Source: a virus (lineage: Duplodnaviria > Caudoviricetes). Taken from it: a stretch of 64,000 nucleotides of DNA. Position 1 is the stretch's first letter. Each line of letters opens with the position of its first letter. Where the stretch lies: the IMG/VR virus record IMGVR_UViG_3300009104_000020, positions 791 to 64,790 of that record; one strand, 5' to 3'. A model generated the notes under the pieces. The model was not told the DNA's origin. It worked only from the letters and a program-made list of their open reading frames with translations, and searched no databases. The position numbers and the translations under genes were made by a program. This document shows, in pieces, positions 1 to 64,000 of the stretch.

Positions 1-13
1 AGGCGAATAGCGT

Positions 14-406
14 GTGCGCTCCACCGGGCAGCGGGGTGAGCTGCTTGTAGCGGAGAGACTAATAGGGAAGGGCTGGAGTGTAGCACACCCCATGGCGGAC
101 GCCCCTTATGACCTTTTGGCCATCAAAGGGGGAAGGTTCTTGCGTCTTCAGGTAAAAGCCACGCTGGAGAAACATCTACACAAAGGGAAAACCCGGCCCC
201 ATTACCAGTTTCAGTTGGCCCACGGGCTATCCTCGAAGAAGAGATATACAGCCGACCAGGTGGACTTCTTCGTCTGCTGCGCCTTGGACTCCCAGCGTTT
301 CTGGGTCATCCCATTTCCTGACGCCACGGTTGTTACCCTGAAAATCTACAACGGCGAGGGAGGCAAGTTTCACAAGTTCGAGGATGCTTGGGTATTGCTT
401 GAGTGA
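14..406 (+). CDS. PD-(D/E)XK endonuclease (PDDEXK_5-like)
   Basis: GE..V..L...GW.V..P.....YDL........LQVKAT pattern, plus YT..QVDFF typical of this family. Confidence 0.75.
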   Translation: MRSTGQRGELLVAERLIGKGWSVAHPMADAPYDLLAIKGGRFLRLQVKATLEKHLHKGKTRPHYQFQLAHGLSSKKRYTADQVDFFVCCALDSQRFWVIPFPDATVVTLKIYNGEGGKFHKFEDAWVLLE

Positions 407-534
407 TCCTGTTTTCATAAACCTTACAAGATGAGAGCGTTTTTTTTCTTCATAAGAACCTGCGGAATTGCGCCTATTTCCAGGGGTAAAGCCGATTACT
501 TAATAAATATTTTAGCATAAGGGAAAAAAAGTAG

Positions 535-563
535 TTGCCTTTCGTTCATAAATCTTCCACGAT
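535..563 (+). promoter_or_regulatory. sigma70-like promoter
   Basis: TTGCCT-N17-CACGAT; GTG start 6 nt after the -10 box. Confidence 0.45.
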
Positions 564-569
564 GGGGGT

Positions 570-743
570 GTGCCGAGGAAGCGAAATGGTTCGTATAAAA
601 TCAGGAGTGTGGCCGTGGACGAGGAGACGGATCGCCTTATTAGGGCCGGGTCACTTCTGGAGCAGCACCGAAATCCTAACACAGGAAAAGGGTGTATCTC
701 GTCATTTATGAGGGCCGCAGTTAAAAAGTATTTCGATAAATAG
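570..743 (+). CDS. Small ribbon-helix-helix (Arc/CopG-like) DNA-binding protein, 57 aa, absent from ORF track
   Basis: Manual translation MPRKRNGSYKIRSVAVDEETDRLIRAGSLLEQHRNPNTGKGCISSFMRAAVKKYFDK: beta strand, helix, then S.FMR.AV..Y helix. Confidence 0.6.
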   Translation: MPRKRNGSYKIRSVAVDEETDRLIRAGSLLEQHRNPNTGKGCISSFMRAAVKKYFDK

Positions 744-752
744 AACAGAAAA

Positions 753-1307
753 ATGGGCAGACTAGACAACTACGAAGAGGTAAAAGACAGGCTTCCCCGG
801 TTTTGGGGCTGCGTTAAGCAGGGTAGAATCATCACGAAAGTCCTAGACCACAGCGAAAACTGGGATCGGGTTGTGATGTTGGCGGAGCTATATGACGGGG
901 ATACGCTTATTGCCACAGGAACCGCAATGGACTGGAAGGATAAAGACCGTAACGCCAACCGGACAAATTGGGTTGAAGTAGCTGAAACCAGCGCGATTGG
1001 GAGGGCTATTGCAAACTCCCGATACCAAGACCCCAGCGCAGCCAGACCCAGCCGGGAAGAGATGGAGGTGGCCATCGAAAGACAGTCCGCCCTGCCGACG
1101 ACGCCAAAGCAAACCGGATCTGACAGTAAACCGGCGTGGGTTGTTCAACTTGAAACGCGCTTTGGTAAGAACGAAAACAAGGTGTCAGATTTTTACATAG
1201 GCAAGAATGTAATCAAAAAGGGGCAAACTTGGCGCGACCTGCCCACCGCAACAGCCGAAAAACTACAAGCCAAAGTGGAGGACATATGCAAACACCTCGG
1301 AATTTAG
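753..1307 (+). CDS. Single-strand annealing protein (Rad52/Sak-like)
   Basis: Y..V.DRL..F, ATG.A and E.AETSAIGRA motifs; lies upstream of exonuclease and ssb. Confidence 0.65.
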   Translation: MGRLDNYEEVKDRLPRFWGCVKQGRIITKVLDHSENWDRVVMLAELYDGDTLIATGTAMDWKDKDRNANRTNWVEVAETSAIGRAIANSRYQDPSAARPSREEMEVAIERQSALPTTPKQTGSDSKPAWVVQLETRFGKNENKVSDFYIGKNVIKKGQTWRDLPTATAEKLQAKVEDICKHLGI

Positions 1308-1430
1308 AGCATTTTCTTCAGCGGGATTTTCTCATTACCGCAACCGAAGGACTTCTAGACCGGAAGAGGGCCGAATTGCTGCTGAAAAACGCAATAGTCC
1401 GAGCCTCTATTAAAAAACAACTGGAGAAAA

Positions 1431-1637
1431 ATGCCAGAAACTGAACACAGAGAGAGGGGCCACCACCCCCTTTCACCGAGCAACTACCCGAAATGGGAGC
1501 TTTGCCCCTTATTTAAGAACAGGGGAGGAACCAGCGAGGCGGCAGAGCGCGGAACCCAGCGACATGAAGTATTTGAGAGGCTGATAGAGGAGAGAAACGA
1601 AAGCTTGGGGTATGACAAAGACGGTAAAAAAAGTTGA
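1431..1637 (+). CDS. DUF2800/Cas4-like exonuclease, N-terminal part
   Basis: HHPLSPS...W..CP...SEAAERGT..H motif; would fuse to the next ORF by loss of one A in A7 (1626-1632). Confidence 0.65.
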   Translation: MPETEHRERGHHPLSPSNYPKWELCPLFKNRGGTSEAAERGTQRHEVFERLIEERNESLGYDKDGKKS

Positions 1638-2493
1638 GGATGAGGCAGCCAAGTTCTCGATAGACTGCCTTAACAAGGAGATCGGCTCTGCGTATATACA
1701 TTGTGAGACGCTTGTTGCGTATGAAGAGTTATACGAAGGGTGGGTTGATGCTTGGGCTGTAAAGGATGGACGCCTTCATGTGTTTGACCTAAAGACTGGC
1801 TGGGGAAGCGACCCTGACTATGCGGCCCAACAGGAGGGGTATGCTTTGGCAATCCTCAATATGGCCAAGAAGGGGATGTGGCCAGAAATCAAGGATACCG
1901 ACAGCGCAACAATCCACCTTATATGGGAAGACCAACGGCGCACATATACTTGGGAAACCAAATACGATATCGCCAAGGCTTTAATCATGGAGATTCTGGC
2001 AAAGAAGATGTCCCCAGACTCCACCCCGCGAGCAAATAAGAACTGCCAATGGTGCGCTAATTTAAACTCCTGCGAAGCTGTAAACCACGAAATCATGGAG
2101 GTGGTTAAGGCGGGGCTTCCGACCAGCTTCAACTCTCCCGAAGATCTTTCCCGCGCTTTGATGGTAAAGGATCTAATTAAGCCTTGGTCTGATGGCATCC
2201 AAAAGCTTGCCGTTAAGCACATCGAGGAAGGCGGGGAATTGCCGGGGTGGAAGTGGTCGAAGATAAAAGGAAGAGAGGTTGCCCCAGAACTGAAGGATGC
2301 TTGGGCCGCTGTCCGAGAATCGCTGGAGGTAAAGCACGGAGACAAAGCAAAGGACGAATTTCTTAAATGCTGTAAAGTGGTCGCGGGGAAACTGCGCGGC
2401 CTGGATTACGAAAACGAATTTCCCGCCGAACACATAATGAAGCGGGGAGAACCATACTATAGGTTAACTTGTAAAAAGAGACTACTGAAATGA
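1612..2493 (+). CDS. DUF2800/Cas4-like PD-(D/E)XK exonuclease, main part
   Basis: G.VDA...VFDLKTG...Q..GYA nuclease core and C-terminal CQWC...C cluster. Confidence 0.75.
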   Translation: MTKTVKKVEDEAAKFSIDCLNKEIGSAYIHCETLVAYEELYEGWVDAWAVKDGRLHVFDLKTGWGSDPDYAAQQEGYALAILNMAKKGMWPEIKDTDSATIHLIWEDQRRTYTWETKYDIAKALIMEILAKKMSPDSTPRANKNCQWCANLNSCEAVNHEIMEVVKAGLPTSFNSPEDLSRALMVKDLIKPWSDGIQKLAVKHIEEGGELPGWKWSKIKGREVAPELKDAWAAVRESLEVKHGDKAKDEFLKCCKVVAGKLRGLDYENEFPAEHIMKRGEPYYRLTCKKRLLK

Positions 2494-2843
2494 ACTGTAT
2501 AAACATAATAGGGAGGCTTACGGCTGACCCAGAGACGCATCAGATGACTAATAGCTCCGTCTGCAACATTAGAATCGCGGTTAATGGCCGCAAGAAAGAC
2601 GGCGACAGGTGGGTGGACGACCCAATGTTCATCAACGCAAAGGCTTGGGACAAGCAGTCCGACTTCATTGCCAAGCACTTCGAGAAGGGCAAAGAGATCT
2701 GGATACAAGGCGAACTCAGAATCGAGCAATGGGAGAAGGACGGGCAAAAGAGGAGCGCACCCGTTATTAAGGTTCGCACCTGCGGCTTCACCAGCGGCAA
2801 GGGCAACGGAAATGGCAAAGATGCCGGTGATGAGTTTGTATGA
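2490..2843 (+). CDS. ssb: Single-stranded DNA-binding protein
   Basis: MN...IGRLTADPE, AW, KG..I.IQGEL..EQWEKDGQKRS; acidic tail. Confidence 0.95.
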   Translation: MNCINIIGRLTADPETHQMTNSSVCNIRIAVNGRKKDGDRWVDDPMFINAKAWDKQSDFIAKHFEKGKEIWIQGELRIEQWEKDGQKRSAPVIKVRTCGFTSGKGNGNGKDAGDEFV

Positions 2844-3058
2844 GTTGGCTCATTGCACTTTTGAAGGCAGTCCCCGCATTGAGGAAGATCGGTGAACTAC
2901 TTGAAAGGAACATCAAGGCGGCAAAAGCAAAGTCAAGGAGGAACCACAAAGATAAACTTGTGGACGATGCTATTGCTGATGCTCTTGCTCACCCCAATGA
3001 GCGGGTGCATAACGGTAGAGTACAACAACGCTCACGACCTAATAAAGATGCACCCTAA
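2840..3058 (+). CDS. Hypothetical membrane-associated protein (possible Rz/i-spanin-like)
   Basis: Amphipathic/hydrophobic N-terminus; overlaps a lipoprotein gene in another frame. Confidence 0.4.
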   Translation: MSWLIALLKAVPALRKIGELLERNIKAAKAKSRRNHKDKLVDDAIADALAHPNERVHNGRVQQRSRPNKDAP

Positions 3059-3161
3059 AGGGTTCCGAGACGCCGTACACGCTTCTACGGAAAGCGCGGA
3101 ATTTGTGGAGGACTGCCTTCACACTATTAACGAACTAGAGGAAAAGCTGGAGAGCCAATAA
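2967..3161 (+). CDS. Small lipoprotein (possible Rz1/o-spanin-like)
   Basis: ATG 2967: MLLLMLLLTPMSG-C lipobox; start embedded in the upstream gene. Confidence 0.5.
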   Translation: MLLLMLLLTPMSGCITVEYNNAHDLIKMHPKGFRDAVHASTESAEFVEDCLHTINELEEKLESQ

Positions 3162-3643
3162 TGCCTCGAAACCCGACCTCACAACGCGCTCAAAAAATGC
3201 GAGATGGCTTTATTTACTTCATCTTGCAGGGTGAGGACTCGTGGAAGCAGTTGGAGCGTAGTGAGTTTGAAAACATGGGATGGGATGGAGTGTCCTTTGT
3301 TAAGATTGGCCGCACGGTAGATGTCAGGAAGAGGCTTGAGTCCCTGCAATGCGGCAACCCGATGGGACTTCAGCTACTAGGCTGCGTCAGGGGAGGCCCG
3401 AAGCTTGAGGGCAAGCTGCACCGCTGGTTCAAGCCATATCGCCACTCATGCGGGGAGTGGTTCCTGTATTCCTATCGGGTAGCACAATACATCAACTCTC
3501 TTCACCTTTATAAACCAAACGGCAACTGCGAACCAAAAGATGTGGAAGGCGATGGCGACCTCGCTCAGTTTGAGAAAGAGTTCGAGATGCTTCTTGGGTG
3601 TGAATGTGTCTGGACGATTGAAGATCATTTAATGTTTGCATGA
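3161..3643 (+). CDS. GIY-YIG (T5orf172/MUG113) domain protein
   Basis: GFIYFI...VKIGRT....RL.SLQCGNP...E..LH..F....GEWF. Confidence 0.85.
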   Translation: MPRNPTSQRAQKMRDGFIYFILQGEDSWKQLERSEFENMGWDGVSFVKIGRTVDVRKRLESLQCGNPMGLQLLGCVRGGPKLEGKLHRWFKPYRHSCGEWFLYSYRVAQYINSLHLYKPNGNCEPKDVEGDGDLAQFEKEFEMLLGCECVWTIEDHLMFA

Positions 3644-3792
3644 AGAAACCAGCTAAAAACAAAAAGGAACCCCGCAGCCTACGGCAATCGGTAAACGACG
3701 GGTGTGATAAGTTTTGGGCCAAGCGCGGCGGAGATCCGAACAAAGAAGGCTCGTTTAATTACGGAACCCCCCTAAAAAAGAAGAGGTTTTGA
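3640..3792 (+). CDS. Small basic hypothetical protein (50 aa)
   Basis: ATGA-coupled to upstream gene; fills the gap exactly. Confidence 0.45.
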   Translation: MKKPAKNKKEPRSLRQSVNDGCDKFWAKRGGDPNKEGSFNYGTPLKKKRF

Positions 3793-3977
3793 ACCACGAA
3801 TACGCACATGACTGTATAGTTGATATTCAGAAAAGGATAAATAGCATGAGTAAGGAGGAAATAACCCAAGCCTTGGAAGTTGTAAGGGTGTGCCTTATTT
3901 CACCATCTGTAAGTGTGTGGAAAGAGCCTGTGTCTGCGAAAGAGGCGTACAGGCAGGCCTGCGAGGAGGAGCCATGA
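3789..3977 (+). CDS. Hypothetical protein
   Basis: 4-nt overlaps with both neighbours. Confidence 0.5.
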   Translation: MNHEYAHDCIVDIQKRINSMSKEEITQALEVVRVCLISPSVSVWKEPVSAKEAYRQACEEEP

Positions 3978-4309
3978 AGAATAGCCGCAACAAGGGGAAG
4001 GTAAACGAAAGGGCGTGGGCATCCATCTGCACAAACGAGGGATACCCGGCTAGGCGTGGGCAACAATTTCGAGGGGGAGATGACAGCCCTGATGTCGTGT
4101 GCGAGTCTCTTCCCATGTTTCATTTTGAGGTTAAGTCCGGCAAAAGGCCCCACCTTTGGGATGCCGTAGCACAGGCCGAGCGCGACCAAAAGACAGGCGA
4201 CTTTGCCATTGCGGCACTACACAAGGACTACCACCCGTGGATGGTTGCAATGTCAGCGGATACTTTTTTTAGGCTAGTCAGAGGAGATCACCTTCAGCCA
4301 TGTCTGTAA
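3974..4309 (+). CDS. Holliday junction resolvase-like PD-(D/E)XK nuclease
   Basis: SRNKG...ER, ARRGQQF.G..DSPDV, HFEVK, A..QA..D; GAGGAG SD before ATG 3974. Confidence 0.8.
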   Translation: MKNSRNKGKVNERAWASICTNEGYPARRGQQFRGGDDSPDVVCESLPMFHFEVKSGKRPHLWDAVAQAERDQKTGDFAIAALHKDYHPWMVAMSADTFFRLVRGDHLQPCL

Positions 4310-4620
4310 TTCGACCACCAAAAAAAATGATGATACTGAACCTTCCGTATAAGGTGAAGTTTGTAGAGCAAACAGAGAGAGATGCGGCTGACGCATACGG
4401 GTGGTGCGACTACGACAACCAAACCATTGTTGTGTGCAAAACCATCCCGAAGGAGGCCATAGCTGACACTTTCCTGCACGAATGTATCCATGCAATAGCT
4501 CACGGGATGGATGTTAACTGGCGCAAAGAGGAGCAGGTAGCCAGAAGGCTTGCCACGGGGCTGTGTACGCTGTGGAAACAAAACCCTGCTGCCTTTAGGT
4601 GGTGGAGGAACCTGTTATGA
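4300..4620 (+). CDS. Small zincin-like metallopeptidase (HExxH)
   Basis: YG.CD...QTI..., TFLHECIHAI, EEQV. Confidence 0.7.
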   Translation: MSVIRPPKKMMILNLPYKVKFVEQTERDAADAYGWCDYDNQTIVVCKTIPKEAIADTFLHECIHAIAHGMDVNWRKEEQVARRLATGLCTLWKQNPAAFRWWRNLL

Positions 4621-4817
4621 GGATTGGAGAAATTTACGACGCGATTGCAACCGAAATGAGACAGCAGGAAACCCAGTCTCGAAGTGCCATCGTGGGGGCT
4701 ATGACTAGTTATTGCCTTGCACTAAAGGCCTCTGGTCTTAACGCTCCGCTATGGTCTGAAACCGCCCTCTTGAAGGGGGTTCACAGCCGACTAGAATCTT
4801 ACAACAAGGAAAAATGA
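4617..4817 (+). CDS. Hypothetical protein
   Basis: ATGA coupling with neighbours. Confidence 0.5.
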   Translation: MRIGEIYDAIATEMRQQETQSRSAIVGAMTSYCLALKASGLNAPLWSETALLKGVHSRLESYNKEK

Positions 4818-5017
4818 CAGAAGAATACGAACAACCAGTAAAAAGCCCCATTGAGGACAAGGAAGTGCATCACCTGGGCATGGCAGCGAGCGCAATGGGT
4901 TTCGCAGATAAAGGCGGGTTGAATGCCTACTTGAGCGACCTGTACTTGAGGATTCACAAGTGGGCTGTCGAGGTGATGGAATACGACAAAGAAAACCCCT
5001 TGGACAAGGAGGAATAG
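4814..5017 (+). CDS. Hypothetical protein
   Basis: AAGGA SD; ATGA... overlap with upstream gene. Confidence 0.5.
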   Translation: MTEEYEQPVKSPIEDKEVHHLGMAASAMGFADKGGLNAYLSDLYLRIHKWAVEVMEYDKENPLDKEE

Positions 5018-5032
5018 TTTTTGGTAGGACAA

Positions 5033-5128
5033 TTCAGCAATGACGCTGGACGCTACCTTTCCCCGGTCAGAGCCACTCACAGGATTGGCTGGGGAAGAAT
5101 TTCAGTCCCGTGAGTGCGGGGTGCTGAA
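5033..5128 (+). ncRNA. Putative structured RNA with kissing loops
   Basis: TTCAGCA/TGCTGAA closing stem, GCTGGA/TTCAGT, TTCCCCGGTCA/TGGCTGGGGAA, CCCG/CGGG; loops CACTCA and TGAGTG are complementary. Confidence 0.5.
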
Positions 5129-5158
5129 AGACATGATTGATTGGGTTATTAAAGAAAT

Positions 5159-5272
5159 GAGAGTTGAGGCTATGGTGTCGTAGGAGAATTACGGACGGGT
5201 GGTTTAGTAGGGTTTTCTTCTAGCTTTCCCTGCTTGGTTGCATCCCATGAAACACCTCGGCTCTCTGTTTTT
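5159..5272 (+). other. Long imperfect hairpin followed by T tract (sRNA or terminator)
   Basis: GAGAGTTGAGG/CCTCGGCTCTC outer stem, AGTAGGG/CCCTGCT inner stem, pyrimidine loop, then TGTTTTT. Confidence 0.4.
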
Positions 5273-5277
5273 GAAAA

Positions 5278-5541
5278 ATGCCAAAGAAAAAGAAACAAAT
5301 ACAAATAATGTTAGGGCAGTTTGTCATCGTTAAAAACAAGAACGCTCATGCTGCTGCCAACTCTAATTATATGTTCGGGATAGTCAGGGAGGGGACTAAA
5401 GAGGTTCCGCTAATGCTGACAATGTCGGAATATTCCAAGGCGGTGACTCGTGCCGGGAAAAACCCAGAGGATTGCGTCATGCGGCATACCGTCGTAAGGC
5501 CAAAGAAAAGAGGCTTCATGGCGTGGCTCCGGGGGAACTAG
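5278..5541 (+). CDS. Hypothetical protein
   Basis: ORF in operon orientation. Confidence 0.55.
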   Translation: MPKKKKQIQIMLGQFVIVKNKNAHAAANSNYMFGIVREGTKEVPLMLTMSEYSKAVTRAGKNPEDCVMRHTVVRPKKRGFMAWLRGN

Positions 5542-5807
5542 GAACCACAGACTGCTCAAAGTGTACCGGGGCCTGCTGCAAGCGGGTGGACTTGATAAGT
5601 CGAAAGGTTCACCAATGCCAGCATTTAGCCGACGACAACTCGTGCATGATATACGAAGACCGGCCTATTGCCTGTCGGATGGACGAGAGATGGACTCCGC
5701 GCTCAATGCTGAAGGCGCATTGCACCACCTGTCAGCTTTCCGAGTGGAAGAAGATCCCGATAGACGAGGCTGCCGCATTAAAGAGACTCCTTGATAGGAA
5801 GCAGTAG
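5472..5807 (+). CDS. YkgJ-family cysteine-cluster protein (true start probably ~5523)
   Basis: CSKCTGACC...CQHL....CMIYEDRP.ACR. Confidence 0.8.
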   Translation: MRHAAYRRKAKEKRLHGVAPGELGTTDCSKCTGACCKRVDLISRKVHQCQHLADDNSCMIYEDRPIACRMDERWTPRSMLKAHCTTCQLSEWKKIPIDEAAALKRLLDRKQ

Positions 5808-5808
5808 A

Positions 5809-6651
5809 ATGGGACAAGGTTATGTTAAGATGTTCCGCAAGGTGTTGGACAACCCCAACGCCACCAACCCAATGTGGCTGGCCGTATGGAACTACCTCCT
5901 TCTTCGAGCAACCCACAAGCCTGTCACAATGAGAATCAGCGGGAAAGACAGGGTTCTCGACCCCGGAGAATTAGTCTGTAGTTGCCGCAAAATAGCCGAT
6001 TTCTTTGAGATAAATAAGGATACAGTACATAGGATATTAGTCACTATGGAAAACGACCTTATGATAAGACGCAAAAAGTACCCAAGAAAGACAGTAGTTA
6101 CGGTGCTAAACTGGGATTCTTACCAATCGCAACAGACAGTCGAGGGGACAGCGAAGGGGACAGTCGAGGGGACAGTCGTGGGGACACTAACAAGAAGAAA
6201 GAAGAAAGAAGAAATTAAAGAACATGATATGGCGGGAGGAGAAAAGGCTTCTAGGGAAATGGAGAAGCTGGCTCCCGTTGCTCGTGAGGTGCTGGCAGAG
6301 TTCAACAAGCGAGCAGGCAAGAGGTTCAAGGGGGATGCCAACCTTGAGACAATCCGTGGCAGGTTAAGGGAAGGCTTCACCAAGGAGGAGATGATCCAAG
6401 TGATCGACAACAAGGTGAAGGAACTCAAAGGCACGGTCAACGAGCCAAAGTGGCTAACCCCCATCTGCATCTTCCGAAAGACCAACATGGACAGGAACCT
6501 CATGTTTGCGCTGGAAGGTGACAGGATAAAGGAAATCAATTTACAGGATGAGTACAGAAGAGTTTGCAACTCCGATGGCTACAGGGCGCAGAAGATAAGG
6601 GAAGAACTGGCTGAAATTAGAAGTGGAAAACTTGTACAACATAGAAGCTGA
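5809..6651 (+). CDS. Phage replication initiator (lambda O-like, conserved phage C-terminal domain)
   Basis: GYVK.FRK...W.YLLLRA.H N-terminus, TV.NW.SYQ, WLTP..IFR C-terminus; internal iterons; followed by dnaB. Confidence 0.8.
   Translation: MGQGYVKMFRKVLDNPNATNPMWLAVWNYLLLRATHKPVTMRISGKDRVLDPGELVCSCRKIADFFEINKDTVHRILVTMENDLMIRRKKYPRKTVVTVLNWDSYQSQQTVEGTAKGTVEGTVVGTLTRRKKKEEIKEHDMAGGEKASREMEKLAPVAREVLAEFNKRAGKRFKGDANLETIRGRLREGFTKEEMIQVIDNKVKELKGTVNEPKWLTPICIFRKTNMDRNLMFALEGDRIKEINLQDEYRRVCNSDGYRAQKIREELAEIRSGKLVQHRS
6135..6188 (+). repeat. Four tandem 12-bp iterons (GACAGTCGAGGG), putative replication origin
   Basis: Copies at 6135, 6147, 6159, 6171 inside the initiator gene, followed by an A-rich purine tract. 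Confidence 0.7.
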
Positions 6652-7942
6652 AAAAGGGCTGTTAGGCTGCTGTATGCTTGGAGGGATCGAGGAATGCGTG
6701 TCTGCCGGGGTGGATGCGAGTTGGTTCTTCGACCTACGCCACTACGAGATATACCGCACCCTTGAGGAGATGCACGATAGGGCAGAGGAAATAGACACAT
6801 CCAAGCTAATCTATGAACTGCGCTCCAAGAATACCCTAGATAAGATCGGAGGCCCTGCTGTCTTAACCGAGTACGAAGACAAAGCACCAACGGCCCATAA
6901 TGCCCCGTATTGGCTCTCTGAGCTATTTGGATACCGAACCCGGCGTCAGACCAAGGCGAAGCTGGAAAGTGCCATACAGCGCATATCAACGGCCAATGTG
7001 GGCGAAATAGATGGAATGGTAGCTGACCTCCAAACATTCATAACCGACCTCTCTGACCATGTGTCCCGCGAAACGGACGAAACCCTGAAGAAGCCAATCA
7101 TCTCGGTTGTCAACAGTATCGAGGAAAGATATCACAATAAAACTGAAACACCTTGGGGCATCCCAACTGGCTTCCGAAACCTAGACAACCTGCTTGGAGG
7201 CCTGCGGAAAGGATCTCTCTACATTATAGCTGGTCGTCCAGGTCAGGGAAAAACAGCTATGGGGCTAGGCATAACCCTGAACATTACTGCCTCTGCCAAT
7301 CCGGTAGCTCTGTTCTCCCTTGAAATGAACAAGGAGGAGGTGGCTATGCGCCTTATGGCAGCTTATTCCGACCTAGATATGCAGCAGGTTTTCAGGGGGC
7401 ATATAAGCAAGAAGGACTTTGTAAAGATAGGTGAAGCCTCCAAATTAACAGGTTTACCCTTATGGGTTAATGAAAGAACCGACCTAACCATCAATATGTT
7501 GCGATCCGAAGCCAGACGGTATGTCAGGAACTACGGGGTTAAGGTGCTTGTAATAGATTACCTCCAGCTTATGACCGGCTCCAAGGAAGCAAGGCGAAGC
7601 GGGAAATACGAGGTGGTAAGCGAAATATCCCGAGGGCTGAAGCTTATGGCGCAGGAGCTTGATATCCCCGTAATAGCCCTTGCCCAGCTTAACCGCGACT
7701 ACGAAAAGACTGGTAGTGAAAGGAAACCTAGATTATCCGATCTCCGCGACTCTGGCAGTATCGAACAGGATGCTGATTGCTGTATGTTTCTATATGAAAA
7801 CAACAAGGACGGCAATGAAGGGGATCGAAGAATAAACTGCTTAATAGCAAAGAACAGAAACGGAGAACCAAACAAGGACGCATATTTTGAGTTCCAACCG
7901 GAATATACCAAGTTCGTTCCGTTGTCTCCCGTGGATAGATGA
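6623..7942 (+). CDS. dnaB: Replicative DNA helicase
   Basis: AGRPGQGKT Walker A, FSLEM, IDYLQLM, LAQLNR, LRDSGSIEQDAD, IAKNRNG. Confidence 0.97.
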   Translation: MENLYNIEAEKGLLGCCMLGGIEECVSAGVDASWFFDLRHYEIYRTLEEMHDRAEEIDTSKLIYELRSKNTLDKIGGPAVLTEYEDKAPTAHNAPYWLSELFGYRTRRQTKAKLESAIQRISTANVGEIDGMVADLQTFITDLSDHVSRETDETLKKPIISVVNSIEERYHNKTETPWGIPTGFRNLDNLLGGLRKGSLYIIAGRPGQGKTAMGLGITLNITASANPVALFSLEMNKEEVAMRLMAAYSDLDMQQVFRGHISKKDFVKIGEASKLTGLPLWVNERTDLTINMLRSEARRYVRNYGVKVLVIDYLQLMTGSKEARRSGKYEVVSEISRGLKLMAQELDIPVIALAQLNRDYEKTGSERKPRLSDLRDSGSIEQDADCCMFLYENNKDGNEGDRRINCLIAKNRNGEPNKDAYFEFQPEYTKFVPLSPVDR

Positions 7943-8210
7943 TTATGGAATAAAGAAACTACTCTGTGCAATCATACAAGTAGCGGTTGACGACTATCGA
8001 GTGGCACGGAAGAGAGGATTTATCATTGGCGATAAAGTTTACATTGACACAAGAATAGGAAAATTAAGAACAATGGATCAAGTTTCAGAGTTAAATTCCC
8101 TTATTGAGTTCTTTTATAGAGGAGGGCTACAGGCTCTCATAGACGCTGGCAACCTCAAGGATGGGCGAGGAATGATTCTAGACGCCACCTCAATCACAAA
8201 CGCTTTGTAA
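7887..8210 (+). CDS. Hypothetical protein (start uncertain)
   Basis: L.AII.VAVDDYR motif common in phage proteins. Confidence 0.55.
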   Translation: MSSNRNIPSSFRCLPWIDDYGIKKLLCAIIQVAVDDYRVARKRGFIIGDKVYIDTRIGKLRTMDQVSELNSLIEFFYRGGLQALIDAGNLKDGRGMILDATSITNAL

Positions 8211-8212
8211 CC

Positions 8213-8560
8213 ATGACACACGAAGAACTAGCAACAGCAATAGCGGGATCTTTAGAGATCAAAACCGAAATGGGCCGAGCAATCATCCCTATAGCCCTGG
8301 AATGTATCGACCTCTTCGAAAGAAAACAGCAAGACTACGGCTCCTCTAACATATCCATGTCGGGCGACCTTGGGGTGGCTGTCAGGCTTACAGATAAGGT
8401 ATGTCGGCTCCAGCATCTGCTCCGAAAACGCATCCAGCACGGGGGAACAGAGGGTTCTGCTATCCAAGAACTGCGAAATGAGCCAATTCAGGACACCTTC
8501 ATGGACACCGCCAACTACGGAATGATAGGAATGATGCTGGAAAGGGGGGTCTGGAAGTAA
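8213..8560 (+). CDS. Nucleotide modification associated domain protein (DUF1599/Nmad1)
   Basis: RKQQDYG, VRL.DK..RL, E.I.DT..D.ANYG.IG. Confidence 0.8.
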   Translation: MTHEELATAIAGSLEIKTEMGRAIIPIALECIDLFERKQQDYGSSNISMSGDLGVAVRLTDKVCRLQHLLRKRIQHGGTEGSAIQELRNEPIQDTFMDTANYGMIGMMLERGVWK

Positions 8561-8563
8561 AAA

Positions 8564-8803
8564 GTGCCTAGCTCCGGCAGAACAGCCATGATTTTGCTCC
8601 CTAAAGACATAAGGGGGGCCTTAAATACCTGTTATTACTGTGGCGGCTCAAAGAAATGCTTCTATTGGGATAGAGCCGTAAGCGGAAATGTCTGTTACGA
8701 CTGCTTTGAAAGCGTTCACGACACCGAAAGACTCTTAACCGCCAAGACAAAGGGAATAAGACACCCACATGAAGGAGAAATCAGACCAGAAGACAACCAT
8801 TAG
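8564..8803 (+). CDS. Small CxxC...CxxC zinc-finger protein
   Basis: CYYCG...CYDC. Confidence 0.5.
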   Translation: MPSSGRTAMILLPKDIRGALNTCYYCGGSKKCFYWDRAVSGNVCYDCFESVHDTERLLTAKTKGIRHPHEGEIRPEDNH

Positions 8804-9107
8804 GCCTACCTGCGTAGGAACAAGGACAATCGCCAAGGAAATAGCGAAGGCTACCGGGGTGGAACTGGAAACGGTTAACCATATCCTCAAGGTTCTCCCG
8901 TTCCATATCCTTCGGCACACCAAAAACGGTAAAATTGTCCGCATTACATCGCTTGGCCGCTTCGTTCCAGTCGAAAGAAAGGCCCGAAAAGGGATAGACC
9001 TGAAAGGATTAAGCGTTTATTGGCCACCAACCATCAGAATGCAGTTTGTCCCGTGCCTAAACATTAGGAAAACCCTAAAAGAAGTCGCAAAAAACAAGGA
9101 AGATTGA
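8769..9107 (+). CDS. HU/IHF-family DNA-binding protein
   Basis: IAK.TG helix pair, G..V.I..LG.F...ERKARKG, F.P... Confidence 0.8.
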   Translation: MKEKSDQKTTIRPTCVGTRTIAKEIAKATGVELETVNHILKVLPFHILRHTKNGKIVRITSLGRFVPVERKARKGIDLKGLSVYWPPTIRMQFVPCLNIRKTLKEVAKNKED

Positions 9108-9142
9108 TAAAAAGCCAATAAAACTTGTTAAAAACTTAAAGC

Positions 9143-9172
9143 TTGCCGGTGTAACGCTAAACAATATATGCT
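9143..9172 (+). promoter_or_regulatory. Promoter with GTAACGCTAA motif in spacer
   Basis: TTGCCG-N18-TATGCT. Confidence 0.45.
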
Positions 9173-9181
9173 GGGCGAGCT

Positions 9182-9349
9182 ATGTCAGACCTCATTCGAC
9201 GATTAGAAGAAGCCCTCGCTGAACTTTCCATGTTTCAATGCCTTCCTACCTGCTCTAAAAGCATGAAAATAATCCAGTCTGCCCTAGATCGGGCCAATCA
9301 AATCGTCACGGGAGACTCATTAGATGATACTGATGGTAATCCTTCCTGA
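9182..9349 (+). CDS. Small hypothetical protein (55 aa), near-leaderless
   Basis: MSDLIRRLEEALAEL...; ATG 9 nt after the -10 box. Confidence 0.4.
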   Translation: MSDLIRRLEEALAELSMFQCLPTCSKSMKIIQSALDRANQIVTGDSLDDTDGNPS

Positions 9350-9524
9350 CGCTGTCTAGCCAACGCTCAATTTCATCCAGAATATCCACGGGAACCTGAT
9401 TCTTCGGCATCGGACTCCTTACCAGTATCTTCATCTGGAACCCAGTTTCGTCTGCCACACAGGCTGCCCCAACCGCAAACACCATTCCCTCGGAGCATAT
9501 CGTCAATATGAAGTATCTTGGCAC
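9306..9524 (-). CDS. Hypothetical protein
   Basis: Coupled to the upstream prepilin-like gene. Confidence 0.45.
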   Translation of the reverse strand: MPRYFILTICSEGMVFAVGAACVADETGFQMKILVRSPMPKNQVPVDILDEIERWLDSVRKDYHQYHLMSLP

Positions 9525-9832
9525 TACTCGATTTCCTCCAAGAACGAACGAGCGTCATACCTCGGCCTGTGACAGTCGTGACAGTTGGCTTCCTGTGGTA
9601 TCTCTATAACCAACCTCCCGCTTTCCAACACCCCAACACCATATGACCTAACCGCTACACGGCAAGCCACCCTCTGGGCCTCCTCCTTCGCCTGACCAAC
9701 CCCCGGCAAAAGCAAAGACACCAGCAGTATGATGATTACACATACCATCAGCAACTCTATTAGCGTCACCCCTTGATCCCTTCCTTTTTCCAGCCTGCGC
9801 TTTCCCCAGGGTACTCCTCGTTTATCCAGCAT
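9524..9832 (-). CDS. Prepilin-type N-terminal cleavage/methylation protein (PVC/DUF1559-type N-terminus) with CXXCH
   Basis: G|VTLIELLMVCVIIILLVSLLLPGVGQAKEEAQRVAC; C-terminal CHDCH. Confidence 0.8.
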   Translation of the reverse strand: MLDKRGVPWGKRRLEKGRDQGVTLIELLMVCVIIILLVSLLLPGVGQAKEEAQRVACRVAVRSYGVGVLESGRLVIEIPQEANCHDCHRPRYDARSFLEEIE

Positions 9833-10113
9833 CCTCCCCCCATTATAATTTTAAACGGCATATAGCACCCACACCCAGCATTACTACCGCTATAAGGCCG
9901 ACAACGGCGTAGGCTCCGATCAAAAAGCAAACACCTACTGCAACAACGATACTTTCTAGCAACCTCTTTACCACGACTTCCTCCTATCACCTTTACCATA
10001 CTCCACACTAGGCGCAACTTATCCCTCACCGTTGCCCCCCCAAACTCCTCCTTCAACACCTCAAGCCACTCTTTGTAACGCTTTAGCCTGAACATAGGTG
10101 CAGAGAGTAGCAT
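9766..10113 (-). CDS. Cys-rich protein (DUF6171-like)
   Basis: C..C......RRC......CGCYMPFK.....CW. Confidence 0.55.
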   Translation of the reverse strand: MLLSAPMFRLKRYKEWLEVLKEEFGGATVRDKLRLVWSMVKVIGGSRGKEVARKYRCCSRCLLFDRSLRRCRPYSGSNAGCGCYMPFKIIMGGGCWINEEYPGESAGWKKEGIKG

Positions 10114-10270
10114 TGAAAGTGAAAAACGCCAGAAAGTTGAGAAGAGGGATGTATAGCTGCTGCCTTGGCTAGACGCCGTCCCCCCTCCCCCTACCCCCCC
10201 AAATGGGCCAAACGGGGTAACACTATTTGGTTAGGGTGACAACGCAGTTCCTATAGGTGTAAGGCCTTAC

Positions 10271-10281
10271 GGTCTTTGACA
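10271..10281 (+). promoter_or_regulatory. boxA-like antitermination element
   Basis: GGTCTTTGACA resembles rrn boxA (GCTCTTTAACA / GTTCTTTGAAA); sits at the head of the long non-coding region. Confidence 0.4.
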
Positions 10282-10285
10282 TTGA

Positions 10286-11156
10286 GGGTGCAAGCCGGTG
10301 GATGCCGCTTGTATCCGTTGGGTTCAGTAGAGGCTTCCGCTAAAACGCATGGCGGCTACCAACCCTGACTGTACTAGATTTTCCGCAAGTTGCCTTGGCG
10401 ACTATGTGTCGGGCGGAGACGGTCAGCGGCAAAAGGGTGCAAGCAAATAGTCAGCACCACGGCCATGTTAAATGTTAGCATCATCAGGAGTAAGTGACGC
10501 GCCTCATGGGACACAACAAGCAATCAGCGGATTACCGAAAAACCGATGGAGAACGAAACTCCACGCAAAAAACAAATATTAGGCTTCGGCCAAAAATGCA
10601 GCGAGTAGGTTAATCCGGCTCCGAGAATGGAGTGTTCCACACAAACAAATCGTCATAATCATTGGAACATGGCGTGATAGTATGCGTCCCCGATAGCATG
10701 GGGCATAAGTAGGACGGTGCGACCGGCGAGGTCAGCAAATGCACCGTGGCAGCCGAATCAAGCGTATATTCCCAAAGTGGAGCATCAAAGAATGCGTGAA
10801 ATAGTTTCGCCAATGAAGCGTTTGAGAGAGATTGGTCGAGAATGCGTGTGCGTTGAAGCTAGTGTTAAAAGCTAGTGACAGGAACGGCACGGGGTACGCA
10901 AAGTAAATCCCAAAGGGCAAGGGCCACAAGGCTCAAAGCTGATGGGTGTTGCGGCGAACCATAGCGAAACGGCATTAGTAGATGTTAGCAAGGTGGGTGT
11001 GCGGTAGTCACTACGGTGGCGAGATACCTGATGAGGGAAATCAGACCTCAAGGATAGGCCGTGACAGCGGCGTGACAGATCCTGCTTAAAATCGTGGCAT
11101 ACGAGCGGCGAGCGTGTTCAAGCAACACCTTTGCAAGTCAACGCTGCTCAAGTGTC
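10286..11156 (+). ncRNA. Large structured non-coding RNA, GOLLD-like
   Basis: No + strand ORF of 60 aa or more; consecutive hairpins with G-U pairs on the + strand, cUUCGg loop, A-rich linkers; family assignment is by resemblance only. Confidence 0.65.
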
Positions 11157-11212
11157 TAGTGCTTGTTGGCATTGCACTACTGATGATGACCAGCCAAAAA
11201 GGTCGAAACACT
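11151..11212 (+). ncRNA. Type III hammerhead ribozyme
   Basis: AGUGUC|UAGUGC-loop-GCACUA-CUGAUGA-U-GACC-loop-GGUC-GAA-ACACU; loop1 UUGGC pairs with loop2 GCCAA. Confidence 0.92.
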
Positions 11213-11234
11213 AAAACAAACGAAAGGAAAACAA

Positions 11235-11870
11235 ATGAGTAAGCAATACAAAACCATAAAAAACGGTGGATTAGTCAAGGTAGAGATCGACAGTTATCAA
11301 ATCGCGATTCAAGGCACAACCGATATTCCGGCGGCGTCTTGGACAAAATACGACAGCTTGAACCAAGCAAGTTGGGCGAGCCAAGGGCTAATCAAGCTTG
11401 AATACAAAACCGACAAGCATGGCAAGCGAACGGTCAAGCGATTAGCGGAAAATGCGGAGTTTTACCGCAAGCAACACAAGGCTTGGAAAGCAACCGAAAA
11501 GGCAATCAATGATTCAATGCGGAAGATTGAAAAGGAAAACCCAACCCTGTCCAAGCAAAAGATGACCCTTGTCAAGGATGCGGATACCGGCGAGGTCAAG
11601 CGGTATGTGAAACGGGCAAGCTATAGAAACAGCGAACAACCCTTGCATATGCAGTTGAAAGGTGCGGAAAAGGTCAAGGCTACAGCGGCCAAGGATGCCA
11701 AGATACAGCAACAATCGGAAGAAATTGCCAGACTCAAGAAAATGGTAGCCAATATCCCACCTGCCAAGCCGGTACAGATTGACCCGTTGGCGGCATATAA
11801 AGCGGGTGATCCGGCACAACAGCAGCAGGTGATGTCTGCATTACAGACGCTTGGCTTGGTGACAGCCTAA
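11235..11870 (+). CDS. Lysine-rich basic hypothetical protein
   Basis: GAAAGGA SD; 22 nt after the hammerhead; followed by terminator. Confidence 0.8.
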   Translation: MSKQYKTIKNGGLVKVEIDSYQIAIQGTTDIPAASWTKYDSLNQASWASQGLIKLEYKTDKHGKRTVKRLAENAEFYRKQHKAWKATEKAINDSMRKIEKENPTLSKQKMTLVKDADTGEVKRYVKRASYRNSEQPLHMQLKGAEKVKATAAKDAKIQQQSEEIARLKKMVANIPPAKPVQIDPLAAYKAGDPAQQQQVMSALQTLGLVTA

Positions 11871-11901
11871 CAGCAGCAGTAGCAGTAGCAGTAGCAGTAG
11901 C
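11871..11901 (+). repeat. (C/T)AG triplet microrepeat
   Basis: CAGCAGCAGTAGCAGTAGCAGTAGCAGTAGC. Confidence 0.8.
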
Positions 11902-11938
11902 GACCCTGCCCACCATCGGAGTGGGTGGGGTCTTTTTG
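11902..11938 (+). terminator. Intrinsic terminator
   Basis: GACCCTGCCCAC...GTGGGTGGGGTC followed by TTTTT. Confidence 0.8.
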
Positions 11939-11948
11939 TAGCAAGATT

Positions 11949-12000
11949 TCCCTAGTGCATGGGCAGGTGTGCTAGGGACGGTTGAATCCTGCCCGTAACC
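11949..12000 (+). ncRNA. Putative kissing-loop/pseudoknot leader RNA
   Basis: TCCCTAGTGCA/TGTGCTAGGGA with loop TGGGCAGG; GGTTG/TAACC with loop containing CCTGCCCG. Confidence 0.5.
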
Positions 12001-12017
12001 CATAAGGAAAGGTAATC

Positions 12018-12182
12018 ATGTTAAGCAAAAGTGAAGTGAAAGAGTTGTTGGCCTTGGCGAGTGCCGAGATGGTGGATAGTGACACCCAAACGAATGGAAT
12101 CCCTGACATACAGGATGATGACGGCGAGGGTGTGGACATAGCGGTATCACCGACAGGAGAATTGGAGGTGGTGTACCTATGA
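12018..12182 (+). CDS. Small acidic protein (54 aa), absent from ORF track
   Basis: AAGGAAAGG SD; MLSKSEVKELL...DDDGEG...; ATGA-coupled to next gene. Confidence 0.6.
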   Translation: MLSKSEVKELLALASAEMVDSDTQTNGIPDIQDDDGEGVDIAVSPTGELEVVYL

Positions 12183-12625
12183 ACAGGAAAGCAGGGATCA
12201 AACCGTGCTGGAACAGGCAGATTGAAGCGGGCAACCACGCTGGCAAACACCGGCCTCTGCCTGTTGGAACCAAGGGGTTGGGATGTGGGAGTGTGATCCC
12301 GTCGAAGAATCCCCTGCTCCGCAACTGGCGAACCAAGCCAGAGTTGGAACGGCCAGAGAAGTTTACCTTCGACTCGTGGTGCAACACGCCGGATGGACTG
12401 GATCGGGAGGATCTGGTGGTGATGGATGGGTGGTCGAGTAGTGCTGTCGCTAGACGGGAGGCCAAGGCAGTAGGCGGGGGGAAGAAGGTGGCAATGAAGT
12501 TCTGGTTACGAAACCTAGTGACAGGCAAGTTCATCGTGCCAGAGGTGGCAAGGAGATACTACTCAAGGTTCATGTCCGAGATGACCGAGAGGAAGTATGC
12601 AACACTAGACCAAAGGATAAGCTAA
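12179..12625 (+). CDS. Hypothetical protein
   Basis: GGAGGTG SD; coupled to upstream ORF. Confidence 0.6.
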   Translation: MNRKAGIKPCWNRQIEAGNHAGKHRPLPVGTKGLGCGSVIPSKNPLLRNWRTKPELERPEKFTFDSWCNTPDGLDREDLVVMDGWSSSAVARREAKAVGGGKKVAMKFWLRNLVTGKFIVPEVARRYYSRFMSEMTERKYATLDQRIS

Positions 12626-12805
12626 TGGCAGCTAGAATAAACAGCAAGATAAGGAGAAAGGCGAGACGCAGGTATGCAGTCCGAAAACAGGTCAAGGAAA
12701 GCAGACAAGGCCAGCAAGATATGTTCCCGACAACAGGCAGGGTGTGCGTAGCCCTGGCCGAGGGAGTGGAAAAGCTGGCAGAAATAAGGAGGAAGCTCTA
12801 AATGT

Positions 12806-13171
12806 ATGACAACAGAAAACACTAGGCAATGTGGTGCTGACTGCCAATGGACTCTAGGGCATCCGTTACCCTGTAGCTTCGACGGCAACCTGTTCGACGG
12901 GAAGCTGTCGCATGAGAAGCAATGGGGTGTGCTTGAGAGGATAGGCAAGCGAACAACCTGCTCCGATCCAGAGGGAGACAGCGGCTACACATACTGGCAT
13001 CTGCCGGAGAGTTGGGAGCTGGAAAACGAGTGGAAGTGTGGCGACATAATCTCACATGACATGGAGGACAGAGCGAATGCAGACAGATTCCTCAAGAGCC
13101 TGTGTCCGTGGGGAAACATAATAGGCAGGGAACATGGTGGTTGGATAGTGTCAACCCCTTGGCCCGTGTAG
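12806..13171 (+). CDS. Hypothetical protein
   Basis: AAGGAGG SD. Confidence 0.6.
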   Translation: MTTENTRQCGADCQWTLGHPLPCSFDGNLFDGKLSHEKQWGVLERIGKRTTCSDPEGDSGYTYWHLPESWELENEWKCGDIISHDMEDRANADRFLKSLCPWGNIIGREHGGWIVSTPWPV

Positions 13172-13208
13172 TAGAAGCAAACAAACAAACAACGAAAGGA
13201 AAAACAAA

Positions 13209-13751
13209 ATGGACAAAACTAAAATAAACAAGGACAGGAAGCTATCATCACCCGACAAGCGGAGACTGCTTGAGATAATGAGGGAATCCAACCACGCAGC
13301 TAAACAGCTCGACGATGCTCAAACAGAAACCGCCAAGTCAAAGGCGCAGCAGGAGTGGGAGTCGTTCATCGGGGCAGACAAGGTGCGGGTAAAGATAAGG
13401 GAGTATTGCAGCACCATCAACGAACTCAACACCCAACTGGTTGAGCAGGGATGCGAGCCTGTCCATGCAGACGACAGGATACACAGCGCATGGGTGATTA
13501 GTCGGGACAAGCCAGAGCTAAAGCTCGAAGGCTCACAGTTGGAGAAGTACAAGGAACATCAGGCTCGCATGAGAAGCATTGATGAGGCAAGGGGGCAGGG
13601 CGTGAACGACTACTACGAAGTGTCGGCCATACTGCACATTGAGACAGTCGGGGATGCCATTGAAGTGCTAGGCAAGACTGCTCCGCAACTCGTGTCACGG
13701 GATGAGATCGGGGTGTCGAGAATCCTTGAGACAAAGGAGGTGGAAGCATGA
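13209..13751 (+). CDS. Hypothetical protein
   Basis: GAAAGGA SD with an AAAC-rich leader like that of 11235. Confidence 0.7.
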   Translation: MDKTKINKDRKLSSPDKRRLLEIMRESNHAAKQLDDAQTETAKSKAQQEWESFIGADKVRVKIREYCSTINELNTQLVEQGCEPVHADDRIHSAWVISRDKPELKLEGSQLEKYKEHQARMRSIDEARGQGVNDYYEVSAILHIETVGDAIEVLGKTAPQLVSRDEIGVSRILETKEVEA

Positions 13752-14143
13752 GTCTGGCAAAAGAAATACTGGAGATACTCAAGTCGCCTAACTCCGATGG
13801 TGAGTTCGACATCAAGCTGGCAACAAGTAAGTGCGAGGATGTTATCGCCAAGGAGGAGAGGGACAGAAGGACAAGCGACCTCGACGGGGTCATCCAAAGC
13901 GTAAGAGAGATAGCAGAATGCCTTGCGAGCTGGGAGTGTCAGTTGGATAGCTTCCATGAGGGATACCCAACCTGTAGGGACGAGCTGTTGTTGGATGAGA
14001 TAACCGACAAGGTAAGTGCCGAGTGCCAAGGCATAGGCGAGGCGGCTACCAAGTTGGAAAAGATCGCTGATGACTACGAGGACAAGGTGAACGCTCGACT
14101 GCATGAACTAGACCCGGAGGAATACCCGGAGGAGGAAGCATGA
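13748..14143 (+). CDS. Acidic helical hypothetical protein
   Basis: AAGGAGGT SD; ATGA overlap. Confidence 0.7.
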   Translation: MSLAKEILEILKSPNSDGEFDIKLATSKCEDVIAKEERDRRTSDLDGVIQSVREIAECLASWECQLDSFHEGYPTCRDELLLDEITDKVSAECQGIGEAATKLEKIADDYEDKVNARLHELDPEEYPEEEA

Positions 14144-14874
14144 GCGGAGTTGTATATGCACTAACCAACCCGGCGTTCCCGAACCTTGTAAAGATAGGAA
14201 AGACCAACGACTTGGGCAACAGGCTCAACCAGCTGTATAGCACGGGAGTTCCGTCCCCATTCGAGTGCCTCTATGCCAAGGAGGTAAGCGATCCGTCCTA
14301 TGTGGAGGGGAAGTTGCACATGGCCCTCTCTAGCAAGAGGCGTAGCAACAAGAGGGAGTTCTTCGAGGTGGATAGCAACGAGGTGGTGTGTATGTTTGAT
14401 CTAGTATCAGGCAAAGACATAACACCTGACAAGGAGAGGCCGGAAGAACCCAAGTGGGACAGCACCCTTCGGGTGAGGTTGCCTGACTCTGGCCCGGAAC
14501 TTGAGGGCGATAGCGTTGTTGATCTGCTTAATGGAGCGAAGGCGCGTGGTGTTGGATGCACCAAGTATTCCACCATCATAAGCCGAAGGAAGAAGGGGTG
14601 GACAATGGAGCAGGCGTTTGGCTTCGATGTTCCACCAAACTACACCGAGGTAAACGGGCTGTTGCCAAAAGGGTATGCTTATTTCCCATCCTACCCGACT
14701 GGTGACGACAACACGAAACCTATAGTTCTGCACTCGTTGAAAAGGATATACATATCCCAGAGACATTTCGCAGATGAACACGGTATCCCTCCCGATTATG
14801 TAAGCGACAAGCTGAAGGCAGGGTGGGAGGCTGACAAGATAGTAACAGAGTATGGAAACGATGACGGCACATAA
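14140..14874 (+). CDS. GIY-YIG T5orf172-domain protein
   Basis: GVVYALTNPAFP.LVKIGKT...RL.QLY.TGVP.PF...E..LH...REFF. Confidence 0.9.
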   Translation: MSGVVYALTNPAFPNLVKIGKTNDLGNRLNQLYSTGVPSPFECLYAKEVSDPSYVEGKLHMALSSKRRSNKREFFEVDSNEVVCMFDLVSGKDITPDKERPEEPKWDSTLRVRLPDSGPELEGDSVVDLLNGAKARGVGCTKYSTIISRRKKGWTMEQAFGFDVPPNYTEVNGLLPKGYAYFPSYPTGDDNTKPIVLHSLKRIYISQRHFADEHGIPPDYVSDKLKAGWEADKIVTEYGNDDGT

Positions 14875-15253
14875 GAAGATGAAGAGGACACCGCGCAAGA
14901 AGGTAACTCAAGCCGAGTGCCTAGCGTGGCTGAACAAGAACCATCCTAGCCTGTCCGCTGAAAAGAATGGCGACTGGGTTTGGGTTACAGAGGAAGTATT
15001 GAACCACGACGGAGCATGGCGGTCGTTGGCTGGATACGGATTCGAGAGGAAGAAAAGGAGTCCGGGTTATAGCGAGATGGAGAGTGGCAACAAGGGGTAC
15101 TGGAGTCACTCATGCAGTCACCCGACACGACACCTGTTCACCAAGGGGACAGGCAAACACACCGCGAAGGGCGTTGCCCCGAAGGCGGAGGAAGAGGTTG
15201 AAGTGGGCGCGGATGATGCGCTTATGGATGAGTTGGCAAGTCTAATAGGTTAA
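14852..15253 (+). CDS. Hypothetical protein
   Basis: E..GDWVWV...L..YGF motif. Confidence 0.6.
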   Translation: METMTAHKKMKRTPRKKVTQAECLAWLNKNHPSLSAEKNGDWVWVTEEVLNHDGAWRSLAGYGFERKKRSPGYSEMESGNKGYWSHSCSHPTRHLFTKGTGKHTAKGVAPKAEEEVEVGADDALMDELASLIG

Positions 15254-15266
15254 GAGAAAGGCAAAC

Positions 15267-16613
15267 ATGACAGTAGCAGAAAAAAGCGTGAAGATAGTAG
15301 AGGTGATGCGGCAAGTGCTGGCATCAAGCAAGAGGCCCAGCAAAGAGGACGAGCAGAAGGTTCTCGACTGGGTGAACGGAGGCGAACACGGGAGTGACTA
15401 CTTCAAGTCCCTTGAATCATGGCTGGACAGCGGCCCTAATCAGGTGGCTGTTAAAACCGTGGCCATGTTCCTTCAGGACGGAGACACATCTAGGTTTACC
15501 AACTTGGATGTAGCTGTAGATGGGGGTCGCCTCGTGTGTGAGGATGAGGAGGAGCAAGAGGATAGTGGCTGGACGCCCATCGTCATTAAGGATAGCGACA
15601 TAGATGCGGGCCGCTTGTTTGGAGACAAGGCAGCCTACATTCAGGAGCTAGTTAACAACCACGCTCAACCTGTGTACGAGTTACACAAGAAAGAGGAGGC
15701 GGCGTGGGACAGGGAGAAGCATCGCATGATGGCAGCAGCCAAGAAGATGGCCAAGCGTCCCGCTGCCGGAGGCGAAGAGGCGGAGGAGTTCGAGCCTATT
15801 GTTCCCCCGGTGGACAAGCACTTTATCGTGTCGCCAAAGGTTAAGAAGATGGGCAAAGCCTTGTGTTCCTCTACAAGCGAGAGGTGTAAGAAGGTTAGGG
15901 CCGAGGGGCCACCGTCATCAGGCAAGTCTGATTGGTGTGTGTGGTTGGCGGCCACGGAGAAGCGACCCTTCTTCAGCATTAACTGTGCAACAGTTAGGGA
16001 GCCACAACAATGGTTCGGTGAGCCGCAAGCAAAGAAAGGCTCTACCTACTGGCGAGTGTCGGAGTTCGTCAAGGCAATCGAGTTGGGCGGATGTGTTGTG
16101 CGCTTGGAGGAACTGAACAGGTTATCCTCCTACATACAGAATCCCCTGCTTGAGTTGCTTGAGGATGGACGCACCCATGTTGAGGGTTATGGCATGGTAG
16201 AGATAGGGCCGGACACCATCTTCATAGCAACCATGAACATAGGGTTACAGTACCAAGGGACATACAAGATGTGCGAGTCCCTGCTGTCACGCTTTGCCAT
16301 CAAGGTGGAGTTCAAGCCGTTAACTGAATCGCAGACGGTCAAGACATTGATTGCAAGGACAGGCATAAGCGAGGATGTAGCCAAGAAGCTGGCCGCAATC
16401 AAGGCACAGGTAGATGCAAAGACAGGGGTGGTGGGGACAGGATCATACGACAAGCCCATCACATACAGGCAACTGGAGGCAGCGTGTCACCTGTATCCCA
16501 GCCTTGGAAACGAGGCAATCAGAGTGACCATCCTCAATCACTACGACAACGACGGACACGACAGCGAGAGATCCCAATGCTTGAAGCTGGTGGCTGGCGT
16601 GGGCTTGGCGTAA
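15267..16613 (+). CDS. MoxR/CbbQ/CobS-type AAA+ ATPase
   Basis: GPPSSGKS Walker A, LEELNR Walker B, FIATMN sensor 1, LLSRF arginine finger. Confidence 0.88.
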   Translation: MTVAEKSVKIVEVMRQVLASSKRPSKEDEQKVLDWVNGGEHGSDYFKSLESWLDSGPNQVAVKTVAMFLQDGDTSRFTNLDVAVDGGRLVCEDEEEQEDSGWTPIVIKDSDIDAGRLFGDKAAYIQELVNNHAQPVYELHKKEEAAWDREKHRMMAAAKKMAKRPAAGGEEAEEFEPIVPPVDKHFIVSPKVKKMGKALCSSTSERCKKVRAEGPPSSGKSDWCVWLAATEKRPFFSINCATVREPQQWFGEPQAKKGSTYWRVSEFVKAIELGGCVVRLEELNRLSSYIQNPLLELLEDGRTHVEGYGMVEIGPDTIFIATMNIGLQYQGTYKMCESLLSRFAIKVEFKPLTESQTVKTLIARTGISEDVAKKLAAIKAQVDAKTGVVGTGSYDKPITYRQLEAACHLYPSLGNEAIRVTILNHYDNDGHDSERSQCLKLVAGVGLA

Positions 16614-16678
16614 CACTAACACCAAGAAGGCAAGTTTGGTATCGGGACGACTACACCAAGAAACAGAAAGGAAAAAAC

Positions 16679-18691
16679 ATGAGTTGGTTTGAAAAAGAAC
16701 TGGACTACGCAAGTGGTAACTACGACAGCGAAATAGATACACAGCCCTCAAAGGGTAGCCTTACGGGGAGACTGTGGGATTACATGGGGCCAACAAACTG
16801 GAACTGGAACTCTAGCGCAAGGTCTGATCCAGACAGGGAGAGCAGGGAAAAGATACAGCGAGAGGTGGCGGGTACGGTGAACCTGTTGAACAACAGCACG
16901 GACGGCAACGAGAAGTCGCTGAAGCTGGGGTTTGCCAACAACCATGACAGGCGAAACGATATAGGATCAGACACGGTCGTCATGCCAGCGGACATAGCAA
17001 CCTCGGCTGGGTCAGAGGAGAATGCGATTGATGTTATGTCAGGCATGGCGTTGATAGCATCGACAATGAAAGCAACGGTAGACTTCCATGCTTACGAGGA
17101 TGCTCTTCGGTTGGTCGAAACCTGTGGAACAAACAGGGCAGTAAAGGGTGGTCACTACATATGGACAGCGATTGAACAGGCAATAGCAAGGCGGGCTGTC
17201 TCTGATAAGTGGCCGGGGTTTGACTCCTACTTCGACGCGCATCGAAACTATTCCTCCCGTGTAGAGGGTAAGGACATAGACAAGATGATCGAGGTAGACA
17301 AGGCAAAGGGAGTTGCGGGCGGCATAAGTAGAGGCACGGCGATGGTAGCTGCTGCATTCAACACCCTGAACCCAAGGGAAGCCAAGCTAATGAGCGATGG
17401 AAGGATGCATAAGGTAATGAACCTGATCGCAGACATAGCGTTGGACAGCGAGAAGAAGGACAGGTTTGCCAAGTCAACTAACATAGCTGATTTTATTTAT
17501 CGGGCCTTCGAGAGCGAGGAGGATGAAGAGGATGGGGACGGTGAGGGAGACGAGAGCGGGGGCGAAAACAAGCCAGAGGAAGGGGGCAAGGAAGGAGACA
17601 AGGATAATGAAGAGGAGAGCAAGGATAATAAAGAGGAGGACAATCCGTTTAAGAACCTCCCGGATCAGGCAGACATGAGCTTGTTCGGTAACGAAGTTAA
17701 CCACCTCTTGTCGGACGATGAAGAACCGTTGCCTGTTGATGAGCTAGTCCTTCCCAGAATCTCAACCAGAGAGGGAGGCCCAGCAAACATATTGGTGTAC
17801 GGCTACCCTAAATCGTTGGTCAAGGCGAGGCAGAAAAAGTACAAGGATAAGGTGAGTGAACTGAAGGGAGAGATCAGAGCCGTGGTCAACAGCCTATTGT
17901 TTATGAACAACCACCCTGAAAGCCACATCCACGGAATGCGACACGGCACACTTGACTCCGGCTCACTTCACAAGCTGGCTATTGATACTGATAACCCAAC
18001 AGTATTTGAGCAGGTGGAAAACATAACCGGCAAGAGGATAGCTGTGTCCCTGCTGATAGACAGGTCAGGCTCGATGATTGCGACCTCAACATACGACGAG
18101 GAAAGGGTGGCAAAGACAACCAGACAAGATGACGCCAACCAAGTTGCGATGATACTTATTGAGGCATTGAGCAAAATTGATGGCATCAACCTGAATGTTC
18201 ACACTCATTGCACATACCCCCACCGTCCAGCGGAACTAAAGAAGGAGATTCATACGGGGCATACCGGCACGATCAGCGACGACATGACAATCCACGACAT
18301 AGTAGTGAATGGTGATGACGCAAGGGAAATGCTTGTCGATCTCTCTCCCGGCGGCAACAACCTCGACGGGTATGCCATCAAGTATATAGCTGAAGGGATG
18401 AGCAAGGACTACCATGACTATGACGACAGGGTTCTGTTTGTTATTAGTGATGGCCAACCCCACGCCAGTTACTACGGAGATTACGGTGCGATGCGCCATG
18501 TTGGAGACTGTTGCTCGTTTAGCAGGGAGGTTTACGGAACAGATGTTTACGGGATAGGCGTGGCCAACGCATTCGACGAAGACGAAGGGAAGACAATGTA
18601 CGGGGAGGACAAGTTCATAATACTGGAAGATGTGACACCATCTATTAAGGTGATGACCTCGTTCCTTCGCAAGGTAGCAGTTAAGAGATAA
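16679..18691 (+). CDS. vWA-domain protein (CobT-like) partnering the AAA+ ATPase
   Basis: G.LD..SL, LLIDRSGSM MIDAS, N.DG.AI, VISDGQP, GIGV; acidic linker; GAAAGGA SD before ATG 16679. Confidence 0.88.
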   Translation: MSWFEKELDYASGNYDSEIDTQPSKGSLTGRLWDYMGPTNWNWNSSARSDPDRESREKIQREVAGTVNLLNNSTDGNEKSLKLGFANNHDRRNDIGSDTVVMPADIATSAGSEENAIDVMSGMALIASTMKATVDFHAYEDALRLVETCGTNRAVKGGHYIWTAIEQAIARRAVSDKWPGFDSYFDAHRNYSSRVEGKDIDKMIEVDKAKGVAGGISRGTAMVAAAFNTLNPREAKLMSDGRMHKVMNLIADIALDSEKKDRFAKSTNIADFIYRAFESEEDEEDGDGEGDESGGENKPEEGGKEGDKDNEEESKDNKEEDNPFKNLPDQADMSLFGNEVNHLLSDDEEPLPVDELVLPRISTREGGPANILVYGYPKSLVKARQKKYKDKVSELKGEIRAVVNSLLFMNNHPESHIHGMRHGTLDSGSLHKLAIDTDNPTVFEQVENITGKRIAVSLLIDRSGSMIATSTYDEERVAKTTRQDDANQVAMILIEALSKIDGINLNVHTHCTYPHRPAELKKEIHTGHTGTISDDMTIHDIVVNGDDAREMLVDLSPGGNNLDGYAIKYIAEGMSKDYHDYDDRVLFVISDGQPHASYYGDYGAMRHVGDCCSFSREVYGTDVYGIGVANAFDEDEGKTMYGEDKFIILEDVTPSIKVMTSFLRKVAVKR

Positions 18692-18698
18692 ATAATTT

Positions 18699-18804
18699 GC
18701 GGTTCGGATCGTGGGCGCAAGGAAGCTTACACCTTGATCGTCTTGGAAATCCGTTAACAGGGCATGGCTGGCCTTTCCTTTTAGCCACCCCTCTGCCCTG
18801 CCGC
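18699..18804 (+). other. Intergenic branched stem-loop element
   Basis: GCGG/CCGC closing CGGAT/ATCCG and CAGGGCA/TGCCCTG + TGGCTG/TAGCCA arms. Confidence 0.4.
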
Positions 18805-18814
18805 CTCAATTACA

Positions 18815-19405
18815 ATGAAACCAATGAAACCAATGAAACATAAAAGAACCAGTTGCAGTTGTAGTAAATGCAAACACGGATGCACGGTCATGCCTGGATA
18901 CCTAATGCCAAGCGACCTAAAGGGATACCTAACCGAGAAGGAAGGAAGGTATAGGCTGGTGCATGAGAACCTGTTGGCAAGCGAGGGAACATATGTCCTA
19001 CAGATAGACAAAAGAACAGGAGAGGTGGACAAGTTCCGTATACCAACACTTGTTCCCGCCGTAAGGGAGGATGGTAGTTGTCTCCATTACAAGGACGGCA
19101 AGTGCGGGGTTCATAAGGATAGTCCTACTGGATGCAAGATGTTCAATGCTTGTGCTGTTGGCAAGAAGAGAGACAGGCAGGATGAAATGTCAAGGGAGCT
19201 TCAGTTCGAGTTGATGAATGTGTGGGCTAGATGCCAAGCAGCAGAGGAGGGGGTGAGCAAGGAGGAAAGAGAGAAGCTAGGGTTGAGTGACCCAACAGAA
19301 GATGAGCGGATGTATTGCAGGACATGGCACTACCTGTGGCAGATAGGAAAGAGAAAGGAAAACGCAGCAGAAACAATAACAAAGTATCAGGAAGGAGTTA
19401 ACTAA
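18815..19405 (+). CDS. YkgJ-like cysteine-cluster protein
   Basis: CSCSKC..GC..MPG, CLHY...KC.VH...P.GC.MF. Confidence 0.7.
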   Translation: MKPMKPMKHKRTSCSCSKCKHGCTVMPGYLMPSDLKGYLTEKEGRYRLVHENLLASEGTYVLQIDKRTGEVDKFRIPTLVPAVREDGSCLHYKDGKCGVHKDSPTGCKMFNACAVGKKRDRQDEMSRELQFELMNVWARCQAAEEGVSKEEREKLGLSDPTEDERMYCRTWHYLWQIGKRKENAAETITKYQEGVN

Positions 19406-19714
19406 ATGAGTGAAAGCATAAAGATAGAAGGCCCCATTGATGTAATCAAGAACGCACACGATATACTTGAAGGAGACTGTGCAATCCCAAAGATCAAGGC
19501 AGCGGACACCGTTATGTCGGGGACAGACTGGCCTGCCATGTTGGCGGCTATACTAGACAAGGACGAAATGGCAATAAAGACAATGATGGTTTACCTGTCG
19601 TTCGTTCAGACAGCAGTAAGGGAGGCAGTCGGCAGCCTGCCCTTGTTTAATCCATACATAAAGGGAAGCCTGTTAGCAACGGGGCCAAAAGAAAATCAAT
19701 TCGGAAACAACTAA
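19406..19714 (+). CDS. Hypothetical protein
   Basis: AGGAG SD; operon context. Confidence 0.6.
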   Translation: MSESIKIEGPIDVIKNAHDILEGDCAIPKIKAADTVMSGTDWPAMLAAILDKDEMAIKTMMVYLSFVQTAVREAVGSLPLFNPYIKGSLLATGPKENQFGNN

Positions 19715-19729
19715 TGAAAGGAAAAATAA

Positions 19730-20020
19730 ATGAGTAACCCATGCGATGGTGGCGATATGTGTAACGGACAAACAGACGGCGAGACTCGCTTGCTGCCTGT
19801 TGGAGGCAATGGAAACTTAATCCTTTGTCGTGAATGCTATAAGGTTGAGTTGAGCTTCAGGTTCAACAGAATAATAGGCAAGCCCGGTCATGGCACGGAA
19901 GGAATCGAACAGGATATGCCAACATGGGAGAGCCTAACAGTAAGCAGCGAGAAGGTGCAGCCTGTAGCCGACCCAACGGAAGTGTATCGACGCAACAACC
20001 AGAAACCAAAAAAGCAATGA
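19730..20020 (+). CDS. Hypothetical Cys-containing protein
   Basis: GAAAGGA SD; NPCDG..C ... NLILCREC. Confidence 0.6.
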   Translation: MSNPCDGGDMCNGQTDGETRLLPVGGNGNLILCRECYKVELSFRFNRIIGKPGHGTEGIEQDMPTWESLTVSSEKVQPVADPTEVYRRNNQKPKKQ

Positions 20021-20475
20021 GTAAAGAAATACATGGCAAATACACGGAGCCGGACATCCTCAAGTTCAAGAAGGAGGAGGTGCAGAAAACAATCGAATGG
20101 ACAATCAAGAACCCAGACAGCAAGGGGGTGTGGTGGGGAGGGTACAAGGATGACGAAAGGGGAATGCTCAAGGTGCAGGACTCAAAGGAACCCACGATAC
20201 TGATTGTTGGTGACGATGGTGTTTACATTATGCCGGGAGGTTCTGGCATCTGGGGGAAGGACACAAAACTGGCATATGCTGAAGGGTGCAACCCGAACAA
20301 GGACGACTTCGATGATTGGTGGGCATTAAAGGGAAACACATGGGGGGGAGACGACGGCATTGAATCTCTAAAGGTGAAGGAGATCCAGCCAATACTAGAC
20401 AAGTGCAAGACGCATCTAATCGTAGCCTTTAAGGAGGAGGACGGTAAGGATGTATTCGACATAACACACGACTAA
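20017..20475 (+). CDS. DUF3085-family protein
   Basis: LIVGDDGVYIM, AYAEGCNP, WW......GGDD..E. Confidence 0.75.
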   Translation: MSKEIHGKYTEPDILKFKKEEVQKTIEWTIKNPDSKGVWWGGYKDDERGMLKVQDSKEPTILIVGDDGVYIMPGGSGIWGKDTKLAYAEGCNPNKDDFDDWWALKGNTWGGDDGIESLKVKEIQPILDKCKTHLIVAFKEEDGKDVFDITHD

Positions 20476-20488
20476 AGAAAGGAAACAC

Positions 20489-20764
20489 ATGGAAAAGAAA
20501 AAAGAGAACGAAAGACTGAGCAAGAAGACAAGAAGCCAAAAGGATGCTGACCTGAAGAACCTAATCAAGAAAGGCAGGAAGGTGTACAACATGGTCGACA
20601 GACTAGAGGATCAATGGACAGAGATTAAGGACTGTTACATGAGCGATCTAGTCAGGTTGTTCAATGTTAATTGCCGCCTGTCGCAAGCAATGGATCGCTG
20701 CAAGGAGAAGTATGTGAGCAGCGAATACAGGGAAGGCGCAACACATGAGGATGTATACAAATGA
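20489..20764 (+). CDS. Hypothetical protein
   Basis: GAAAGGA SD. Confidence 0.6.
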   Translation: MEKKKENERLSKKTRSQKDADLKNLIKKGRKVYNMVDRLEDQWTEIKDCYMSDLVRLFNVNCRLSQAMDRCKEKYVSSEYREGATHEDVYK

Positions 20765-21027
20765 TAGTAGTTAGACTGATAACAACATTCACATACAACC
20801 TACTGCGGAAAGGGAAAGACTATGCCTTGTTCTCTGTGATGATGAGGCTGCTCGGTTCCTTCTACAACAGGGTTGGTGTTTACAAGGAAGGCGAAGCCCT
20901 TTATGCGGCGACGAACGAATACAACCTGCAACAATGCATGACAACATACCTAAATGAAGAAGATAATAATAGTAGCGATAGCGATAGTGATGATCCCTCT
21001 CATGTGGGGGAAGGACAATGTAACTGA
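20761..21027 (+). CDS. Hypothetical protein
   Basis: ATGA coupling. Confidence 0.45.
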   Translation: MIVVRLITTFTYNLLRKGKDYALFSVMMRLLGSFYNRVGVYKEGEALYAATNEYNLQQCMTTYLNEEDNNSSDSDSDDPSHVGEGQCN

Positions 21028-21316
21028 ATGCTCGTGGTACGGGGACAAGTACAAGGGCAAACCTATGGCAAGCAAGGTCAAGTTCGACCCGGCAAAGCCA
21101 TACATAGCAAGCTGGGACTACCCGTTCGGGACATGGCTCCGGCTAGAGTACGGCACTAACAGAGTGGTGGGTATCGTGATGGATCGGGGGCCGAGGCGTG
21201 ACCTATACCACAAGGGGCGCAAGCTGGACATAAGCAAGAGCCTCTTCAAGAAGTTGGTTGGCGACCTCGATGTCGGGGTGGTCAAGGTTAAATACAGAAA
21301 GGTAAAAGTATTATGA
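20954..21316 (+). CDS. RlpA-like double-psi beta-barrel lytic transglycosylase
   Basis: Signal/anchor sequence, SWYG...G..MAS...FD, PFGT.L, V.DRGP, R.LD.S...F. Confidence 0.85.
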   Translation: MKKIIIVAIAIVMIPLMWGKDNVTECSWYGDKYKGKPMASKVKFDPAKPYIASWDYPFGTWLRLEYGTNRVVGIVMDRGPRRDLYHKGRKLDISKSLFKKLVGDLDVGVVKVKYRKVKVL

Positions 21317-21876
21317 GTATAGCAGCACTAGATAAACTAAAGAAAACTACCACCAAGAAGGTGGACACAAGTGGCAAGCACCCCGTTTGTACCGACGAAG
21401 AGATTGTCGAGCAGATGGAGGAGATGCAAAACCTCAAGCCAGCAGCAAAGGCATACGAGGCAACGGGCAAGCTGATAAAGGAAGCGATAGTTGACATACA
21501 CTATAAGCATTACAGCGGGAAGGCGATGACAACAGGGACATGGAAGGCTGGCCCCGGAACCATCACCATGTCGAACAGCTACCGAAAGGTAGAGAAGGAG
21601 GCGTTGGCAAACATAAACCCCAACCTGCCAAGCCAGTTCGACACATCATACGAGGTATCCATTAAGAGCGAGATGATACCAACTGGTGTGCAGGACGAGG
21701 TGTTCAGCAGGCTGATCGGAGTGTTGGAGGAAGCTGGTTGTGTGGATGCCATCTCGGTGAAGGAGAAGTGCAAGCCAAAGGAGGGATTCCACAGCGAGAG
21801 GCACATGGACTACTCCCTAGAGGAGAACCTAGAAATACACAACCTCGTGCCATGCACGGTATCTGTAAGAGTATGA
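21313..21876 (+). CDS. Hypothetical protein
   Basis: ATGA coupling; 187 aa. Confidence 0.7.
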   Translation: MSIAALDKLKKTTTKKVDTSGKHPVCTDEEIVEQMEEMQNLKPAAKAYEATGKLIKEAIVDIHYKHYSGKAMTTGTWKAGPGTITMSNSYRKVEKEALANINPNLPSQFDTSYEVSIKSEMIPTGVQDEVFSRLIGVLEEAGCVDAISVKEKCKPKEGFHSERHMDYSLEENLEIHNLVPCTVSVRV

Positions 21877-22500
21877 TAACACTTTGCACCATAAGCGGCA
21901 TCCGTGTTCAGTACATCAATGCTCGTAAAGAAACCGAAGGGTTATACGAAGTGTTGGTTTACGCAGAGACAGAGGATGGCAAGAAGCTCGTCGCATTGTG
22001 GGACACAGACGGAAACGGTGTCACCGCTATTGATGGGCTTACTGATGAGGAATCGGATGAGGTTTATTACGAGGTGTTTCACCCCGGCCAAGCTGGAGAA
22101 TCAGTTAAGACGCGAGATGAGTAAAAAGAAAAAGATAATAGGAATAGATGGCGGCAATGTCGTTGGAGTTCCGGTTAGTGACCCTGATCGCTACCGAAAC
22201 TGGACGGACTTGGACAATGAGGAACCCTATGAGGCTCCCGGTGCGACCAAGAAAAGGACAGGAAAAAAGAAACCAAAACAAAACGATGCAAGTAGTTGAC
22301 TACATAAACGACACGATATGCGAAGCAACGGACGAAGGACAGGAGCAGGACGCCCTGTTGGCAGCCGTGATGAGGGGCAAGGTAACACTAACCTACAACC
22401 CAGACCTCGACGCACTTCACCTGCACAGGGAGATTCCCAAGATGGTGGATTGGTATAAGGGCTTCAAGGAAGAGGAAGCGTTCAACGACCTATTAAGATT

Positions 22501-22836
22501 ATGTCCGGCATTACAACCAAGCGAATTAGAATTGGCGCACTAACCGTGTACATAGGGAGAGACAGGGACTTGGTGTTGCGCCAAGTGTTCAACGACTTCC
22601 CTGACAAGGTGGTGCTGAACGGAAGCGACTGCTCGGTTGACCCGATGTCGTGGATATCAATGCACATAAGGAAGTGGCAGATAAAACCTGTCGCCTTCTT
22701 TCACACCGGCCCATCCGCAGATTTCTGGAGCGGGGTGGTGATAGACAGGGACGACCTGCTTGAGGTTAAGCAGAAGTTCAAACGCGAGTTCAATATGCCA
22801 ATGGAGGAAGCAATAGAAATATGGAAGAAGGAATAG
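22501..22836 (+). CDS. Hypothetical protein
   Basis: ORF in operon; several small overlapping ORFs with uncertain starts lie in 21.87-22.54 kb. Confidence 0.45.
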   Translation: MSGITTKRIRIGALTVYIGRDRDLVLRQVFNDFPDKVVLNGSDCSVDPMSWISMHIRKWQIKPVAFFHTGPSADFWSGVVIDRDDLLEVKQKFKREFNMPMEEAIEIWKKE

Positions 22837-23432
22837 TACCTAACCAAGACAAGATGATAAGTTACCCAGCCCGACCAACAAACGGTGGCCCAATAGATAA
22901 AGTAACTGTGCCGAAGAAAGGCAAGTGGTTCTATGAGCCAAAGTATAATGGTTGGAGGGCATTGATCCATGTTCCTACAGGCAGGATGTGGAACAGGCAC
23001 GGCGAACCGCTGACCATAGAGTCACACTTCAAGACTGCGATATCCCAGCTACAGGAGACAGACCTGGAGTGGGCAGACTGCGAGGCGTTGGAGAGGCGAC
23101 ACAGTATGGGCAGAGGGTCGTTGATAGTGTTTGACTACCCAATGATACCGAACTGCGAGTGGTTCTTTCGCAAGCTGGTGATTGAACAGTCGGGGCTGCC
23201 TAACATTGGGGACTTGAAGGCTCCTCCTAAACCGGGTGCTTACACCTGCCCTGTTATAGCAGAGGAGATGGTAGACGGATACTGGCAGAGCATGAAGGAG
23301 TTCAACGAGCTGGAAGGATGTGAGTTCTTCGAGGGGCTGGTGGCCAAGAAGGCAGACAGTAAGTATCCCTTGCAGCTACGCAGCCCTAACGAGAAGTACG
23401 CATACTGGATAAAGCACAGATACAAAGCATGA
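22821..23432 (+). CDS. ATP-dependent ligase adenylation domain without OB domain
   Basis: Motifs I EPKYNGWR, III DCE, IIIa VFD, IV EGLVAK, V WIK; ORF ends right after motif V. Confidence 0.85.
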   Translation: MEEGIVPNQDKMISYPARPTNGGPIDKVTVPKKGKWFYEPKYNGWRALIHVPTGRMWNRHGEPLTIESHFKTAISQLQETDLEWADCEALERRHSMGRGSLIVFDYPMIPNCEWFFRKLVIEQSGLPNIGDLKAPPKPGAYTCPVIAEEMVDGYWQSMKEFNELEGCEFFEGLVAKKADSKYPLQLRSPNEKYAYWIKHRYKA

Positions 23433-23632
23433 TTGACTACAATCACGGAGAGGGCCGGGACTATTCCGGCTGGGACAAAGACAAGCTCCAAAAGGAATAC
23501 GAAAAGACTACCAAGGAGATCGTTGAGTTACACACCAAGCACGGGCTTACTGAAAGCTGGAAGGTGTCACGCAAGCTGGATGTTCTATGTGCAATGAAGT
23601 TCAAGATGGAGTTAGCATTAGATGAAGACTGA
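23429..23632 (+). CDS. Hypothetical protein
   Basis: ATGA coupling. Confidence 0.55.
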   Translation: MIDYNHGEGRDYSGWDKDKLQKEYEKTTKEIVELHTKHGLTESWKVSRKLDVLCAMKFKMELALDED

Positions 23633-24008
23633 AACAACAACCATAATGAAAAGAAAACTAGGCAAATGCCAGAAGACAGGGCAAGAACACGCTCGCATCT
23701 GGATAGAAAACAACAAGCTGTCAGAGAGCGGATTCATTCCTAACTCTCACTACACAACGGAATGGCAGCACTCGATAGAGTTGTGGGATGAGGCTATCAA
23801 GAACTCTATCAACGATCCCCCTACTCTCAGGCTGTGGCTGATGGAGGATGAGGACATTGCAGCAGAGGTACGCAAGGTGACTGACAAGAAGGGCAAATCA
23901 GTCATCGACCTGACCGGCTGGGTTATCAAGCAGTTCTTCGAGGGATACACTCATTACACCGTTGAATATGCGAAGGGGGTTATCACAATAAGGGGGGCGA
24001 ATGAGTAA
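23622..24008 (+). CDS. AbrB/SymE-like protein of the type found beside or fused to C5 methylases
   Basis: RIWIE...L...GF, RKV..K....VID, V.Y..G.ITI. Confidence 0.5.
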   Translation: MKTETTTIMKRKLGKCQKTGQEHARIWIENNKLSESGFIPNSHYTTEWQHSIELWDEAIKNSINDPPTLRLWLMEDEDIAAEVRKVTDKKGKSVIDLTGWVIKQFFEGYTHYTVEYAKGVITIRGANE

Positions 24009-24591
24009 GTTAATCCTATCCCTTTGTGATTACAGCGGCAGGTGGAGTGAGCCGTACAAGGAGGCGGGGTACGAAGTGTTACAGGTGGATGTTAAGCTTG
24101 GGTTTGATGTTCGCTTAATCCCGAAGATAGACACCAAGGTACACGGTATATTGATGGCCCCTCCATGCACCGAGTTTGCGGTGTCAGGAGCAAGGCATTG
24201 GAAAGGCAAGGCAAAGGACACCCCGGAAAAACTTCTGGACAACCTAGCCTTGGTTGATGCCTGTCTTCGTGCGGCAGTAATCTATGATCCTGAATGGTGG
24301 GTGCTGGAGAATCCTGTTGGCAGGCTGAAGAAGTGGATAGGTAACAAGGTGTATTCATTCCACCCTCACGAGTTCGCTGGCTGGCTGCCGGTGAGTGAGC
24401 AAGAGGAGGAACAGTACACCAAGTACACCTGTCTATGGGGCAGGTTCAATGAGCCAGAGAAAAGGGAACTACCTCCCGTGTTAGGCTCGAAGATGTGGGC
24501 CAAGTACGGAGGGAAATCAGAAAGGACAAAGGAGATGCGGAGCCAGACACCAAGAGGGTTCGCTCGCGCATTCTTCGAGGCAAACAAATGA
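24001..24591 (+). CDS. Phage DNA cytosine-C5 methyltransferase (short form)
   Basis: ILSLCD.SG, PPCT.F..SG, LENPVG, TK.TCLWG, RS.TP.GFA.AF. Confidence 0.85.
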   Translation: MSKLILSLCDYSGRWSEPYKEAGYEVLQVDVKLGFDVRLIPKIDTKVHGILMAPPCTEFAVSGARHWKGKAKDTPEKLLDNLALVDACLRAAVIYDPEWWVLENPVGRLKKWIGNKVYSFHPHEFAGWLPVSEQEEEQYTKYTCLWGRFNEPEKRELPPVLGSKMWAKYGGKSERTKEMRSQTPRGFARAFFEANK

Positions 24592-24806
24592 AGACACCTA
24601 GACACACAACCCATGTTCGATTGGACACGAGGGTAGACGGAACAAAGCGCATGGCATTGCTGGCCGTGAAAGATATGGACTGCCTAGCTGGATCAGCAGG
24701 GAAGCTGACATTCCTACAGCAGTTACGAGGCAACAGGTACAAAGAGCTTGGGTCATTCGCCTTCGATGGTAAGTGGCCTATAACAGAGAAAGAAAACAAA
24801 CAAACA

Positions 24807-25342
24807 TGAAGAGCATGAAGTGTAAAGAATGCGGCTGCGACGCTGACGAGTTCGTTGAATGCCGTGACGAAAGCAAGAAGCATAAATCCTGCGGAGCCGT
24901 GTGGTGCGTAGGCTGTTACGAGAAGTCGGAGGAATGGTTCCACGAAAGCGAGGATGCCCTGCCTGTGGCAGACGGGGTGATTGTGAACACAGACCTATGC
25001 CCCAAGTGCGCCAGTCGACCGCCTGTTACGGACATACCTTTATTGGAAAAAATATATCGTTGCTGCTGGTCGAACCCGGAGATTGATAGCGGAGTTGGGG
25101 CGTTGCCTGACGGAAAGCATGACGGCTTCATTAGGAGCATCAATAAGGATGTGGTCTACCGCGAGTGGATTGAGATTAAGGACGGGAAGCTCGTTCTGGA
25201 AAGCCTGTTCAATATGGTCAGCAAGAATATAGTGGGTTACGAAGATGGAGAGGGAGACGCGCCGCCTGACCCTGACCATAGGTTTATTGAGCGGGTTTGG
25301 GTGAACGAGAAGGGACAAGTAGAGGTTTTTTTAGGGAGCTAA
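24807..25342 (+). CDS. Cys-rich zinc-finger hypothetical protein
   Basis: Several CxxC pairs; start approximate. Confidence 0.55.
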
Positions 25343-25348
25343 CCAAGC

Positions 25349-25645
25349 ATGAGCATACAACTACACGAAACAGTAATGGGGAAGCGACTCATCGAGCATA
25401 CGCTTCCGAGGATAGGCAATGCGCTTGAAAGGATAGCCAAAGCTATGGAGAGGCCAAAGGAGAAGGATTGGTATGTGGTGTTTACTACAACGCACGACCT
25501 ATTCAACGAAGGCAAGACAATAGACAGCACGCAGATGTTTGAGTCTAAAGAGGAAGCTAGGGTTGCGTACAAAAAAGCGATGGAGTTAGAGAACCTTCAC
25601 AGCTTGGGCATGGCCAGGTTAATGGAAGGAACTGATTGGGTATGA
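25349..25645 (+). CDS. Hypothetical protein
   Basis: HET.MGKR....LPRI..ALERIA motif common in phages. Confidence 0.65.
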   Translation: MSIQLHETVMGKRLIEHTLPRIGNALERIAKAMERPKEKDWYVVFTTTHDLFNEGKTIDSTQMFESKEEARVAYKKAMELENLHSLGMARLMEGTDWV

Positions 25646-26202
25646 CAGACATACATTGGAGGTTCAATCAGAATATACTTGAAAACTTCGATAGGGAGAC
25701 AAGCCATCGCGATCTGCTTTCTGTAACCTTGAGAACAATGTCAGGGCGATACATCACAACAGTAGGCAAACTGCATACTAGGGCTATCACCTTTGCCCAG
25801 GCCAAGGAGCTGGTTGAAGATTGGCACAACCACCTCAAGCCACCAGTAGGGTGGAAGTTTGGATTAGCAATTCAGGACGACATTGGAATTGTAGGTGTTA
25901 TTACTGTTGGTCGTCCCATTGCCCGGAAGCTGGATGACGGTTCAACACTAGAGATTACGAGGTGTGCGCTGATGGATGAGGGTATAAAGAATGCAGCATC
26001 CATGATGATCGGCGCAGCTTGCAAGGCAGCACAGTCACAAGGCTACAAGAGGATGATTAGCTACACGCTTACGAATGAGGACGGGGTTTCGTATAAAGCT
26101 GCGGGATTCCACCACGATCACACCAGTTCAGGCGGGTTGCGCCCGAAAAGAAAAAACGATCACCCAACAGGCCCAAAGAAAAGGTGGGTTAAATACTTAT
26201 GA
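25636..26202 (+). CDS. XF1762-family GNAT/Mom-like protein
   Basis: H.H..PP.G.KF, VGRP.AR.LDDG.TLE.TR, NA.S, GY.R.ISYTL..E.G.S.KAAG. Confidence 0.85.
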   Translation: MGMTDIHWRFNQNILENFDRETSHRDLLSVTLRTMSGRYITTVGKLHTRAITFAQAKELVEDWHNHLKPPVGWKFGLAIQDDIGIVGVITVGRPIARKLDDGSTLEITRCALMDEGIKNAASMMIGAACKAAQSQGYKRMISYTLTNEDGVSYKAAGFHHDHTSSGGLRPKRKNDHPTGPKKRWVKYL

Positions 26203-26411
26203 CAGTAACATCAAAAACAGCAGCGGACAGGATGCTCAAAGACCCAGAGATTGTGAGGGTGTATGAGTATGAGAGTAAAACGACAGGCGAAAAGATGTGG
26301 GCCTGCTTCACTAAAGAGGGAACACGGTACGACGACATGGCTAGCTCCCCCTATGTTGGGGACTATGTACTGTTGAAGAACACATACGACGGAGTTGGTT
26401 TTATTCCCTAA
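26199..26411 (+). CDS. Hypothetical protein
   Basis: ATGA coupling. Confidence 0.55.
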   Translation: MTVTSKTAADRMLKDPEIVRVYEYESKTTGEKMWACFTKEGTRYDDMASSPYVGDYVLLKNTYDGVGFIP

Positions 26412-26427
26412 CCTCCACGCCATTCCC

Positions 26428-26458
26428 TTGACACGGGGAAAAACTATAGTAACACTAA
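26428..26458 (+). promoter_or_regulatory. Promoter overlapping GTAACACTAA motif
   Basis: TTGACA-N17-AACACT; GTG start 6 nt later. Confidence 0.55.
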
Positions 26459-26462
26459 ATGC

Positions 26463-26864
26463 GTGGGCGATACATGGACGGTTGGCGACAAGTTCTGGAA
26501 AAGAGTAGATGATTACCCGCCTGTTTTGTGCAGGCTAATGGCAAAGCATCGACCCGGCCCAGCCATGTCAACCAAAGAGATCTCCAAGCGGTCTGGTCTA
26601 TCGGAGTACGAGGTGCTTACCTTGTCGGAGATGACTTCGTGGAACGGTGTGTACCTCACGACATTTAGGAAGTTCACGACTGCTTGCGGGGTGGATTTTC
26701 TTGACCCTCCCAGTATGAAATATGTTAGGGACTACCTGCGCAAGCGGCCTGTTCGATTCAAATACCTCAAGACCACACGGGAATGGGATGGCTACTATGT
26801 CCCCTTGATAAAGAAATGGAGGCAGAGTTATGCAATTAAGCGAGGAATGCCAAAAGGAAATTGA
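26463..26864 (+). CDS. Putative HTH DNA-binding protein
   Basis: MSTKEISKRSGLS...V HTH-like segment. Confidence 0.5.
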   Translation: MGDTWTVGDKFWKRVDDYPPVLCRLMAKHRPGPAMSTKEISKRSGLSEYEVLTLSEMTSWNGVYLTTFRKFTTACGVDFLDPPSMKYVRDYLRKRPVRFKYLKTTREWDGYYVPLIKKWRQSYAIKRGMPKGN

Positions 26865-27099
26865 TCGAAGGTGTTCGGAAAGTAAGACTATTAAGATCAA
26901 CGAGAATGCATTGGTCGAGATAAATGGCAAGATCGAGAAGCTGTTGGCTAGTCTTATACAGAAGAAGATGGCGATTGAAGTGGCTCGTGAGAAAATAGTG
27001 AGGGCCGTGACAGATGAGGCCACAGCGGAAATGAGACGAGCCTTCATCAAGAAGGTAAGGTCGGATAAGGATATAGAATTATTTAACTATGAAAGCTAA
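26830..27099 (+). CDS. Hypothetical coiled-coil protein
   Basis: Operon context. Confidence 0.55.
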   Translation: MQLSEECQKEIDRRCSESKTIKINENALVEINGKIEKLLASLIQKKMAIEVAREKIVRAVTDEATAEMRRAFIKKVRSDKDIELFNYES

Positions 27100-27928
27100 T
27101 GACGCACTAAATGAAATGTTAAGCTGGATGGAGGCTATCGGTAAGGCTCCCAAGACAATCGAGAATACTTGGAGAGAGGTGGACTTGTTCCTTCATTTTT
27201 CCATGTTCTCGGCCATACGCACGGTGAATGTTGATGAAATAGATGAGTTTCATTTGAACAGCTACATCAATGATACGGAAAAGGAGACAACCGTTGGAAC
27301 GCGGCGGTATAAGCTGTCTGCTTTAAGGACTTTCCTCACATACTGCGTGAACAAGGGGTGGAGAAAGGATAACCCCGCTGCCTTGGTGAAGGTTAACATC
27401 AGGAAAGTTCCGCACAGGAGCAGGGAAGCCAAGAAGAAGGAGGCGTACACCTCGGAGGAAATCAAATATATCCTAGCAAATACTGACGGTTTCTGGAGGG
27501 CAGCAATACTTATAGCCTTGGAAACGGGGCTTCGGATTGGGGACATAGTTCAACTGGAGTGGGACTGTTTCACCCATGATTCTATTGTTGTCTGGACTGA
27601 CAAGAGGGACAAGAGGGTGGATCTGAAGATGAGCCTGCGGTTGCACAAAACCATAGCTAATCTGCCGTGTCTGCATGAGGACTACCTATTCCCGGAGCAG
27701 AGGCTTGACTACCTGTCCCCGGAGGAGGGAGGCAGGGGGAAGAGGACATGGTTTCCCGTTACCTTTAAGAGAATGATGAACGAGTTCGGGATAGACGGTA
27801 AGACATTCCATTCTTTAAGGGTTACTCACGCCAGTCTTCGCAGTAAAGATGGCGAGGATGTGGCAGAAATAGCCAAGGACTTGGCCCACTCAAGCTCGGA
27901 CACCACAAGGAAACATTACATTACTTGA
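27089..27928 (+). CDS. Tyrosine recombinase/integrase (Xer-like size)
   Basis: SAM-like N-domain, TGLRIGD, FHSLRVT, LAHSS..TT..HY catalytic residues. Confidence 0.92.
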   Translation: MKANDALNEMLSWMEAIGKAPKTIENTWREVDLFLHFSMFSAIRTVNVDEIDEFHLNSYINDTEKETTVGTRRYKLSALRTFLTYCVNKGWRKDNPAALVKVNIRKVPHRSREAKKKEAYTSEEIKYILANTDGFWRAAILIALETGLRIGDIVQLEWDCFTHDSIVVWTDKRDKRVDLKMSLRLHKTIANLPCLHEDYLFPEQRLDYLSPEEGGRGKRTWFPVTFKRMMNEFGIDGKTFHSLRVTHASLRSKDGEDVAEIAKDLAHSSSDTTRKHYIT

Positions 27929-28605
27929 GGAAAACAACCTACAGTAAGGGTGAGCGCAAGGCTATCCACTTGGCGTTGGAAGAAGCAAAGGGAGATGTCG
28001 AACAGGCATCCTTGCTGGTTAATATACCCAAGGCTAATATATATAAACTCATAAGGAATGACAAGGAATTTAACGCAAGGTGGAGCAAAGACCCTGTCGA
28101 GCCACTCACCAAGTCCGAGGTGGTTCACAGACCTGACCCTTCCGTTCGGTTTGCTGATAGACTGAAGGAGGAGGAAAGGGCGTTAACGCATGGTTTGGAG
28201 GCAGTAGGTATTGTTGGCAAGGCAAAGGAAGAGGCCATAGCTGCGGCAGCTTTCAGCAGTACCCACCTCCAGGCCATGCGTCAAATGACAGCGGGAGGAA
28301 TACTCAAGGACTTCACGCAACTGGGTGTTCTTATGGAGGATCTGAAGGGGGAGTTATCTGCCGGTCAAGAGGAAGAGCGAGAGAAAACCCTGTATGAAGC
28401 CCTGTTTAATGCCGTCAAGTACAGAAATGAAATCAACAGGGACATCCTACGGGGCGCACTCATTGACGCACAGATAAAAGCCAAGCAAGATGAGAAGGGC
28501 AGACCACAAGGTAAGCCGGGGTTCACTCCCATGAACAACATCATCGTACAAACAGATGCCACGAAAGTCGAAGTAAAGGATGCCAATAAGGGAACCACTA
28601 ACTGA
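27925..28605 (+). CDS. Probable terminase small subunit
   Basis: Fis-type HTH (AL....G.V.QA..L.I....IY); directly upstream of TerL. Confidence 0.55.
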   Translation: MRKTTYSKGERKAIHLALEEAKGDVEQASLLVNIPKANIYKLIRNDKEFNARWSKDPVEPLTKSEVVHRPDPSVRFADRLKEEERALTHGLEAVGIVGKAKEEAIAAAAFSSTHLQAMRQMTAGGILKDFTQLGVLMEDLKGELSAGQEEEREKTLYEALFNAVKYRNEINRDILRGALIDAQIKAKQDEKGRPQGKPGFTPMNNIIVQTDATKVEVKDANKGTTN

Positions 28606-30094
28606 TGAGGAGGTGGAGGCGTTGGCTGGCTTCGAGGCTGCACCAAGGCCAGAGCCAGAACAAACAGAATGGTATCCAGACCTCAACGAAACCCAGCAGA
28701 AAATCTTTAACGATAATGCTAGGTTCATCCTTGGGTACGGGGAGAAGGGGTCAGGAAAAACCATTGGCTTTGCGCATAAGTTAACCCGCCACCTCTACGA
28801 GGAGGAGAATGCGCTTGTGCTAATCATAGCTCCCAGTATACGCACAGGGGCAGAAGGTATCTGGCATGATCTTGACACCTTGGTTCTTCCGCAATGGGAG
28901 GAGGGGATTAACCTCGAATACACCGCATCCAAGCTAGACCCAAACACCAAGGACAGACATCGCTGGGTAATGAATAGGTTTGGTGGGTGGAGCAAGATGC
29001 TACTTGTGTCCATTCCTTACGCTGCTGCGGTGGAGACTAGGATCAAGGGGCCAGCACCCAGCCATGTCTATGTGGATGAGCTTACTCAATGTGACGGGGT
29101 GGAATACTTCCGTTACCCAGCGGCCCAGCTAGGGAGAAGGCGAGGTATCCGTGGGCCTCAACAGTTCTGTGCAAGCTGCAACCCGGAGGGGCCTAGTCAT
29201 TGGGTGTACAAGCAGTTCTTTGAGGACATCCTTGATGAAGACAGCGGGAAGATGGACAAGCGATTCAAGGTGTACCATGTCCCGATAACGGAGAATACAG
29301 TACGACTTCCAGAGGGGTATGTTGATAATCTTCGATCCATCCTGAAGGCTGACCCAGTAGAGTGGAGGAGGCTGATCGAGGGAGAGTGGGTAGACAGACC
29401 AAGCGGCGAGGCCCTGTTCAGAGACTATTACTCACCGGAACTGCACAAGAAGGGGGACGAGATTAAAGGCAGCGGGCTTATGCCAAAGGCAGGACACCCC
29501 GTCATTGTGGGCTATGACTTGGGGCAGGTGTACTCTGCTGTAACATTCCTCCAGATGATCCCGACCAAGAGGGGAAACCTATGGACAGTTTTCGATGAGG
29601 TAGATTATCTGGGTGAGCGACACCTTTACAAAAGGCTATGCCAGCAGATCATAAAGCGCATGAATTACTGGAACGAAAGGATAGGAACCGAGTTTCACTA
29701 TGAGCATATCACCGACTCAAGTGCCATCAACCAATGGCATCCCGGCGGAGAGGGGAGCTACGATAGCTGGGATTTTGAGCGTTACAGTAATGGCAGGATC
29801 AGGATGGTCGGATGCCCGAAGGGACAAGGTAGCGTGGAGGCTAGGGTTAGGTTACTGTCTAGCAAGTTGTTTCAAGATGAGTTCTATGTGAGCGCACAAT
29901 GCCCTAACACAACGGATATGCTGATGCGTCTGGAGGCAGACAAGAAAGACCCAACCAAGCCCAAGCGCAGCCGGTACATCCACAAATTTGACAGCGTGAC
30001 TTATCCAATATTTAAGCTAGAATTAAACGGGCAAGCCCATGCCCCCAGGGCGAGGGACATGAAGGCGAACCTAATCCATTGTGGAATTACTTGA
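28580..30094 (+). CDS. terL: Terminase large subunit
   Basis: LN.TQ, GEKGSGKT Walker A, YVDE Walker B, SCNP.GPSHW, GEW, VGYDLG RNase H domain, H.FD. Confidence 0.9.
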   Translation: MPIREPLTDEEVEALAGFEAAPRPEPEQTEWYPDLNETQQKIFNDNARFILGYGEKGSGKTIGFAHKLTRHLYEEENALVLIIAPSIRTGAEGIWHDLDTLVLPQWEEGINLEYTASKLDPNTKDRHRWVMNRFGGWSKMLLVSIPYAAAVETRIKGPAPSHVYVDELTQCDGVEYFRYPAAQLGRRRGIRGPQQFCASCNPEGPSHWVYKQFFEDILDEDSGKMDKRFKVYHVPITENTVRLPEGYVDNLRSILKADPVEWRRLIEGEWVDRPSGEALFRDYYSPELHKKGDEIKGSGLMPKAGHPVIVGYDLGQVYSAVTFLQMIPTKRGNLWTVFDEVDYLGERHLYKRLCQQIIKRMNYWNERIGTEFHYEHITDSSAINQWHPGGEGSYDSWDFERYSNGRIRMVGCPKGQGSVEARVRLLSSKLFQDEFYVSAQCPNTTDMLMRLEADKKDPTKPKRSRYIHKFDSVTYPIFKLELNGQAHAPRARDMKANLIHCGIT

Positions 30095-30119
30095 ATGTAA
30101 CACTAATTAGGGGTATTAA
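30091..30119 (+). promoter_or_regulatory. Promoter with GTAACACTAA in spacer
   Basis: TTGAAT-N17-TATTAA; ATG 8 nt later. Confidence 0.55.
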
Positions 30120-30127
30120 AAACCGAC

Positions 30128-30397
30128 ATGGCGAATCTGAATGATAAAGTTGTACTTGATTTGACCGACGACACCGAACTGGCTGGCTATGTGGCGAGCA
30201 AGGAACCCGGTGAGGAATGCACCATGACCGTCACCGCTACACTTGATGAGCAAACCGACGATCAGGCCGTGTTCTCCGTTAAGGAAGTCTCTGTCCACCA
30301 GCAGTATGGGGCAGAGGAAGGGGGAGACGAGCCGGTGCTGGCCGTAATGATCGGCGAAAGCAAGGGAGCTAACAAGGCAAAGGCCAATACATATTGA
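30128..30397 (+). CDS. Acidic hypothetical protein
   Basis: Follows promoter; no SD visible. Confidence 0.65.
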   Translation: MANLNDKVVLDLTDDTELAGYVASKEPGEECTMTVTATLDEQTDDQAVFSVKEVSVHQQYGAEEGGDEPVLAVMIGESKGANKAKANTY

Positions 30398-30642
30398 GTA
30401 GTCCAAGCGTATTTCTGCTGGAACAACTACATGAGAAGGTTGGAGTCAACGAGGGCTGGGACAGGCGTAGGGTTAAAAGATGCGCCCGGTTTCTCAATGT
30501 CACCTTGGATGAACTGGCAGCCAGAAGTTGCATCAAACCATGGAAATTAAGGCAATGGTTGAAGAAAGACAGGGTTCCACCGTATGTTGCCCTACTGTTA
30601 TACCTTCAGGAGAAGGCTGAAATAGAGGCCAGATATGATTGA
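30394..30642 (+). CDS. Small HTH-like protein
   Basis: VTLDELAARSCI....RQWL...RVP..VALLL. Confidence 0.5.
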   Translation: MSSPSVFLLEQLHEKVGVNEGWDRRRVKRCARFLNVTLDELAARSCIKPWKLRQWLKKDRVPPYVALLLYLQEKAEIEARYD

Positions 30643-32992
30643 TTTTGATATTCTAAAAGAACACGGGACAACGAACGAACGGTTGAGGGAAGTCCTATCC
30701 GCAAAGCTTCCGGGCAAAATCGCCCTTGATAAGATGTCGAAGGCCGACACCAAGGCATTAAAGAAGGACATCGAGAAGCGGGAAGGGTTTGAGAAACTAG
30801 TAGCCAGCAGGGTTACTGAAGCTATTACATTCTCCCTGCGGAACCATCATCTCTATAGTTCTGTCGACCTTGCGTGGGACAGTAGCCCCCTTAACAGTAG
30901 GGTAATCCCCTTGATAATGTATGCACAGAAGAGGATCAATGTGTCCTCCTGCATCAAGGAACTAGACAAGCTCAAGATTACTGACAAGTATGTGAAGAGG
31001 GGTGCAGCCGGTCAGCCGGACGAGATAGATCTGCCTAAATTCTTTGAGGTAAACATCAATCTGGTCAGGTCTTTCGTGACCCGCCGCCTCGCAGCGCAGG
31101 TTAACAAGTATAACAACCTGTACCCCTTCTTTAAGTACGACCCAAGAAGCACAAGCACAGCAGGTAAGTTGAGGGCTGATGCCTTATCGCAGCGGGTCGA
31201 GATCATGTCGGATCAGTATGACTACAGGCATTTTCAAACGCAGGTCATAAGGGATATGTTTCTCTATGGCCATAGCGTGGCATTTCCTAGAGCGGCTTGG
31301 GAAAGGGAGGTTCATTGGGAAAAGGCAAATCCAGAACTAGATGACAATAGGGCCAAAACAACGGTCACAAAGGAGGGGGTATGTTGGATCAACCCTCATC
31401 CTAGTAGAGTATTTTGGGATAACGCCTACCCTTTGACCTCTCTTAACTCCGACACCGGCGCGGAATATGTGGGGTTCTGGGATGTCGTCAGGTACAGGGA
31501 CATAATGAGTAACCCTCAATACTTCAACCGTGATGCAGTTGGGTTTACTACAGCTACGGTTGGCCTGTTCACCCAGTATGCCACCTACTTCAACAACTAC
31601 TACACGCAAATAGTTCCACCCCGAACAGAGGACGACCTTACCAGTTGGAACGACCGGAAGAACAATCTCGGCGTTTACTCTGGTGAAATGGGAGACACCT
31701 CTGTATTCGTGACGGATTACTTCTGCAAGATAGTGCCGAATCAATGGGGTATAGGGGACTACCCTCACCCTGTATGGGTTCACATGAGGATAGCTGGAGA
31801 TTCTACCATTATCTTTGCGGAGTTCCTGCCTAGCTCTCCTGCTGCTGTCTTTGCTTACAACGAGAATGATACTAGGTTGAGGAATATAAGTGTAGCTCAC
31901 GAGTTAATGAGCTTTCAGGATCAGTTAACCAACCTGTTTTCCCAGCTATTGGAGACAACCAAGGCTGACCTTTTCAATGTGGGGGTGCTGAACACGGACA
32001 TATTCCCAGACACAGAGGAGGGGATGAAATTAAGGGAGGAGTTCCGCAAGACTATGAGCGGAGAGAACTACTATGCCACGACCCATGTACTAGAAGCCTC
32101 GTTCCAAAAGCTTGCAAACCTGGGGATAGACACCAACCCGGACAATGTGTTCAAAATTATTCGCAGCCAGCCTAACTCGCAGATCACAAACATATTCAGA
32201 TCAATAGCGGAACTGATAGGCATATCCGAAAGGCTCATGGCATTGAGTCCACAAGAGCAGGGCCAGCCAGCCCCTAGAGAAACAAGTGCCACGGAAGTTT
32301 TGACTATCAATAACACTACCGAGTCTGTTTATACTTTTATTAGTGAGGCTATCGACGAAGGCAGGGCTGCCATGAAGCGGGTGATCTATGAATCCATCAT
32401 CAGCATGGGTAGCAACAGCATTAAGCTCCCGGTTAAAGAGCGATACACACAAGCCATCATTGAGCAAGCAGGGTTCGAGGTGGACATTGAGGATTCCGAT
32501 ACCACCACTAGCGATGTTGAGAAAAGGTACACCATCATAGGAAGCAAGAGAGCCTTGCAGCATGATTACATTTTCACCAGTCGAGACGGGTCGGAGCGGG
32601 CATCCAATATGCAACAAGCCCAAGCCTTGATTCAGGTGTTCCAGATTGTCAGCCAATCACCGCTTATCCTAGAAGCATTGGGTAAAGATAAATACTTTGA
32701 ACTGGTTAACGAGATCGCCCGTAAATCCGGGACAGACATTAAGCTTGAGGTTCCGGCAGGTGACGACAACAGGCTGGCTGGGCCTAATCAGGAAACTGAA
32801 CAGGTAATGCAGTCTATGGCCAATGTAATTGAGCAGAACGCAATGGAAATACAGGCTATCAAGGAGGCTCTAGGCGGCGAGGGTGGGCAGACACCCCAAA
32901 GCAGAACCATGCTAGAGAGACGCGCTGAAGAAGAGAGGGCGGCAGCAGAGGCTATGCAGGCTGAGATGCAACCACAACCAGCAGCAATATAA
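30635..32992 (+). CDS. Portal protein
   Basis: 785 aa after TerL; P.RVFWD, G.....TSATEV motif of P22-like portals; helical C-terminus. Confidence 0.8.
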   Translation: MIDFDILKEHGTTNERLREVLSAKLPGKIALDKMSKADTKALKKDIEKREGFEKLVASRVTEAITFSLRNHHLYSSVDLAWDSSPLNSRVIPLIMYAQKRINVSSCIKELDKLKITDKYVKRGAAGQPDEIDLPKFFEVNINLVRSFVTRRLAAQVNKYNNLYPFFKYDPRSTSTAGKLRADALSQRVEIMSDQYDYRHFQTQVIRDMFLYGHSVAFPRAAWEREVHWEKANPELDDNRAKTTVTKEGVCWINPHPSRVFWDNAYPLTSLNSDTGAEYVGFWDVVRYRDIMSNPQYFNRDAVGFTTATVGLFTQYATYFNNYYTQIVPPRTEDDLTSWNDRKNNLGVYSGEMGDTSVFVTDYFCKIVPNQWGIGDYPHPVWVHMRIAGDSTIIFAEFLPSSPAAVFAYNENDTRLRNISVAHELMSFQDQLTNLFSQLLETTKADLFNVGVLNTDIFPDTEEGMKLREEFRKTMSGENYYATTHVLEASFQKLANLGIDTNPDNVFKIIRSQPNSQITNIFRSIAELIGISERLMALSPQEQGQPAPRETSATEVLTINNTTESVYTFISEAIDEGRAAMKRVIYESIISMGSNSIKLPVKERYTQAIIEQAGFEVDIEDSDTTTSDVEKRYTIIGSKRALQHDYIFTSRDGSERASNMQQAQALIQVFQIVSQSPLILEALGKDKYFELVNEIARKSGTDIKLEVPAGDDNRLAGPNQETEQVMQSMANVIEQNAMEIQAIKEALGGEGGQTPQSRTMLERRAEEERAAAEAMQAEMQPQPAAI

Positions 32993-32995
32993 TTT

Positions 32996-34345
32996 ATGGC
33001 AGAGACAGCAGTATTAGAAGAGGAGCAGGCACAGGTTCAAGATCAAGAAGAAACAGTACAAGAAGAAGTACAGGAGGTACAGAAAGAGGAGTTCTTGGAT
33101 GTTCTTTATAACGATCTAGGCGCAGACATAGCACCCCCGCCCGCTGAAGAAGAGGAAGAGGAGAAGGAAGAGGAGAAGGCGGAACCAGAGCCGGAACCCG
33201 AACCAGAACCCGAACCAGAACCGGAGCCGGAACCCCAAGAGGAAAAGGCAGAAGAAAAGCCCAAGAAGCGGTTCAATATTAAAGAGCCTGACCTGTCAAA
33301 GGACGACATCAGGAGGGCGGTTCGAGAAGAGCTTAACCAACTTCCACCTTCGCTACCCACCCCGGCAGAGCCGGAACCCGAACCGGAGGATGACCTTGAG
33401 GGTTACATCCCGGAACAGCAGGAGGAGATTGAGCTTGCCAGATATGCGGAATCAGTTGATCCCAAGAAATACAAGGGGATGGCTGACAATCTTATCCAGT
33501 TTTACAATGATCTAGACTCGTACATAGACAACTCCGACGACCCTGACAGAACCTTTGATGAAGAGGACGAGGCGTTCATGCAATGGGTTGAAAACAACAA
33601 GCCGTCCATAAGCAGGGTGGATCAGCGAAAGCTGGAAAGGCAAATGATTAAAGATCAGGCTCTAACCGAGGCAAGGTCGGAGTTTGAAAGCAAGAACAAG
33701 GAGCTAGAAGAAAAGATCAGGCAGGTGTCCGACAGGCCTAAAGCGGAAAAGGAGTACAGCAGGTACGAAAGTTTACTGAGCGAAGACGCCCCCCAAGACG
33801 ACAGCTTTGCACAATCCCTACATGAAACCGAAATGACAGACGCTAGGAGAGTGGGCCAAGAATATCTGGATCTCTTTTATGGGCTAAAAACCTACAACGA
33901 AAACAACTCCCTGCATAAATGGATCGTTGACTTTGTTACGCAACAATCAGATGCATTCAGTAAGCACGGAGGCGAGCATCTTGTAAGGGTTGGTGAAGAC
34001 GGGGTTAAGAAATCGTTTGTGCCTCCATCTGAATACCCCAATACAGATAGCAACAAGCATTGGACTTTCACCTCGTCCGATGTCATGGATATTATGGGCA
34101 ATTACTTTCAGTCTAGGGTTAAAGAGAGCATTAAGGCTGAAGAAAAACGCCTAGAGAAGATGGGCTTCACACGGCAAGGCAATAAAAAGTCGTCGTCTAA
34201 AGCGAAAAAGGAAGAGTTAAAAGCAACCGAATCCCCAAGAGCAACAACCTCGCCAAGCCCCGGAGCCGCCAACTCTGACGGGGTTGAGGAACCGCCAGCC
34301 CCCGGCGCAGAAATCCTAGACAGGCTAGGCATAAACTTTGATTAG
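32996..34345 (+). CDS. Scaffolding protein
   Basis: Very acidic with PE repeats; between portal and capsid. Confidence 0.7.
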   Translation: MAETAVLEEEQAQVQDQEETVQEEVQEVQKEEFLDVLYNDLGADIAPPPAEEEEEEKEEEKAEPEPEPEPEPEPEPEPEPQEEKAEEKPKKRFNIKEPDLSKDDIRRAVREELNQLPPSLPTPAEPEPEPEDDLEGYIPEQQEEIELARYAESVDPKKYKGMADNLIQFYNDLDSYIDNSDDPDRTFDEEDEAFMQWVENNKPSISRVDQRKLERQMIKDQALTEARSEFESKNKELEEKIRQVSDRPKAEKEYSRYESLLSEDAPQDDSFAQSLHETEMTDARRVGQEYLDLFYGLKTYNENNSLHKWIVDFVTQQSDAFSKHGGEHLVRVGEDGVKKSFVPPSEYPNTDSNKHWTFTSSDVMDIMGNYFQSRVKESIKAEEKRLEKMGFTRQGNKKSSSKAKKEELKATESPRATTSPSPGAANSDGVEEPPAPGAEILDRLGINFD

Positions 34346-34471
34346 CTATCGCTACCCTTGGCGAAAAAAAACCACGCCGCAAATCTTTATTTATTTTACT
34401 GCATTAGGCCCGATTCATTGAGGTATTAAGCAGGTTAAGGTTATCCTTCGCTTTTTAGGAGGTAATATCTT

Positions 34472-36361
34472 ATGGCAAATACCACATTAGTATCAGCGGT
34501 TGGCAATTGCACCCCTCGGCACATTCTTGTCGATGACAGCAAGGGCTGTTCGCTTACTCGGGCCAACATAACGGCCTTTAAACGCAGCGACTTTGAGGCT
34601 CAAGCGGCCAAGGAAGTCGGGATGGACAGGATCATCGCACAGACCGCCGAGGCTCGCCTTGCTGGTATGCACGAGAAATCTCTGTATGACTTGTTATTGT
34701 CACGCCATGTGGCTCTGGGCGAGAAATCCGGTAGCGGTTCGCAGTCTGTAATTGCACCGTTCACTCTGGTTCCGCGCAGAAACACGCTGAACTTTAACTA
34801 CTTCCAGATTGAGGCGCAGTCTGTTGCTGTTTCAAGCGGAGCCTTCACGGCTTTCACTTCGGTTGCGGACATCAAACCTGGGGTCGCCCACACTACTTAT
34901 GGCTATATCCCAAACTCGGCCATCGTGTTTACGGTGAACGCCGGGACTGACGGCTCTCCTTCTGGTAATGCAAATGCCCTGACTAACACTAACTTCAACA
35001 AGAGTCAGGTTCAGAATATCGAGAAATACTTCAATCCGGGTGCATATGTTAATGTTATGACCAATGGTCACGCCGATAACCTTGGCGCAAACAACACCAT
35101 CGGAGACAAGGCTACGGTTTACCTTCAGTACAAGGTGTATGCCGCTGAGAATGCTGACGCAGGTGGCGTCTCAAAGGCTAGGGTTGTCATGGCTCCTAGT
35201 GAACACGCTGGATCTTCAGCAAGCGATTCTCTTTCCACCGGATGGAGTTCGGTAAGTGCTGGCGATAAGGCTGATGCAGGTTACAACCTAATTAAGGGAA
35301 CCGGCATGATTATGGGCAACTCGGTGAGCGACTACGAGAAGTGGTGTCACCAAGGGCCAGCAGTCAATGACCTTACCTTGATAGAATACTGGTCACAGAC
35401 TCAACGCCACACGACTCAGTTCAATGAGGAATATATCAAGGCTCTCCAAGCTCCGTTAACTTCCGAGTATTTCAAGAAGTTCCGGCAGTTGCCTCTAGCC
35501 CAACAGCGGAAGCAACAGGAAGCCTACCAGCAACACGCCTTTACGAACACGGTGTTCTACGGGCAGCGGATTAACGGCAACCAAACAGTAGAGGGTTACA
35601 CTAATCTGCCTACGGTTGTTGATCCTAATGCTGGTGCTACGGCTCCGTTTGGGTCTGATAGTTGTAGTTCTGCCCCGACGATTGAGTACAAGTCCAACAC
35701 GCTTGGTATTCGTACACAGTTGAACGAGTGTTCCCGCACTTGGGACAACGCTGGCGCGGCATTGAACTTGGATGTCTTGTTCGAGACTATCTATATGCTG
35801 AAGCGTGAACGCGAGAATTCTGGTGGCACGGTGGATACCATCGACGCCATGACGGATCGCTTCACCTCTGCCAAGATTCGAGACTTGATGACCAAATACT
35901 ACAAGTCCAAGTATTCTACTGACCTGACGCTGTTCATGCAGCCGAAGCAGCAGATTACCTTCGAGGGCAAGGTGGTCTTTGAGTACAACAAGTACGACCT
36001 GCCGGATCAAGGAGTTAGCTTGGCTGTCTTCACGGACACCTTCTTTGACGACAAGCTGGGGGCAACCCTATCTGCCAACGACGGAGCCGCTTCTACCAAG
36101 AATGTGGGTCGCCAGCTTTGGCTGATTGACTGGTCTGATATCGCTATCAATGTCCTCAAGACTGCGAGCGTGAAGCGTCAGACCAATACCGCTGATGATC
36201 TCTATAACTGCGTGATTCAGCCCAATGTCTCCCACTATCAGTTAAATAGTAAGACATTTGAGGTGCGTGTAGGAAACACCAACCGCCACGCTTTGGTTGA
36301 AAACTTCAGCGATGCCTCACCTAGCGTGAGTGTTTCTGGAGCCGATGTAACTATCACATAA
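34472..36361 (+). CDS. Major capsid protein
   Basis: Position after scaffold, AGGAGGT SD, followed by terminator; called by synteny. Confidence 0.75.
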   Translation: MANTTLVSAVGNCTPRHILVDDSKGCSLTRANITAFKRSDFEAQAAKEVGMDRIIAQTAEARLAGMHEKSLYDLLLSRHVALGEKSGSGSQSVIAPFTLVPRRNTLNFNYFQIEAQSVAVSSGAFTAFTSVADIKPGVAHTTYGYIPNSAIVFTVNAGTDGSPSGNANALTNTNFNKSQVQNIEKYFNPGAYVNVMTNGHADNLGANNTIGDKATVYLQYKVYAAENADAGGVSKARVVMAPSEHAGSSASDSLSTGWSSVSAGDKADAGYNLIKGTGMIMGNSVSDYEKWCHQGPAVNDLTLIEYWSQTQRHTTQFNEEYIKALQAPLTSEYFKKFRQLPLAQQRKQQEAYQQHAFTNTVFYGQRINGNQTVEGYTNLPTVVDPNAGATAPFGSDSCSSAPTIEYKSNTLGIRTQLNECSRTWDNAGAALNLDVLFETIYMLKRERENSGGTVDTIDAMTDRFTSAKIRDLMTKYYKSKYSTDLTLFMQPKQQITFEGKVVFEYNKYDLPDQGVSLAVFTDTFFDDKLGATLSANDGAASTKNVGRQLWLIDWSDIAINVLKTASVKRQTNTADDLYNCVIQPNVSHYQLNSKTFEVRVGNTNRHALVENFSDASPSVSVSGADVTIT

Positions 36362-36367
36362 TTCTAA

Positions 36368-36408
36368 CGGGGTGGGGGTCTTAACCGGCCCCTGCCCCTA
36401 GCTTTTTA
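36368..36408 (+). terminator. Intrinsic terminator
   Basis: GGGGTGGGGGTC...GGCCCCTGCCCC then CTTTTT. Confidence 0.75.
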
Positions 36409-36414
36409 TTAACA

Positions 36415-36966
36415 ATGAAGGTAGAAAAACTAATAGGAACAGCACCAAGTTCAACCTTTGCGGATCTTAAGAACAACGTAAGGAATGCTAACTTCACGCA
36501 CAAAATTACGTTCGATTACACAGATTACACAGGAGAATCCAGCGAACTATACGCCACTGTTATGGTTCCTGTTGCATACCAACCCGGAACAACCAACGAA
36601 AAAGGGTTGCTAAAGGGGTGGTTGGTTAGGGATGTGGTTTGCCATACGAAAGTTGCACCAGTATTACCCAACATAGATACGGCTGTATTTGACTTTGGGG
36701 TTAATACGGATACCGACAACTTCATTGACAACCAATCTGTAGCTACAGTCGGATCATGGGATGCTTATGCTGGCCAAGGTGATGGTGATGCTTACGGATT
36801 CATAGCTAATGCCCATCATACAATGGGAGGCAAACTAACCTGCACCGTTAGCTCTGGATCTAGTAAACTTAATGCCCTAACTGCCGGTCAGATTGAAGTT
36901 TACATGGAGATTGTAGACATGAATGAACTTACAACTGAGGGCGCATGGGCTACGGTTACGTTGTAA
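36415..36966 (+). CDS. Probable capsid decoration protein
   Basis: Beta-rich, LTAG.I.VY C-terminal motif; follows MCP. Confidence 0.5.
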   Translation: MKVEKLIGTAPSSTFADLKNNVRNANFTHKITFDYTDYTGESSELYATVMVPVAYQPGTTNEKGLLKGWLVRDVVCHTKVAPVLPNIDTAVFDFGVNTDTDNFIDNQSVATVGSWDAYAGQGDGDAYGFIANAHHTMGGKLTCTVSSGSSKLNALTAGQIEVYMEIVDMNELTTEGAWATVTL

Positions 36967-37037
36967 TGTACAAGAAGAAAAAAGGCAGACGTAAAGGGAA
37001 GTAATTTTTGCTCCATACCTGTTCTGTCTCTGCTACG

Positions 37038-37072
37038 AGGGGTCGGGGTGTCAAGCCCTGGCCCCTTTTTTC
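37038..37072 (+). terminator. Intrinsic terminator
   Basis: GGGGTCGGGG...CCCTGGCCCC followed by TTTTTT. Confidence 0.75.
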
Positions 37073-37073
37073 T

Positions 37074-37102
37074 TTGACAAAATGTAACACTAAAATTAGT
37101 TT
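37074..37102 (+). promoter_or_regulatory. Promoter with GTAACACTAA in spacer
   Basis: TTGACA-N17-TAGTTT; ATG 7 nt later. Confidence 0.6.
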
Positions 37103-37109
37103 CAGCTTC

Positions 37110-37484
37110 ATGGCTGCTAAATACTACAGCGGGAACCCGGTTGTGGGCCACAAGATGGATGGATTCACATTTGCTTTTGAGTCTGTATCAGTCCGGTCAG
37201 GTGGATGGAGAGGAGTGTATGCAACCGAAAGCAAAGAGGAGCAAGTAGCTCTGAAGAAGCTGGAATCAGATGGTCAGATCAAGGAGATTTCTGAGGAAGC
37301 TTACGGGGATTTCCTGAAAAAAAAAGCGGAGAGATTGAGTTTATCTCCAAACTTGAGCGGCGTGTCAGAACAACAAGCTGTGGATCGTGCGGAGGTTCAG
37401 GCTCCCAAGGAGTCAGTCGAGGATGAGGACGATGTTCTGGAGGTGAAACAAGTTGCAAAGCCTAAGAAAAAACGTAAAGCCTGA
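37110..37484 (+). CDS. Hypothetical protein with A9 slippery run
   Basis: Leaderless-type ATG 37110; A9 at 37317-37325. Confidence 0.6.
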   Translation: MAAKYYSGNPVVGHKMDGFTFAFESVSVRSGGWRGVYATESKEEQVALKKLESDGQIKEISEEAYGDFLKKKAERLSLSPNLSGVSEQQAVDRAEVQAPKESVEDEDDVLEVKQVAKPKKKRKA

Positions 37485-37668
37485 AACTTTAGCAGAGAGG
37501 CAGGCCAAACAGGAATACTGGAGGGAATATGGATTAGAGTTGCTCAAGGAAAAGAACCCAACATACAGCCAATGCAAAGCAGCAGCCATAGGGAATGGAA
37601 GTAACCCCGAGTTGGCAGAGGATTTGATGAAAAAGGCAAGGAAATACAGGAGGAAAAGTGGCAGATAA
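37453..37668 (+). CDS. Small basic hypothetical protein
   Basis: GGAGGTG upstream of TTG start. Confidence 0.5.
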   Translation: MQSLRKNVKPETLAERQAKQEYWREYGLELLKEKNPTYSQCKAAAIGNGSNPELAEDLMKKARKYRRKSGR

Positions 37669-38209
37669 ACTAATAAAAGGATTGGGATATGCTGGGAGAA
37701 TAGCAGGGGTAGCGGGCGGCAACCCTCTTTCTATTTATGGAGAAACACAGAACCTTTTGCCATTCCTGCCACCCATAAGCAAAATTCCAGTAGTTGGTGA
37801 TCTGGTTAAGATTCAGGGTAAGATTCAGGATAAGGTAATTCGCAAGCCTATTGAAAACCTCCTGCGACCACGGCCCCGGCCAACAAAGCCTCGCCCAAGG
37901 CCAAAGAGGCCGCCGTCAAAAATCAATCCATCTAGGCCAAACCGAACACCTTTGCGTAAAAGAGGGGGGCGATCAGTCAGTAAGATGGGGCCTTCGTGGT
38001 TTGGGGCAATGCCGGCGGGGCTGGTTGGACTCCAACTTGGTACACAGAGGAGAACACACCCATCACAGCACCGCCCGCAGCGACCACCGAAAGCACAGGC
38101 TCGCCGGGTTGCAACAAAATACCCGTCTGTACTTCCGGGCGGGTTGTCCCGTGAACGCTTAATCCACGGTCTACGAGCTGCACTTGGGAGAGGAGGTTGG
38201 GGAGGGTAA
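37658..38209 (+). CDS. Arg/Pro-rich basic protein
   Basis: AGGAGG SD; composition. Confidence 0.6.
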   Translation: MADKLIKGLGYAGRIAGVAGGNPLSIYGETQNLLPFLPPISKIPVVGDLVKIQGKIQDKVIRKPIENLLRPRPRPTKPRPRPKRPPSKINPSRPNRTPLRKRGGRSVSKMGPSWFGAMPAGLVGLQLGTQRRTHPSQHRPQRPPKAQARRVATKYPSVLPGGLSRERLIHGLRAALGRGGWGG

Positions 38210-38808
38210 TGTCCGACAAACGCAAAGTTCCGCATAGACGACCCAAGCTTCAGGTTGCGGGAACCTATGCCACGCCTATGAAGCAGAATGTTGCAGAGCT
38301 AGACCCTAATTGGGACAGCCAAAACCGAGGGCTGCACTACACCGGGTCACACTTAATCCCACACGGGCCATCAAGAGGCGAGAGGATACACTTGATGGCG
38401 AGGGAGAATGTCGGGATAGAAAACAAACCTAACTTTGAGACATTCAGATTCAGGAAGTTCGGGAAAAAATGGAGAGAGGTGGACGCCAAAGGTAAAGCCG
38501 TTGACCCGGATCACACGCAATACATAACGCCTAATGATAAGATAGAGGGGTGGAGCGGGCTGGTCGTTGAGGACATAGACCCTGTTGTGGGCAAGGTTAA
38601 GTACCGTCAGTATGTGCAGAGTCCCATTGCCCAAGCAGAAGAGAAGGCATTTAAGGGATGGCTTGAGGAATTTATTAGCGACCCGTTTGAACGAGAACTG
38701 CGAATGAAGAGTCCCTTTGAGCGAACAGTCCTAAAGAACACATTCAAGGCAGAGATGAAGGCCCGAAGTAAAAACAGAGAAGCAGCAGCTAATATGTTCC
38801 AAAAATAA
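38209..38808 (+). CDS. Hypothetical protein
   Basis: GGAGG SD; TAATG overlap. Confidence 0.6.
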   Translation: MSDKRKVPHRRPKLQVAGTYATPMKQNVAELDPNWDSQNRGLHYTGSHLIPHGPSRGERIHLMARENVGIENKPNFETFRFRKFGKKWREVDAKGKAVDPDHTQYITPNDKIEGWSGLVVEDIDPVVGKVKYRQYVQSPIAQAEEKAFKGWLEEFISDPFERELRMKSPFERTVLKNTFKAEMKARSKNREAAANMFQK

Positions 38809-38810
38809 CA

Positions 38811-39257
38811 ATGCCCAAGAAACAATACGCAAGCGGAAGAACTAGGCAACAAGCAGCCAAGGCTAAAAGAACTCGGCCGAGGGTTGTTGTTACAATGGAG
38901 GAGCCGAAGAAGCCTAAAGGCGAGAAGAAGAAGAAAGCCGCAAAGGTTGCTGCCAAGGTGGAACCAAAGGAGGAGCCAAAGCCGAAGCCGAAGCGTAAGC
39001 TGGCTCGAACTTGGCCGGGCGCTCAACCCTCCCGCAGCCAACGCGCAGCCCGGAGAATTCCAAAGAATGTCACGCCAAAGCCCAAGCCCAAGCCCAAGAC
39101 TCGTAAGGTTCCCCGCCGGAAACAGGCAAGCGTTAAGCCTCTGGTTAAGCCAGCACCAAAGAAACCTATGTTTGGGAAAGGCACAGTTGAGCCTGGATAC
39201 GAAGAGATTCACCCGATTTTAACTAGGCTAGGTGTGACAAGGAGGAAGAAGAAATGA
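38811..39257 (+). CDS. Lys/Arg/Pro-rich histone-like basic protein
   Basis: KPKPKPK repeats; strongly basic. Confidence 0.6.
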   Translation: MPKKQYASGRTRQQAAKAKRTRPRVVVTMEEPKKPKGEKKKKAAKVAAKVEPKEEPKPKPKRKLARTWPGAQPSRSQRAARRIPKNVTPKPKPKPKTRKVPRRKQASVKPLVKPAPKKPMFGKGTVEPGYEEIHPILTRLGVTRRKKK

Positions 39258-40003
39258 CTTGGGCAGAATTTAAGACTGCGGTTAAAGAACTTATTACGGT
39301 TGATGGGTCTAGGCAGGGTGTCACCAGCTATGTGGATCGCATGATTCGGCTGGGTACTGTCGAGGTGTTGTCTCATGTGGAACACTACAGCAAGGGTAAT
39401 ATCACAAAGTACAATCTGGCCGGTGTTGCTGGCCATCAACCAATGACCACGGAGGGAAACGCCAGCTTGGGCCAACTCCCGGCTGAAGCCAGACCGCAAG
39501 AGGCATACAGAATTTTCTACACCACGGCCGAGGACGCTGCTACCCCAGCCACAGACGATGAAGGGTGTAACCGAACCCCATTAACAAACTACTCCTACGC
39601 CAACCGCAATGACCTTATCTGTTCGCATCCATTGATACATAACGGAGCCTCGGTCATAGCCATAGGGAGAGGGGGAGACTTCTACATCTACCCACAAATG
39701 GATCGCAACGAGGTTCTTGAGGTACATTGGGACGGGTTCACAGCCAGCCATTCAGATACAGACACGGTTCCCTATGACGAGCCGATGGCAGAATGCGTTG
39801 GGGAATATGTTAAGGCAAAGATAACAAGGGAAGTGGATAAAGACCTGAAGTTGTTTGAGTCCTACTATTCCACTTTCCAGAAAAAGAGACAGGAGTTATA
39901 CTTGAACAGCTTTGGAAGGCAGGTGTTGAAAAGGAATCCAGAGGGAGGGCCTAACAACCTAGCCTGCGAGACGACAACAACTACAACTTGCACGAATTGT
40001 TAA
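39254..40003 (+). CDS. Probable head-tail adaptor (tail tubular protein A-like)
   Basis: MTW.E.K..V start, YIYP motif, size and position. Confidence 0.6.
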   Translation: MTWAEFKTAVKELITVDGSRQGVTSYVDRMIRLGTVEVLSHVEHYSKGNITKYNLAGVAGHQPMTTEGNASLGQLPAEARPQEAYRIFYTTAEDAATPATDDEGCNRTPLTNYSYANRNDLICSHPLIHNGASVIAIGRGGDFYIYPQMDRNEVLEVHWDGFTASHSDTDTVPYDEPMAECVGEYVKAKITREVDKDLKLFESYYSTFQKKRQELYLNSFGRQVLKRNPEGGPNNLACETTTTTTCTNC

Positions 40004-40004
40004 C

Positions 40005-41825
40005 ATGAGTCTATTAAATACAACTGATACGGCCAGCGGTGCGAATGTGCCGGATGCAGGAGCCACTACCAAGTGGAAGGATTACATCTGGGTTCGCAGG
40101 CTGGGAACTAGCGGGGAGGCCAAGTTCTATATCTGGAACGAGAACGCCACGAGTGATGCCACCTACCTGAAATGGCAGGAGAAGAGTGATGTTGTGGTGA
40201 GCGACATCTCCATGACCAGCGGCCAAATTCTAGTAGGCGGATCTACTGGCCTTGGCACATCAGTCGCCATGAGCGGGGACGCAACGATCAGCAATGCGGG
40301 AGCGGTTACAGTTTCCAACATTGCAGACGCAGCGATTACCAACGCCAAGGTGTCCAACTCTGCCGCGATTGCCTACAGTAAATTGAATCTTGGTTCTAGT
40401 GTTACAAACGCTGACCTAGCTGGAAGCATAGCCAACGACAAGCTCGCCGGAAGCATAAACCAGGACAAGCTCGCCGGGAGTATTCCTTGGGCCAAGCTGT
40501 CAATCAACGATGCCCAGATTCCTTTCGGTAAGATTGATAAGATATTTGAAAAGAACATTGATGTGCAAAGCACGGGAAGCAATGCCCCTAACGGCAACGC
40601 AAGCGTATCTGGCAATTTCCCTGAACACAGCACCCCTACTGGACTCGCTATTCCGAACGGAAGCCAATCACTAGAAGGGGTCTATCGAGTGGCTGTTTCG
40701 TCTGGCAATTCCTCAAGCACAATCACTTTACCTGACCCAAGTAGCGGCGCATTTGATGGTAAGATTTTCAAGCTGTCTATTTACAGAGCCAATGTCACGC
40801 AGAGTAAGGGGCCGGTTTATCTACGGATTGCAGGCTCCTCTCCTACTGCTGGTCAATGCACGGCCACCTCGGCCCAGTTCACTCTGCCATCCGGTCACGG
40901 CCTGACATCTACTGACAAGGTTAGCATCATGGGGGTATTTGATTCCAATGACCGCAGTTATGAAGCTGAAAACACGGCTATTACAATTAGCGGAAACACG
41001 ATGACATATACCCTGCCGACTGCGGCTGTCACCTCGATTACCGAATCAGGCAATACAGCTACAGTAACAACAACAGACCCGCATCCGTTCAAGACTGATG
41101 ATGAGGTTACAATTAGTGGGGTTTCGTCTGGTAATGCCAGCACCTACAATACAAACCATACAGTCACAAGGACAGGCAACAACACGTTTACAATGACTGT
41201 CTCTGGCAACCCCGGAACAGGAACCGGCACAATGTTGGTGAGTCGCTCCGGCCTTGGGAATTTCACATCACAGAGGGGAGTCGTTGTTCGTTCGTTTAAA
41301 CTGGTAGATAACGCTAACGGCGTCTTGTCTGACATGGTTGAAGTGATACCTTCTACTAACGACAGCGTAGCTAAGAAGGTAGTCTTGGATATTACCTGTG
41401 ATTCAAGGAATACGGGCGATGGTCAATGGCTAGTGAGTGGTCACGGAGGAATGAGGACTAATTACGCTAAGACAGGCACACGAATTACAGTATCAAGCGG
41501 ATCAATAAATGCGGGTAGCAACGGAAATATTACAGCAGACCTAGATGAAGCTGTAACTGCCGGTGAAATATTAACCGATACTGCAACCGGCAAAAAGGTA
41601 GAGGTCACAGAAGATGTTGCAGCCGGTTCAGGTAAAACAGTTCCGGTCAAGAATACAGGTGACTCTGCCATAGCTGCTAATGACAAGCTAACTAAACCGC
41701 CAACTAGATCTGTTGAGTTTATCGCAGAAATTGGAGATCAGATGTTCTTCGATCCGGTTACTGGGGAATTTAAGATGCCTACTATAACTTGGAAGCCGAA
41801 GAAACCGGGTGCATATGGGGGTTAA
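40005..41825 (+). CDS. Virion fibre/structural protein
   Basis: S/T/G-rich; GSI..DKLA repeats; AT.TT..PH.F...D.VTISG repeats. Confidence 0.65.
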   Translation: MSLLNTTDTASGANVPDAGATTKWKDYIWVRRLGTSGEAKFYIWNENATSDATYLKWQEKSDVVVSDISMTSGQILVGGSTGLGTSVAMSGDATISNAGAVTVSNIADAAITNAKVSNSAAIAYSKLNLGSSVTNADLAGSIANDKLAGSINQDKLAGSIPWAKLSINDAQIPFGKIDKIFEKNIDVQSTGSNAPNGNASVSGNFPEHSTPTGLAIPNGSQSLEGVYRVAVSSGNSSSTITLPDPSSGAFDGKIFKLSIYRANVTQSKGPVYLRIAGSSPTAGQCTATSAQFTLPSGHGLTSTDKVSIMGVFDSNDRSYEAENTAITISGNTMTYTLPTAAVTSITESGNTATVTTTDPHPFKTDDEVTISGVSSGNASTYNTNHTVTRTGNNTFTMTVSGNPGTGTGTMLVSRSGLGNFTSQRGVVVRSFKLVDNANGVLSDMVEVIPSTNDSVAKKVVLDITCDSRNTGDGQWLVSGHGGMRTNYAKTGTRITVSSGSINAGSNGNITADLDEAVTAGEILTDTATGKKVEVTEDVAAGSGKTVPVKNTGDSAIAANDKLTKPPTRSVEFIAEIGDQMFFDPVTGEFKMPTITWKPKKPGAYGG

Positions 41826-41831
41826 ACCGTA

Positions 41832-43778
41832 ATGCCAAAGGCGAGGTACAAAAGTGTTACAGCAAGGCCGACTGACGGTGGGCAGTTGTTCACCTCGTTG
41901 TCCAAGGAGTTTGCTGGCCCCGCCAACTATGTCCAAAAGCTTGACTGGCGCAGGGACTTGGATCAGGAGGTTAGGAGAGAGGGCTATGATTACTTCAGTC
42001 CTTCAGGCTCCAGCGATGCACAGGGCAACGCCTTCCCCGCATCTAGCGAGATCAACCTAGTACACATGGTGCGCCGACCTAACGGCGAGGTGGCCATCGT
42101 TGTTGGAACCAAGACCCATCTCTACCGCTACCAAAAAAGCGACAATGTAACCTATGCCTTGGGAGACGGTAACGGAGATTACTTTGACTCTGAATATGTT
42201 GATAGCACCCCGGATAACTGGATCACTATAGGCAGCGGCTTCAGTTCATCTGGCAACAGGTGGCAGGCGGTAAACATAAATGGGTATGCCGTGTTCAATA
42301 ATGGTGTGGATCTGCCTGTTTCCTACCGGGTGGAGCATGAGGAAGTCACCCCGCTGTATGAGTTAAGGGAGAACGGTATTGCTAGCGTTGGTTGCATGGC
42401 TGTTTATAACGGCATCCTAATGATGGGCAACCTTGACTTGATCGACGACCTTAACACCTGGATGGCAGGAGGAAGTCCTTACGGTGTGGTTACAAGTAAC
42501 ACTACAAGGTATCACACTCGGCTTATCTGGTCGCAAATCAGAGAGCCATTGAAATGGGCATCACCCACTCCGGGCAGCATAACGGAAGGCTCCCGAGTTC
42601 TTACCCTTAAATATCCGGCAAAATCCTACAAGGTCGGTGACTCTATAACCATAACAGGAGCCGGAACCAACGGGGGAAATTTAAGCAGTACCATTGAGAT
42701 AGTTACATCCAACCAAACTATAACGATAGCCGATGCTGCAAGTACGACGGTATCAGAACTAGCCGTATTACAGACGGGCGAAATCGGGAGCATAGTTGGG
42801 TATGAGGATCTGGAAGATGACGGGTCAGGTGTTATCAACATGGCTCCGCTCCAAAACATGGTGGTCATCTACAAGGACACCTCAATTTTCGTGGGTCAGT
42901 TCACGGGCAACACCAATATCCCCTTTAAGTTTCGGGTAATAAAGACCCCCAGCTCGCAGGCCCTTTACTACAAGCACACGCTAATCCCCCTCAAGAATTC
43001 CCATGTATATGTAGGCAGGGACAGCTTCTATTCGTTCGACCTGTCAAGCGGAGGCCCGCAGGAGGTGGCAGCGTTGGCGTCTGTTAAGGACTTGTTGTTT
43101 TCGCAGACAGACATATCAACAACTAATACCGTTTTTGCAGCAGACAATACTTTAACCAACGAGATATGGTTTTGCTTCGGCTCCCTGACGGATGATTGTG
43201 CGATATGCTACGATTACAGGAACGGCACAGCGTCAACCACCGCAACCAATATTACGGCAGCAGCAAGCGTTAAGAAACCCCCTTCAACGAACGAGGATTG
43301 GTTTGTCATGGGAACAAATGTGGGAGGCGTACTTCGGTATGGGCTTTCCAATGAGGAAGTATCTGAATGGGGAGACAAGAAGGCGATATTCTGGAAGAGG
43401 GCATCCAACTACTCAACAAGCAAAATCAGCTACGCAAGCAAACTGCAAGGGGGGCTGGCTAACTTTGGGGATGCTTACAACGAAAAAGATTTCAGGGGTT
43501 ACTTGTTACAGTTAGCAAGTCAACAGGAAGAGAACGCCACGCTGACTATCAAGGTGTATGGATATGCAAACCCCTACAGTACGGCGACAACATTGGTGGA
43601 TGGCTTCCAGATAACCACGCCAGCAACACGGAACCTAGTGCCTTGCTTCTTCAGGCAACACTTGTTTCAGGACGAAATTACAGCAACAGAACAAAAGAAT
43701 GTAAGGCTTGCAGCCCGCACCTTTGATGTAGGGCTGGTCGCAAGCGCAAGCGAAATAAGACAACCTGCTTTAAGCTAA
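41832..43778 (+). CDS. Probable tail nozzle / DNA stabilization protein (P22 gp10/T7 gp12-like)
   Basis: Beta-propeller-like content (RLIWS, VIYKD.SI, EIWF...ICYDY); size and position. Confidence 0.65.
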   Translation: MPKARYKSVTARPTDGGQLFTSLSKEFAGPANYVQKLDWRRDLDQEVRREGYDYFSPSGSSDAQGNAFPASSEINLVHMVRRPNGEVAIVVGTKTHLYRYQKSDNVTYALGDGNGDYFDSEYVDSTPDNWITIGSGFSSSGNRWQAVNINGYAVFNNGVDLPVSYRVEHEEVTPLYELRENGIASVGCMAVYNGILMMGNLDLIDDLNTWMAGGSPYGVVTSNTTRYHTRLIWSQIREPLKWASPTPGSITEGSRVLTLKYPAKSYKVGDSITITGAGTNGGNLSSTIEIVTSNQTITIADAASTTVSELAVLQTGEIGSIVGYEDLEDDGSGVINMAPLQNMVVIYKDTSIFVGQFTGNTNIPFKFRVIKTPSSQALYYKHTLIPLKNSHVYVGRDSFYSFDLSSGGPQEVAALASVKDLLFSQTDISTTNTVFAADNTLTNEIWFCFGSLTDDCAICYDYRNGTASTTATNITAAASVKKPPSTNEDWFVMGTNVGGVLRYGLSNEEVSEWGDKKAIFWKRASNYSTSKISYASKLQGGLANFGDAYNEKDFRGYLLQLASQQEENATLTIKVYGYANPYSTATTLVDGFQITTPATRNLVPCFFRQHLFQDEITATEQKNVRLAARTFDVGLVASASEIRQPALS

Positions 43779-44722
43779 TGCCAAGTTCAATTACCCTAGT
43801 TAAAAGACTCACTAAAGGTTCCCCCCTCACGGCAACGGAGATGGACGCCAACCTAACCAACCTAGCGGCGGGCATCACGGGGGATTACTCCCTTCTACTT
43901 GCCGCCCATGATTCTAGTGGGAACATAAAGACAGCCAGCGGCACGGTTAATGGCAGCGCGTTGACTGACGGCACGGTTACATACGACAAGTTGTCGACCA
44001 TCTTCTATGAGACAGACAGTAGCGCAGATGCTAACATCATTACGGTTACATTAAGCGAACTAGACGCTGCGCCAGCCGTTGGGAGTGTGTTCTTTATCAA
44101 GGTAAACGGAGCCAACACAGAGGGTGTGCAGATTCAAGTGGTGACGGGAAGCGTTACGACAACAGGTACTCTCTACAAGAACGGAACAACCACAACCCTT
44201 ACCAGCGGCGACTTGGTTAGCAACCAGATCATTGCTGTAGCTTATGCCGGGAGCAGCGCGTTCCACCTGTTAAGCAACCTGTCGGCATCTGCTGGAGCAG
44301 GCGAGATGGTGAAGATTGCCACAGTTGAATCTGATTCGTCATCACACACATCGGCCGCTCCTTCGCCAACGCAAATCGCCAGCTACTCCTTGGCAAGTAA
44401 TTCGTACAGTAAGATCATTGTTCGCGCCACGGCTAGGGTGATTGCAGGTTATGGGGTAACGGCAGGGGTACAGTTCTATAAAGCGTCAACGGCGGTAGCA
44501 CCTTCATACGATATGCCACAGATGCAGGTTCCTTCAGGCAAGGCATACAGCGACAGCACCGCAACAGCAGCAACTGACATTAAGTATGCGCCCTGGCAAA
44601 CATTCGTTGCAGAATTTGATGGAGGAAATCCCTCTAGTGTTACTATCTACTTTTACAAGACGGGAACTAGCGCAGACTATAAAGCTGAACTAGACTTCCT
44701 TGAAGTTTACGGAGTAATTTAA
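43778..44722 (+). CDS. Tail structural protein
   Basis: TKGSPLT..EMDAN..NL N-terminus common in tail proteins. Confidence 0.65.
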   Translation: MPSSITLVKRLTKGSPLTATEMDANLTNLAAGITGDYSLLLAAHDSSGNIKTASGTVNGSALTDGTVTYDKLSTIFYETDSSADANIITVTLSELDAAPAVGSVFFIKVNGANTEGVQIQVVTGSVTTTGTLYKNGTTTTLTSGDLVSNQIIAVAYAGSSAFHLLSNLSASAGAGEMVKIATVESDSSSHTSAAPSPTQIASYSLASNSYSKIIVRATARVIAGYGVTAGVQFYKASTAVAPSYDMPQMQVPSGKAYSDSTATAATDIKYAPWQTFVAEFDGGNPSSVTIYFYKTGTSADYKAELDFLEVYGVI

Positions 44723-44749
44723 AATGGAAACTAAAAGGAGGACAAACTA

Positions 44750-45916
44750 ATGGCTTGGTGGGTTCCGGCAATCGCATTTGCGGCAAAGACTTATAGTTCT
44801 TATCAGGCGGGCAAGAGTGCGTCGTTATCACAGAATCAGTCTTATGACAGGATAATGGCCCAGCTAGACAAGGCGTTTAACCTTGATGTAAAGCAGGCTC
44901 TTATGTCGTCTGGAGGATACGGGTTTGCCAATTTCGCCAACTACCTGTACCGAGGAGAATATGCACCGGGAACGCTTCAGTACATGAGCGACGAAAAGCT
45001 GAAGCAAGTTGCTGGACAGTATGGAGTGGAGCCAACGTACAGAACCGAGTATGAATCCGGCATTAAGAAAAGAGGCGGGTTGGCAGGTTTATTCGGAGGC
45101 ACTAAAAAGTATAAGAAGGCAATCGAAGTGCTTAACAGGGATGAGTTAATAGCCAAGCTAGAGCCTTTAGCTGTCGTCCCGTTCGAGAAGGAGATGGGCC
45201 AAGACTTGATAGCGACCTACGATCAGGGAATGAAACCTGACGAGGCGTTGTCAACTTTTACCGATATTCGAGACAGATATCAACCCTCTGTAGATGCAGC
45301 AGGACAAGAGGCGGTGGACTTATTCAGCGGCCAGAGGCTACAGCAACAACTTGCAGACATCCGGCCCGTAGAAGAAGCCGAGCGTCAATACATAGCCGGA
45401 ATGGAAGATGCCTATGGAACACAAACGGCGGAACAGATGAATCAGTTGAGAACTGCGAACCTTGCCAAGTATGGTAGCGCAAATACGGGGCTTGGCCAGC
45501 GGAAGCTGGAGGCACAATTAGGTCTGGCATCGTCTGAGGCTTTGGCAAAGTTGCGCGGTGACATGGGCATAACACAGGCCGGAAGGGTGGCTGACATGAA
45601 GGAACAAAACCGTCAATTGAAGCTGTCTAATCTTGGTATCCCGGCACAAGTGGCACAACAGGCAGGTCAATATGCAACCATGCCTTCTGATATGGCTGGT
45701 CAATACCAGTTAAGGCGTTCCGGGTGGATGAATCCTGCGGCAATCAATCAACCGATACCGCAAACCTACACACCGTTCCAAGGGTTTAAACCTGTTGCCT
45801 CTACAGGCCAGATACAATCAGGGTTAATGAGTAAAATCTTTGGCCAAATGTATAAGGCGAGTGGGGGTATGGGCGAACCCGGCGGCAAGGACGGTATAAT
45901 GAGTATATTTGGATAG
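44750..45916 (+). CDS. Probable ejection/pilot protein
   Basis: Hydrophobic N-terminus; Q/A/G-rich helical; AAGGAGG SD. Confidence 0.55.
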   Translation: MAWWVPAIAFAAKTYSSYQAGKSASLSQNQSYDRIMAQLDKAFNLDVKQALMSSGGYGFANFANYLYRGEYAPGTLQYMSDEKLKQVAGQYGVEPTYRTEYESGIKKRGGLAGLFGGTKKYKKAIEVLNRDELIAKLEPLAVVPFEKEMGQDLIATYDQGMKPDEALSTFTDIRDRYQPSVDAAGQEAVDLFSGQRLQQQLADIRPVEEAERQYIAGMEDAYGTQTAEQMNQLRTANLAKYGSANTGLGQRKLEAQLGLASSEALAKLRGDMGITQAGRVADMKEQNRQLKLSNLGIPAQVAQQAGQYATMPSDMAGQYQLRRSGWMNPAAINQPIPQTYTPFQGFKPVASTGQIQSGLMSKIFGQMYKASGGMGEPGGKDGIMSIFG

Positions 45917-45924
45917 GAATAAAA

Positions 45925-46956
45925 ATGGCCAGAATTAAAGGAGGACAAAAGCTAGTGTGGATGAACAAGCTCCGACCTGTTCCAAGGGTGAGGAGAGCGC
46001 AAATCGTAAAGACTCCTCCGCTATGGGACGAAGAAGCTGGGTTGCGGGAGGGCGAATACTACGGAGACGATGCTGGCGCGCCATCAGAGAGTGAGGAGGT
46101 TTTCAGGGCAGGATACACCGACCCGAGGGTGCAACCCCAAACTGGGCCGTTCGGCATGATTGAACCTTTCTTCACCCCGGAGCAACAGGCGAAAGAGGAT
46201 GAGATAAATAATCTTAACGCCCAGATAGACAGCCTAATAACAAAGGCAGGGGTTGACCCTAGAACAGGAGAGAAAACCGAGAAAGAACCTGCCCCACAGG
46301 ATGAGTTTCGTGGGCCGGAGAATGAGTTTCGTGGGCCGGAAAGGGAATATCAAGAAGATCCAAAGAAGCCGAAACCTCAAAGCAATGAACTGGTTGATGT
46401 CTTGAAGGAAATGAACAAGGCAATCAAGGCTTACAGGGATACAGACACTTCGCCCGGACAAAAAGATGATACCAGTTGGAAGCAGGGGGCAAAAGACTCT
46501 CCTTATTTTGGAACCCCGGCAGTAGATATGCCGCCACCACCGCCTTCAAAAGAAGAGGCATGGCAATTCAACAACCCAAGCGGAATGCCAAGGGAAGCTA
46601 TTGAACAGGCTAATCAGGCTGCCGCACTTGAAACTGTCGGATCATCAGCGGCTGCTCCGTTCCTGTTTTCCGACCAAGAGATAATGAACGCCGCCGCTTT
46701 AACAGAAGTCCCTAGTGACAGGCTCATCTTACCACCGTCCTATGCAACTAGGGCTGATGCTGCGGCAGATGTTGACCGGGCTTCAGAAATGGGGCAACCC
46801 CTTCCTCCGGTAGTCTTTATTAAGGATGAGAATGAATACCTAGTGCTGGCAAACGACGAAGAGCTAGGGAGATTTGTGTGGGGAGCCGAAGACATAAAGA
46901 GGTATAACGAAAAACTACTGCCTGCCATAATGCAGCAGCAACAAAAGAATCAATAA
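45925..46956 (+). CDS. Probable internal virion protein
   Basis: P/E-rich; position among ejection genes. Confidence 0.5.
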   Translation: MARIKGGQKLVWMNKLRPVPRVRRAQIVKTPPLWDEEAGLREGEYYGDDAGAPSESEEVFRAGYTDPRVQPQTGPFGMIEPFFTPEQQAKEDEINNLNAQIDSLITKAGVDPRTGEKTEKEPAPQDEFRGPENEFRGPEREYQEDPKKPKPQSNELVDVLKEMNKAIKAYRDTDTSPGQKDDTSWKQGAKDSPYFGTPAVDMPPPPPSKEEAWQFNNPSGMPREAIEQANQAAALETVGSSAAAPFLFSDQEIMNAAALTEVPSDRLILPPSYATRADAAADVDRASEMGQPLPPVVFIKDENEYLVLANDEELGRFVWGAEDIKRYNEKLLPAIMQQQQKNQ

Positions 46957-46957
46957 C

Positions 46958-48751
46958 ATGGCTAACGGATACGACGGATTCAATGTGGCAATGGGCCTTA
47001 TGGCCGATACCTTTGACGAGGATGAGGCCAAGCGCAGAGAAGCGAGGGCAGAGAAGGCTGAAATACGCCGGGAGAATCGGGCTGACACGCGACTGATAGA
47101 AAAGGAAAACCGCCTCAACATGAGGACTGACGCTGTCATTCAAGAGCAGAGAAACTTTCTTCAGACAAACAATGAACGCTTGAAGCTTATAGAGTTGAAA
47201 GACGAAGCCGCTGCCCTGGGGCTACCTTTCGAGGGACTGTCAAGGCATGAGCTTATTCGGCAGAACGCGGTTGCTAAAACAAACATTGGGCCTTGGAGTT
47301 GGTTTATGACCAATAAGCAGTACATAGACCAGTTACCGATGGATGCGTCAGAAGCTGCCTACCAAGAGGTGCTAGGGATTCAGGGGCCACTTGACCTTGA
47401 AACACTAAAGGAACAGCCACCGGAAAAGCTTTTAGAATTACAGTCAAGACTCCAGACACCTGTTGAGTCCATAGCTAAAACTGAACGGGAAAACCGCATT
47501 AGAAAATTACCGTCCTATCAGAAAAACCTGAAAAGGCTAAACCAGTTACAAGCCATAGCAGGGAAATATGCTTACCAGTCCATTGGGCCTACCATGATGG
47601 GAGTAGCACAGGGCCTCAGGGGGCAAACGGCCAGTCATTTGGAAATAGCTGGAAGATTGATGAACAACCCGGAATTTACCAGCATGATGAATGCAGACGG
47701 GGAAGATCTGGGCAAAGTTCGGACACAGTTGTTCCTACAGAACCCGACAACTTTTTTTGCAAAGGCCTACGACGCAAGAGGCACGGGTACTGGCATGGGG
47801 TATTTAACGATGGAACAGGGCATAAAGCTGTCTGCCTTGTATGAATTCGCAAAGGAAGAGGTAAGGTCAGAGTTGTCGGAGGTAGCTCAGTCTGGCAAGC
47901 CCATGACTAAAGACAATACAGCCGCCCTTGAATGGCTTAACAAAGAACTAGAATTAACAATAAGCCAAAGGGACAAGGCCAGCCAAAGAGAAACATTTGC
48001 CAAGGTGTGGCCAGAAATGCTGAATGAAATAAGTACATTGATGGATCCAAAAACAGTTGCTGGACCTCTCCTGCGTCAAGATACTCACTCTTGGTTAAAC
48101 GAATTTATAATCAAGGGAGAAGAGCAAGAAAGCCAACGGCAGACCGGGCAGGGGCAGGGACTCGGGCAACAGAAAAGACCTGAACTCCCCGGACTTGGTC
48201 AGAGCCAACGCACTCCGGCCCCATTCCCCGGTGATCCTCGTTCTAGTGTTGCGCCTTTGCCTCCGCCGATTGCTCCTCCAGTAGTAACGGTAGAAGGGGG
48301 CGAGCCATCGCAGGACAGACAACGGTTAGCTGAACAATATTACAGGAGATCTCTTTTCGCACCAGAGGGAAGGGGTGACTACTTTGGTTACTGGGCTTCT
48401 CCGGGCAGCCTTCCCCCGGCCGAGCTGATTAAAAGAGGCGTGTCGAGCGCACAGGCGTTGAAAGCGGAAAAGCAAAGCGAACTTCGCAGCATAGGCGCAG
48501 CCCGCTCCGCAAGTGGCATAACAGTCAGCCCGAGGAAAAAGGTGTGGCAAACCACAGTTGAGGCAGGCGAAGTTGGCGGAAATTGGGGGTGGGAACCGTT
48601 TGGAAGGGACGAACTAGAAACTAATAAGGAAACGGCCATAAGATTATTTAAGGAAATAGATGATATAGACGCCGCGCTTGAGAGAATGAAGAAGCAGGCA
48701 GAGAATCAGACAGGCGCGAAAATCCCTGGCTTGGGCGCAGAACAGAGGTAA
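46958..48751 (+). CDS. Probable internal virion/ejection protein
   Basis: Helical, charged N-terminus; precedes the giant gene. Confidence 0.55.
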   Translation: MANGYDGFNVAMGLMADTFDEDEAKRREARAEKAEIRRENRADTRLIEKENRLNMRTDAVIQEQRNFLQTNNERLKLIELKDEAAALGLPFEGLSRHELIRQNAVAKTNIGPWSWFMTNKQYIDQLPMDASEAAYQEVLGIQGPLDLETLKEQPPEKLLELQSRLQTPVESIAKTERENRIRKLPSYQKNLKRLNQLQAIAGKYAYQSIGPTMMGVAQGLRGQTASHLEIAGRLMNNPEFTSMMNADGEDLGKVRTQLFLQNPTTFFAKAYDARGTGTGMGYLTMEQGIKLSALYEFAKEEVRSELSEVAQSGKPMTKDNTAALEWLNKELELTISQRDKASQRETFAKVWPEMLNEISTLMDPKTVAGPLLRQDTHSWLNEFIIKGEEQESQRQTGQGQGLGQQKRPELPGLGQSQRTPAPFPGDPRSSVAPLPPPIAPPVVTVEGGEPSQDRQRLAEQYYRRSLFAPEGRGDYFGYWASPGSLPPAELIKRGVSSAQALKAEKQSELRSIGAARSASGITVSPRKKVWQTTVEAGEVGGNWGWEPFGRDELETNKETAIRLFKEIDDIDAALERMKKQAENQTGAKIPGLGAEQR

Positions 48752-48769
48752 CACTAACAGAAAAGTTGC

Positions 48770-51700
48770 ATGGCAAACCAAATAGTAGATTTCTACCGCC
48801 AGCAGAACCCTACCTATACGGGAACTGATGACAGCATTACCCTGCTTTACGCAGAGGAGTACGCCAATGAACTTCCAAATCTGTTAAAGACCTACCCGGA
48901 TTTCGCACAAGACTACAAGAGGATCTATGACCACGCATTCCCTGTAACCGCCGGGGATAGGGCCAAGCAAGCTGCTGGATCACTAATCAAAGGGGTGACA
49001 GGAACAATCGCCTCAATCCCCGAGGCGGTAGGCATAGCGCGGGCTGAAACTTTTGGGCGGGGGCTGGGTGTGGGGACTACCGATTATCGGGAAACCTTAA
49101 TGGGCCAGTTAGCTGAAGGGATTCGCGGCGTGGGCGAATGGGCAGCACCAGAGGTTGCGGAAGCCAAGGCCGAGAACATGGCCGATGACTTTTGGACTAC
49201 GGTAGTTCCCGGTGCATTTGGTTCAGGCGTAGGATTCCTTACCACAGGTGGCTTAACGGGCATGGGGGTAAGGACGGCCGCTGGTGGGATGCTGGCGAAG
49301 GGAGGGGCTAGGGTTGCCACAAAGGAAAGCGATAGAATGGCCAAGGTGCTTTCCGGCGGATTGCACTCCCCGGCAGTCAAAAACATCTCCCAGAAAGCGG
49401 GCAAAGGAGCAAGCGACCGTTACTTAAAGAAGAAGGCTAGGCAAATAAACGCCGGTAGTATTGCTGCTCTAGGTTCAGCCGCAAACGCCACGGCAGGGTA
49501 TAAGGACGCCCTCGCTAACGGAGCAACACCTGAACAAGCTTTATCATCCTATCTACTTAACGGACTTGTCGGCACAAGCGAGGCAATGCCTTTGGCAAGA
49601 ATGCTTAACCGACTGGACAATGCGAGTGGTGGGACATTGATGTACTACCTCGCCAATGCAGCACCAGAAATACTGGAGGAATCCCTTCAGGAAGCAATGC
49701 AATCGGCTGCCGGGGACATCATTGCAGCCAACATCGTTAAGTATGACCCCGACAGGGTGATGTATGAGCATCTAGAACGCGATGCGGCTGCCGGAGGTGT
49801 GTCCGGTGGGCTTCTGTCCATCATCACATCTGCATTAAGCCGGAAAGCAAAGCTTTTAGAGGACAAGAAAGCTGGAAGGTTCGTGGAGGATGAAGGCTTT
49901 GTCCCCGGTGAGGGTGAAGAAACGGTTACGGACGCCAGGGGGCGGTACAAGGGTGGCAGAGAGGGTGACATAACCAAGCTTGCCATGATGGTGGCCCTTC
50001 AGCGGCAGGACGATCCAACCGGGCAAGATCAAGAGGCATGGGCGAAGCTTCGGCAGGCTCACGAAGAGGTAATAGGGAACGACCCTGATGCCCAGATGAT
50101 ATTTGAGGCTGAAATCTTTAATGCCGACTCAGACCTTGCCGCTGACCGTGCAGCCAACGTAATCAACACGGAGCTGGGAGAGATCGCTAACCCGGAGAAA
50201 CGGAAGAGCCGCGCCGTAGAGTCAACCATAAGCCTTGCACCGGCAGACATAATAGGGGCAGAGGAGGAGCTTGACCCAGAACTGGAAGAGAATTTCGCAA
50301 ACTACAAGGGCGAACTGCTAGAGGAACGCAACAGTCTTGTAGGCGAGTTGATGGAGGTAAACAACAATATCAACTTGGCCAAAGCCGGTATAGAAGATTC
50401 TGCTGTTGACCCGGATCAAAGGGCTGCCTACGAACAGATGCTTGTTGGCAGACGGGGGGAGCTAGCTGGAAGAATACAGGCCATCAACGCAGAGATCGAA
50501 GGCATAGACCAGCGACTGTCAAAGGTGGGTCGGGCCACGCCGGACATTGACCTTCTTGATGTCCCGCAAACATTCGACCCGGAAGCCAGAAGAGAAGAAG
50601 CAGAGCAGGCTTTAGATATTGAAACCCGGCTGGTCGCAAGACTGCGTGAAGAACTTGCAGAGCTTGAAGAGCTTGAGAAGGAAGAACTAGACACGGCAGA
50701 GAAACAAAAGTATTGGGATGACTTACACCAAGAACTAGCAGATGACCGCGCCGCGCTGGAGGAACTTCGCGACCAGATGGAAGCTCAACTGTTGGACAGG
50801 CTGGCCGCATTAGAGACGACAGACACCAGCGAGTTTTCCGAGGAGGACTTACAGGGCCACGCAGAACTAGTTCAGATTACTAGGGAACAACTGGAGGGAG
50901 GAGTAACTTCCGGGCAGGCCGCAGCAGCCGTCGGGTTAACCTCTGACCAGTTAAGCAGGCTGGTTCGATACACGGAAGGCAACACGGACTGGAACAAACA
51001 CCGGCCAACCCCGGCAAAACTAGTTCCAAGAAGATTAGGTGGGGCAAGGACAGTCGGGACTGCTCAAGACTTGACCTCCCTAGAGCGACGCAAGGCTAGG
51101 GTAGAGAGTGAAATTGCGGGGCTTAAAAAGAAACCGGCAACAAAAAAAGCTCCGGTCAAAACACAAACTAAAGCAGCTGTAGCAGCAACGGAGCAACACA
51201 GGAAAACGCGGGGGGTTGTCCGAATCCTTCCAACCATTGAAGGAAAGACTCAATTAGAAAGAGCCGAACAGGAGCTTGCCGGAATAAAGGCTGACATCGC
51301 TAGAATAAGGGAAGCTGAAACAGTTGTAAGAGGCCCGGATCAATTAACGGCAGGCGAACTGAACGCCGCAATCAAAGGCCAAAAGCTGCTCATCAAGAGG
51401 CTGGAGAATCGTGTGGCTGCCGGTGAAACGGTATTCAAGGGAACCGGACAATCCATCCTGTCAGAAATAGAGGCCCGCAGAAAGCTGGTCGAAGAACTGG
51501 AAGCTAAACACGCAACAAAGAAAAAAGCGCAACAGACAGCAGCAGAATTTGACACAGAGAAGAACGCCAAGAAATCACAAACCCTCGGAATAGAGCAAGC
51601 CCTTGACCAAGCCGAAGAGCAAAAAACAGCCGCAACCAAGAAGTTCGACAGACTGGTTGACTCTCTAAAGGGCCTGTCTCCAGAGGAAAGAACTAAACTA

Positions 51701-54700
51701 GATCAACAAAAAGCCAACATTAACGCTGTTAACAGGCTGGATAAAAAGATTAGTAATAACATAAAGAAGATAGACAGCCTTGAGAAAAGGATCAGCAAAG
51801 CTGTAAAACAAAGCACAAAAGATAATCTCCGAAAACAATCCAATGCATTAAAGTCTGAGAACACAAAGTTAAGCAATGATAAGCGGCTAATAATCGGTGT
51901 AGAAAGTGGCCTGACGAAGGAAGAGGCGCTAGACCCGGAAACGGATATTCAAGATACCAAGAAGGCGCAGAACGATGCCATTGTTGATGATTGGGTTGAT
52001 GCCAATAACGAAGTCACTAACACACAACGCGAGTTACGGGATGCCAGCAAGCGTGATCCGCTGGATGTCAGGAATGTTGAGATCATATCCCACTTCGGTT
52101 CTGACCGGGGGCTGGCCGAATACGGAAGGGGAGACACAAACAAGCAAGACAGGGAACTGAAGGCAGGGCCAGCTTACTATGAGGTAGGAACAAACGACAC
52201 AACCCAAGCAACCAAGTGGGGCAGGGAAGCGACAGAGACTTTAAATAAATATAAAAAAGCCACGAGCGAAGAGGAAAGAACAAGGCTGGCTCAACAACTC
52301 GCCTCCCAACTGGCAAGGGGCGCAAATGTCCGTGGAACATCTGGAGTGTCCCGCAGGGGAATTTCATTCATTGCCCCAGATGGAAAGATATGGGTGCTAG
52401 GGATAAGCCGCAGCGGGAAGGACAAAACCAGCTACAGCCTAGTGCCGCCAAAGACAGATCCAAATGACAATGTTGGTTACGAAGGCGTACTGTTTGAGGA
52501 CTTGCTGGCCCAAGGGTTTATTCCGTTTGCTGCGATTCGACTTCGGAACCCGGCTGTCAGGCTTAACTACAAGATAGAGTCTGCTGAAGAGTATGAGAAC
52601 ATAGTAGCCCCCATAAAGCGGGAGGTTGTCGATACGCCTGCATTCATGGAACAAGTGTCTCAGGGGCCGATTAGTAAAACGGTTTCCTTGAACGCAATCA
52701 TCGAGAAGGTTGAGCCGGTGTTTGATGCTGGGACTGTATCAAGGACGGGTATTCGCCTCGGTGAAACAGATGCAGCAAGAGCCGCGAGCCGAACCTCCCC
52801 CGTTGACGAACCAACAGAAATAGGAGAAGGGCCAGTTACCCCGGCAGAAGCTATCGTCGAGGCTGAAGAAATTGTAGAAGATATAGAAGTTAAAATCCTG
52901 ACGGAAGAAGGTGCTGGCAATGTTTTCGACATACTGAACAAGGTAGACGACACACCTGTAGAAGTTGTGGTGAACCCGGAAACGGGCCTTGTGGTGCAAA
53001 GCGAGGAAGATTCGATCAGTAGCGTCGAAGAGGCGATTGACGAGGTTATAGAATCGGACGAACAACTCGATAACCTTGTCGAAACACTAGGCAAGGCTTC
53101 CGCAACCAAGGGCATAAGGTTTGTAGAATTTTTAACAGATCACATACTAAAGATTTATGAAGAAAACGCAGGATCAAAAGAAGCGTTCGTTGAGGCGTTC
53201 CTCGGTAGCGACTCTGCTCAAATTATTGGCGAGCAAATACGAGCAGAAGCATTCAACGAAGAACTCAATCGCGACGACACAAACCAGCAGCTAGATAATC
53301 TGGTTGCCAAAAAGCAAAAGGAAGAGTCAGACCCGAACTCTAGAGAGGATACTGTTGCCGAAGAAGAACAGGAGGCTTGGGATGTTGTCTTCCCACCAGG
53401 GGAGCCTGTCATGTCTGTTCCTCTAGGGTTAGGCGGCCCGACGGGCAGTATTTCCGGTTACTCAACATTCGACAGGTTATGCGAAAACTGCTCCGGGAAG
53501 GTGATGCGCTTTTTCAAGGACATGGGGATACCTGTAACTTATGCTGTCATCACATCCAAAAGCCCTGTAGGAAAAGGGAATATAGCCCATTGGGTTGCAG
53601 TCGTAAATATTAACGGAAAGACTTATGTTGTAGATGATCCACAAACCAACTTGATAGAGGACGCGCCGGAAGCTGGTGAGGTTGAATCAACTAGAGAGAG
53701 GTACATTGGCGAGGCCCCTGAAATGGAGGGTCAAGGCAGAGTTATCAAGGACACTTTCGATCCTGTACTAATCCCTGTCACACCAGAAGCTCTGGAAGCT
53801 GCCTACGGACAGACTATAAAAGAGGAAGTTCTAATTAAATCGGGGGTATTGAAGGGTGATGTGTTTTCTGAAAGCTACAATCAGGTAGAGAGAAACATAG
53901 AAAAAATTACCAAGGCAGCGGCAGAGATTGGTGGGGCAACTGAAACACAACAAGAGGAAGCACCTGCTCCCAAACCGTTCGTCGCCAACGAAATCAACAA
54001 GGACGGCGAGACGGTACGGATGACCTCCGAGCAGTACCAAGACCCTGCCTTTAGAAAAGCTAACAAACTTGATCCGCTTGAATACTTTGTAGACGAGAAG
54101 ACCAAGAAGAAAATGCTGGTTAACCAACCCTCGTCAGGGCCGGACATCACCAGAGATCGCAATGCTCCAGACAGGCCTCACAGCGCATACCCAAGAGTTT
54201 CCCAGCATAAGCTAAACAAGATTTTCGCATACCTGATAGAACGACTACGCACCTTGGGTGTGCAGGTGGAGGTGACTGAAAGAGAGTTTGCCAACGCAGC
54301 GACTAAAGCCAAGGCAATGTTCGGGTTCGCCAATGGAAAGCCGATCATCGTGCTGGCCATGAACTCTCTGGAGAACGCAACCACACAGAATTTATACGAC
54401 CTGCTTCACGAGATTGGCCACGCTGCGACAGCGGATATGCCCAAAGAGGCTAGGCTGCGGGTGCTGGCTGCCATTGCCAAGCTCAACGATTCAGTCCTCA
54501 AGATACCGGGACGCAAGTACAGGATCCCATTGGACGAAGCTGGCGAACTTGATGCTGAGATCGAACAGGAGGAGAGGTTGGTTGAAGCTATTGCACAAGC
54601 GTTGATAAGCGAGAACTTTGACCCGACAACGGCTAACACTCTAGCTAGTAAGATTGTCAGGTTTTTCCGTAACCTTATGCTGGCCGTTAAACAGGCTTTC

Positions 54701-57700
54701 CATCGCATGATGGGTCACGACGGCGAGGTTGCGCTGAACTATTTCAAGGCACAGGTCGAGGCAATGCTTACAGGCAATGAGGCTCCGGCATATTTAAGCT
54801 GGGTTTCTGGGTATAAGTATTCTGTCAGCGAACGGATGGACTCAATGGAGCTTGAGGATTCTGATTCCGTAATTGATTCGATATATGACCTAGCCGGTTT
54901 CAGCAAGGAATACAAACTGGTGGTTGGAGATTCGCCAGAGGCAGTTGAGCATAACATCAGATGGGCCGGGATACGGTTCACCGTGGAGAGGGATGACCTT
55001 TCACCTGAAGATCTGGCTGCATCAAGGATGAGAGCGCAAAGGATTATAGCATCTGATAACGCTCTTAACGAAATACTGATCGGCCTGCACGACACATTCA
55101 GGCGCACAGGAGGCAGCCGGTTTTCCGGGATCAGCAGGGAGGAATTCGTAAACCTGCTTACCAACGGGAAACTTCCTAGTGACAGGATCAAGGCAGCCAT
55201 AGAGGCATCAAAGGACGAATCGCTTGCCAACACGCAGATGCAAGACCTTGAAGGTGAGGAGGCAAAACAATCTGCCGCTGTCATGCTTCACAGGCATCTG
55301 TCATCCATTGAAACCAGACTCAAGAATCTCAGCGACGAAGCTAATATTGAGCTATCAGAAAGCGTCCCCGGTTCCTCGGTAAACAAAAACAAGAAAGCAC
55401 ACGAAGACCTTATAAAGCTGACCACCAAGTATGAGGATCTTGGGGTTATGCAGGATCATATCTACAGGATTTCAAATGAACTGATAAACGGGATGGCAGA
55501 GAAAACTGATAAGACCATCCCCAGGGTTCTGAAGGAGCTTGGATTAAAGGCAACAGCAAAAGAGATTGAAACAGCTAGAAACAAAAGGCTGGGTGATAAA
55601 TTTATTGATGCCCTTGAATATCTCTCAACCGAGATTACCGAGTGGGGAAGGGGTACTGCCAAGTCAATACAGAAGAAGATAGCCCTACTTGGCAACCCTG
55701 TAACTGACATCCTCAATGACCCGGCCACCCTAGCGTTGGCCATATCCATTGGAAGAAACCAGAAAACAGCAATGGCTCTGCTCGCCTTACGCAGGGAAGA
55801 TATGCAAGGGATGAAGCAGGCGTTCAACAAAGCTCTTGCCGCATCCATCTCAGGGAACGTGAAGGCTGCACTTAATGGGTGGAACACAAAGGTAAACAGC
55901 AGTACGAGAACAGACGCTCCCTTTGAAAGGATAGCAACTAAACTGCGAAAGGTATTAGATAAAATAGCCAAGGCCCAAAAAGTATCCGAAGCCACTCGTG
56001 AGGACTTGGACGAGTATGAAAGGAGAAATGCTTTATACGAAAAACTGACTGACCCCATTGCAGAGTACAAGGAAGAGGTTGGTGCGATCTTCGGGAAAGA
56101 AAGCGTATTGCCTAATTGGTTAGCCACCAAGGATGGAAAGGGTGGGCAGCAATGGAAAGAGTGGGCAGCCATAGACGGGGCCGTGTATGTAGTGCCACCA
56201 AACCCAGCGGCCAGCCTGAACGAACTAAAGAATCCGAAGAATCATAGCAAGCTTGACCTGATGGACATAAAGAACATTGGGCAGATTGTTAGGGACATCG
56301 AGAAGATGAACGCTTGGCTGCTGGCCCAGCCTATAGAACGCAGAGGTGGCGAGTACAACATGATTAAGCGCATGGTGGACAGGATGACTGAGTTGCAGGC
56401 CATTCAATATCACCGTGAGTTAGGCAACAGCCTTGTCGTTCGCCTTATGGGAAGCTTAACTGACAGGCTGGAGACGGTGGGAACGCCTGCGGCATCCAAG
56501 ATTGCGGCACAACTTAAAAGGTTTGCTTATTACATAGCTTCATATGCTGGCCACGGAAGTAAGTCTGCAATCCGCAATGGCAAGTTGTGGAGTAACAAGC
56601 TTCAAAAGGCCAGAATCAAGATGAAGGACGCAGGCCTTAACTATGACCTGAAGACATTCAAGAGGGTTATGTATGGCCCTGCGATGCAATACTTTCACCA
56701 CAGAAGAGACATACTCAATGACGCGCCAAACCGCGAGACAGGCGAGGACAGGTTGATCGAGTCTTGGCTGAACAGTAAAATCTCGTCCGACCCCATAATG
56801 AAGCCAGCTATTGACGCAGCTAGAGGTGAGCTTCGGGCGTTCTATAAACAGACGGCAGTTAATTCCAGACAGATAGCTGATGTTGCCTCGAAAATGGGAG
56901 TGATGGTTTACGACGACGAGGGTGGTTATTTCAGGGAGAGAATTGGATCAAGCCTGACGACCACCATGAGGCACACAAACGACACAGCAAAGAATGTTTG
57001 GCGATTCATGTCACCTGTATGGGGTCATAACAAAAGGAAAGAAAGCGAACTCGCTGGGGTATCAGAACGCCCGGATGCAAACAATTTAACTGAAGAAGAG
57101 TTCAATGATTATGTGGCGAACAGATTTGGGGACTTGCGAGTTGTAGGCGAATTTGTTTTTCCCATTGTTCTCAGGCCCGGAAGCAGCGTGTTTTACGACA
57201 TAGACGGATCTGTCCTTCCCAGAAAGTGGGTGCTGGATTCCCTACAGGAAAACGTAGGCCCAAGTGGGAGCAACATGGTTGGGTTCCTTAACTCCCTTAC
57301 AGAAAGAGCAGGGATAGAGAAGGATGATGTCAGGAGGTTTCAAGCTGGCATCGTAAACAGGTTCCAGAGTTTCTTCGACAAGCTCGATTCCGTGGTCGAC
57401 CAGCAAAACAAAGAGAGCGGCTTCCTTGGAGGCAAGGCTGCTGTTCCTATTCATGTAATGATGGACGCCCGCAAGTTCAATGATTTCCCCCTTGAGTGGG
57501 TTGATTACGCAGACTTCACGGAGCGCAGGATGTATCAGTTTGTAAAGAACCTATCCGCTGAAGCCGCATTCGGCAGGGACATGGTGCAGGTACATAACGA
57601 CTTTGCCCTTGCCCGTAATGACATAGGTGCAGCTATGGCGTTGCACGAGGAAATAGAAGCCGAGATTGGGAAGATGGGTTTGCTCAGTAGGCTAGGGCCA

Positions 57701-59965
57701 GCTTGGCTTAACTGGGGTAAAAGGTCTTACAATAAGAGGTATGATGAGTTGGCAGCCGACAAGCAAAGCAAGTATGGCCCCAAGTATACCGGCAAATTCC
57801 TGCGAAAATCAATTTCCATGGGAAGGTTCATAGACGGAATCGAATCATCCTTTAAGGCTTACTTGGCCAAGGAGCGGGACTCTGCCCTGGAATTTACCGT
57901 TTGGAACGAACTGATCCGCGCACTCACCGGGTTGATTGTCCAGTCTCCCGGCACAGCCTTGGTGGATACTATCGCCATCGTTGAGCAACCTTGGAGGAAG
58001 ATGGGCTTCAACAAGTTCGGGTTCCAGATGATGATGAAGAATATCACAGGCTCATTCGGGATCGGGGCAGGCAGCTTCTTTCAGGTGTTCAACAGGAGCA
58101 TCAAGTTCGCGCATGATGACATGGCCAAGATGATGGAGCTTGGGTTGGATGACGCCACCGCTTCCCTAGAAGGGGGATGGTTTAAGCGGCTCACAACAGA
58201 GTTCAGGTCTAATATGTCTGATGAAATGATAGGCCAGAATATGCTCACGAGGGGGGTAGAGCGCACGGCAAGGGGTATCCGGGCATTCCTAGAAGCCGGT
58301 AAAGGCCGACCTGAAGAAGGAAGGGGAGCGTTCCCGGCCTTCCGGCCACAGGCTATTTTCAGCCAGATTGCAAAACAGTCAGCCATGGCCAACACCATCA
58401 CCACCTGGAAAATGTTCCGAAACTTTGTGGCCAATGCGGCAGACTACATCGAGGCACACCCCGAAACGATGAAGGTATATCAAGAGAAAGGGATGATCTT
58501 CAACGAGAACGCGCTAGGGGCAGAAGGCCTGAACAATGCTCTTAATGAAATGGGATACGGGAGGTCGTTCCTGTTCTTCAGCAATAAAAAGGCTTACCAC
58601 AATATGTACAACACTCTGGTTGAGGGTGGGTTCAACCTAGAAAAGGTGGCCTTGGATTACATTGAGAGAAGGAAAACTGACTCAAAGGCTGACCCATTAG
58701 CCGCCAGTTATGCCCCGGAAAACTCCCTTCTTATGGCTTTAGCTCACACCACAACCTCTCAAGTGATGCTAGAAACCGATGTGACCACCCGATCCCCCAT
58801 GTTCCTGAACAACTCGTTCGGCTATATGGCAATGCCCCTGCTTGGGTGGTCTTGGCAGAAGTTCGTGGATATCAATAAGTCAATGGCCAAGGATCGTGAC
58901 GCTCACGGTGCATTTCTGGGAACCATTGAGAGCCTGAAGACTTACCAAGCGATTTTGCCATTAGGTATGATCTACGCCATGTTGCGGGATGAATATGACG
59001 AGGAGATAGTGGGCAAGAAGAGTAGCCTGCAATCAGGTAAGGGCTTGTTCTTTAAGGGAGACGGAATGCCCAGCATCAAGGAAATACAGACTGATCCGTA
59101 CAACTCCCTACAGGTTGCCGCCGAACGGTTTGATCGAGTAGGCATATTCGGGCTGGGCGGGGAGTTTCTTAATACCACCCTCAATTCAGAGTCAGCACGA
59201 GAGTTGAGCATAGATAGCCGTGTGTACGCCCTGAACACGTTTCGTAATACAACAAGGGTTCTGACCGCGCTGGCAATCCAAAGGCCGGAGAACGCCACCT
59301 ACGCCACCATTTACAGGCCCCTGCTTTCCGCTTACGGGGGGGCCGGGTTCCTTCAATATGGGCAGATAATGAATAATGCGATGGCCAAGATGGGCGGGGA
59401 ACCCCTGTTTGAAACTGAATATGCAATGGCCCAGCGTATCGGGACTAACAATTTCCTCCGGGCTGCTGGCCGATATCTGGATCTCGATGTCCGAACCTTC
59501 TCTGGAACAAGGGGTATCACCACCACCAGAATGCGCCCTTGGGTTAGCGATATGTTGATGGCGGCGGTCGTGGACGATGAGCAATGGTTCGATGAATCGT
59601 GGAGAAGGGCGGTCGAGGAAGCAGAGGCTATGGGTAAAACAGATCCCGTTGACACCGTTAAGCGCAGTTTTCAGGCATATCACCCCCTTCGGTACATCTA
59701 CCAGACCATGCCGACAGAGTTGGAATATATGGATATCTTGAACAGCATTGAGGAAACAAGCGGGATAGAGGGGAAAATACAGGTTCAGCAGACCATACGG
59801 AACATAAACGATTACGGCACTTTACTGGGGATAACGCCAAGCGAAGGCAAGGTGGACAAGGCCCCTACCGCAACATCTGTTAAATCCAGACTACGCCGGG
59901 AAGTGTTTTCTGACTTTCGGAAGCCGCGCAAAGAGGACATTCTAGCCAGGGTTTCTGGATTCTAA
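48770..59965 (+). CDS. Giant polyvalent internal virion protein (3731 aa)
   Basis: Gly/Ala-rich N-terminal region, coiled coils, Cys-His-Asp papain/transglutaminase-like segment, HEIGH metallopeptidase motif. Confidence 0.75.
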   Translation: MANQIVDFYRQQNPTYTGTDDSITLLYAEEYANELPNLLKTYPDFAQDYKRIYDHAFPVTAGDRAKQAAGSLIKGVTGTIASIPEAVGIARAETFGRGLGVGTTDYRETLMGQLAEGIRGVGEWAAPEVAEAKAENMADDFWTTVVPGAFGSGVGFLTTGGLTGMGVRTAAGGMLAKGGARVATKESDRMAKVLSGGLHSPAVKNISQKAGKGASDRYLKKKARQINAGSIAALGSAANATAGYKDALANGATPEQALSSYLLNGLVGTSEAMPLARMLNRLDNASGGTLMYYLANAAPEILEESLQEAMQSAAGDIIAANIVKYDPDRVMYEHLERDAAAGGVSGGLLSIITSALSRKAKLLEDKKAGRFVEDEGFVPGEGEETVTDARGRYKGGREGDITKLAMMVALQRQDDPTGQDQEAWAKLRQAHEEVIGNDPDAQMIFEAEIFNADSDLAADRAANVINTELGEIANPEKRKSRAVESTISLAPADIIGAEEELDPELEENFANYKGELLEERNSLVGELMEVNNNINLAKAGIEDSAVDPDQRAAYEQMLVGRRGELAGRIQAINAEIEGIDQRLSKVGRATPDIDLLDVPQTFDPEARREEAEQALDIETRLVARLREELAELEELEKEELDTAEKQKYWDDLHQELADDRAALEELRDQMEAQLLDRLAALETTDTSEFSEEDLQGHAELVQITREQLEGGVTSGQAAAAVGLTSDQLSRLVRYTEGNTDWNKHRPTPAKLVPRRLGGARTVGTAQDLTSLERRKARVESEIAGLKKKPATKKAPVKTQTKAAVAATEQHRKTRGVVRILPTIEGKTQLERAEQELAGIKADIARIREAETVVRGPDQLTAGELNAAIKGQKLLIKRLENRVAAGETVFKGTGQSILSEIEARRKLVEELEAKHATKKKAQQTAAEFDTEKNAKKSQTLGIEQALDQAEEQKTAATKKFDRLVDSLKGLSPEERTKLDQQKANINAVNRLDKKISNNIKKIDSLEKRISKAVKQSTKDNLRKQSNALKSENTKLSNDKRLIIGVESGLTKEEALDPETDIQDTKKAQNDAIVDDWVDANNEVTNTQRELRDASKRDPLDVRNVEIISHFGSDRGLAEYGRGDTNKQDRELKAGPAYYEVGTNDTTQATKWGREATETLNKYKKATSEEERTRLAQQLASQLARGANVRGTSGVSRRGISFIAPDGKIWVLGISRSGKDKTSYSLVPPKTDPNDNVGYEGVLFEDLLAQGFIPFAAIRLRNPAVRLNYKIESAEEYENIVAPIKREVVDTPAFMEQVSQGPISKTVSLNAIIEKVEPVFDAGTVSRTGIRLGETDAARAASRTSPVDEPTEIGEGPVTPAEAIVEAEEIVEDIEVKILTEEGAGNVFDILNKVDDTPVEVVVNPETGLVVQSEEDSISSVEEAIDEVIESDEQLDNLVETLGKASATKGIRFVEFLTDHILKIYEENAGSKEAFVEAFLGSDSAQIIGEQIRAEAFNEELNRDDTNQQLDNLVAKKQKEESDPNSREDTVAEEEQEAWDVVFPPGEPVMSVPLGLGGPTGSISGYSTFDRLCENCSGKVMRFFKDMGIPVTYAVITSKSPVGKGNIAHWVAVVNINGKTYVVDDPQTNLIEDAPEAGEVESTRERYIGEAPEMEGQGRVIKDTFDPVLIPVTPEALEAAYGQTIKEEVLIKSGVLKGDVFSESYNQVERNIEKITKAAAEIGGATETQQEEAPAPKPFVANEINKDGETVRMTSEQYQDPAFRKANKLDPLEYFVDEKTKKKMLVNQPSSGPDITRDRNAPDRPHSAYPRVSQHKLNKIFAYLIERLRTLGVQVEVTEREFANAATKAKAMFGFANGKPIIVLAMNSLENATTQNLYDLLHEIGHAATADMPKEARLRVLAAIAKLNDSVLKIPGRKYRIPLDEAGELDAEIEQEERLVEAIAQALISENFDPTTANTLASKIVRFFRNLMLAVKQAFHRMMGHDGEVALNYFKAQVEAMLTGNEAPAYLSWVSGYKYSVSERMDSMELEDSDSVIDSIYDLAGFSKEYKLVVGDSPEAVEHNIRWAGIRFTVERDDLSPEDLAASRMRAQRIIASDNALNEILIGLHDTFRRTGGSRFSGISREEFVNLLTNGKLPSDRIKAAIEASKDESLANTQMQDLEGEEAKQSAAVMLHRHLSSIETRLKNLSDEANIELSESVPGSSVNKNKKAHEDLIKLTTKYEDLGVMQDHIYRISNELINGMAEKTDKTIPRVLKELGLKATAKEIETARNKRLGDKFIDALEYLSTEITEWGRGTAKSIQKKIALLGNPVTDILNDPATLALAISIGRNQKTAMALLALRREDMQGMKQAFNKALAASISGNVKAALNGWNTKVNSSTRTDAPFERIATKLRKVLDKIAKAQKVSEATREDLDEYERRNALYEKLTDPIAEYKEEVGAIFGKESVLPNWLATKDGKGGQQWKEWAAIDGAVYVVPPNPAASLNELKNPKNHSKLDLMDIKNIGQIVRDIEKMNAWLLAQPIERRGGEYNMIKRMVDRMTELQAIQYHRELGNSLVVRLMGSLTDRLETVGTPAASKIAAQLKRFAYYIASYAGHGSKSAIRNGKLWSNKLQKARIKMKDAGLNYDLKTFKRVMYGPAMQYFHHRRDILNDAPNRETGEDRLIESWLNSKISSDPIMKPAIDAARGELRAFYKQTAVNSRQIADVASKMGVMVYDDEGGYFRERIGSSLTTTMRHTNDTAKNVWRFMSPVWGHNKRKESELAGVSERPDANNLTEEEFNDYVANRFGDLRVVGEFVFPIVLRPGSSVFYDIDGSVLPRKWVLDSLQENVGPSGSNMVGFLNSLTERAGIEKDDVRRFQAGIVNRFQSFFDKLDSVVDQQNKESGFLGGKAAVPIHVMMDARKFNDFPLEWVDYADFTERRMYQFVKNLSAEAAFGRDMVQVHNDFALARNDIGAAMALHEEIEAEIGKMGLLSRLGPAWLNWGKRSYNKRYDELAADKQSKYGPKYTGKFLRKSISMGRFIDGIESSFKAYLAKERDSALEFTVWNELIRALTGLIVQSPGTALVDTIAIVEQPWRKMGFNKFGFQMMMKNITGSFGIGAGSFFQVFNRSIKFAHDDMAKMMELGLDDATASLEGGWFKRLTTEFRSNMSDEMIGQNMLTRGVERTARGIRAFLEAGKGRPEEGRGAFPAFRPQAIFSQIAKQSAMANTITTWKMFRNFVANAADYIEAHPETMKVYQEKGMIFNENALGAEGLNNALNEMGYGRSFLFFSNKKAYHNMYNTLVEGGFNLEKVALDYIERRKTDSKADPLAASYAPENSLLMALAHTTTSQVMLETDVTTRSPMFLNNSFGYMAMPLLGWSWQKFVDINKSMAKDRDAHGAFLGTIESLKTYQAILPLGMIYAMLRDEYDEEIVGKKSSLQSGKGLFFKGDGMPSIKEIQTDPYNSLQVAAERFDRVGIFGLGGEFLNTTLNSESARELSIDSRVYALNTFRNTTRVLTALAIQRPENATYATIYRPLLSAYGGAGFLQYGQIMNNAMAKMGGEPLFETEYAMAQRIGTNNFLRAAGRYLDLDVRTFSGTRGITTTRMRPWVSDMLMAAVVDDEQWFDESWRRAVEEAEAMGKTDPVDTVKRSFQAYHPLRYIYQTMPTELEYMDILNSIEETSGIEGKIQVQQTIRNINDYGTLLGITPSEGKVDKAPTATSVKSRLRREVFSDFRKPRKEDILARVSGF

Positions 59966-59994
59966 TTGAACTGTAACACTAAATAATATAAGAA
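59966..59994 (+). promoter_or_regulatory. Promoter with GTAACACTAA in spacer
   Basis: TTGAAC, motif at 59973, AT-rich -10 region. Confidence 0.45.
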
Positions 59995-60004
59995 CACTCA
60001 CGAC

Positions 60005-60520
60005 ATGATACTATCGAATAAAATATCAGTACCAAGAACGGTCAGCGTGGCAAGCGTAACATCCGCTGGCACTCTGATTACAGCACCGAGCGCAGGGAAG
60101 AATGTAGTCCTTGTAGACTTGATAAACGCAGACGGCTCAAACATAGCCACGCTGAAAGATAAACACGGTTCCGCTGCGGCAGACACACTTGCCCTGGTTC
60201 CAGTCAGCACGGCCATAAGCCTGAATGCACCTATCCTAGTTTCAACAAAAAAAGTGGTAACAGGCTCCGCCCATGCAGTTGCAAACGGCATCACGGTGAC
60301 GGTAGAGAAACTGGCTGCTGCGCTGGCGTCCGGTGATGTAATCACTTTTGCCGGGGGAGGTGTTTTAACGCTTACATCAGCAGCTAACGCCGCAGCAACA
60401 AGTCTAGCTGGCAACCTTACAGTCGCAGCAATCACCGCTGGAGAAAAAGGTTACACCACGGTTAAGGTTGATGTTGTCACCTCCACTAAATTTACCGCTA
60501 CCTATATGGTTGAAGATTAA
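60005..60520 (+). CDS. Structural protein (beta-rich)
   Basis: A/T/V-rich; tail fibre region. Confidence 0.55.
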   Translation: MILSNKISVPRTVSVASVTSAGTLITAPSAGKNVVLVDLINADGSNIATLKDKHGSAAADTLALVPVSTAISLNAPILVSTKKVVTGSAHAVANGITVTVEKLAAALASGDVITFAGGGVLTLTSAANAAATSLAGNLTVAAITAGEKGYTTVKVDVVTSTKFTATYMVED

Positions 60521-60522
60521 GT

Positions 60523-60864
60523 ATGGCATTTACCCAAAAGTCTTCTTCAGTAATCCAGCGGGACGAGGGTGAGTTTCCCCAACTGCCGGATCAGGCCGAG
60601 GCCCGGATGAAGGGCTGGTGGTCAGACACCGTGGCTGTTCTTGACAGGGTCAGGGACAAGATAGGAGAGATTGAGTCAACCACGGGGGCGAAAGGAGAAA
60701 AAGGAGATAAGGGCGATAAAGGCGACACCGGGAATGCCGGGGCTGCCGGGACAAGTGCTACAGCAGAAGAGTTAAAAACGATATTGAACATCCAAGGCGA
60801 CGCAGTAGGCACACTAAATGAACAAGAAGTGGAAAATAAAATTATAGGTGGAGGATCATTCTAA
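60523..60864 (+). CDS. Collagen-like repeat protein
   Basis: GAKGEKGDKGDKGDTGNAGAAG. Confidence 0.65.
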   Translation: MAFTQKSSSVIQRDEGEFPQLPDQAEARMKGWWSDTVAVLDRVRDKIGEIESTTGAKGEKGDKGDKGDTGNAGAAGTSATAEELKTILNIQGDAVGTLNEQEVENKIIGGGSF

Positions 60865-62378
60865 TGGGAAACGTACTAAAAATTAAATCACGGCAGACGG
60901 GTTCGGCGGGTGCGCCATCCTCTCTAGCCAGAGCCGAGGTAGCATATGACGAACTTGGCGAAATCTTTTACATAGGACACGGCTCTGGAACTGACGCTTC
61001 ACGCAGCAAGAATGCTATAGGAGGTGTCGGGGCATTCGTGGACAAAGGAACAGCCCAGACCATTACCGGGGCTAAAACCATGTCTAGCTCCAGTAACGCC
61101 TTTACGGGTGATGGCTCCGCGCTGACCAGCCTTAACGCAACCCAGCTAACTTCAGGCACGGTTCCTGTTGGGCGACTTGACAATGCCTCAACCACACAGG
61201 AGGGCATCGTTGAGTTGGCGACTGGCGCAGAAACCAATACGGGAACAAGCACCACCAAGGCAGTTACCCCTGATGGATTGGATGATTGGACTGGTTCCGC
61301 ACAGATTGTAACGGTAGGCACTATCGCCAATGGAACATGGAACGCCACGGCAATAGCCGCTGGAAAGCTGCCTGCACTAGACGGGATCACGGCTCCAGCC
61401 AACAATTTAAGCCTTAACTCAAAGAGGATCACATCACTCGCAACCCCTAATGCTGACACCGATGCCGCTACTAAAGGCTATGTAGATTCAAAGGCCCAAG
61501 GGTTGGATGTCAAGGAGAGCGTGAGGCTCGCAACCGCAGCCGACTTGCCCGCCTGTACTTATGCCCAGCCTGACAGCACATCTGGCGATGGGGCGACACT
61601 AACGGCAAATGCTAATGGTGCGTTGACAATTGATAGCGTTGCCGTTGCCTTAAATGACAGGATTCTGGTGCAGCACCAGGGGTCAGGAACGGAGACTCAC
61701 GCCCATAACGGAATATATACTGTAACCACCCTCGGGACAGGGAGTGCGGCTTGGGTCTTAACAAGGGCAACGGACTTTGATGAGAACGACGAAATCACCT
61801 CTGCTGCATTTGTTTTTGTTGAGGCAGGGAGTACCAACGCTGACAGCGGTTTTGTTTGCACCACAGACGGAGACATCACCTTTTCAAGTGACACGTTTAG
61901 TGGCGTTGGATGGACGCAGTTTTCTGGTTCAGGCTCCATAACTGCCGGGGATGGCATAGCGCAAAGCGGTGTAGTTTTAAGTGCCGACCTGAAGACAAAC
62001 GGCGGACTTGTAATTGAATCCAGTAAGATTGCGGTTAAGCTGGACGCAAGCTCGATCACAGGAACCCTTGCAATTAGTGACGGCGGTACTGGGGCTACCT
62101 CTGCTTCCGCTGCCAGGACTGCGTTGGGTGTTGCTATTGGTTCAGATGTTCAGGCTTACGACGCACAACTGGCGGACATAGCCGGATTAACCCCAACCAA
62201 CAACGAGTTTATAGTTGGCAATGGCAGTAACTTTGACACAGAAACGCCAGCACAAGCTCGCACTTCCCTTGGCCTTGGCTCTATAGCAACTCAAGCCAGT
62301 ACAGCCGTTAACATAACGGGGGGGACAATTACCATGGGAACAGCAGATAGTGTCACTATAGATTGTGGAACATTTTAA
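60864..62378 (+). CDS. Tail fibre protein
   Basis: GIVELAT..ET, DAATKGYVD, GLDVKESVR.AT, NGIY...W.LTRA.D, GGTGAT.A..AR..LG, IDCGTF. Confidence 0.85.
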   Translation: MGNVLKIKSRQTGSAGAPSSLARAEVAYDELGEIFYIGHGSGTDASRSKNAIGGVGAFVDKGTAQTITGAKTMSSSSNAFTGDGSALTSLNATQLTSGTVPVGRLDNASTTQEGIVELATGAETNTGTSTTKAVTPDGLDDWTGSAQIVTVGTIANGTWNATAIAAGKLPALDGITAPANNLSLNSKRITSLATPNADTDAATKGYVDSKAQGLDVKESVRLATAADLPACTYAQPDSTSGDGATLTANANGALTIDSVAVALNDRILVQHQGSGTETHAHNGIYTVTTLGTGSAAWVLTRATDFDENDEITSAAFVFVEAGSTNADSGFVCTTDGDITFSSDTFSGVGWTQFSGSGSITAGDGIAQSGVVLSADLKTNGGLVIESSKIAVKLDASSITGTLAISDGGTGATSASAARTALGVAIGSDVQAYDAQLADIAGLTPTNNEFIVGNGSNFDTETPAQARTSLGLGSIATQASTAVNITGGTITMGTADSVTIDCGTF

Positions 62379-62381
62379 GAC

Positions 62382-64000
62382 ATGGCTAATACCGTTAAGA
62401 TTAAGCGGAGTACCACTTCGGGCAACACTCCGACACTTTCCGAAGGTGAGCTAGGTGTAAACATCACAGACGAAAAGCTCTGGGTCGGCGACGGCTCAAC
62501 CAACATACTTCTAAACCCTTCTGCATCCGTTGACTACCTCCCGCTAACAGGGGGAACGCTGACGGGTGCGTTAACGGGTACTACTGCTGCGTTTAGTGGT
62601 AGCGACACAACGCCACAATTAAAAGTCAGCGGCGGCAACGCTATGCTTGAGCTGGATGATACGACTAGCGGGAGTGCGTTTAATATATTCAGCAACGGCA
62701 ACTGCTTGCGAATGGCCCGAACCGGGGCTGGCGGTTATCCAGCTAGTTATTTTGAGTTAAACACTACAGGTCAAGTTGGCATCGGAGTGGCGAGCGGAAC
62801 GTATCAATTGAACGTAGGAGGGTCAGGAAACTTCAGCGGTGCGCTGACGGGTACTAGTGCTACGTTCACGGATGGAAGGCTCACCGTGGCCAGCACCACC
62901 AATGAGTCAATCATCGTAGATAATACTAGCATAGGTAATTCGGGTAGCAATACATGGACTTGGCATTCTTTCAAGGCTGGCGGGACGAGAAAATGGCGAG
63001 TCTTTGGCAGGGGTAATTCAACCGCACAAGACCTTGAGTTCTGGAATGACGGACAAAGTTTAGCGCAACTCAATCTGGGCAGCGATGGGACATCCACGTT
63101 CAGCGGTGCGCTGACGGCCAATTCAACAATTCAAGTTAGTCGCTCTGGTGCTTCACCGTTGTTTCAAGTCACCGATGCTGACGCTGGTGGTGGAGCTAAA
63201 AGTCGCTGGTTCGGATTAGTGGACGGGACTACCCGGTTCGCAATTTATGGCACGAACGGTTCCACGGAAGAGTTTAAGCTGGAGGATGGAGGCAACGCCA
63301 CGTTCAGCGGGAATGTAACGCTCGGCGGAAACCTAACGGTCAACGGCACAACGACAACTGTTAACGCACAAAACTTACTAGTAAGCGACCCGCTCATTGT
63401 ATTGGCCAAAGACCAATCAGGAACGCCAACCCTTGATAGTGGGATCATTGTTGAGAGGGGTTCATCTGAAAACAAGGGGCTACTTTGGGATGAGAGTCAA
63501 GACGAGTGGGCATTCGTTTCAACGACAGACGATGGAACAACTGCGGGGAATGTAAGCGGAAGCTATGCTCCTTTGAGGACGGCGGCTCTTAATGCAACCA
63601 CTATCACAACCACGGGCAATGTTGGGGTGGAAACTTCCAATGTTGGGGCGAAACTTCAAGTTGGAACACATAGCGGCTCTATGCCTTCCGATACGGCTTT
63701 GTTTCTAGCAGATAAAGACCTTCGCTTCTCCACAACAAACAACAATGCGGCTTACGGAAGTTATCTGAAGCCCGACTATGACGCTGGCCCGAATCCAGAT
63801 GTTAGCATATTGAAATTCGGCACTCGCTTCAATACGACTGATACGGATGTATTAACTTTGTATGGTTCTAACGTCGGCATCGGGACTACTGCGCCGGGGG
63901 CAGCTTTACATATTTACGATGATTCCGGGCTAAAGATTTCAGACGGCAGCGGGGGAGCAAACAATTTCCTCAAACAGGCTACAAATGGTTTGCAGATTCA
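62382..64000 (+). CDS. Tail fibre protein, truncated by the window end
   Basis: MANTVKIKRS...P.L.EGELGVN..D.KLWVG; LTVNGTTTTVN; NVGIGTT.P...LHI. Confidence 0.85.
   Translation, partial: MANTVKIKRSTTSGNTPTLSEGELGVNITDEKLWVGDGSTNILLNPSASVDYLPLTGGTLTGALTGTTAAFSGSDTTPQLKVSGGNAMLELDDTTSGSAFNIFSNGNCLRMARTGAGGYPASYFELNTTGQVGIGVASGTYQLNVGGSGNFSGALTGTSATFTDGRLTVASTTNESIIVDNTSIGNSGSNTWTWHSFKAGGTRKWRVFGRGNSTAQDLEFWNDGQSLAQLNLGSDGTSTFSGALTANSTIQVSRSGASPLFQVTDADAGGGAKSRWFGLVDGTTRFAIYGTNGSTEEFKLEDGGNATFSGNVTLGGNLTVNGTTTTVNAQNLLVSDPLIVLAKDQSGTPTLDSGIIVERGSSENKGLLWDESQDEWAFVSTTDDGTTAGNVSGSYAPLRTAALNATTITTTGNVGVETSNVGAKLQVGTHSGSMPSDTALFLADKDLRFSTTNNNAAYGSYLKPDYDAGPNPDVSILKFGTRFNTTDTDVLTLYGSNVGIGTTAPGAALHIYDDSGLKISDGSGGANNFLKQATNGLQI

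What the first reader, a model, noticed from the sequence alone, without database searches (positions are those of the whole stretch)
10271..11938. Candidate new system: boxA, giant structured RNA, self-cleaving hammerhead, basic protein, terminator
Seen: one apparent unit made of a boxA-like element, ~870 nt of densely structured non-coding sequence, a complete hammerhead cutting after C11156, a strongly SD-led 211-aa Lys-rich ORF, NAG repeats and a terminator. Established: GOLLD/ROOL RNAs are large phage-associated RNAs of unknown function, often near tRNA genes; hammerhead cleavage leaves a 2',3'-cyclic phosphate and a 5'-OH. Inference: with no tRNA here, the ribozyme matures the 3' end of the large RNA and frees a 5'-OH mRNA for a co-produced protein that may bind it as an RNP. 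I am not aware of this coupling being described, but could not search.
Basis: partly seen in the sequence, partly recalled or inferred. Interest (0 to 1): 0.9.

Follow-up and report, generated by a model that had tools for sequence, protein, structure and literature searches.

The report
Ribozyme-cut large phage RNA and gene
An uncultured marine phage carries a gene-free stretch of about 1 kb that folds as RNA, followed by a self-cutting hammerhead ribozyme and a small basic protein gene; a distant relative has a twister ribozyme at that same spot, so the cut itself seems to matter, but what the RNA does is unknown.

Summary
Window 10114-11234 is non-coding under every stop reading. The type III hammerhead at 11150-11212, cutting after C11156, is present in 4 of 4 related metagenome loci that include upstream DNA. 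There, stems I and II and a loop I-loop II pseudoknot show compensatory changes, and only core position 7 varies. In a test that does not use covariation to choose the structure, paired positions of the large RNA stay paired after double changes in 52% of cells. Slid controls give 34-40% and the neighbouring gene 34%.

The 211-aa basic protein (pI 9.8) belongs to a tiny orphan family. A terminator follows the gene.

New here: in a syntenic distant phage (DnaB 64% identical), the same protein gene is preceded by a twister-P1 ribozyme instead of a hammerhead. Selection therefore appears to act on the cut, not on the ribozyme class.

Not supported: boxA (it is one strand of a covarying hairpin) and GOLLD/ROOL membership (no Rfam match). 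Expression, cleavage and any RNA-protein binding are untested. Only the 5' ~170 nt of the RNA are recognisable in the distant relative.

Earlier unchecked notes of this scan describe ribozyme-linked large phage RNAs on other DNA.

The parts
10129..10155 (+). Conserved promoter-like motif CCAGAAAGTTGAGAAGAG...TATA; candidate start region of the unit (function inferred)
   Evidence: Unique in the window, with 0 expected by chance. Invariant core in 5 of 5 close loci. Also present in L008/L013, L014 and L012. In L010/L011 it lies 51 nt before the ATG of an SSB gene.
10180..10200 (+). C-rich tract (C6 T C5 TA C7), conserved; role unknown
   Evidence: Conserved in 5 of 5 close loci, and in L008 and L136. 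Coordinates.
10217..10226 (+). GTAACACTAT, one of 8 copies of GTAACACTAW, all on the + strand; second candidate promoter or regulatory site
   Evidence: 8 matches against 0.13 expected, all on +. The other 7 lie at gene boundaries. Invariant in 5 of 5 loci. GTMACACTAW occurs 5 times on the gene strand and 0 times on the other strand of the relative G004, one copy at the head of its non-coding stretch.
10231..11156 (+). Large structured non-coding RNA, about 0.93 kb (about 1.0 kb if it starts near 10160). The 5' end is inferred; the 3' end is the ribozyme cut.
   Evidence: No coding frame. No Rfam family. Covariation: 52% (280 of 539) of doubly changed pair cells stay canonical, against 34-40% in slid controls and 34% in the gene control. 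GU/UG 169 against AC/CA 20 cells. Whole hairpins are swapped or deleted between relatives.
10257..10282 (+).
   Evidence: Folds as a hairpin in 6 of 6 loci, with different stem sequences: AAGGCC/GGUCUU, AGGAC/GUCUU, UUAAC/GUUGA, AAGAG/CUCUU.
11150..11212 (+). Type III hammerhead ribozyme; predicted cleavage after C11156; extra U after A9; loop I-loop II Watson-Crick pseudoknot UUGGC:GCCAA
   Evidence: RF00008 24.4 bits, E 0.0017, full model length. In 5 of 5 loci the core is intact, position 7 is U/A/U/U/G, stems I and II change compensatorily, and the pseudoknot is UGGC:GCCA or AGGC:GCCU.
11223..11231 (+). Shine-Dalgarno-like AAAGGAAAA, 3 nt before the ATG
   Evidence: Similar GAAAGGAAAA...ATG strings stand before other genes of the window (family D2).
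11235..11870 (+). Gene for a 211-aa basic protein of an orphan phage family
   Evidence: 4 relatives among 5.8 billion clustered proteins. 4 representatives among 1.84 billion. 27 invariant columns across 8 sequences. pI 9.7-10.0 in all members. No Pfam family.
11871..11901 (+). CAG/TAG (GCAGTA) simple repeat between stop codon and terminator; copy number differs between relatives
   Evidence: Longer in L004, shorter in L005 and L006, absent in L007.
11902..11937 (+). Intrinsic-terminator-like hairpin (12 pairs, 8 G-C) with a T run
   Evidence: 5 terminator-like sites found in the region against 4.2 expected from shuffles, so the scan alone is weak. An equivalent G+C hairpin plus T run is seen in window, L004, L006 and L007, but not in L005 or L008.

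Best explanation
The stretch is one rightward transcription unit of an uncultured marine phage.

Proposed mechanism:
1. Transcription starts at one of two conserved upstream motifs (about 10160 or about 10231; inferred).
2. It runs through about 0.93-1.0 kb of non-coding RNA that folds into many conserved helices.
3. It continues through a type III hammerhead and the gene for a 211-aa basic protein.
4. It ends at an intrinsic terminator.

The hammerhead cuts itself after C11156. This releases the large RNA with a 6-nt scar and a 2',3'-cyclic phosphate end. It leaves an mRNA that begins with a 5'-OH and the compact ribozyme fold, 10 nt before the ribosome-binding site, so translation is uncoupled from the folded RNA upstream.

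Shown here: non-coding status, conservation, base-pair covariation, an intact covarying ribozyme, a conserved protein family, and replacement of the hammerhead by a twister at the same place in a distant relative.

Inferred: co-transcription, actual cleavage, the 5' end, and that the released RNA has a function of its own.
For: - Non-coding: stops in all six frames under any single stop reassignment.
- Hammerhead: full-length RF00008 match. In 5 of 5 loci the core is intact, only position 7 varies, and stems I and II and the loop-loop pseudoknot covary. Pseudoknots of this kind are known to support fast cleavage (PMC3088659, passages read).
- RNA structure: with structures predicted from single sequences, 280 of 539 doubly changed pair cells stay canonical (52%). 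Slid controls give 34-40%. The adjacent gene under the same test gives 34% (153 of 445) against 26-36% slid.
- On the alifold-derived structure, 45 of 257 pairs have compensatory changes, against 18.5 +/- 2.9 in shuffles and 6-9 in slid controls.
- Strand: GU/UG 169 against AC/CA 20 cells; alifold energy -355 on + against -290 on -.
- The RNA is more conserved than the gene in 8 of 10 locus pairs.
- Ribozyme swap: L008 comes from a phage whose DnaB is 64% identical. It has the same minus-strand ORF, 5' motif, C tract and P2 hairpin (nhmmer E 3.5e-29 over 170 nt), and the same protein family at 39-41% identity. A twister-P1 (44.4 bits, E 2.2e-8) ends 14 nt before its ATG. By my reading of that alignment, its two pseudoknots are kept by compensatory changes.
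- Terminator; conserved in 4 of 6 loci.
Against: - No RNA data: 0 of 20 listed sequencing runs is RNA. Transcription, the cut and the ends are unobserved.
- The hammerhead is below Rfam's gathering score (24.4 against 48.5) and carries an inserted U in 2 of 5 loci.
- Folding energy is unremarkable (z -1.64 for the window RNA; -0.29 for the L008 stretch).
- The alifold-based covariation count is biased. The same pipeline on the coding gene gives 28 compensatory pairs against 15.8 +/- 2.9.
- There are only five close sequences, from one lineage.
- Beyond the first ~170 nt, the non-coding stretch of L008 shows no similarity. A covariance model of the best-conserved central domain finds nothing there (best hits elsewhere, 11.5 bits or less). 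A conserved 'giant fold' across the wider group is therefore not shown.
- The terminator is missing in L005 and L008.
Confidence: 0.62

Rival explanations
1. It is a ribozyme-punctuated phage operon with a long leader. The ~1-kb stretch is a fast-evolving 5' leader or spacer with local hairpins and no function of its own as a free RNA. The ribozyme, as at other phage gene junctions, only sets the 5' end, stability or translation of the downstream mRNA.
For: - In G001, the same 5' motif and C tract are followed by an unrelated ~1 kb. After that come small genes separated by a type II hammerhead (30.2 bits, E 1.1e-4) and a twister (60 bits, E 1.7e-12), each just before an ORF.
- The body of the RNA is not recognisable in L008.
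- Ribozymes processing polycistronic phage transcripts have been proposed in print (PMC6765202 section 13; PMC3088659).
Against: - Within the close clade the non-coding stretch is more conserved than the protein gene in 8 of 10 pairs.
- It shows covariation that the gene lacks.
- A leader that is cut off and discarded would not be expected to keep ~40 helices.
Confidence: 0.25
2. It is an RNA-protein particle. The released large RNA is bound by the co-expressed basic protein and the two act together.
For: - The RNA and the gene are adjacent and co-oriented in 5 of 5 close loci with the relevant DNA. The 5' domain and the protein family co-occur again in L008.
- All 8 family members are strongly basic, pI 9.7-10.0.
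- Precedent: OLE RNA has a dedicated protein partner (PMC3413148, abstract in the listing).
Against: - The protein has no recognisable RNA-binding fold or family. The model is only moderate (pLDDT 66.6).
- RNA and gene have discordant histories: window-L004 gene 77% / RNA 63%; window-L007 gene 56% / RNA 82%. That is not what tight co-evolution predicts.
- Most of the RNA body differs in L008 while the protein persists.
Confidence: 0.1
3. It is a DNA-level element, such as a replication origin or a packaging or regulatory region next to the replication genes. In this reading the hairpins reflect DNA structure or protein-binding sites, not an RNA.
For: - It lies just downstream of the DnaB helicase, a Phg_2220_C protein and an HU-like gene, between divergent gene blocks.
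- Its 5' motif and C tract recur in otherwise different phages.
- Watson-Crick compensation is strand-symmetric (38 compensatory pairs on the - strand).
Against: - There is a strong excess of G-U over A-C at paired positions on the + strand (169 against 20) and a better + strand consensus energy.
- Intact, covarying self-cleaving ribozymes on the + strand only make sense in a transcript.
- No iterons: no direct-repeat family lies within 10114-11234 among the 20 largest of at least 60 families listed.
Confidence: 0.03

Closest known systems
Intergenic self-cleaving ribozymes (hammerhead, twister) in phage and prophage gene clusters (Perreault et al. 2011, PMC3088659; review PMC6765202)
   Same: - Type III hammerhead with a loop I-loop II pseudoknot, in a phage intergenic region just ahead of a small gene.
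- Hammerhead and twister occur in equivalent contexts.
- A related record (G001) has several ribozymes flanking single small genes.
   Different: - Here the ribozyme follows a ~1-kb conserved, covarying non-coding RNA rather than another gene.
- An orthologous locus shows a direct class swap at the same position.
- I did not find that combination in the papers searched.
GOLLD and ROOL large ornate RNAs (Weinberg et al. 2017, PMC5737381; cryo-EM preprint 10.1101/2024.12.08.627333, abstract only)
   Same: Large (roughly 0.5-1 kb) multi-helix non-coding RNA, phage-associated, function unknown.
   Different: - No Rfam match at E<=10, so it is not a member.
- No tRNA nearby, whereas GOLLD and ROOL often sit near tRNAs (PMC5737381, ROOL section passage).
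- Its 3' end is set by a ribozyme.
- Multimer formation is untested.
RiboJ-type synthetic insulators (ribozyme plus hairpin placed before a ribosome-binding site; PMC6206723 and PMC8383906, abstracts in the listing; that RiboJ derives from the sTRSV hammerhead is recalled)
   Same: A ribozyme that cuts near its own 5' end removes all upstream RNA. The mRNA is left with a constant structured 5' leader and a 5'-OH just before the ribosome-binding site.
   Different: This one is natural, and the piece cut off is itself conserved and structured, which suggests both products are used.
OLE RNA with its protein partner (PMC3413148, abstract in the listing)
   Same: A large structured bacterial RNA that works with a dedicated protein. 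It is the model for the RNP reading.
   Different: No sequence or family relation. No evidence here that the protein binds the RNA.

Membership tests
Hammerhead ribozyme, type III (Rfam RF00008) | Conserved core CUGANGA ... GAAA with a cleavable NUH site | tested here: met
   CUGAUGA, GAAA and GUC are present. In 5 of 5 loci only position 7 varies (U/A/U/U/G). One extra U after A9 in 2 of 5 loci. That such insertions are tolerated in natural hammerheads is recalled, not checked.
Hammerhead ribozyme, type III (Rfam RF00008) | Three helices around the core, stems I and II closed by loops, stem III open | tested here: met
   Stem III is AGUGU/ACACU. Stem I is 6-9 bp and stem II 4-5 bp, with compensatory changes (3 of 6 stem I pairs, helix 45).
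Hammerhead ribozyme, type III (Rfam RF00008) | Score at or above Rfam's gathering threshold | tested here: not met
   24.4 bits against 48.5. E 0.0017 in a 121-nt search. Not listed in the whole-window gathering search.
Hammerhead ribozyme, type III (Rfam RF00008) | [quoted passage not shown] | tested here: met
   A Watson-Crick loop-loop pairing of 4-5 bp is possible in 5 of 5 loci, as UGGC:GCCA or AGGC:GCCU. This kind is described in PMC3088659.
Hammerhead ribozyme, type III (Rfam RF00008) | Self-cleavage activity | not testable with these tools
   Needs in vitro transcription or RNA end mapping. No RNA run holds the locus.
Twister ribozyme, type P1 (Rfam RF03160), in the relative L008 | Match to the covariance model over its full length, with P1-P4 and conserved loops | tested here: inconclusive
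   44.4 bits against gathering 67.2. E 2.2e-8, model positions 1-68 of 68. By my reading of that alignment, P2, P3 and P4 pair and both pseudoknot partners change together relative to the consensus. G001 has a stronger one (60 bits).
GOLLD / ROOL large RNAs | Match to the family covariance models | tested here: not met
   No such hit at E<=10 in 9900-12100 or at gathering score in the window and 5 loci. That both families are in Rfam 15 is recalled.
GOLLD / ROOL large RNAs | Frequent neighbourhood of tRNA genes | tested here: not met
   0 tRNA genes in 64 kb.
boxA / Nus antitermination site | Conserved boxA-like sequence, accessible as single strand | tested here: not met
   UCUUUGACAU is kept in 4 of 6 loci, altered in L004 and replaced in L005. 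In 6 of 6 loci it is paired in a hairpin whose other strand covaries. The boxA consensus itself is recalled.
Intrinsic (Rho-independent) terminator | G+C-rich hairpin followed directly by a T run | tested here: met
   12-pair stem with 8 G-C pairs, then TTTTT. Kept with sequence changes in L004, L006 and L007.
Protein family of the 211-aa ORF | Any known Pfam, PHROG function or solved fold | tested here: not met
   Pfam none. One weak PHROG of unknown function, E 0.0061. Foldseek best E 0.28. VIA-align best Z 4.7, single long helices only. Atlas best score 0.77.

The most novel reading that the evidence does not exclude
The ribozyme-released ~0.93-kb RNA is a new class of large functional phage RNA. 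It would be a stable, cyclic-phosphate-ended molecule that acts in trans during infection, for example as a scaffold, a decoy for a host factor or a self-assembling particle, possibly together with the basic protein made from the same transcript. Interchangeable self-cleaving ribozymes (hammerhead or twister) would be the general way such phage RNAs get a precise 3' end. That would give phage ribozymes a concrete job.
Probability: 0.3. Interest if true: 0.85.

Novelty: new variant of a known kind. Interest (0 to 1): 0.62.

Why it matters
The biological role of most bacterial and phage self-cleaving ribozymes is still open (PMC6765202, section 13), and so is the function of large phage-associated RNAs such as GOLLD and ROOL.

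This locus ties the two questions together in a compact, testable form. It has a conserved, covarying ~1-kb RNA whose 3' end would be made by a ribozyme. It also has a natural swap of hammerhead for twister at the same position, which indicates that the cut, not the ribozyme, is what selection keeps.

The locus offers a defined construct for cleavage assays, end mapping and structure work, and a small orphan protein as a candidate partner. Unchecked notes of this scan suggest the same theme recurs in other uncultured phages. If so, it may be a general design and not a curiosity of one lineage.

Tried and rejected
- Known RNA families: Rfam at gathering score on the window and on 5 loci found nothing. 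The E<=10 search of 9900-12100 gave only three chance-level hits (SNORD27, bxd_4, MIR815).
- Coding under another genetic code: rejected.
- Public phage records: blastn of 10100-11950 against 50,697 phage records found no match.
- More RNA homologues by exact pattern: two scans of viral contigs and one of genome contigs found nothing.
I screened all fetched loci numbered L010 and above (125 of 134 held) for the C tract, CACTAT and TAGGGT. Only L013 and L014 passed, with L012 passing partly. None of the genome-contig loci did, so those look like chance matches.
- L001, a candidate distant protein relative, was rejected (hhalign probability 22.9%). It has no non-coding stretch upstream.
- The G001 128-aa protein is not related to the family (probability 3.6%).
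- A hammerhead-like string at L136:2613-2700 was not recognised by Rfam. I left it as 'possible, irregular stem III'.
- Folding-energy z-scores were unremarkable.
- My first compensatory-change count used a loose control and was replaced. The alifold-based count proved biased when run on the coding gene.
- RNA expression: no RNA holder listed among 20 runs. Laying four DNA runs showed only related contigs with swapped hairpins.
- T7-type RNA polymerase (PF00940) was not found in the record, but the control search rang nowhere, so this says nothing.
- Protein fold and atlas searches gave nothing usable.
- A covariance model of the central RNA domain found no match in the L008 non-coding stretch.
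- Antisense targets: the longest complement of the RNA elsewhere in the window is one 14-mer, which I judge chance.
- Papers: six searches and passages or sections of PMC5737381, PMC3088659, PMC6765202 and 10.64898/2026.10.21.760802 gave no description of a ribozyme-terminated large phage RNA. The library lacks most subscription journals. The twister discovery paper (PMC3867598) is not held. Supplements were not opened, and they may list gene contexts that bear on novelty.
Full report
**What the window is.** The window is 64,000 of the 64,790 bases of an IMG/VR virus record estimated 92% complete. Nearly all long ORFs are on the + strand. They include a DnaB-type helicase, an HU-like protein, a large terminase, structural proteins and a 3,731-aa ORF without Pfam hits. 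No record in the phage collection resembles 10100-11950. DNA holders are marine metagenomes.

**Checking the observation.**
- Between the start of a minus-strand ORF (10113) and the ATG at 11235 there are 1,121 bases with stops in all six frames. Reading any one stop codon through does not open a gene-sized frame.
- ARAGORN finds no tRNA in the window.
- Rfam finds nothing at gathering score. At E<=10 over 9900-12100 it finds only chance-level hits.
- Searched alone, 11120-11240 matches the type III hammerhead model over its whole length (24.4 bits, gathering 48.5, E 0.0017), with one inserted U after A9.
- The ORF 11235-11870 follows AAAGGAAAA. It encodes a protein with 38 K+R in 211 residues, pI 9.81.
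- A CAG/TAG repeat (11871-11901) and a 12-pair hairpin with a T run (11902-11932) follow.

**Relatives.**
- The protein has 4 relatives among 5.8 billion clustered proteins. A profile search of 1.84 billion representatives gave 4 hits. The family is real but tiny.
Five metagenome contigs carry close relatives. They are syntenic with the window over 9.7-12.7 kb. Four of them include DNA upstream of the gene.
- All four have the hammerhead at the same place. The core is unchanged except position 7 (U, A, U, U, G).
- Stem I is UAGUGC/GCACUA, UGGUGCG/CGCACUA, AAAUGCGG/CCGCGUUU or AGUUGCGG/CCGCGACU. Stem II is GACC/GGUC, GACU/GGUC, GGCC/GGCC or GGCA/UGCC.
- A loop I-loop II pairing exists in all five, as UGGC:GCCA or AGGC:GCCU. 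Such pseudoknots are documented as needed for fast cleavage (PMC3088659, passages).
- The hammerhead is therefore real and under selection, although it is below Rfam's threshold.

**Is the upstream kilobase a structured RNA?** Folding energy alone is not convincing (z -1.64 on +, +1.18 on -). The comparative evidence is stronger, but it needed a control.
- On the five-sequence alignment (A2), a consensus structure plus the hammerhead has 257 pairs and 91.9% of cells paired. 45 pairs have changes on both sides, against 18.5 +/- 2.9 in shuffles (0 of 500) and 6-9 in slid controls.
- That structure was chosen by RNAalifold on the same alignment. When I ran the same pipeline on the coding gene next door it also gave an excess (28 against 15.8 +/- 2.9). 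This count is therefore inflated.
- I then predicted a structure from each single sequence and asked what happens in the other four. In the large RNA, 280 of 539 cells in which both partners changed are still canonical pairs (52%), against 34-40% when partners are slid by 1-3 columns. In the gene control the figure is 153 of 445 (34%) against 26-36%. That is a real signal, diluted by the inaccuracy of single-sequence folds.
- Individual helices show it plainly. The hairpin holding the supposed boxA has four different stems in six loci. The long-range closing helix of the 5' domain has 5 pairs with compensatory changes (helix 6). Whole hairpins are deleted or replaced in L004 and L006 and in contigs of other runs.
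- The + strand is favoured by G-U usage (169 GU/UG against 20 AC/CA cells), by consensus energy (-355 against -290), and by the orientation of the ribozyme and the gene.
- Within this clade the non-coding stretch is more conserved than the gene in 8 of 10 pairs. The two have discordant similarities: window-L004 RNA 63% / gene 77%; window-L007 RNA 82% / gene 56%. That points to recombination near the ribozyme.

**The 5' side.**
CCAGAAAGTTGAGAAGAG...TATA (10129-10155) is unique in the window and invariant in the relatives. In two other viral contigs it lies 51 nt before an SSB gene, which fits a promoter.
- A C-rich tract (10180-10200) follows.
- Next comes GTAACACTAT (10217-10226), one of eight GTAACACTAW copies, all on the + strand (0.13 expected). 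The other seven lie at gene boundaries. The relative G004 has five GTMACACTAW copies, all on its gene strand, one at the head of its own non-coding stretch.
- Either motif may be the start. I cannot decide between them.
- The 'boxA' is the 3' strand of hairpin P2 and is replaced in L005. I do not accept that reading, although UCUUUGACAU is kept in 4 of 6 loci.

**The ribozyme swap.**
- A more distant family member (P0007) led to a 70.7-kb viral contig (L008, record G004, 100% complete). Its DnaB is 64% identical to the window's, and its version of the basic protein is 39-41% identical.
- The layout is the same. There is a minus-strand ORF, then the same motif, C tract, GTCACACTAT and P2 hairpin (nhmmer E 3.5e-29 over 170 nt), then about 870 nt without a convincing ORF, then the gene.
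- Just before the gene there is no hammerhead but a type P1 twister (44.4 bits, gathering 67.2, E 2.2e-8, full model), ending 14 nt before the ATG. In that alignment P2, P3 and P4 pair. The two pseudoknot partners differ from the consensus on both sides in a complementary way (my reading of the printed alignment).
- Both ribozyme types cut near their own 5' end. In both phages the upstream RNA would keep only 5-6 nt of ribozyme, and the mRNA would begin with the ribozyme fold.
- Two unrelated ribozyme classes at one orthologous junction is the best evidence here that cleavage at this point is what is selected.

**Limits of the 'giant RNA' reading.**
- Beyond the first ~170 nt, the L008 stretch has no detectable similarity to the window's RNA. 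A covariance model of the best-conserved central domain finds nothing there. Its folding energy is ordinary.
- A third record (G001) shares only the motif and the C tract. After an unrelated ~1 kb it has a 128-aa ORF, a type II hammerhead (30.2 bits, E 1.1e-4), a 60-aa ORF, a twister (60 bits, E 1.7e-12) and a 93-aa ORF. This is the gene-by-gene cutting known in phages since 2011.
- A long, fast-evolving leader in a ribozyme-punctuated operon therefore remains a serious rival.

**The protein.** There is no Pfam family and only one weak PHROG of unknown function. The AlphaFold model is moderate (pLDDT 66.6; a small alpha/beta part and two long helices). There is no significant Foldseek match (best E 0.28). 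VIA-align scores stay below Z 5 and cover single helices. The atlas gives nothing. It is basic in all members. Nothing shows that it binds RNA.

**Comparison with what is known.**
- The hammerhead is a member of the type III class by core, helices and tertiary contact, though not by Rfam score.
- The large RNA is not GOLLD or ROOL (no model match, no tRNA).
- The arrangement works like a natural RiboJ-type insulator, except that the piece cut off is itself conserved.
- Six literature searches and four papers read in part gave no description of a ribozyme-terminated large phage RNA, or of a hammerhead/twister swap at one orthologous site. The library is incomplete and supplements were closed.
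- Unchecked notes of this scan report ribozyme-linked large non-coding RNAs in several other uncultured phages. I did not test those.

**Verdict.** The thing is a new variant of a known kind: phage intergenic ribozymes, here coupled to a new large structured RNA. Interest is moderate to high, mainly for the ribozyme swap and for making the role of phage ribozymes testable. Function remains inferred.

Noticed in passing
window 16610, 22382, 26449, 30097, 37084, 48748, 59973 (+ strand): Seven exact copies of GTAACACTAA, all on the + strand and at gene boundaries (0.13 copies of GTAACACTAW expected). This is probably a phage promoter or other regulatory signal. The relative G004 has five GTMACACTAW copies, all on its gene strand.
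   Followed up: partly
L010:5626-5643 (-), L011:6157-6174 (-), L012:7817-7834 (+), L014:8527-8544 (+): The 18-nt motif CCAGAAAGTTGAGAWGRG from the head of this unit recurs in other IMG/VR phage contigs. In L010 and L011 it lies 51 nt before an SSB gene (Pfam SSB, E 1e-18). In L012 and L014 it is followed by the same kind of C-rich tract.
   Followed up: partly
L136 (record G001) 2613-3600: A ribozyme-punctuated run of small genes: a 128-aa ORF, a type II hammerhead at 3116-3188, a 60-aa ORF, a twister-P1 at 3427-3494 and a 93-aa ORF. A hammerhead-like string at 2613-2700, before the 128-aa ORF, was not scored by Rfam.
   Followed up: partly
window 10217-11870 versus L004 and L007: Mosaic history. 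The window's gene is closest to L004 (77% nt) but its RNA is closest to L007 (82%). Halves of the hammerhead also resemble different relatives. This suggests recombination at or near the ribozyme.
   Followed up: partly
window 10685-10766 and 10898-10952: Contigs of other marine runs replace these two stretches (80 and 49-53 nt) with 17-30 other letters. These are the same hairpin-sized replacements seen in L004 and L006.
   Followed up: no
window 48770-59965 (+): A 3,731-aa ORF with no Pfam family at E<=0.001. Its size recalls virion RNA polymerases of N4-like phages (recalled), but this was not tested.
   Followed up: no
window 9524-9832 (-): A 102-aa minus-strand ORF with a weak prepilin-type N-terminal methylation motif (PF07963, 20.4 bits, just under the 21.2 cut-off) and weak pilin PHROG hits.
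   Followed up: no
window 11871-11901; L004, L005, L006 after the stop codon: A GCAGTA/CAG simple repeat between the stop codon and the terminator. It varies in copy number between relatives and is absent in L007, like a slippage-prone microsatellite.
   Followed up: partly
window 11118-11122 with 11152-11156: RNAalifold also proposes pairing of GGCAU upstream with GUGUC. That would compete with hammerhead stem III. All the positions are invariant, so it cannot be judged.
   Followed up: no

What the first reader, a model, noticed from the sequence alone, without database searches (positions are those of the whole stretch)
10286..11150. ~870-nt ornate non-coding RNA, GOLLD-like but divergent
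Seen: serial helices including GGGTGCAAG/CTTGTATCC, CTGACTGT/ACGGTCAG enclosing TTTCCGC/GCGGAGA, CGGATTA/TAATCCG enclosing TGGAG/CTCCA and GGC-TTCG-GCC, TGTTCCA/TGGAACA, ACGGTGC/GCACCGT, GCTGATG/CATTAGT and GAGCGGCG/CGCTGCTC, in an otherwise gene-dense genome. The 3' part (GGGTGTTGC...TAGCG; hairpin-TGAT-GAGG-GAAATCAGA-CCTC-AAGGA) resembles my recollection of the GOLLD 3' domain; that is resemblance, not an alignment.
Basis: partly seen in the sequence, partly recalled or inferred. Interest (0 to 1): 0.8.

Follow-up and report, generated by a model that had tools for sequence, protein, structure and literature searches.

The report
Large phage RNA ending in ribozyme
An uncultured marine phage carries a conserved, heavily folded non-coding RNA of about 870 bases that belongs to no catalogued family and appears to be cut free from the next gene's message by a built-in self-cutting hammerhead ribozyme.

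Summary
Window 10114-11234 is the largest ORF-free gap of this ~65-kb marine phage (1,121 nt; next largest 425 nt for ORFs of 70 aa or more). Four metagenome relatives carry the whole stretch at 61-83% pairwise identity with no conserved reading frame.

The fold is supported by comparison, not by single-sequence stability (MFE z = -1.05). Of 201 consensus pairs, 92% are standard and 42 change on both sides, against 16.2 +/- 2.9 in shuffles (0 of 500 reach 42). Consensus energy is -137.5 kcal/mol against -75 to -92 in 25 column shuffles.

It is not GOLLD. No GOLLD, ROOL, OLE or HEARO match appeared in eight Rfam searches.

The RNA ends at a type III hammerhead (11151-11212, cut after C11156), 22 nt before a 211-aa gene. 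A more distant phage clade shares the ~170-nt upstream block and the gene. It has an unrelated ~590-nt body and a twister-P1 ribozyme at the same spot.

Best reading: a new large structured phage RNA, co-transcribed with the operon behind it and released by ribozyme cleavage. Function is unknown, only five sequences exist, and there are no RNA data. The scan noted comparable ribozyme-linked ~1-kb RNA regions in other marine phages before.

The parts
9766..10113 (-). Context: 115-aa Cys-rich gene transcribed away from the RNA. Together with 9524-9832 it makes the region a divergent promoter zone.
   Evidence: ORF list. It is 60% identical over 105 aa to L007 9039-9371. L020 has the same layout, with minus-strand ORFs 2273-2515 and 2488-2883.
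10117..10283 (+). Conserved upstream block shared by both phage clades. It holds an invariant 15-mer at 10128-10142 (a 19-mer in 3 contigs), a C-tract at 10179-10201, an invariant imperfect palindrome (10216-10225 with 10232-10240) and the hairpin 10261-10266/10271-10276. Probably the promoter/operator zone and perhaps the first part of the RNA. The transcription start is not known.
   Evidence: nhmmer against L007 9391-9562 gives E = 6e-15, and against L006 1.2e-7. 7-sequence alignment A3. The hairpin keeps pairing through changed letters, e.g. in L018 and L007 (read). No sigma-70-type promoter was found in 9700-11500 (0 found; shuffles average 1.8).
10286..10316 (+). P1 hairpin (H01)
   Evidence: 58 of 65 cells paired, 4 of 13 pairs change on both sides.
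10317..10517 (+). Domain 2, a ~200-nt multi-branch domain. It is closed by H02 (10317-10325/10509-10517) and H03 (10330-10334/10501-10505). Inside are the long hairpin H04+H06 (10365-10426) and H07 (10437-10457). The relatives carry about 45 extra nt of hairpins here that the window lacks.
   Evidence: H02: 37 of 39 cells paired, 2 covarying pairs. H03: 1 covarying pair. H06: 59 of 70 cells, 5 of 14 covarying. In A2, helices 8 and 9 have 3 and 2 pairs changed on both sides.
10528..10617 (+). Domain 3. Closing stem H09 (10528-10535/10610-10617) encloses hairpin 10544-10565 and a variable hairpin at 10582-10591. The interior ranges from ~60 to ~170 nt among relatives.
   Evidence: H09: 37 of 38 cells paired, 4 of 8 covarying. 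It is the top hit of the strict scan, 4 of 6. Interior indels are visible.
10618..10673 (+). Two small, nearly invariant hairpins: H10 (10618-10633) and H12 (10652-10673). H12 carries a 20-mer that is invariant in 5 of 5 sequences.
   Evidence: H10: 30 of 30 cells paired, 1 covarying pair. H12: 35 of 35, none vary. Invariant columns are listed.
10680..10769 (+). Domain 4a. Stem H13 (10680-10687/10762-10769) encloses H14 (10688-10703) and the optional hairpin H15 (10714-10747), which is absent in L019 and L017.
   Evidence: H13: 33 of 40 cells paired and 6 of 8 pairs change on both sides, with four different stem sequences among 5 RNAs. This is seen only after E-INS-i realignment.
10804..10970 (+). 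Domain 4b/5. The long-range stem H16 (10804-10810/10964-10970) encloses H17, H20 and an optional nested hairpin with H22 (10921-10934).
   Evidence: H16: 35 of 35 cells paired, 2 of 7 covarying. A Logan contig of run X11 replaces 10899-10951 by 21 other letters.
10994..11083 (+). H23 (10994-11000/11024-11030), hairpin H24 (11032-11036/11046-11050) and H25 (11051-11055/11079-11083) around a variable hairpin with a GACA loop.
   Evidence: H24: 24 of 24 cells paired, 3 of 5 covarying. H25: 24 of 25, 1 covarying. H23: 29 of 35, none covarying.
11096..11156 (+). 3'-terminal long hairpin, nearly invariant: H26 (11096-11100/11152-11156), H27 (11103-11110/11142-11149) and H28 (11111-11118/11124-11130). 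H26 pairs the last five bases of the cleaved RNA and competes with hammerhead stem III.
   Evidence: H26: 25 of 25 cells paired. H27: 40 of 40, 2 covarying. H28: 34 of 34, 2 covarying. H26 forms in the MFE fold of 11090-11215.
11151..11212 (+). Type III hammerhead ribozyme.
- Stem III: 11151-11155 with 11208-11212.
- Cleavage triplet GUC at 11154-11156, predicted cut between C11156 and U11157.
- Stem I: 11157-11164/11172-11179.
- Core CUGAUGA: 11180-11186, followed by an extra U at 11187.
- Stem II: 11188-11191/11201-11204.
- GAAA: 11205-11208.
   Evidence: Rfam Hammerhead_3 matches over the full model, 24.4 bits, E = 0.0013 in a 96-nt search, below the gathering score of 48.5. The L018 copy scores 30.7 bits. 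The core is kept in 5 of 5 sequences, with the seventh core base U, G or A. Stem I has 3 covarying pairs. A Logan contig of run X7 shows A11189G with U11203C, and U11163G with U11173C. It is the only hammerhead pattern in the window.
11235..11870 (+). Context: 211-aa basic protein of no known family, always the first gene after the ribozyme.
   Evidence: No Pfam or PHROG family. 4 relatives besides itself in the protein collection and 7 metagenome loci. AF2 model at pLDDT 59, not usable.

Best explanation
Window ~10286-11156 (+ strand, 871 nt, possibly starting up to ~170 nt earlier) encodes a large multi-domain structured RNA of a family that Rfam does not hold.

Inferred: host RNA polymerase starts rightward in the conserved block 10117-10283 and reads through the RNA into the 211-aa gene and the long + strand gene block behind it. 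No terminator lies between them.

Shown by sequence and comparison, not by assay: a type III hammerhead sits at the junction.

Inferred: it cuts after C11156. This releases the RNA with a 2',3'-cyclic phosphate end. Those last five bases can then switch from hammerhead stem III into helix H26 of a nearly invariant terminal hairpin, which would shield the end and hinder re-ligation. The downstream message keeps the ribozyme body and a 5'-OH, 22 nt ahead of its start codon, so its translation is uncoupled from the folded RNA.

Most speculative: the released RNA then acts on its own during infection, as a scaffold, a decoy, or a partner of the neighbouring basic protein.

A sister clade supports ribozyme-made separation at this junction as the selected feature. 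It has the same upstream block and gene but an unrelated body and a twister ribozyme in place of the hammerhead.
For: Non-coding and conserved:
- It is the largest ORF-free gap of the window.
- Four full-length homologues were found (nhmmer E = 1e-192 to 3e-99), 61-83% identical pairwise, with no conserved frame.
- In L020 the RNA is 78% identical while the neighbouring protein is 52% identical.

Structure:
- 201 pairs, 92.0% of cells paired. 42 pairs change on both sides against 16.2 +/- 2.9 in shuffles (0 of 500 reach it) and 4-11 when partners are slid.
- Consensus energy is -137.5 kcal/mol against -74.8 to -91.8 in 25 column-shuffled alignments, and -89.5 for the reverse complement.
- The strict, energy-free scan finds 10 perfect helices with at least 2 covarying pairs. 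The neighbouring gene gives 2 and ten shuffles give 0-5. For at least 3 covarying pairs the figures are 4, 0 and 0-1.
- H13 has 6 of 8 pairs compensated.
- Indels are whole hairpins.

Ribozyme:
-.
- Loop I and loop II stay complementary through a U-A to A-U swap (read).

Junction logic:
- Twister-P1 scores 47.1 and 44.4 bits (E = 1e-7 and 7e-7) in L022 and L021, just upstream of the gene homologue.
- The two bodies are unrelated. L007's complete record has no match to the window's RNA (0 of 5 records match).
- No + strand terminator-like site lies in 9700-11500.
Against: - There is no expression or cleavage evidence. No RNA run holds the stretch.
- The single-sequence folding energy is ordinary: z = -1.05 for the whole, -0.29 for the 3' domain.
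- Only five sequences exist.
- RNAalifold also picks 14 'covarying' pairs of 85 in the neighbouring gene alignment, against 35 of 176 in the two RNA halves. That count alone therefore hardly separates RNA from coding DNA.
- The hammerhead and the twister both score below Rfam's gathering thresholds. Rfam reported no hammerhead in L017 or L020.
- The window's hammerhead has an extra U before stem II.
- H26 would hide the cleavage site before cutting.
- No helix joins the domains, so a single global fold is not shown.
- The 5' end and the promoter are unknown.
- Nothing shows a function in trans.
Confidence: 0.6

Rival explanations
1. A long structured leader, i.e. a chain of separately folding RNA modules at the head of the operon, with no life of its own. 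The modules would act in cis (on transcription, RNA stability, or as binding sites). The ribozyme merely strips them off so the first gene can be translated, a natural counterpart of the synthetic RiboJ insulator.
For: - No helix links the domains. The largest supported spans are ~200 nt (H02/H03), ~166 nt (H16) and ~90 nt (H09, H13).
- Whole hairpins come and go between relatives.
- The sister clade has an entirely different body behind the same upstream block.
- Earlier follow-ups of this scan read similar ~1-kb regions of other marine phages as chains of modules (not checked here).
- RiboJ is described as a ribozyme insulator in the abstract of PMC6206723.
Against: - The 3'-terminal hairpin ending exactly at the cut site is nearly invariant. 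It looks built to protect a released RNA's end.
- The RNA is better conserved than the gene it would serve in L020.
- A leader that is cut off cannot act in cis on the downstream message after cleavage.
Confidence: 0.28
2. A divergent member of the GOLLD family.
For: - Size over 800 nt and phage origin.
- A well-conserved 3' part with a more variable 5' part. GOLLD is described so in 10.1101/2024.12.08.627333 (passages seen).
Against: - No GOLLD match in any of eight Rfam searches. These include windows of 96-546 nt, where a weak hammerhead did surface.
- No tRNA gene in the 64-kb window.
Confidence: 0.02
3. A DNA-level element (replication origin, packaging site or a large regulatory region next to the replication genes) whose apparent RNA structure is incidental.
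For: - It lies ~2 kb downstream of the helicase-loader and DnaB genes.
- The upstream block holds invariant runs and an invariant imperfect palindrome, as protein-binding DNA would.
Against: - Compensatory changes keep pairing in many helices.
- The + strand consensus folds far better than its complement, -137.5 against -89.5 kcal/mol, so G-U pairs matter.
- A strand-specific ribozyme sits at the end.
- The DNA reading may still be true for the upstream block alone.
Confidence: 0.05
4. A decayed gene or a spacer without function.
For: Stop-to-stop frames of 133-144 codons exist on the - strand in 3 of the 4 relatives.
Against: - Those frames are not homologous in register. Matches jump between frames and strands.
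- The window's longest frame here is 82 codons.
- Identity of 61-83% with invariant 20-mers is not what neutral spacer would keep.
Confidence: 0.02

Closest known systems
GOLLD and ROOL RNAs (large 'ornate' RNAs of phages and prophages)
   Same: They are phage-encoded and several hundred to more than 800 nt, with many helices and no known partner or function. [quoted passage not shown] The same pattern is seen here: L017's 5' half hardly aligns, while 11084-11156 is almost invariant.
   Different: - No sequence or structure match to either Rfam model.
- No neighbouring tRNA genes.
- The end is made by a self-cleaving ribozyme, which the passages read do not mention for GOLLD or ROOL.
- Oligomeric cages are unknown here.
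Type III hammerhead ribozyme (Rfam Hammerhead_3, RF00008)
   Same: The 3' boundary element has the full core, three stems with stem III open, a GUC site and complementary loops I and II.
   Different: - It scores 24.4 bits, below the gathering score of 48.5.
- It has a 5-bp stem III and an extra U after the core in 2 of 5 copies.
- It is only the last 62 nt of the locus, not the 871-nt RNA itself.
Theta (HDV-like) ribozymes next to phage tRNA genes
   Same: A phage uses a small self-cleaving ribozyme placed beside a non-coding RNA gene (10.1101/2023.06.13.544163; search listing and start of abstract only).
   Different: - The ribozyme class differs, and the RNA there is a tRNA rather than a ~0.9-kb RNA.
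- The processing role of theta ribozymes is recalled by me beyond what the listing shows.
RiboJ, the synthetic hammerhead-based insulator
   Same: A ribozyme between an upstream transcribed region and a ribosome-binding site cuts the upstream part off and stays on the message (abstract start of PMC6206723; details recalled).
   Different: RiboJ is engineered. Here the arrangement is natural, and the part cut off is itself a conserved structured RNA.
Ribozyme-linked ~1-kb non-coding regions noted by this scan in other marine phages (e1-6049188, e1-6052655, e1-6028240)
   Same: Marine phages, ~0.6-1.3 kb gene-free folded regions of no known family at the head of an operon, associated with a twister-type ribozyme.
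   Different: - There the ribozyme is said to precede the region. Here it follows it.
- No shared sequence was found by the look-up with 10600-11160.
- Those notes were not checked here.

Membership tests
GOLLD RNA | Significant match to the Rfam GOLLD covariance model | tested here: not met
   There were 0 matches at gathering score on 64 kb. No GOLLD match appeared at E <= 10 in 9900-11400 or in four windows of 96-546 nt covering 10105-11230.
GOLLD RNA | Often beside tRNA genes or tRNA islands (per 10.1101/2024.12.08.627333) | tested here: not met
   ARAGORN finds 0 tRNA or tmRNA genes in the window.
GOLLD RNA | Phage-borne, more than 800 nt, conserved 3' region with variable 5' region | tested here: met
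   The record is a virus record. The RNA is 871 nt from P1 to the cut site. The 3' 11084-11156 is nearly invariant, while L017's 5' half barely aligns. These traits are not specific to GOLLD.
GOLLD RNA | Assembly into a 14-mer RNA cage | not testable with these tools
   Needs cryo-EM or light scattering.
ROOL, OLE, HEARO and all other Rfam 15 families | Match to the family's covariance model | tested here: not met
   The same eight searches apply. Apart from the hammerhead, only chance-level hits appeared (bxd_4, microRNA precursors, an L31 leader on the other strand, a CRISPR repeat, a snoRNA).
Hammerhead ribozyme, type III (for 11151-11212) | Conserved catalytic core on both sides of stem II and a GUC-type cleavage triplet | tested here: met
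   The core aligns position for position to the Rfam consensus. It is kept in 5 of 5 sequences, with only the known variable core position changing (U, G or A). That this position is free to vary is recalled.
Hammerhead ribozyme, type III (for 11151-11212) | Three helices around the core, stem III open, kept by covariation | tested here: met
   Stem I has 3 pairs changed on both sides. Stem II has three different sequences among the 5 RNAs, plus a compensated A-U to G-C change in a Logan contig. Stem III is invariant, except that its outermost pair is lost in L020.
Hammerhead ribozyme, type III (for 11151-11212) | Score at or above Rfam's gathering threshold | tested here: not met
   The window scores 24.4 bits and L018 30.7 bits, against a threshold of 48.5. 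L019 matched only the permuted type II model at E = 0.95. L017 and L020 were not reported.
Hammerhead ribozyme, type III (for 11151-11212) | Self-cleavage | not testable with these tools
   Needs an in-vitro transcript.
Twister ribozyme, type P1 (in L007, L021, L022, not in the window) | Match to Rfam RF03160 over the full model | tested here: inconclusive
   Full-length matches score 47.1 and 44.4 bits, E = 1.1e-7 and 6.7e-7, but lie below the gathering score of 67.2.

The most novel reading that the evidence does not exclude
This is the first described member of a class of ribozyme-terminated large phage RNAs built as exchangeable cassettes: one conserved head element, then either an ~870-nt body with a hammerhead or an unrelated ~590-nt body with a twister. 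The released RNA is the functional product. It would be a large RNA particle or RNA-protein complex, perhaps with the adjacent basic 211-aa protein and perhaps self-assembling as GOLLD and ROOL do, that the phage needs early in infection. A bolder corollary is that the invariant head block also processes the 5' end, giving an excised RNA with both ends made by RNA catalysis.
Probability: 0.2. Interest if true: 0.85.

Novelty: new variant of a known kind. Interest (0 to 1): 0.7.

Why it matters
Large, intricately folded bacterial and phage RNAs are rare, and each class found so far has revealed new RNA biology. Passages of 10.1101/2024.12.08.627333 describe RNA-only cages for GOLLD and ROOL.

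The natural jobs of hammerhead and twister ribozymes in phages are still largely open. This locus gives a concrete, testable job: making the exact 3' end of a big non-coding RNA and freeing the next gene's message. Two related phages solve the same task with two unrelated ribozymes.

The locus also offers a compact set of five natural variants for structure probing. A defined 871-nt construct, ending at the cut site, would suit cryo-EM.

Tried and rejected
Searches for more relatives that gave nothing:
- blastn of 10100-11240 against 50,697 phage records gave no match.
- The 20-mer of H12 gave 0 stretches in viral contigs and 0 in genome contigs.
- A gapped 3'-domain pattern gave 15 stretches in viral contigs, and 0 of the 15 matched the RNA profile.
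- The 18-base motif of the upstream block gave 8 stretches. 3 were true and 5 were chance matches in coding DNA.
- L002, the only viral-contig hit of the 211-aa protein, is not syntenic and has no Rfam match.

Expression: no RNA holder was listed. The four runs I laid were DNA contigs.

Thermodynamics: z-scores of single sequences are unremarkable.

The neighbouring 211-aa protein:
- No Pfam, PHROG, Atlas or PDB-sequence relative. The best PDB hit has E = 0.61.
- The AF2 model has pLDDT 59, so I did not run a fold search on it.

Readings I dropped:
- An H-type pseudoknot at 11029-11050 (hairpin CUGAU/AUCAG with its loop pairing to CCUC). L017 keeps only the GGAG/CUCC hairpin.
- TTGACA at 10276-10281 as a -35 box. 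There is no plausible -10 in either clade and 0 sites in the scan.
- A likeness of the recurrent junction motif to single-subunit-polymerase promoters. This was a recollection only, and no such polymerase was found among the proteins scanned.
- The long-range pairs of RNAalifold that join the upstream block to the hammerhead core (dropped).
- H11 (10634-10646/10978-10989) stays uncertain, with 1 covarying pair.

Controls that weakened a measure: RNAalifold's count of covarying pairs is nearly as high in the neighbouring gene.

Tools that failed:
- mafft-qinsi lacks its helper program.
- Supplements of papers were not opened. The GOLLD and ROOL alignments in the supplements of 10.1101/2024.12.08.627333 could bear on the kinship test.
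Full report
WHAT THE WINDOW IS

The window is bases 791-64790 of a 64,790-bp virus record rated 92% complete. Nearly all long ORFs lie on the + strand. Recognisable genes:
- an exonuclease, a DnaD-like helicase loader and a DnaB helicase to the left of the finding;
- a large terminase, a virion protein and a tail protein to the right.

No tRNA gene is present. DNA runs that hold the stretch are marine or seawater metagenomes.

THE OBSERVATION

Window 10114-11234 is free of any ORF of 70 aa or more on either strand. At 1,121 nt it is by far the longest such gap; the next is 425 nt.

Folded alone, the + strand of 10286-11150 is not unusually stable. Its MFE is -281.2 kcal/mol against -272.8 +/- 8.0 for shuffles (z = -1.05), and 3 of 20 shuffles fold as well. 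The - strand gives z = +0.77. The case therefore rests on comparison.

RELATIVES

The phage collection gave nothing.

The DnaB gene led to five viral contigs. Only L007, a complete 70.7-kb record, reaches the syntenic gap. It shares only a ~170-nt block, window 10117-10283, at nhmmer E = 6e-15.

The 211-aa protein encoded right after the gap has 4 relatives besides itself in the protein collection. A metagenome scan with an alignment of those proteins returned 7 loci. Four of them carry the whole non-coding stretch:
- L020, E = 1e-192;
- L018, E = 3e-148;
- L019, E = 6e-116;
- L017, E = 3e-99.

Pairwise identity among the five RNAs is 61-83%. L021 and L022 belong with L007; L021 is 99.8% identical to L007 over 889 nt. 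They share only the upstream block.

Further scans of viral and genome contigs with invariant motifs found no more members. The family stands at five sequences, plus fragments in Logan contigs.

NON-CODING

Stop-to-stop frames reach 82 codons in the window and 133-144 codons on the - strand of three relatives. Six-frame peptides of the five sequences match each other in every frame and on both strands, in short pieces that change register. That is what nucleotide conservation without a reading frame gives.

STRUCTURE

MAFFT's default alignment (A2) already supports a rich consensus fold: RNAalifold finds 204 pairs, 42 with changes on both sides. I removed 7 implausible long-range pairs and added hammerhead stem II. 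The pair-count tool then gives, for 201 pairs:

| Measure | Observed | 500 shuffles | Partners slid by 1-3 columns |
|---|---|---|---|
| Cells paired | 92.0% | 86.2% +/- 0.5 (0 of 500 reach it) | 38-42% |
| Pairs changed on both sides | 42 | 16.2 +/- 2.9 (0 of 500 reach it) | 4-11 |

An E-INS-i realignment repaired a region where whole hairpins are inserted. It revealed stem H13 (10680-10687/10762-10769). Six of its eight pairs are compensated, and there are four different stem sequences among the five RNAs.

Other helices with several compensated pairs:
- H06, 5 of 14;
- H01, 4 of 13;
- H09, 4 of 8;
- H24, 3 of 5, with 24 of 24 cells paired;
- hammerhead stem I, 3 of 8;
- the long-range H16 (10804-10810/10964-10970), 2 of 7, with 35 of 35 cells paired.

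Controls:
- The native consensus energy is -137.5 kcal/mol. The 25 column-shuffled alignments give -74.8 to -91.8, and the reverse complement gives -89.5, so the + strand is the folded one.
- The count of covarying pairs chosen by RNAalifold is a weak measure. The neighbouring gene's alignment yields 14 of 85, against 17 of 76 and 18 of 100 for the two RNA halves.
- Consensus energy separates them: -30.2 kcal/mol for 645 coding columns, against -55.9 and -73.1 for 565 columns each.
- A strict, energy-free scan for perfect helices also separates them:

| Criterion | RNA | Neighbouring gene | Ten column shuffles |
|---|---|---|---|
| Helices with at least 2 covarying pairs | 10 | 2 | 0-5 |
| Helices with at least 3 covarying pairs | 4 | 0 | 0-1 |
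| At least 2 covarying pairs, span <= 250 columns | 6 | 0 | not counted |

Length differences between relatives are whole hairpins at helix tips:
- H15 is missing in L019 and L017.
- The H22 insertion is missing in L019.
- The interior of domain 3 varies about threefold in length.
- About 45 extra nt sit in domain 2 of three relatives.
- One Logan contig replaces 10899-10951 by 21 letters.

ARCHITECTURE

The supported picture is a row of domains:
- hairpin P1;
- a ~200-nt multi-branch domain (10317-10517);
- a ~90-nt domain (10528-10617);
- two small invariant hairpins;
- the H13 domain (10680-10769);
- the H16 domain (10804-10970);
- hairpins H23-H25;
- a nearly invariant 61-nt terminal hairpin (11096-11156).

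No supported helix ties the domains together, so a single global fold is not shown. The energy-free scan found no convincing pseudoknot.

NOT GOLLD

Rfam 15 gave nothing at gathering score on the whole window. At E <= 10 in 9900-11400 it gave only chance-level hits.

The filters are laxer on short input, so I covered 10105-11230 in four windows of 96-546 nt. The only meaningful match is Hammerhead_3. GOLLD, ROOL, OLE and HEARO never appear.

GOLLD is described as usually lying near tRNA islands (passages of 10.1101/2024.12.08.627333). This window has no tRNA gene.

THE 3' END IS A HAMMERHEAD

At 11149-11214 the type III hammerhead model aligns end to end: 24.4 bits, E = 0.0013 for that 96-nt search, gathering score 48.5. 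The parts are:
- stem III, 11151-11155 with 11208-11212;
- GUC at 11154-11156;
- stem I, 11157-11164/11172-11179;
- core, 11180-11186, with an extra U at 11187;
- stem II, 11188-11191/11201-11204;
- GAAA, 11205-11208.

All five sequences keep the core, and only the seventh core base varies (U, G or A). Stems I and II differ in sequence but pair. The two loops stay complementary: a GGC/GCC centre, flanked by a U-A pair in two sequences and an A-U pair in three.

A Logan contig adds a compensated A11189G/U11203C change in stem II. It also adds U11163G/U11173C, which lengthens stem I.

Against this, Rfam reported the relatives' copies only for L018 (30.7 bits) and, weakly and with the permuted model, for L019. 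L017 and L020 were not reported. A pattern search finds no other hammerhead in the window.

A SISTER CLADE SWAPS BOTH BODY AND RIBOZYME

In L021 and L022, and by identity in L007, a full-length twister-P1 match lies about 15-20 nt before the homologue of the 211-aa gene. It scores 44.4 and 47.1 bits, E = 7e-7 and 1e-7, below the gathering score of 67.2. This is the same place the hammerhead holds in the window, 22 nt before the ATG.

The ~590 nt between the shared upstream block and the twister have no likeness to the window's RNA. The profile search finds nothing even with all filters off at E <= 100. BLAST finds nothing in the complete L007 record (0 of 5 records match). With effectively one sequence, the fold of that body cannot be judged (z = -0.44).

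Both ribozymes cut near their own 5' edge. This is recalled for twister and read from the model alignment for the hammerhead. The upstream RNA therefore leaves almost scar-free, and the ribozyme stays on the message.

HOW IT MOST LIKELY WORKS

Shown:
- a conserved structured + strand RNA region;
- a hammerhead motif with covarying stems at its end;
- no terminator-like site on the + strand between RNA and gene;
- divergent genes upstream that are conserved in both clades.

Inferred:
- One rightward transcript starts in the upstream block.
- The hammerhead cuts after C11156.
- The freed 3' end re-pairs into H26 (11096-11100/11152-11156), which is invariant and mutually exclusive with stem III. 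H26 is also what the uncut sequence prefers in an MFE fold.
- The message starts with a 5'-OH and the ribozyme fold.

Discordant divergence suggests that RNA and gene are exchanged separately at this junction:
- L020: RNA 78% identical, protein 52% identical.
- L017: RNA 64% identical, protein 77% identical.

Whether the released RNA acts in trans or is only a discarded or cis-acting leader is open. I put 0.6 on the first and 0.28 on the second.

UNKNOWNS

- The transcription start is unknown. No sigma-70-type promoter was found.
- The upstream block is better conserved than the flanking proteins. It mixes invariant runs with a small hairpin that keeps pairing through changed letters.
- It may be promoter and operator DNA, the RNA's first domain, or both.

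NOVELTY

No Rfam family matches. My literature searches listed no paper describing a large phage RNA ended by a ribozyme:
- hammerhead, twister, bacteriophage, large noncoding RNA;
- GOLLD, ROOL, ornate, phage;
- self-cleaving ribozyme, phage, noncoding RNA, marine, metagenom-.

These searches cover only the held library.

This scan has noted comparable regions in other marine phages. They share no detected sequence with this one.

Noticed in passing
window 16610, 22382, 26449, 30097, 37084, 48748, 59973 (+ strand); variant at 10216; also L003, L018, L019, L020: The 10-mer GTAACACTAA recurs at least 7 times on the + strand, mostly at gene junctions. Its TAA is often the stop codon or lies next to it. 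Relatives carry the same motif at junctions. The hammerhead's 3' end (GAAACACTAAA) differs from it by one base. It could be a promoter, an operator half-site or an RNA signal.
   Followed up: partly
window 10216-10240: Inside the conserved upstream block, GTAACACTAT and TAGGGTGAC form an imperfect palindrome that is nearly invariant across the sequences of both clades: one arm base differs in L007 and L009, and no aligned pair changes. It looks more like a protein-binding DNA site than an RNA hairpin, because nothing covaries.
   Followed up: partly
window 48770-59965: A single 3,731-aa ORF has no PHROG family match.
   Followed up: no
window 9524-9832 and 9766-10113 (- strand): Two small genes run opposite to all their neighbours. 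One has a weak prepilin-type N-terminal methylation motif (E = 3.6e-4, 20.4 bits against a cut-off of 21.2). The other is Cys-rich and 60% identical to its L007 counterpart.
   Followed up: partly
window 14140-14874: A 244-aa protein carries a T5orf172 domain (E = 2.7e-15), three kb downstream of the ribozyme.
   Followed up: no
window 37030-37110: A G+C-rich hairpin followed by a T run (terminator-like) is followed at once by TCTTTGACA, the same 9-mer as at 10273-10281, and then the junction motif.
   Followed up: no
L016 639-781, L017 2307-2455: A run of GCT/CAG-type triplet repeats lies at the end of the 211-aa gene homologue. It draws spurious Rfam hits (Afu_254).
   Followed up: no
window 4621-5471: This is the second-largest stretch without an ORF of 100 aa or more (851 nt).
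   Followed up: no

What the first reader, a model, noticed from the sequence alone, without database searches (positions are those of the whole stretch)
11151..11212. Type III hammerhead with U insertion and Watson-Crick loop-loop contact
Seen: stem III AGUGU/ACACU, GUC site, stem I UAGUGC/GCACUA, CUGAUGA core, an extra U before stem II GACC/GGUC, then GAAA. Loop 1 UUGGC is complementary to loop 2 GCCAA. Established: loop I-II contacts support fast cleavage at low Mg2+, and single-nt insertions after A9 occur in natural hammerheads. Its 3' arm abuts the RBS of the next gene.
Basis: partly seen in the sequence, partly recalled or inferred. Interest (0 to 1): 0.7.

Follow-up and report, generated by a model that had tools for sequence, protein, structure and literature searches.

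The report
Phage hammerhead ribozyme between RNA and gene
This is a genuine, evolutionarily conserved type III hammerhead self-cutting RNA in an uncultured marine phage, placed exactly between a large conserved non-coding RNA and the next gene, and distant relatives carry a different self-cutting RNA (twister) at the same spot, so the cut itself seems to be what matters.

Summary
Window 11151-11212 (+) has every defining hammerhead part: stem III AGUGU/ACACU, GUC, stem I, CUGAUGA, an extra U, stem II, GAAA.

- Chance: a descriptor scan finds it once in the window and in 0 of 300 shuffles.
- Rfam: Hammerhead_3 aligns full length but scores only 24.4 bits against a cut-off of 48.5. The whole-window Rfam scan misses it.
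- Conservation: five orthologous loci carry it in front of the same 211-aa gene. Both-sided changes occur in stems I and II. Every core base is invariant except N7, which is U, A or G.
- The extra U: present in 3 sequences, absent in 3, and G in one strain. At least 114 IMG/VR stretches carry the same U arrangement.
- The loop-loop pairing is plausible and has one both-sided change, but it is a published feature (Perreault 2011).

New context:
- The ribozyme starts 2 nt after the last helix of a conserved, structured ~0.9-kb non-coding RNA.
- Three loci of a distant clade have a twister-P1 match at the same position.

Cleavage itself is untested and no RNA data exist. The scan has noted other phage hammerheads on other DNA, but no look-alike of this stretch. 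Verdict: a new member of a known kind, of moderate interest.

The parts
11151..11155 (+). Stem III, 5' strand (AGUGU; U11155 = U16.1)
   Evidence: Pairs with 11208-11212. Invariant in 5 orthologs, except the outer pair in L126.
11156..11156 (+). C17; predicted cleavage 3' of this base, new 5'-OH end at U11157
   Evidence: GUC triplet at 11154-11156. Invariant in 5 orthologs. Cleavage was not tested.
11157..11179 (+). Stem I (UAGUGC/GCACUA) closed by 11-nt loop 1 (UUGUUGGCAUU, 11163-11173)
   Evidence: Two stem I pairs change on both sides among orthologs. Strain variants change 11163 U>G together with 11173 U>C, adding a G-C pair, and 11158 A>G keeps a G.U pair.
11180..11186 (+). Catalytic core C3-A9 (CUGAUGA)
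   Evidence: Invariant in 5 orthologs except N7, which is U, A or G.
11187..11187 (+). Extra U between A9 and G10.1
   Evidence: Present in the window, L123 and L122; absent in L124, L125 and L126; G in run X5. The same arrangement occurs in at least 114 IMG/VR stretches.
11188..11204 (+). Stem II (GACC/GGUC) closed by 9-nt loop 2 (AGCCAAAAA, 11192-11200); GCCAA is complementary to UUGGC of loop 1
   Evidence: Two stem II pairs change on both sides among orthologs. Loop complementarity is kept at 3-5 bp as parsed, 4-5 if the top pairs are left open, with a U-A to A-U switch.
11205..11212 (+). G12 A13 A14 plus stem III 3' strand (A15.1 CACU)
   Evidence: Invariant in 5 orthologs, except the last base in L126.
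11103..11149 (+). 3'-terminal helix plus inner hairpin of the upstream non-coding RNA; ends 2 nt before the hammerhead
   Evidence: RNAalifold on 5 orthologs: 15 pairs, 3 of them with both-sided changes (columns 15-61).
10232..11149 (+). Conserved, structured, ORF-poor RNA region (~0.9 kb) upstream of the ribozyme
   Evidence: 70-78% nucleotide identity in L123-L126. RNAalifold gives 190 pairs, 40 with a both-sided change, and indels confined to discrete hairpins. Strain indels are not multiples of three. No Rfam family at E<=10. Folding energy alone is not significant.
10217..10225 (+). GTAACACTA motif just upstream of the first helix of the non-coding RNA (possible promoter element; inference)
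   Evidence: 11 exact copies in the window against 0.22 expected. Conserved upstream of the RNA in L125 and L126.
11222..11237 (+). Purine-rich RBS (GAAAGGAAA) and ATG start
   Evidence: The start agrees with the ortholog alignment.
11235..11870 (+). 211-aa gene of unknown function, always downstream of the ribozyme
   Evidence: ORF. No Pfam or PHROG family. Orthologs at 34-78% identity.
11902..11932 (+). Terminator-like hairpin (12 bp, 8 GC) plus U run, closing the unit

Best explanation
Window 11151-11212 encodes an active type III hammerhead ribozyme. I infer that a + strand transcript starts upstream of the ~0.9-kb structured non-coding RNA. It would run through that RNA, the ribozyme and the 211-aa gene to the terminator at 11902-11932. 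Once stems I and II have been transcribed, they dock side by side. The 5-bp Watson-Crick pairing between loop 1 (UUGGC) and loop 2 (GCCAA) probably helps this docking. The core then cuts the chain after C11156. The upstream RNA is released with a 7-nt tail ending in a 2',3'-cyclic phosphate. The weak 5-bp stem III should make release fast and irreversible. The downstream mRNA starts with a 5'-OH and carries the folded ribozyme body 9 nt ahead of its RBS. One cut therefore both finishes the 3' end of the large RNA and frees the message from a 0.9-kb structured leader. Shown: the motif, its conservation, stem covariation, its position, and its replacement by twister in relatives. Inferred: cleavage itself, co-transcription, and the benefit.
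For: Motif complete. It occurs once in the window and in 0 of 300 shuffles. RF00008 aligns full length at 24.4 bits, E 0.0012 in an 86-base scan. A model built from 28 other phage type III hammerheads gives 49.2 bits, E 1.6e-12, as the only window hit; its core and stem II columns were picked with a pattern taken from this window, so that part is circular. Orthologs: of 7 metagenome loci found with the downstream protein, L123, L124 and L125 have a full hammerhead and L122 a truncated one by the model. L126 has one by alignment that the model missed. On 4 sequences, 98.4% of cells pair, 4 of 16 pairs change on both sides, and slid controls pair at 27-45%. RNAalifold recovers all three stems de novo on 5 sequences. 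Every core position is invariant except N7, which is U, A or G. Strain variants keep pairing in stem I and add a G-C pair. Position: the last helix of the non-coding RNA ends at 11149. No terminator-like or sigma-70-like site lies on the + strand between 10114 and 11235. All 3 loci of the distant clade (L127, L128, L129) have a full-length twister-P1 match at 44-47 bits, E 4e-9 to 1e-7, ending 14 nt before the orthologous start codon. 16 of 28 other phage type III hammerheads lie -2 to 40 nt before a same-strand ORF start. Literature: phage hammerheads in intergenic regions, pseudoknots in all three types, and a halovirus hammerhead 13 nt before a start codon with a mapped 5' end (PMC3088659, passages). 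[quoted passage not shown]
Against: No cleavage assay has been done. All Rfam scores are below gathering: 24.4 and 30.7 against 48.5 for hammerhead, 44-47 against 67.2 for twister. For the window's own sequence the hammerhead fold is not the minimum-energy fold: -13.0 against -14.7 kcal/mol for a competing pairing of AGUGU with stem I, and the z-score is -0.94. One low-depth strain contig (X8) shows 11203 U>C, which gives an A.C mismatch in the 4-bp stem II. Stem III never varies, so it carries no covariation evidence. The loop-loop support is thin: the window alone is not significant (5072 of 20000 shuffles), and the U-A to A-U switch is probably one evolutionary event. Co-transcription with the upstream RNA is inferred. 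The upstream RNA's folding energy is not better than shuffles (z -0.80).
Confidence: 0.72

Rival explanations
1. The hammerhead is active, but the upstream 0.9 kb is only a long leader. The selected effect is then purely on the mRNA. The cut would give a defined 5'-OH end and a folded 5' cap-like structure, insulating translation and stability of the 211-aa gene from upstream sequence, as the engineered RiboJ insulator does (recalled; no paper seen).
For: 16 of 28 other phage type III hammerheads sit -2 to 40 nt before an ORF start, and most have no long ORF-free stretch upstream. The twister in the distant clade keeps the same close spacing to the start codon, 14 nt. The halovirus precedent is 13 nt before a start codon (PMC3088659, passage).
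Against: The upstream region is conserved at about the level of the coding region and has many both-sided pair changes and hairpin-sized indels. Its last helix ends 2 nt from the ribozyme in all 5 orthologs. Its 5' and 3' parts are still recognisable in the twister clade. That is more than a passive leader would be expected to keep.
Confidence: 0.2
2. It is a hammerhead-shaped leader that no longer cuts, or cuts only under some condition. It would act as a structural or regulatory element, for example by switching between the hammerhead fold and the competing AGUGU/GCACU pairing.
For: The competing fold is 1.7 kcal/mol more stable than the hammerhead fold in the window, and a non-hammerhead fold is also the minimum in L124 and L125. 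There is an extra nucleotide next to the core. Stem II is short and carries an A.C mismatch in one strain contig. Scores are below the Rfam cut-off.
Against: All catalytic positions are invariant over 5 orthologs whose flanks differ by 22-30%, and the only variable core position is N7, the one known to be free. In L123 and L126 the hammerhead fold is the minimum-energy fold. Replacement by an unrelated self-cleaving class at the same site argues that cutting is the selected activity.
Confidence: 0.07
3. It is a chance resemblance with no function.
For: Rfam at gathering score reports nothing. The single-sequence fold has a z-score of -0.94.
Against: 0 of 300 shuffles contain any such site. The motif is conserved with covariation in 5 orthologous loci.
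Confidence: 0.01

Closest known systems
Type III hammerhead ribozymes of phages and prophages, including pseudoknot-stabilised forms (Perreault et al. 2011, PMC3088659; Rfam RF00008, clan CL00010)
   Same: Same three-way junction, same core and same open stem III. The position is intergenic, in front of a phage gene. Watson-Crick pairing between the loops of stems I and II is possible, which the paper reports for about 40% of hammerheads and for all three types. [quoted passage not shown]
   Different: It scores only 24.4 bits against the Rfam cut-off of 48.5, because of long loops, a 4-bp stem II and the extra U. It sits directly after a large structured RNA rather than between two protein genes.
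Hammerhead of haloviruses HF1/HF2, 13 nt upstream of a helicase start codon (described in Perreault et al. 2011)
   Same: A ribozyme just ahead of a start codon at the head of a transcript. There, a mapped 5' end lies within 3 nt of the cleavage site (passage).
   Different: That ribozyme has insertions near C3 and is salt-dependent. This one has a canonical core apart from the extra U after A9.
Natural hammerheads with an extra nucleotide between A9 and G10.1 (De la Pena and Flores 2001, J Biol Chem)
   Same: A single extra base at the same place.
   Different: Those are viroid and satellite RNAs. I saw only the title, in two reference lists; the details are recalled. Here the extra base is U in three sequences, absent in three and G in one strain.
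Shared genomic contexts of twister and hammerhead ribozymes (Roth et al. 2014, as summarised by Weinberg, Weinberg and Hammann 2019, PMC6765202)
   Same: Two unrelated self-cleaving classes occur in the same gene neighbourhood (passage).
   Different: Here the exchange is at one orthologous site, a few nucleotides before orthologous start codons, in two clades of one phage group. That is a much tighter case than a statistical gene association.
RiboJ-type synthetic insulators (type III hammerhead placed before an RBS; recalled, no paper seen)
   Same: A type III hammerhead cuts off the upstream leader and stays on the mRNA just ahead of the RBS.
   Different: RiboJ is engineered and has an added hairpin. 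This element is natural, and what it removes is a conserved structured RNA.
GOLLD / ROOL large ornate phage-associated RNAs (for the upstream RNA only)
   Same: A large, ORF-free, structured RNA in a phage genome.
   Different: No Rfam match to either, or to any family, at E<=10 in the window or at E<=5 in 4 ortholog loci.

Membership tests
Hammerhead ribozyme, type III (Rfam RF00008) | Three-way junction with stems I and II closed by loops and stem III open | tested here: met
   RNAalifold recovers it de novo on 5 orthologs.
Hammerhead ribozyme, type III (Rfam RF00008) | Core C3 U4 G5 A6 N7 G8 A9 | tested here: met
   CUGAUGA at 11180-11186. Only N7 varies among 5 orthologs.
Hammerhead ribozyme, type III (Rfam RF00008) | G12 A13 A14 with an A15.1-U16.1 pair, and an NUH cleavage triplet | tested here: met
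   GAAA at 11205-11208, A11208-U11155, GUC at 11154-11156. Invariant in orthologs.
Hammerhead ribozyme, type III (Rfam RF00008) | G10.1-C11.1 pair directly after A9 | tested here: inconclusive
   G11188-C11204 is present, but one extra U (11187) separates it from A9. Orthologs L124, L125 and L126 lack the extra base.
Hammerhead ribozyme, type III (Rfam RF00008) | Score at or above the curated gathering score (48.5 bits) | tested here: not met
   24.4 bits for the window, 30.7 bits for L124, and 0 matches at gathering over the whole window. This is a model cut-off, not a biochemical criterion.
Hammerhead ribozyme, type III (Rfam RF00008) | Stems supported by compensatory change | tested here: met
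   4 of 16 pairs change on both sides (2 in stem I, 2 in stem II) and 98.4% of cells pair. Stem III is invariant. The alignment was fitted to the model; one search is independent of it.
Hammerhead ribozyme, type III (Rfam RF00008) | Mg2+-dependent self-cleavage giving 2',3'-cyclic phosphate and 5'-OH | not testable with these tools
   No RNA run holds the stretch. Only DNA contigs were laid.
Pseudoknot-stabilised hammerheads (Perreault et al. 2011) | 4 or more Watson-Crick pairs between loop I and loop II (or its tail), kept by covariation | tested here: inconclusive
   5 bp in the window and 3-5 bp in 4 orthologs as parsed, 4-5 if the top pairs are left open, with one U-A to A-U switch. In 9 phage type III hammerheads with loop 1 of 6 nt or more, the summed complementarity is 31 against 20.6 for swapped partners (0 of 20000 reach it) and 28 of 20000 for letter shuffles. 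The window alone gives 5072 of 20000.
Twister ribozyme, type P1 (RF03160), for the element at the same site in L127, L128 and L129 | Full-length match to the family model at or above gathering score (67.2 bits) | tested here: not met
   Full-length alignments (model 1-68) at 44.4, 47.1 and 44.4 bits, E 4e-9 to 1e-7. These are significant but below the cut-off. The three sequences are nearly identical, so they give no covariation test.
GOLLD / ROOL RNAs, for the upstream RNA | Match to the Rfam family models | tested here: not met
   No such match at E<=10 in 10100-11240 or at E<=5 in L123-L126.

The most novel reading that the evidence does not exclude
The unit is a conserved three-part module of marine phages: a ~0.9-kb ornate non-coding RNA, a self-cleaving ribozyme and a 211-aa protein gene. 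The ribozyme's job would be to finish the 3' end of the large RNA with a cyclic phosphate while launching the mRNA of what may be that RNA's protein partner. Any fast self-cleaver would do, since one clade uses a hammerhead and another a twister. That would give phage ribozymes a concrete and testable role: 3'-end maturation of a large structured RNA.
Probability: 0.35. Interest if true: 0.65.

Novelty: new member of a known kind. Interest (0 to 1): 0.42.

Why it matters
What the many self-cleaving ribozymes of bacteria and phages are for is still an open question; the 2019 review states this (PMC6765202, passages). This locus is a clean natural experiment. The same gene in two related phage clades is preceded by two unrelated ribozyme classes at the same distance from the start codon. 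In both clades the ribozyme follows a long non-coding region whose ends are still alignable between them. That argues that the cut is the selected function, and it names the two RNAs the cut separates. It also shows that standard Rfam thresholds miss a whole lineage of marine phage hammerheads. As a ribozyme the element is ordinary: its extra U and its loop-loop pairing are both known variations.

Tried and rejected
- Rfam found nothing at gathering score over the whole window, and no hammerhead in a 501-base E-value scan. The match appeared only in an 86-base scan. Searching the window's own record with RF00008 also found nothing at E<=10.
- blastn of 10100-11900 against the phage collection gave no match.
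- The downstream protein gave only 1 weak locus in IMG/VR as a single sequence and 1 as an alignment. It has no PHROG, Pfam, PDB or Atlas lead.
- Helicase-based relatives: 5 loci. Only L121 spans the ribozyme site; L120 reaches only to about window 10154. They had no hammerhead by regex or by model R1. The only R1 hit there was a weak one in L118 (11.9 bits, E 0.62), which I did not follow.
- Model R1 missed the real hammerhead of L126.
- Folding energy of the hammerhead alone (z -0.94) and of the upstream RNA (z -0.80 on +, +0.81 on -) is uninformative.
- No RNA holder was listed for this stretch, so the 5' end at 11157 could not be checked. The four runs laid were DNA contigs only.
- GOLLD-like identity of the upstream RNA: no Rfam support.
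- One ribozyme cutting many remote sites in trans, as earlier notes of this scan proposed on other DNA: considered and rejected by reasoning, not by a call, because stems I and II are both closed by loops. The recurrent GTAACACTA motif has the same sense as the ribozyme's 3' arm, not its complement.
- I looked for an RNA polymerase gene that could use GTAACACTA as a promoter. None was found among the 18 ORFs scanned against PHROGs. Not all ORFs were scanned.
- Look-alikes in this scan's earlier notes: none.
- Supplementary files were not opened. Figures S4 to S6 and the sequence lists of Perreault 2011 may already hold relatives of this hammerhead.
Full report
WHAT THE WINDOW IS. The window is bases 791-64790 of a 64,790-base IMG/VR virus record, estimated 92% complete. 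Nearly all long ORFs are on the + strand. PHROG matches include a DnaB-like helicase (6623-7942), a large terminase (28580-30094), an integrase (27089-27928) and tail and virion proteins. Near-identical DNA is held only by runs labelled as marine or seawater metagenomes.

THE OBSERVATION.
- Stem III: AGUGU (11151-11155) with ACACU (11208-11212).
- Cleavage triplet: GUC, with C17 = C11156.
- Stem I: UAGUGC/GCACUA, closing an 11-nt loop.
- Core: CUGAUGA (11180-11186), followed by an extra U (11187).
- Stem II: GACC/GGUC, closing a 9-nt loop.
- GAAA (11205-11208).
- UUGGC in loop 1 is the exact complement of GCCAA in loop 2.

The 3' arm ends 9 nt before the purine-rich RBS and 22 nt before the ATG at 11235, so 'abuts' is a little generous.

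IS IT MORE THAN CHANCE?
- A descriptor for type III hammerheads found one site in the window and none in 300 dinucleotide-preserving shuffles. The descriptor asked for CUGANGA, 0-1 inserted base, a G-C-closed stem II, GAAA, stems I and III, and a UH triplet. Relaxed stem lengths gave the same result, although CUGANGA alone occurs 44 times.
- Rfam is less kind. It gave nothing at gathering score and nothing in a 501-base E-value scan.
- Only in an 86-base scan did RF00008 align over its full length, at 24.4 bits and E 0.0012, against a cut-off of 48.5.
- The minimum-energy fold of the 62 nt is not the hammerhead. It is a competing pairing of AGUGU with the 3' strand of stem I: -14.7 against -13.0 kcal/mol, z-score -0.94.
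- On single-sequence evidence alone the case would therefore be good but not closed.

RELATIVES SETTLE IT. The downstream 211-aa protein has no known family but does have orthologs. An alignment of six of them retrieved 7 metagenome loci.

Five loci form the closer clade, with protein identity 52-78%.
- Model R1 found a full hammerhead at the same position in L123, L124 and L125, and the 3' half of one at the cut end of L122.
- R1 missed L126, but alignment and parsing show a complete hammerhead there too.
- Across the window and these four full copies, every core base is invariant except N7, which is U, A, U, U and G. N7 is the one core position known to be free (established knowledge).
- Stem I is UAGUGC/GCACUA, UGGUGCG/CGCACUA, AAAUGCG/CGCGUUU or AGUUGCG/CGCGACU.
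- Stem II is GACC/GGUC, GGCC/GGCC, GACU/GGUC or GGCA/UGCC.
- On the four model-aligned sequences, 98.4% of cells pair and 4 of 16 pairs change on both sides. Controls with the partner slid by 1-3 columns pair at only 27-45%.
- That alignment was fitted to the structure. An ordinary MAFFT alignment of five sequences, folded by RNAalifold, also gives stems III, I and II with no prior input.
- Stem III never varies, so it offers no covariation evidence.

Strain-level variants from DNA contigs of other marine runs fit the same picture.
- 11158 A>G keeps a G.U pair.
- 11163 U>G and 11173 U>C occur together and add a G-C pair to stem I.
- In run X5, 11187 U>G and 11203 U>C occur together. They can be read as a re-registered stem II, GG(A)CC/GGCC.
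- In run X8, 11203 U>C occurs alone and leaves an A.C mismatch in stem II. It comes from one contig at depth 3.1, which the tool warns may be an error.

THE EXTRA U.
- It is present in the window, L123 and L122. It is absent in L124, L125 and L126, and it is G in X5. It is therefore tolerated and not conserved.
- My parser classed 39 of the matches in the loci then held as type III, giving 31 distinct sequences including the window's own. Many others are visibly type I.
- I ran no chance control for that scan. With 21 fixed bases, chance matches should be few (inference).
- An extra base at this place in viroid hammerheads is the subject of De la Pena and Flores 2001. I saw only its title, in two reference lists.

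THE LOOP-LOOP CONTACT.
- Alone, the window's 5-bp complementarity is unremarkable once loop composition is kept: 5072 of 20000 letter shuffles reach 5 bp.
- Among orthologs the central GGC/GCC is invariant. The flanking pair is U-A in the window and L124, and A-U in L123, L125 and L126. This leaves 3 to 5 complementary bases in every copy as parsed, or 4 to 5 if the top pairs of stems I and II are left open.
- In L123, L125 and L126 stem I can also extend into the loop, which would compete with the contact.
- Nine phage type III hammerheads with the U insertion have a loop 1 of at least 6 nt. Their summed longest complementarity is 31, against a mean of 20.6 when loop partners are swapped. No swap in 20000 reached it, and 28 of 20000 letter shuffles did. 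Without the window, 51 of 20000 reached it. Some of the nine are related to each other.
- Perreault et al. 2011 report pseudoknots between stems I and II in all three types and in about 40% of hammerheads. They show that these matter at 0.5 mM Mg2+. [quoted passage not shown] Here the stems are 6 and 4 bp.
- The contact is therefore likely, and not new.

CONTEXT: WHAT LIES UPSTREAM.
- The 1.1 kb between the divergent minus-strand genes (ending at 10113) and the ATG at 11235 has no ORF above 67 aa on either strand.
- It is conserved at 70-78% nucleotide identity in L123-L126, about as well as the coding region.
- RNAalifold on the five sequences predicts 190 pairs, 40 of them with a both-sided change. 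It includes a long-range closing helix, and length differences are confined to discrete hairpins.
- Strain indels there are 1, 2, 3, 4 and 7 bases long.
- The last helix of this RNA (11103-11110 with 11142-11149, around a covarying hairpin) ends 2 nt before stem III of the hammerhead in all five sequences.
- No Rfam family matches, GOLLD and ROOL included.
- Folding energy alone does not distinguish the region from shuffles.
- No terminator-like or sigma-70-like site lies on the + strand between 10114 and 11235. A strong terminator-like hairpin follows the gene at 11902-11932.
- The 9-mer GTAACACTA occurs 11 times in the window against 0.22 expected. One copy sits at 10217, just before the first helix of the RNA, and is conserved there in L125 and L126. 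It may mark a promoter, but that is inference.

CONTEXT: THE DISTANT CLADE.
- The three loci whose protein is only 34% identical (L127, L128, and L129, which lies on the same contig as L121) have no hammerhead.
- Rfam instead finds a full-length twister-P1 match at 44.4, 47.1 and 44.4 bits, with E 4e-9 to 1e-7. This is below the 67.2-bit cut-off. It ends 14 nt before the orthologous ATG.
- The three copies are almost identical, so they count as about one observation.
- The long non-coding stretch upstream of that twister still aligns with the window's RNA at its 5' end (window 10120-10263, about 70% identity). It also aligns in a block near its 3' end. The same module therefore seems to exist with a different ribozyme.
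- The 2019 review notes that twister and hammerhead share gene neighbourhoods. [quoted passage not shown] This locus is a site-specific instance of that.

HOW IT MOST LIKELY WORKS.
- Established chemistry of the class is a cut 3' of position 17, giving a 2',3'-cyclic phosphate and a 5'-OH.
- Cutting after C11156 would therefore leave the large RNA with a 7-nt tail. The mRNA would start with the folded ribozyme body 9 nt ahead of its RBS.
- The 5-bp stem III should let the two products part.
- Among 28 other phage type III hammerheads with the same U arrangement, 16 lie -2 to 40 nt before a same-strand ORF start. Some of these are close relatives of each other.
- Perreault et al. describe a halovirus hammerhead 13 nt before a start codon, with a mapped 5' end nearby. 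Sitting just ahead of a gene is thus typical.
- What is particular here is the partner on the other side of the cut.
- I cannot tell whether the selected benefit is the 3' end of the large RNA, the 5' end of the mRNA, or both. I rate 'both' as likeliest because both flanks are conserved right up to the ribozyme.

WHAT REMAINS OPEN.
- Cleavage was not assayed.
- No RNA run holds the stretch (reported only as a blank).
- The start of transcription is inferred.
- Supplementary files of the papers were not opened.

VERDICT. This is a real, conserved, probably active type III hammerhead: a new member of a known kind that standard thresholds miss. The interesting part is the context. The ribozyme is the hinge between a conserved ~0.9-kb structured RNA and a conserved gene, and a twister replaces it at the same hinge in a sister clade.

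Noticed in passing
window 10232-11149 (+): A conserved, ORF-poor region of about 0.9 kb with a predicted ornate structure: 190 pairs, 40 with both-sided changes, and hairpin-sized indels among 5 orthologs. No Rfam family matches. It ends 2 nt before the hammerhead.
   Followed up: partly
L129:2390-2462, L127:2390-2462, L128:134-206 (all +): Full-length twister-P1 (RF03160) matches at 44-47 bits, below the 67.2 cut-off. They lie 14 nt upstream of the ortholog of the 211-aa gene, at the position the hammerhead occupies in the window's clade.
   Followed up: partly
window 10217, 16610, 22382, 26449, 30097, 37084, 42496, 48748, 59973 (+); 40405, 44643 (-): GTAACACTA occurs 11 times against 0.22 expected. 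Several copies lie 14-32 nt before start codons or overlap stop codons. The hammerhead's 3' arm (GAAACACTA at 11205) is a one-mismatch variant 30 nt before its gene's ATG, and the twister clade has a similar word just before the twister. It may be a phage promoter element with a partial likeness to T7/SP6-type promoter cores (recalled, not tested).
   Followed up: partly
window 11902-11932 (+): A strong terminator-like hairpin (12 bp, 8 GC, U run) right after the 211-aa gene. The RNA, ribozyme and gene look like one closed transcription unit.
   Followed up: no
window 9350-10113 (-): A small block of minus-strand ORFs in an otherwise + strand genome. One of them (9524-9832) has a weak N-terminal methylation (prepilin-type) motif: Pfam PF07963 at 20.4 bits against a 21.2 cut-off.
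   Followed up: no
window 11028-11048 (+): CCUGAUGAGGGAAAUCAG inside the upstream RNA looks hammerhead-like. It is only a hairpin (CUGAU/AUCAG) that varies among orthologs, not a second ribozyme. Model R1 finds no other hammerhead in the window.
   Followed up: yes
window 14140-14874 (+) and 27089-27928 (+): A T5orf172/GIY-YIG-like domain protein (Pfam PF10544, E 2.7e-15). An integrase (PHROG 1, E 1.5e-36) lies next to the terminase, which suggests a temperate lifestyle.
   Followed up: no
L118:8168-8218 (-): A weak hit of model R1 (11.9 bits, E 0.62) with CUGAUGAU and GAAAC in a helicase-related contig. Probably chance.
   Followed up: no
loci L003-L116 (IMG/VR): Phage hammerheads with the same CUGAUGA-U-GACC...GGUC-GAAAC arrangement are common, with at least 114 stretches. 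The type III ones fall into two visible subgroups. One has a 7-bp stem I with a 4-nt loop. The other has a 6-bp stem I with a 7-nt loop whose 3' part is complementary to loop 2.
   Followed up: partly
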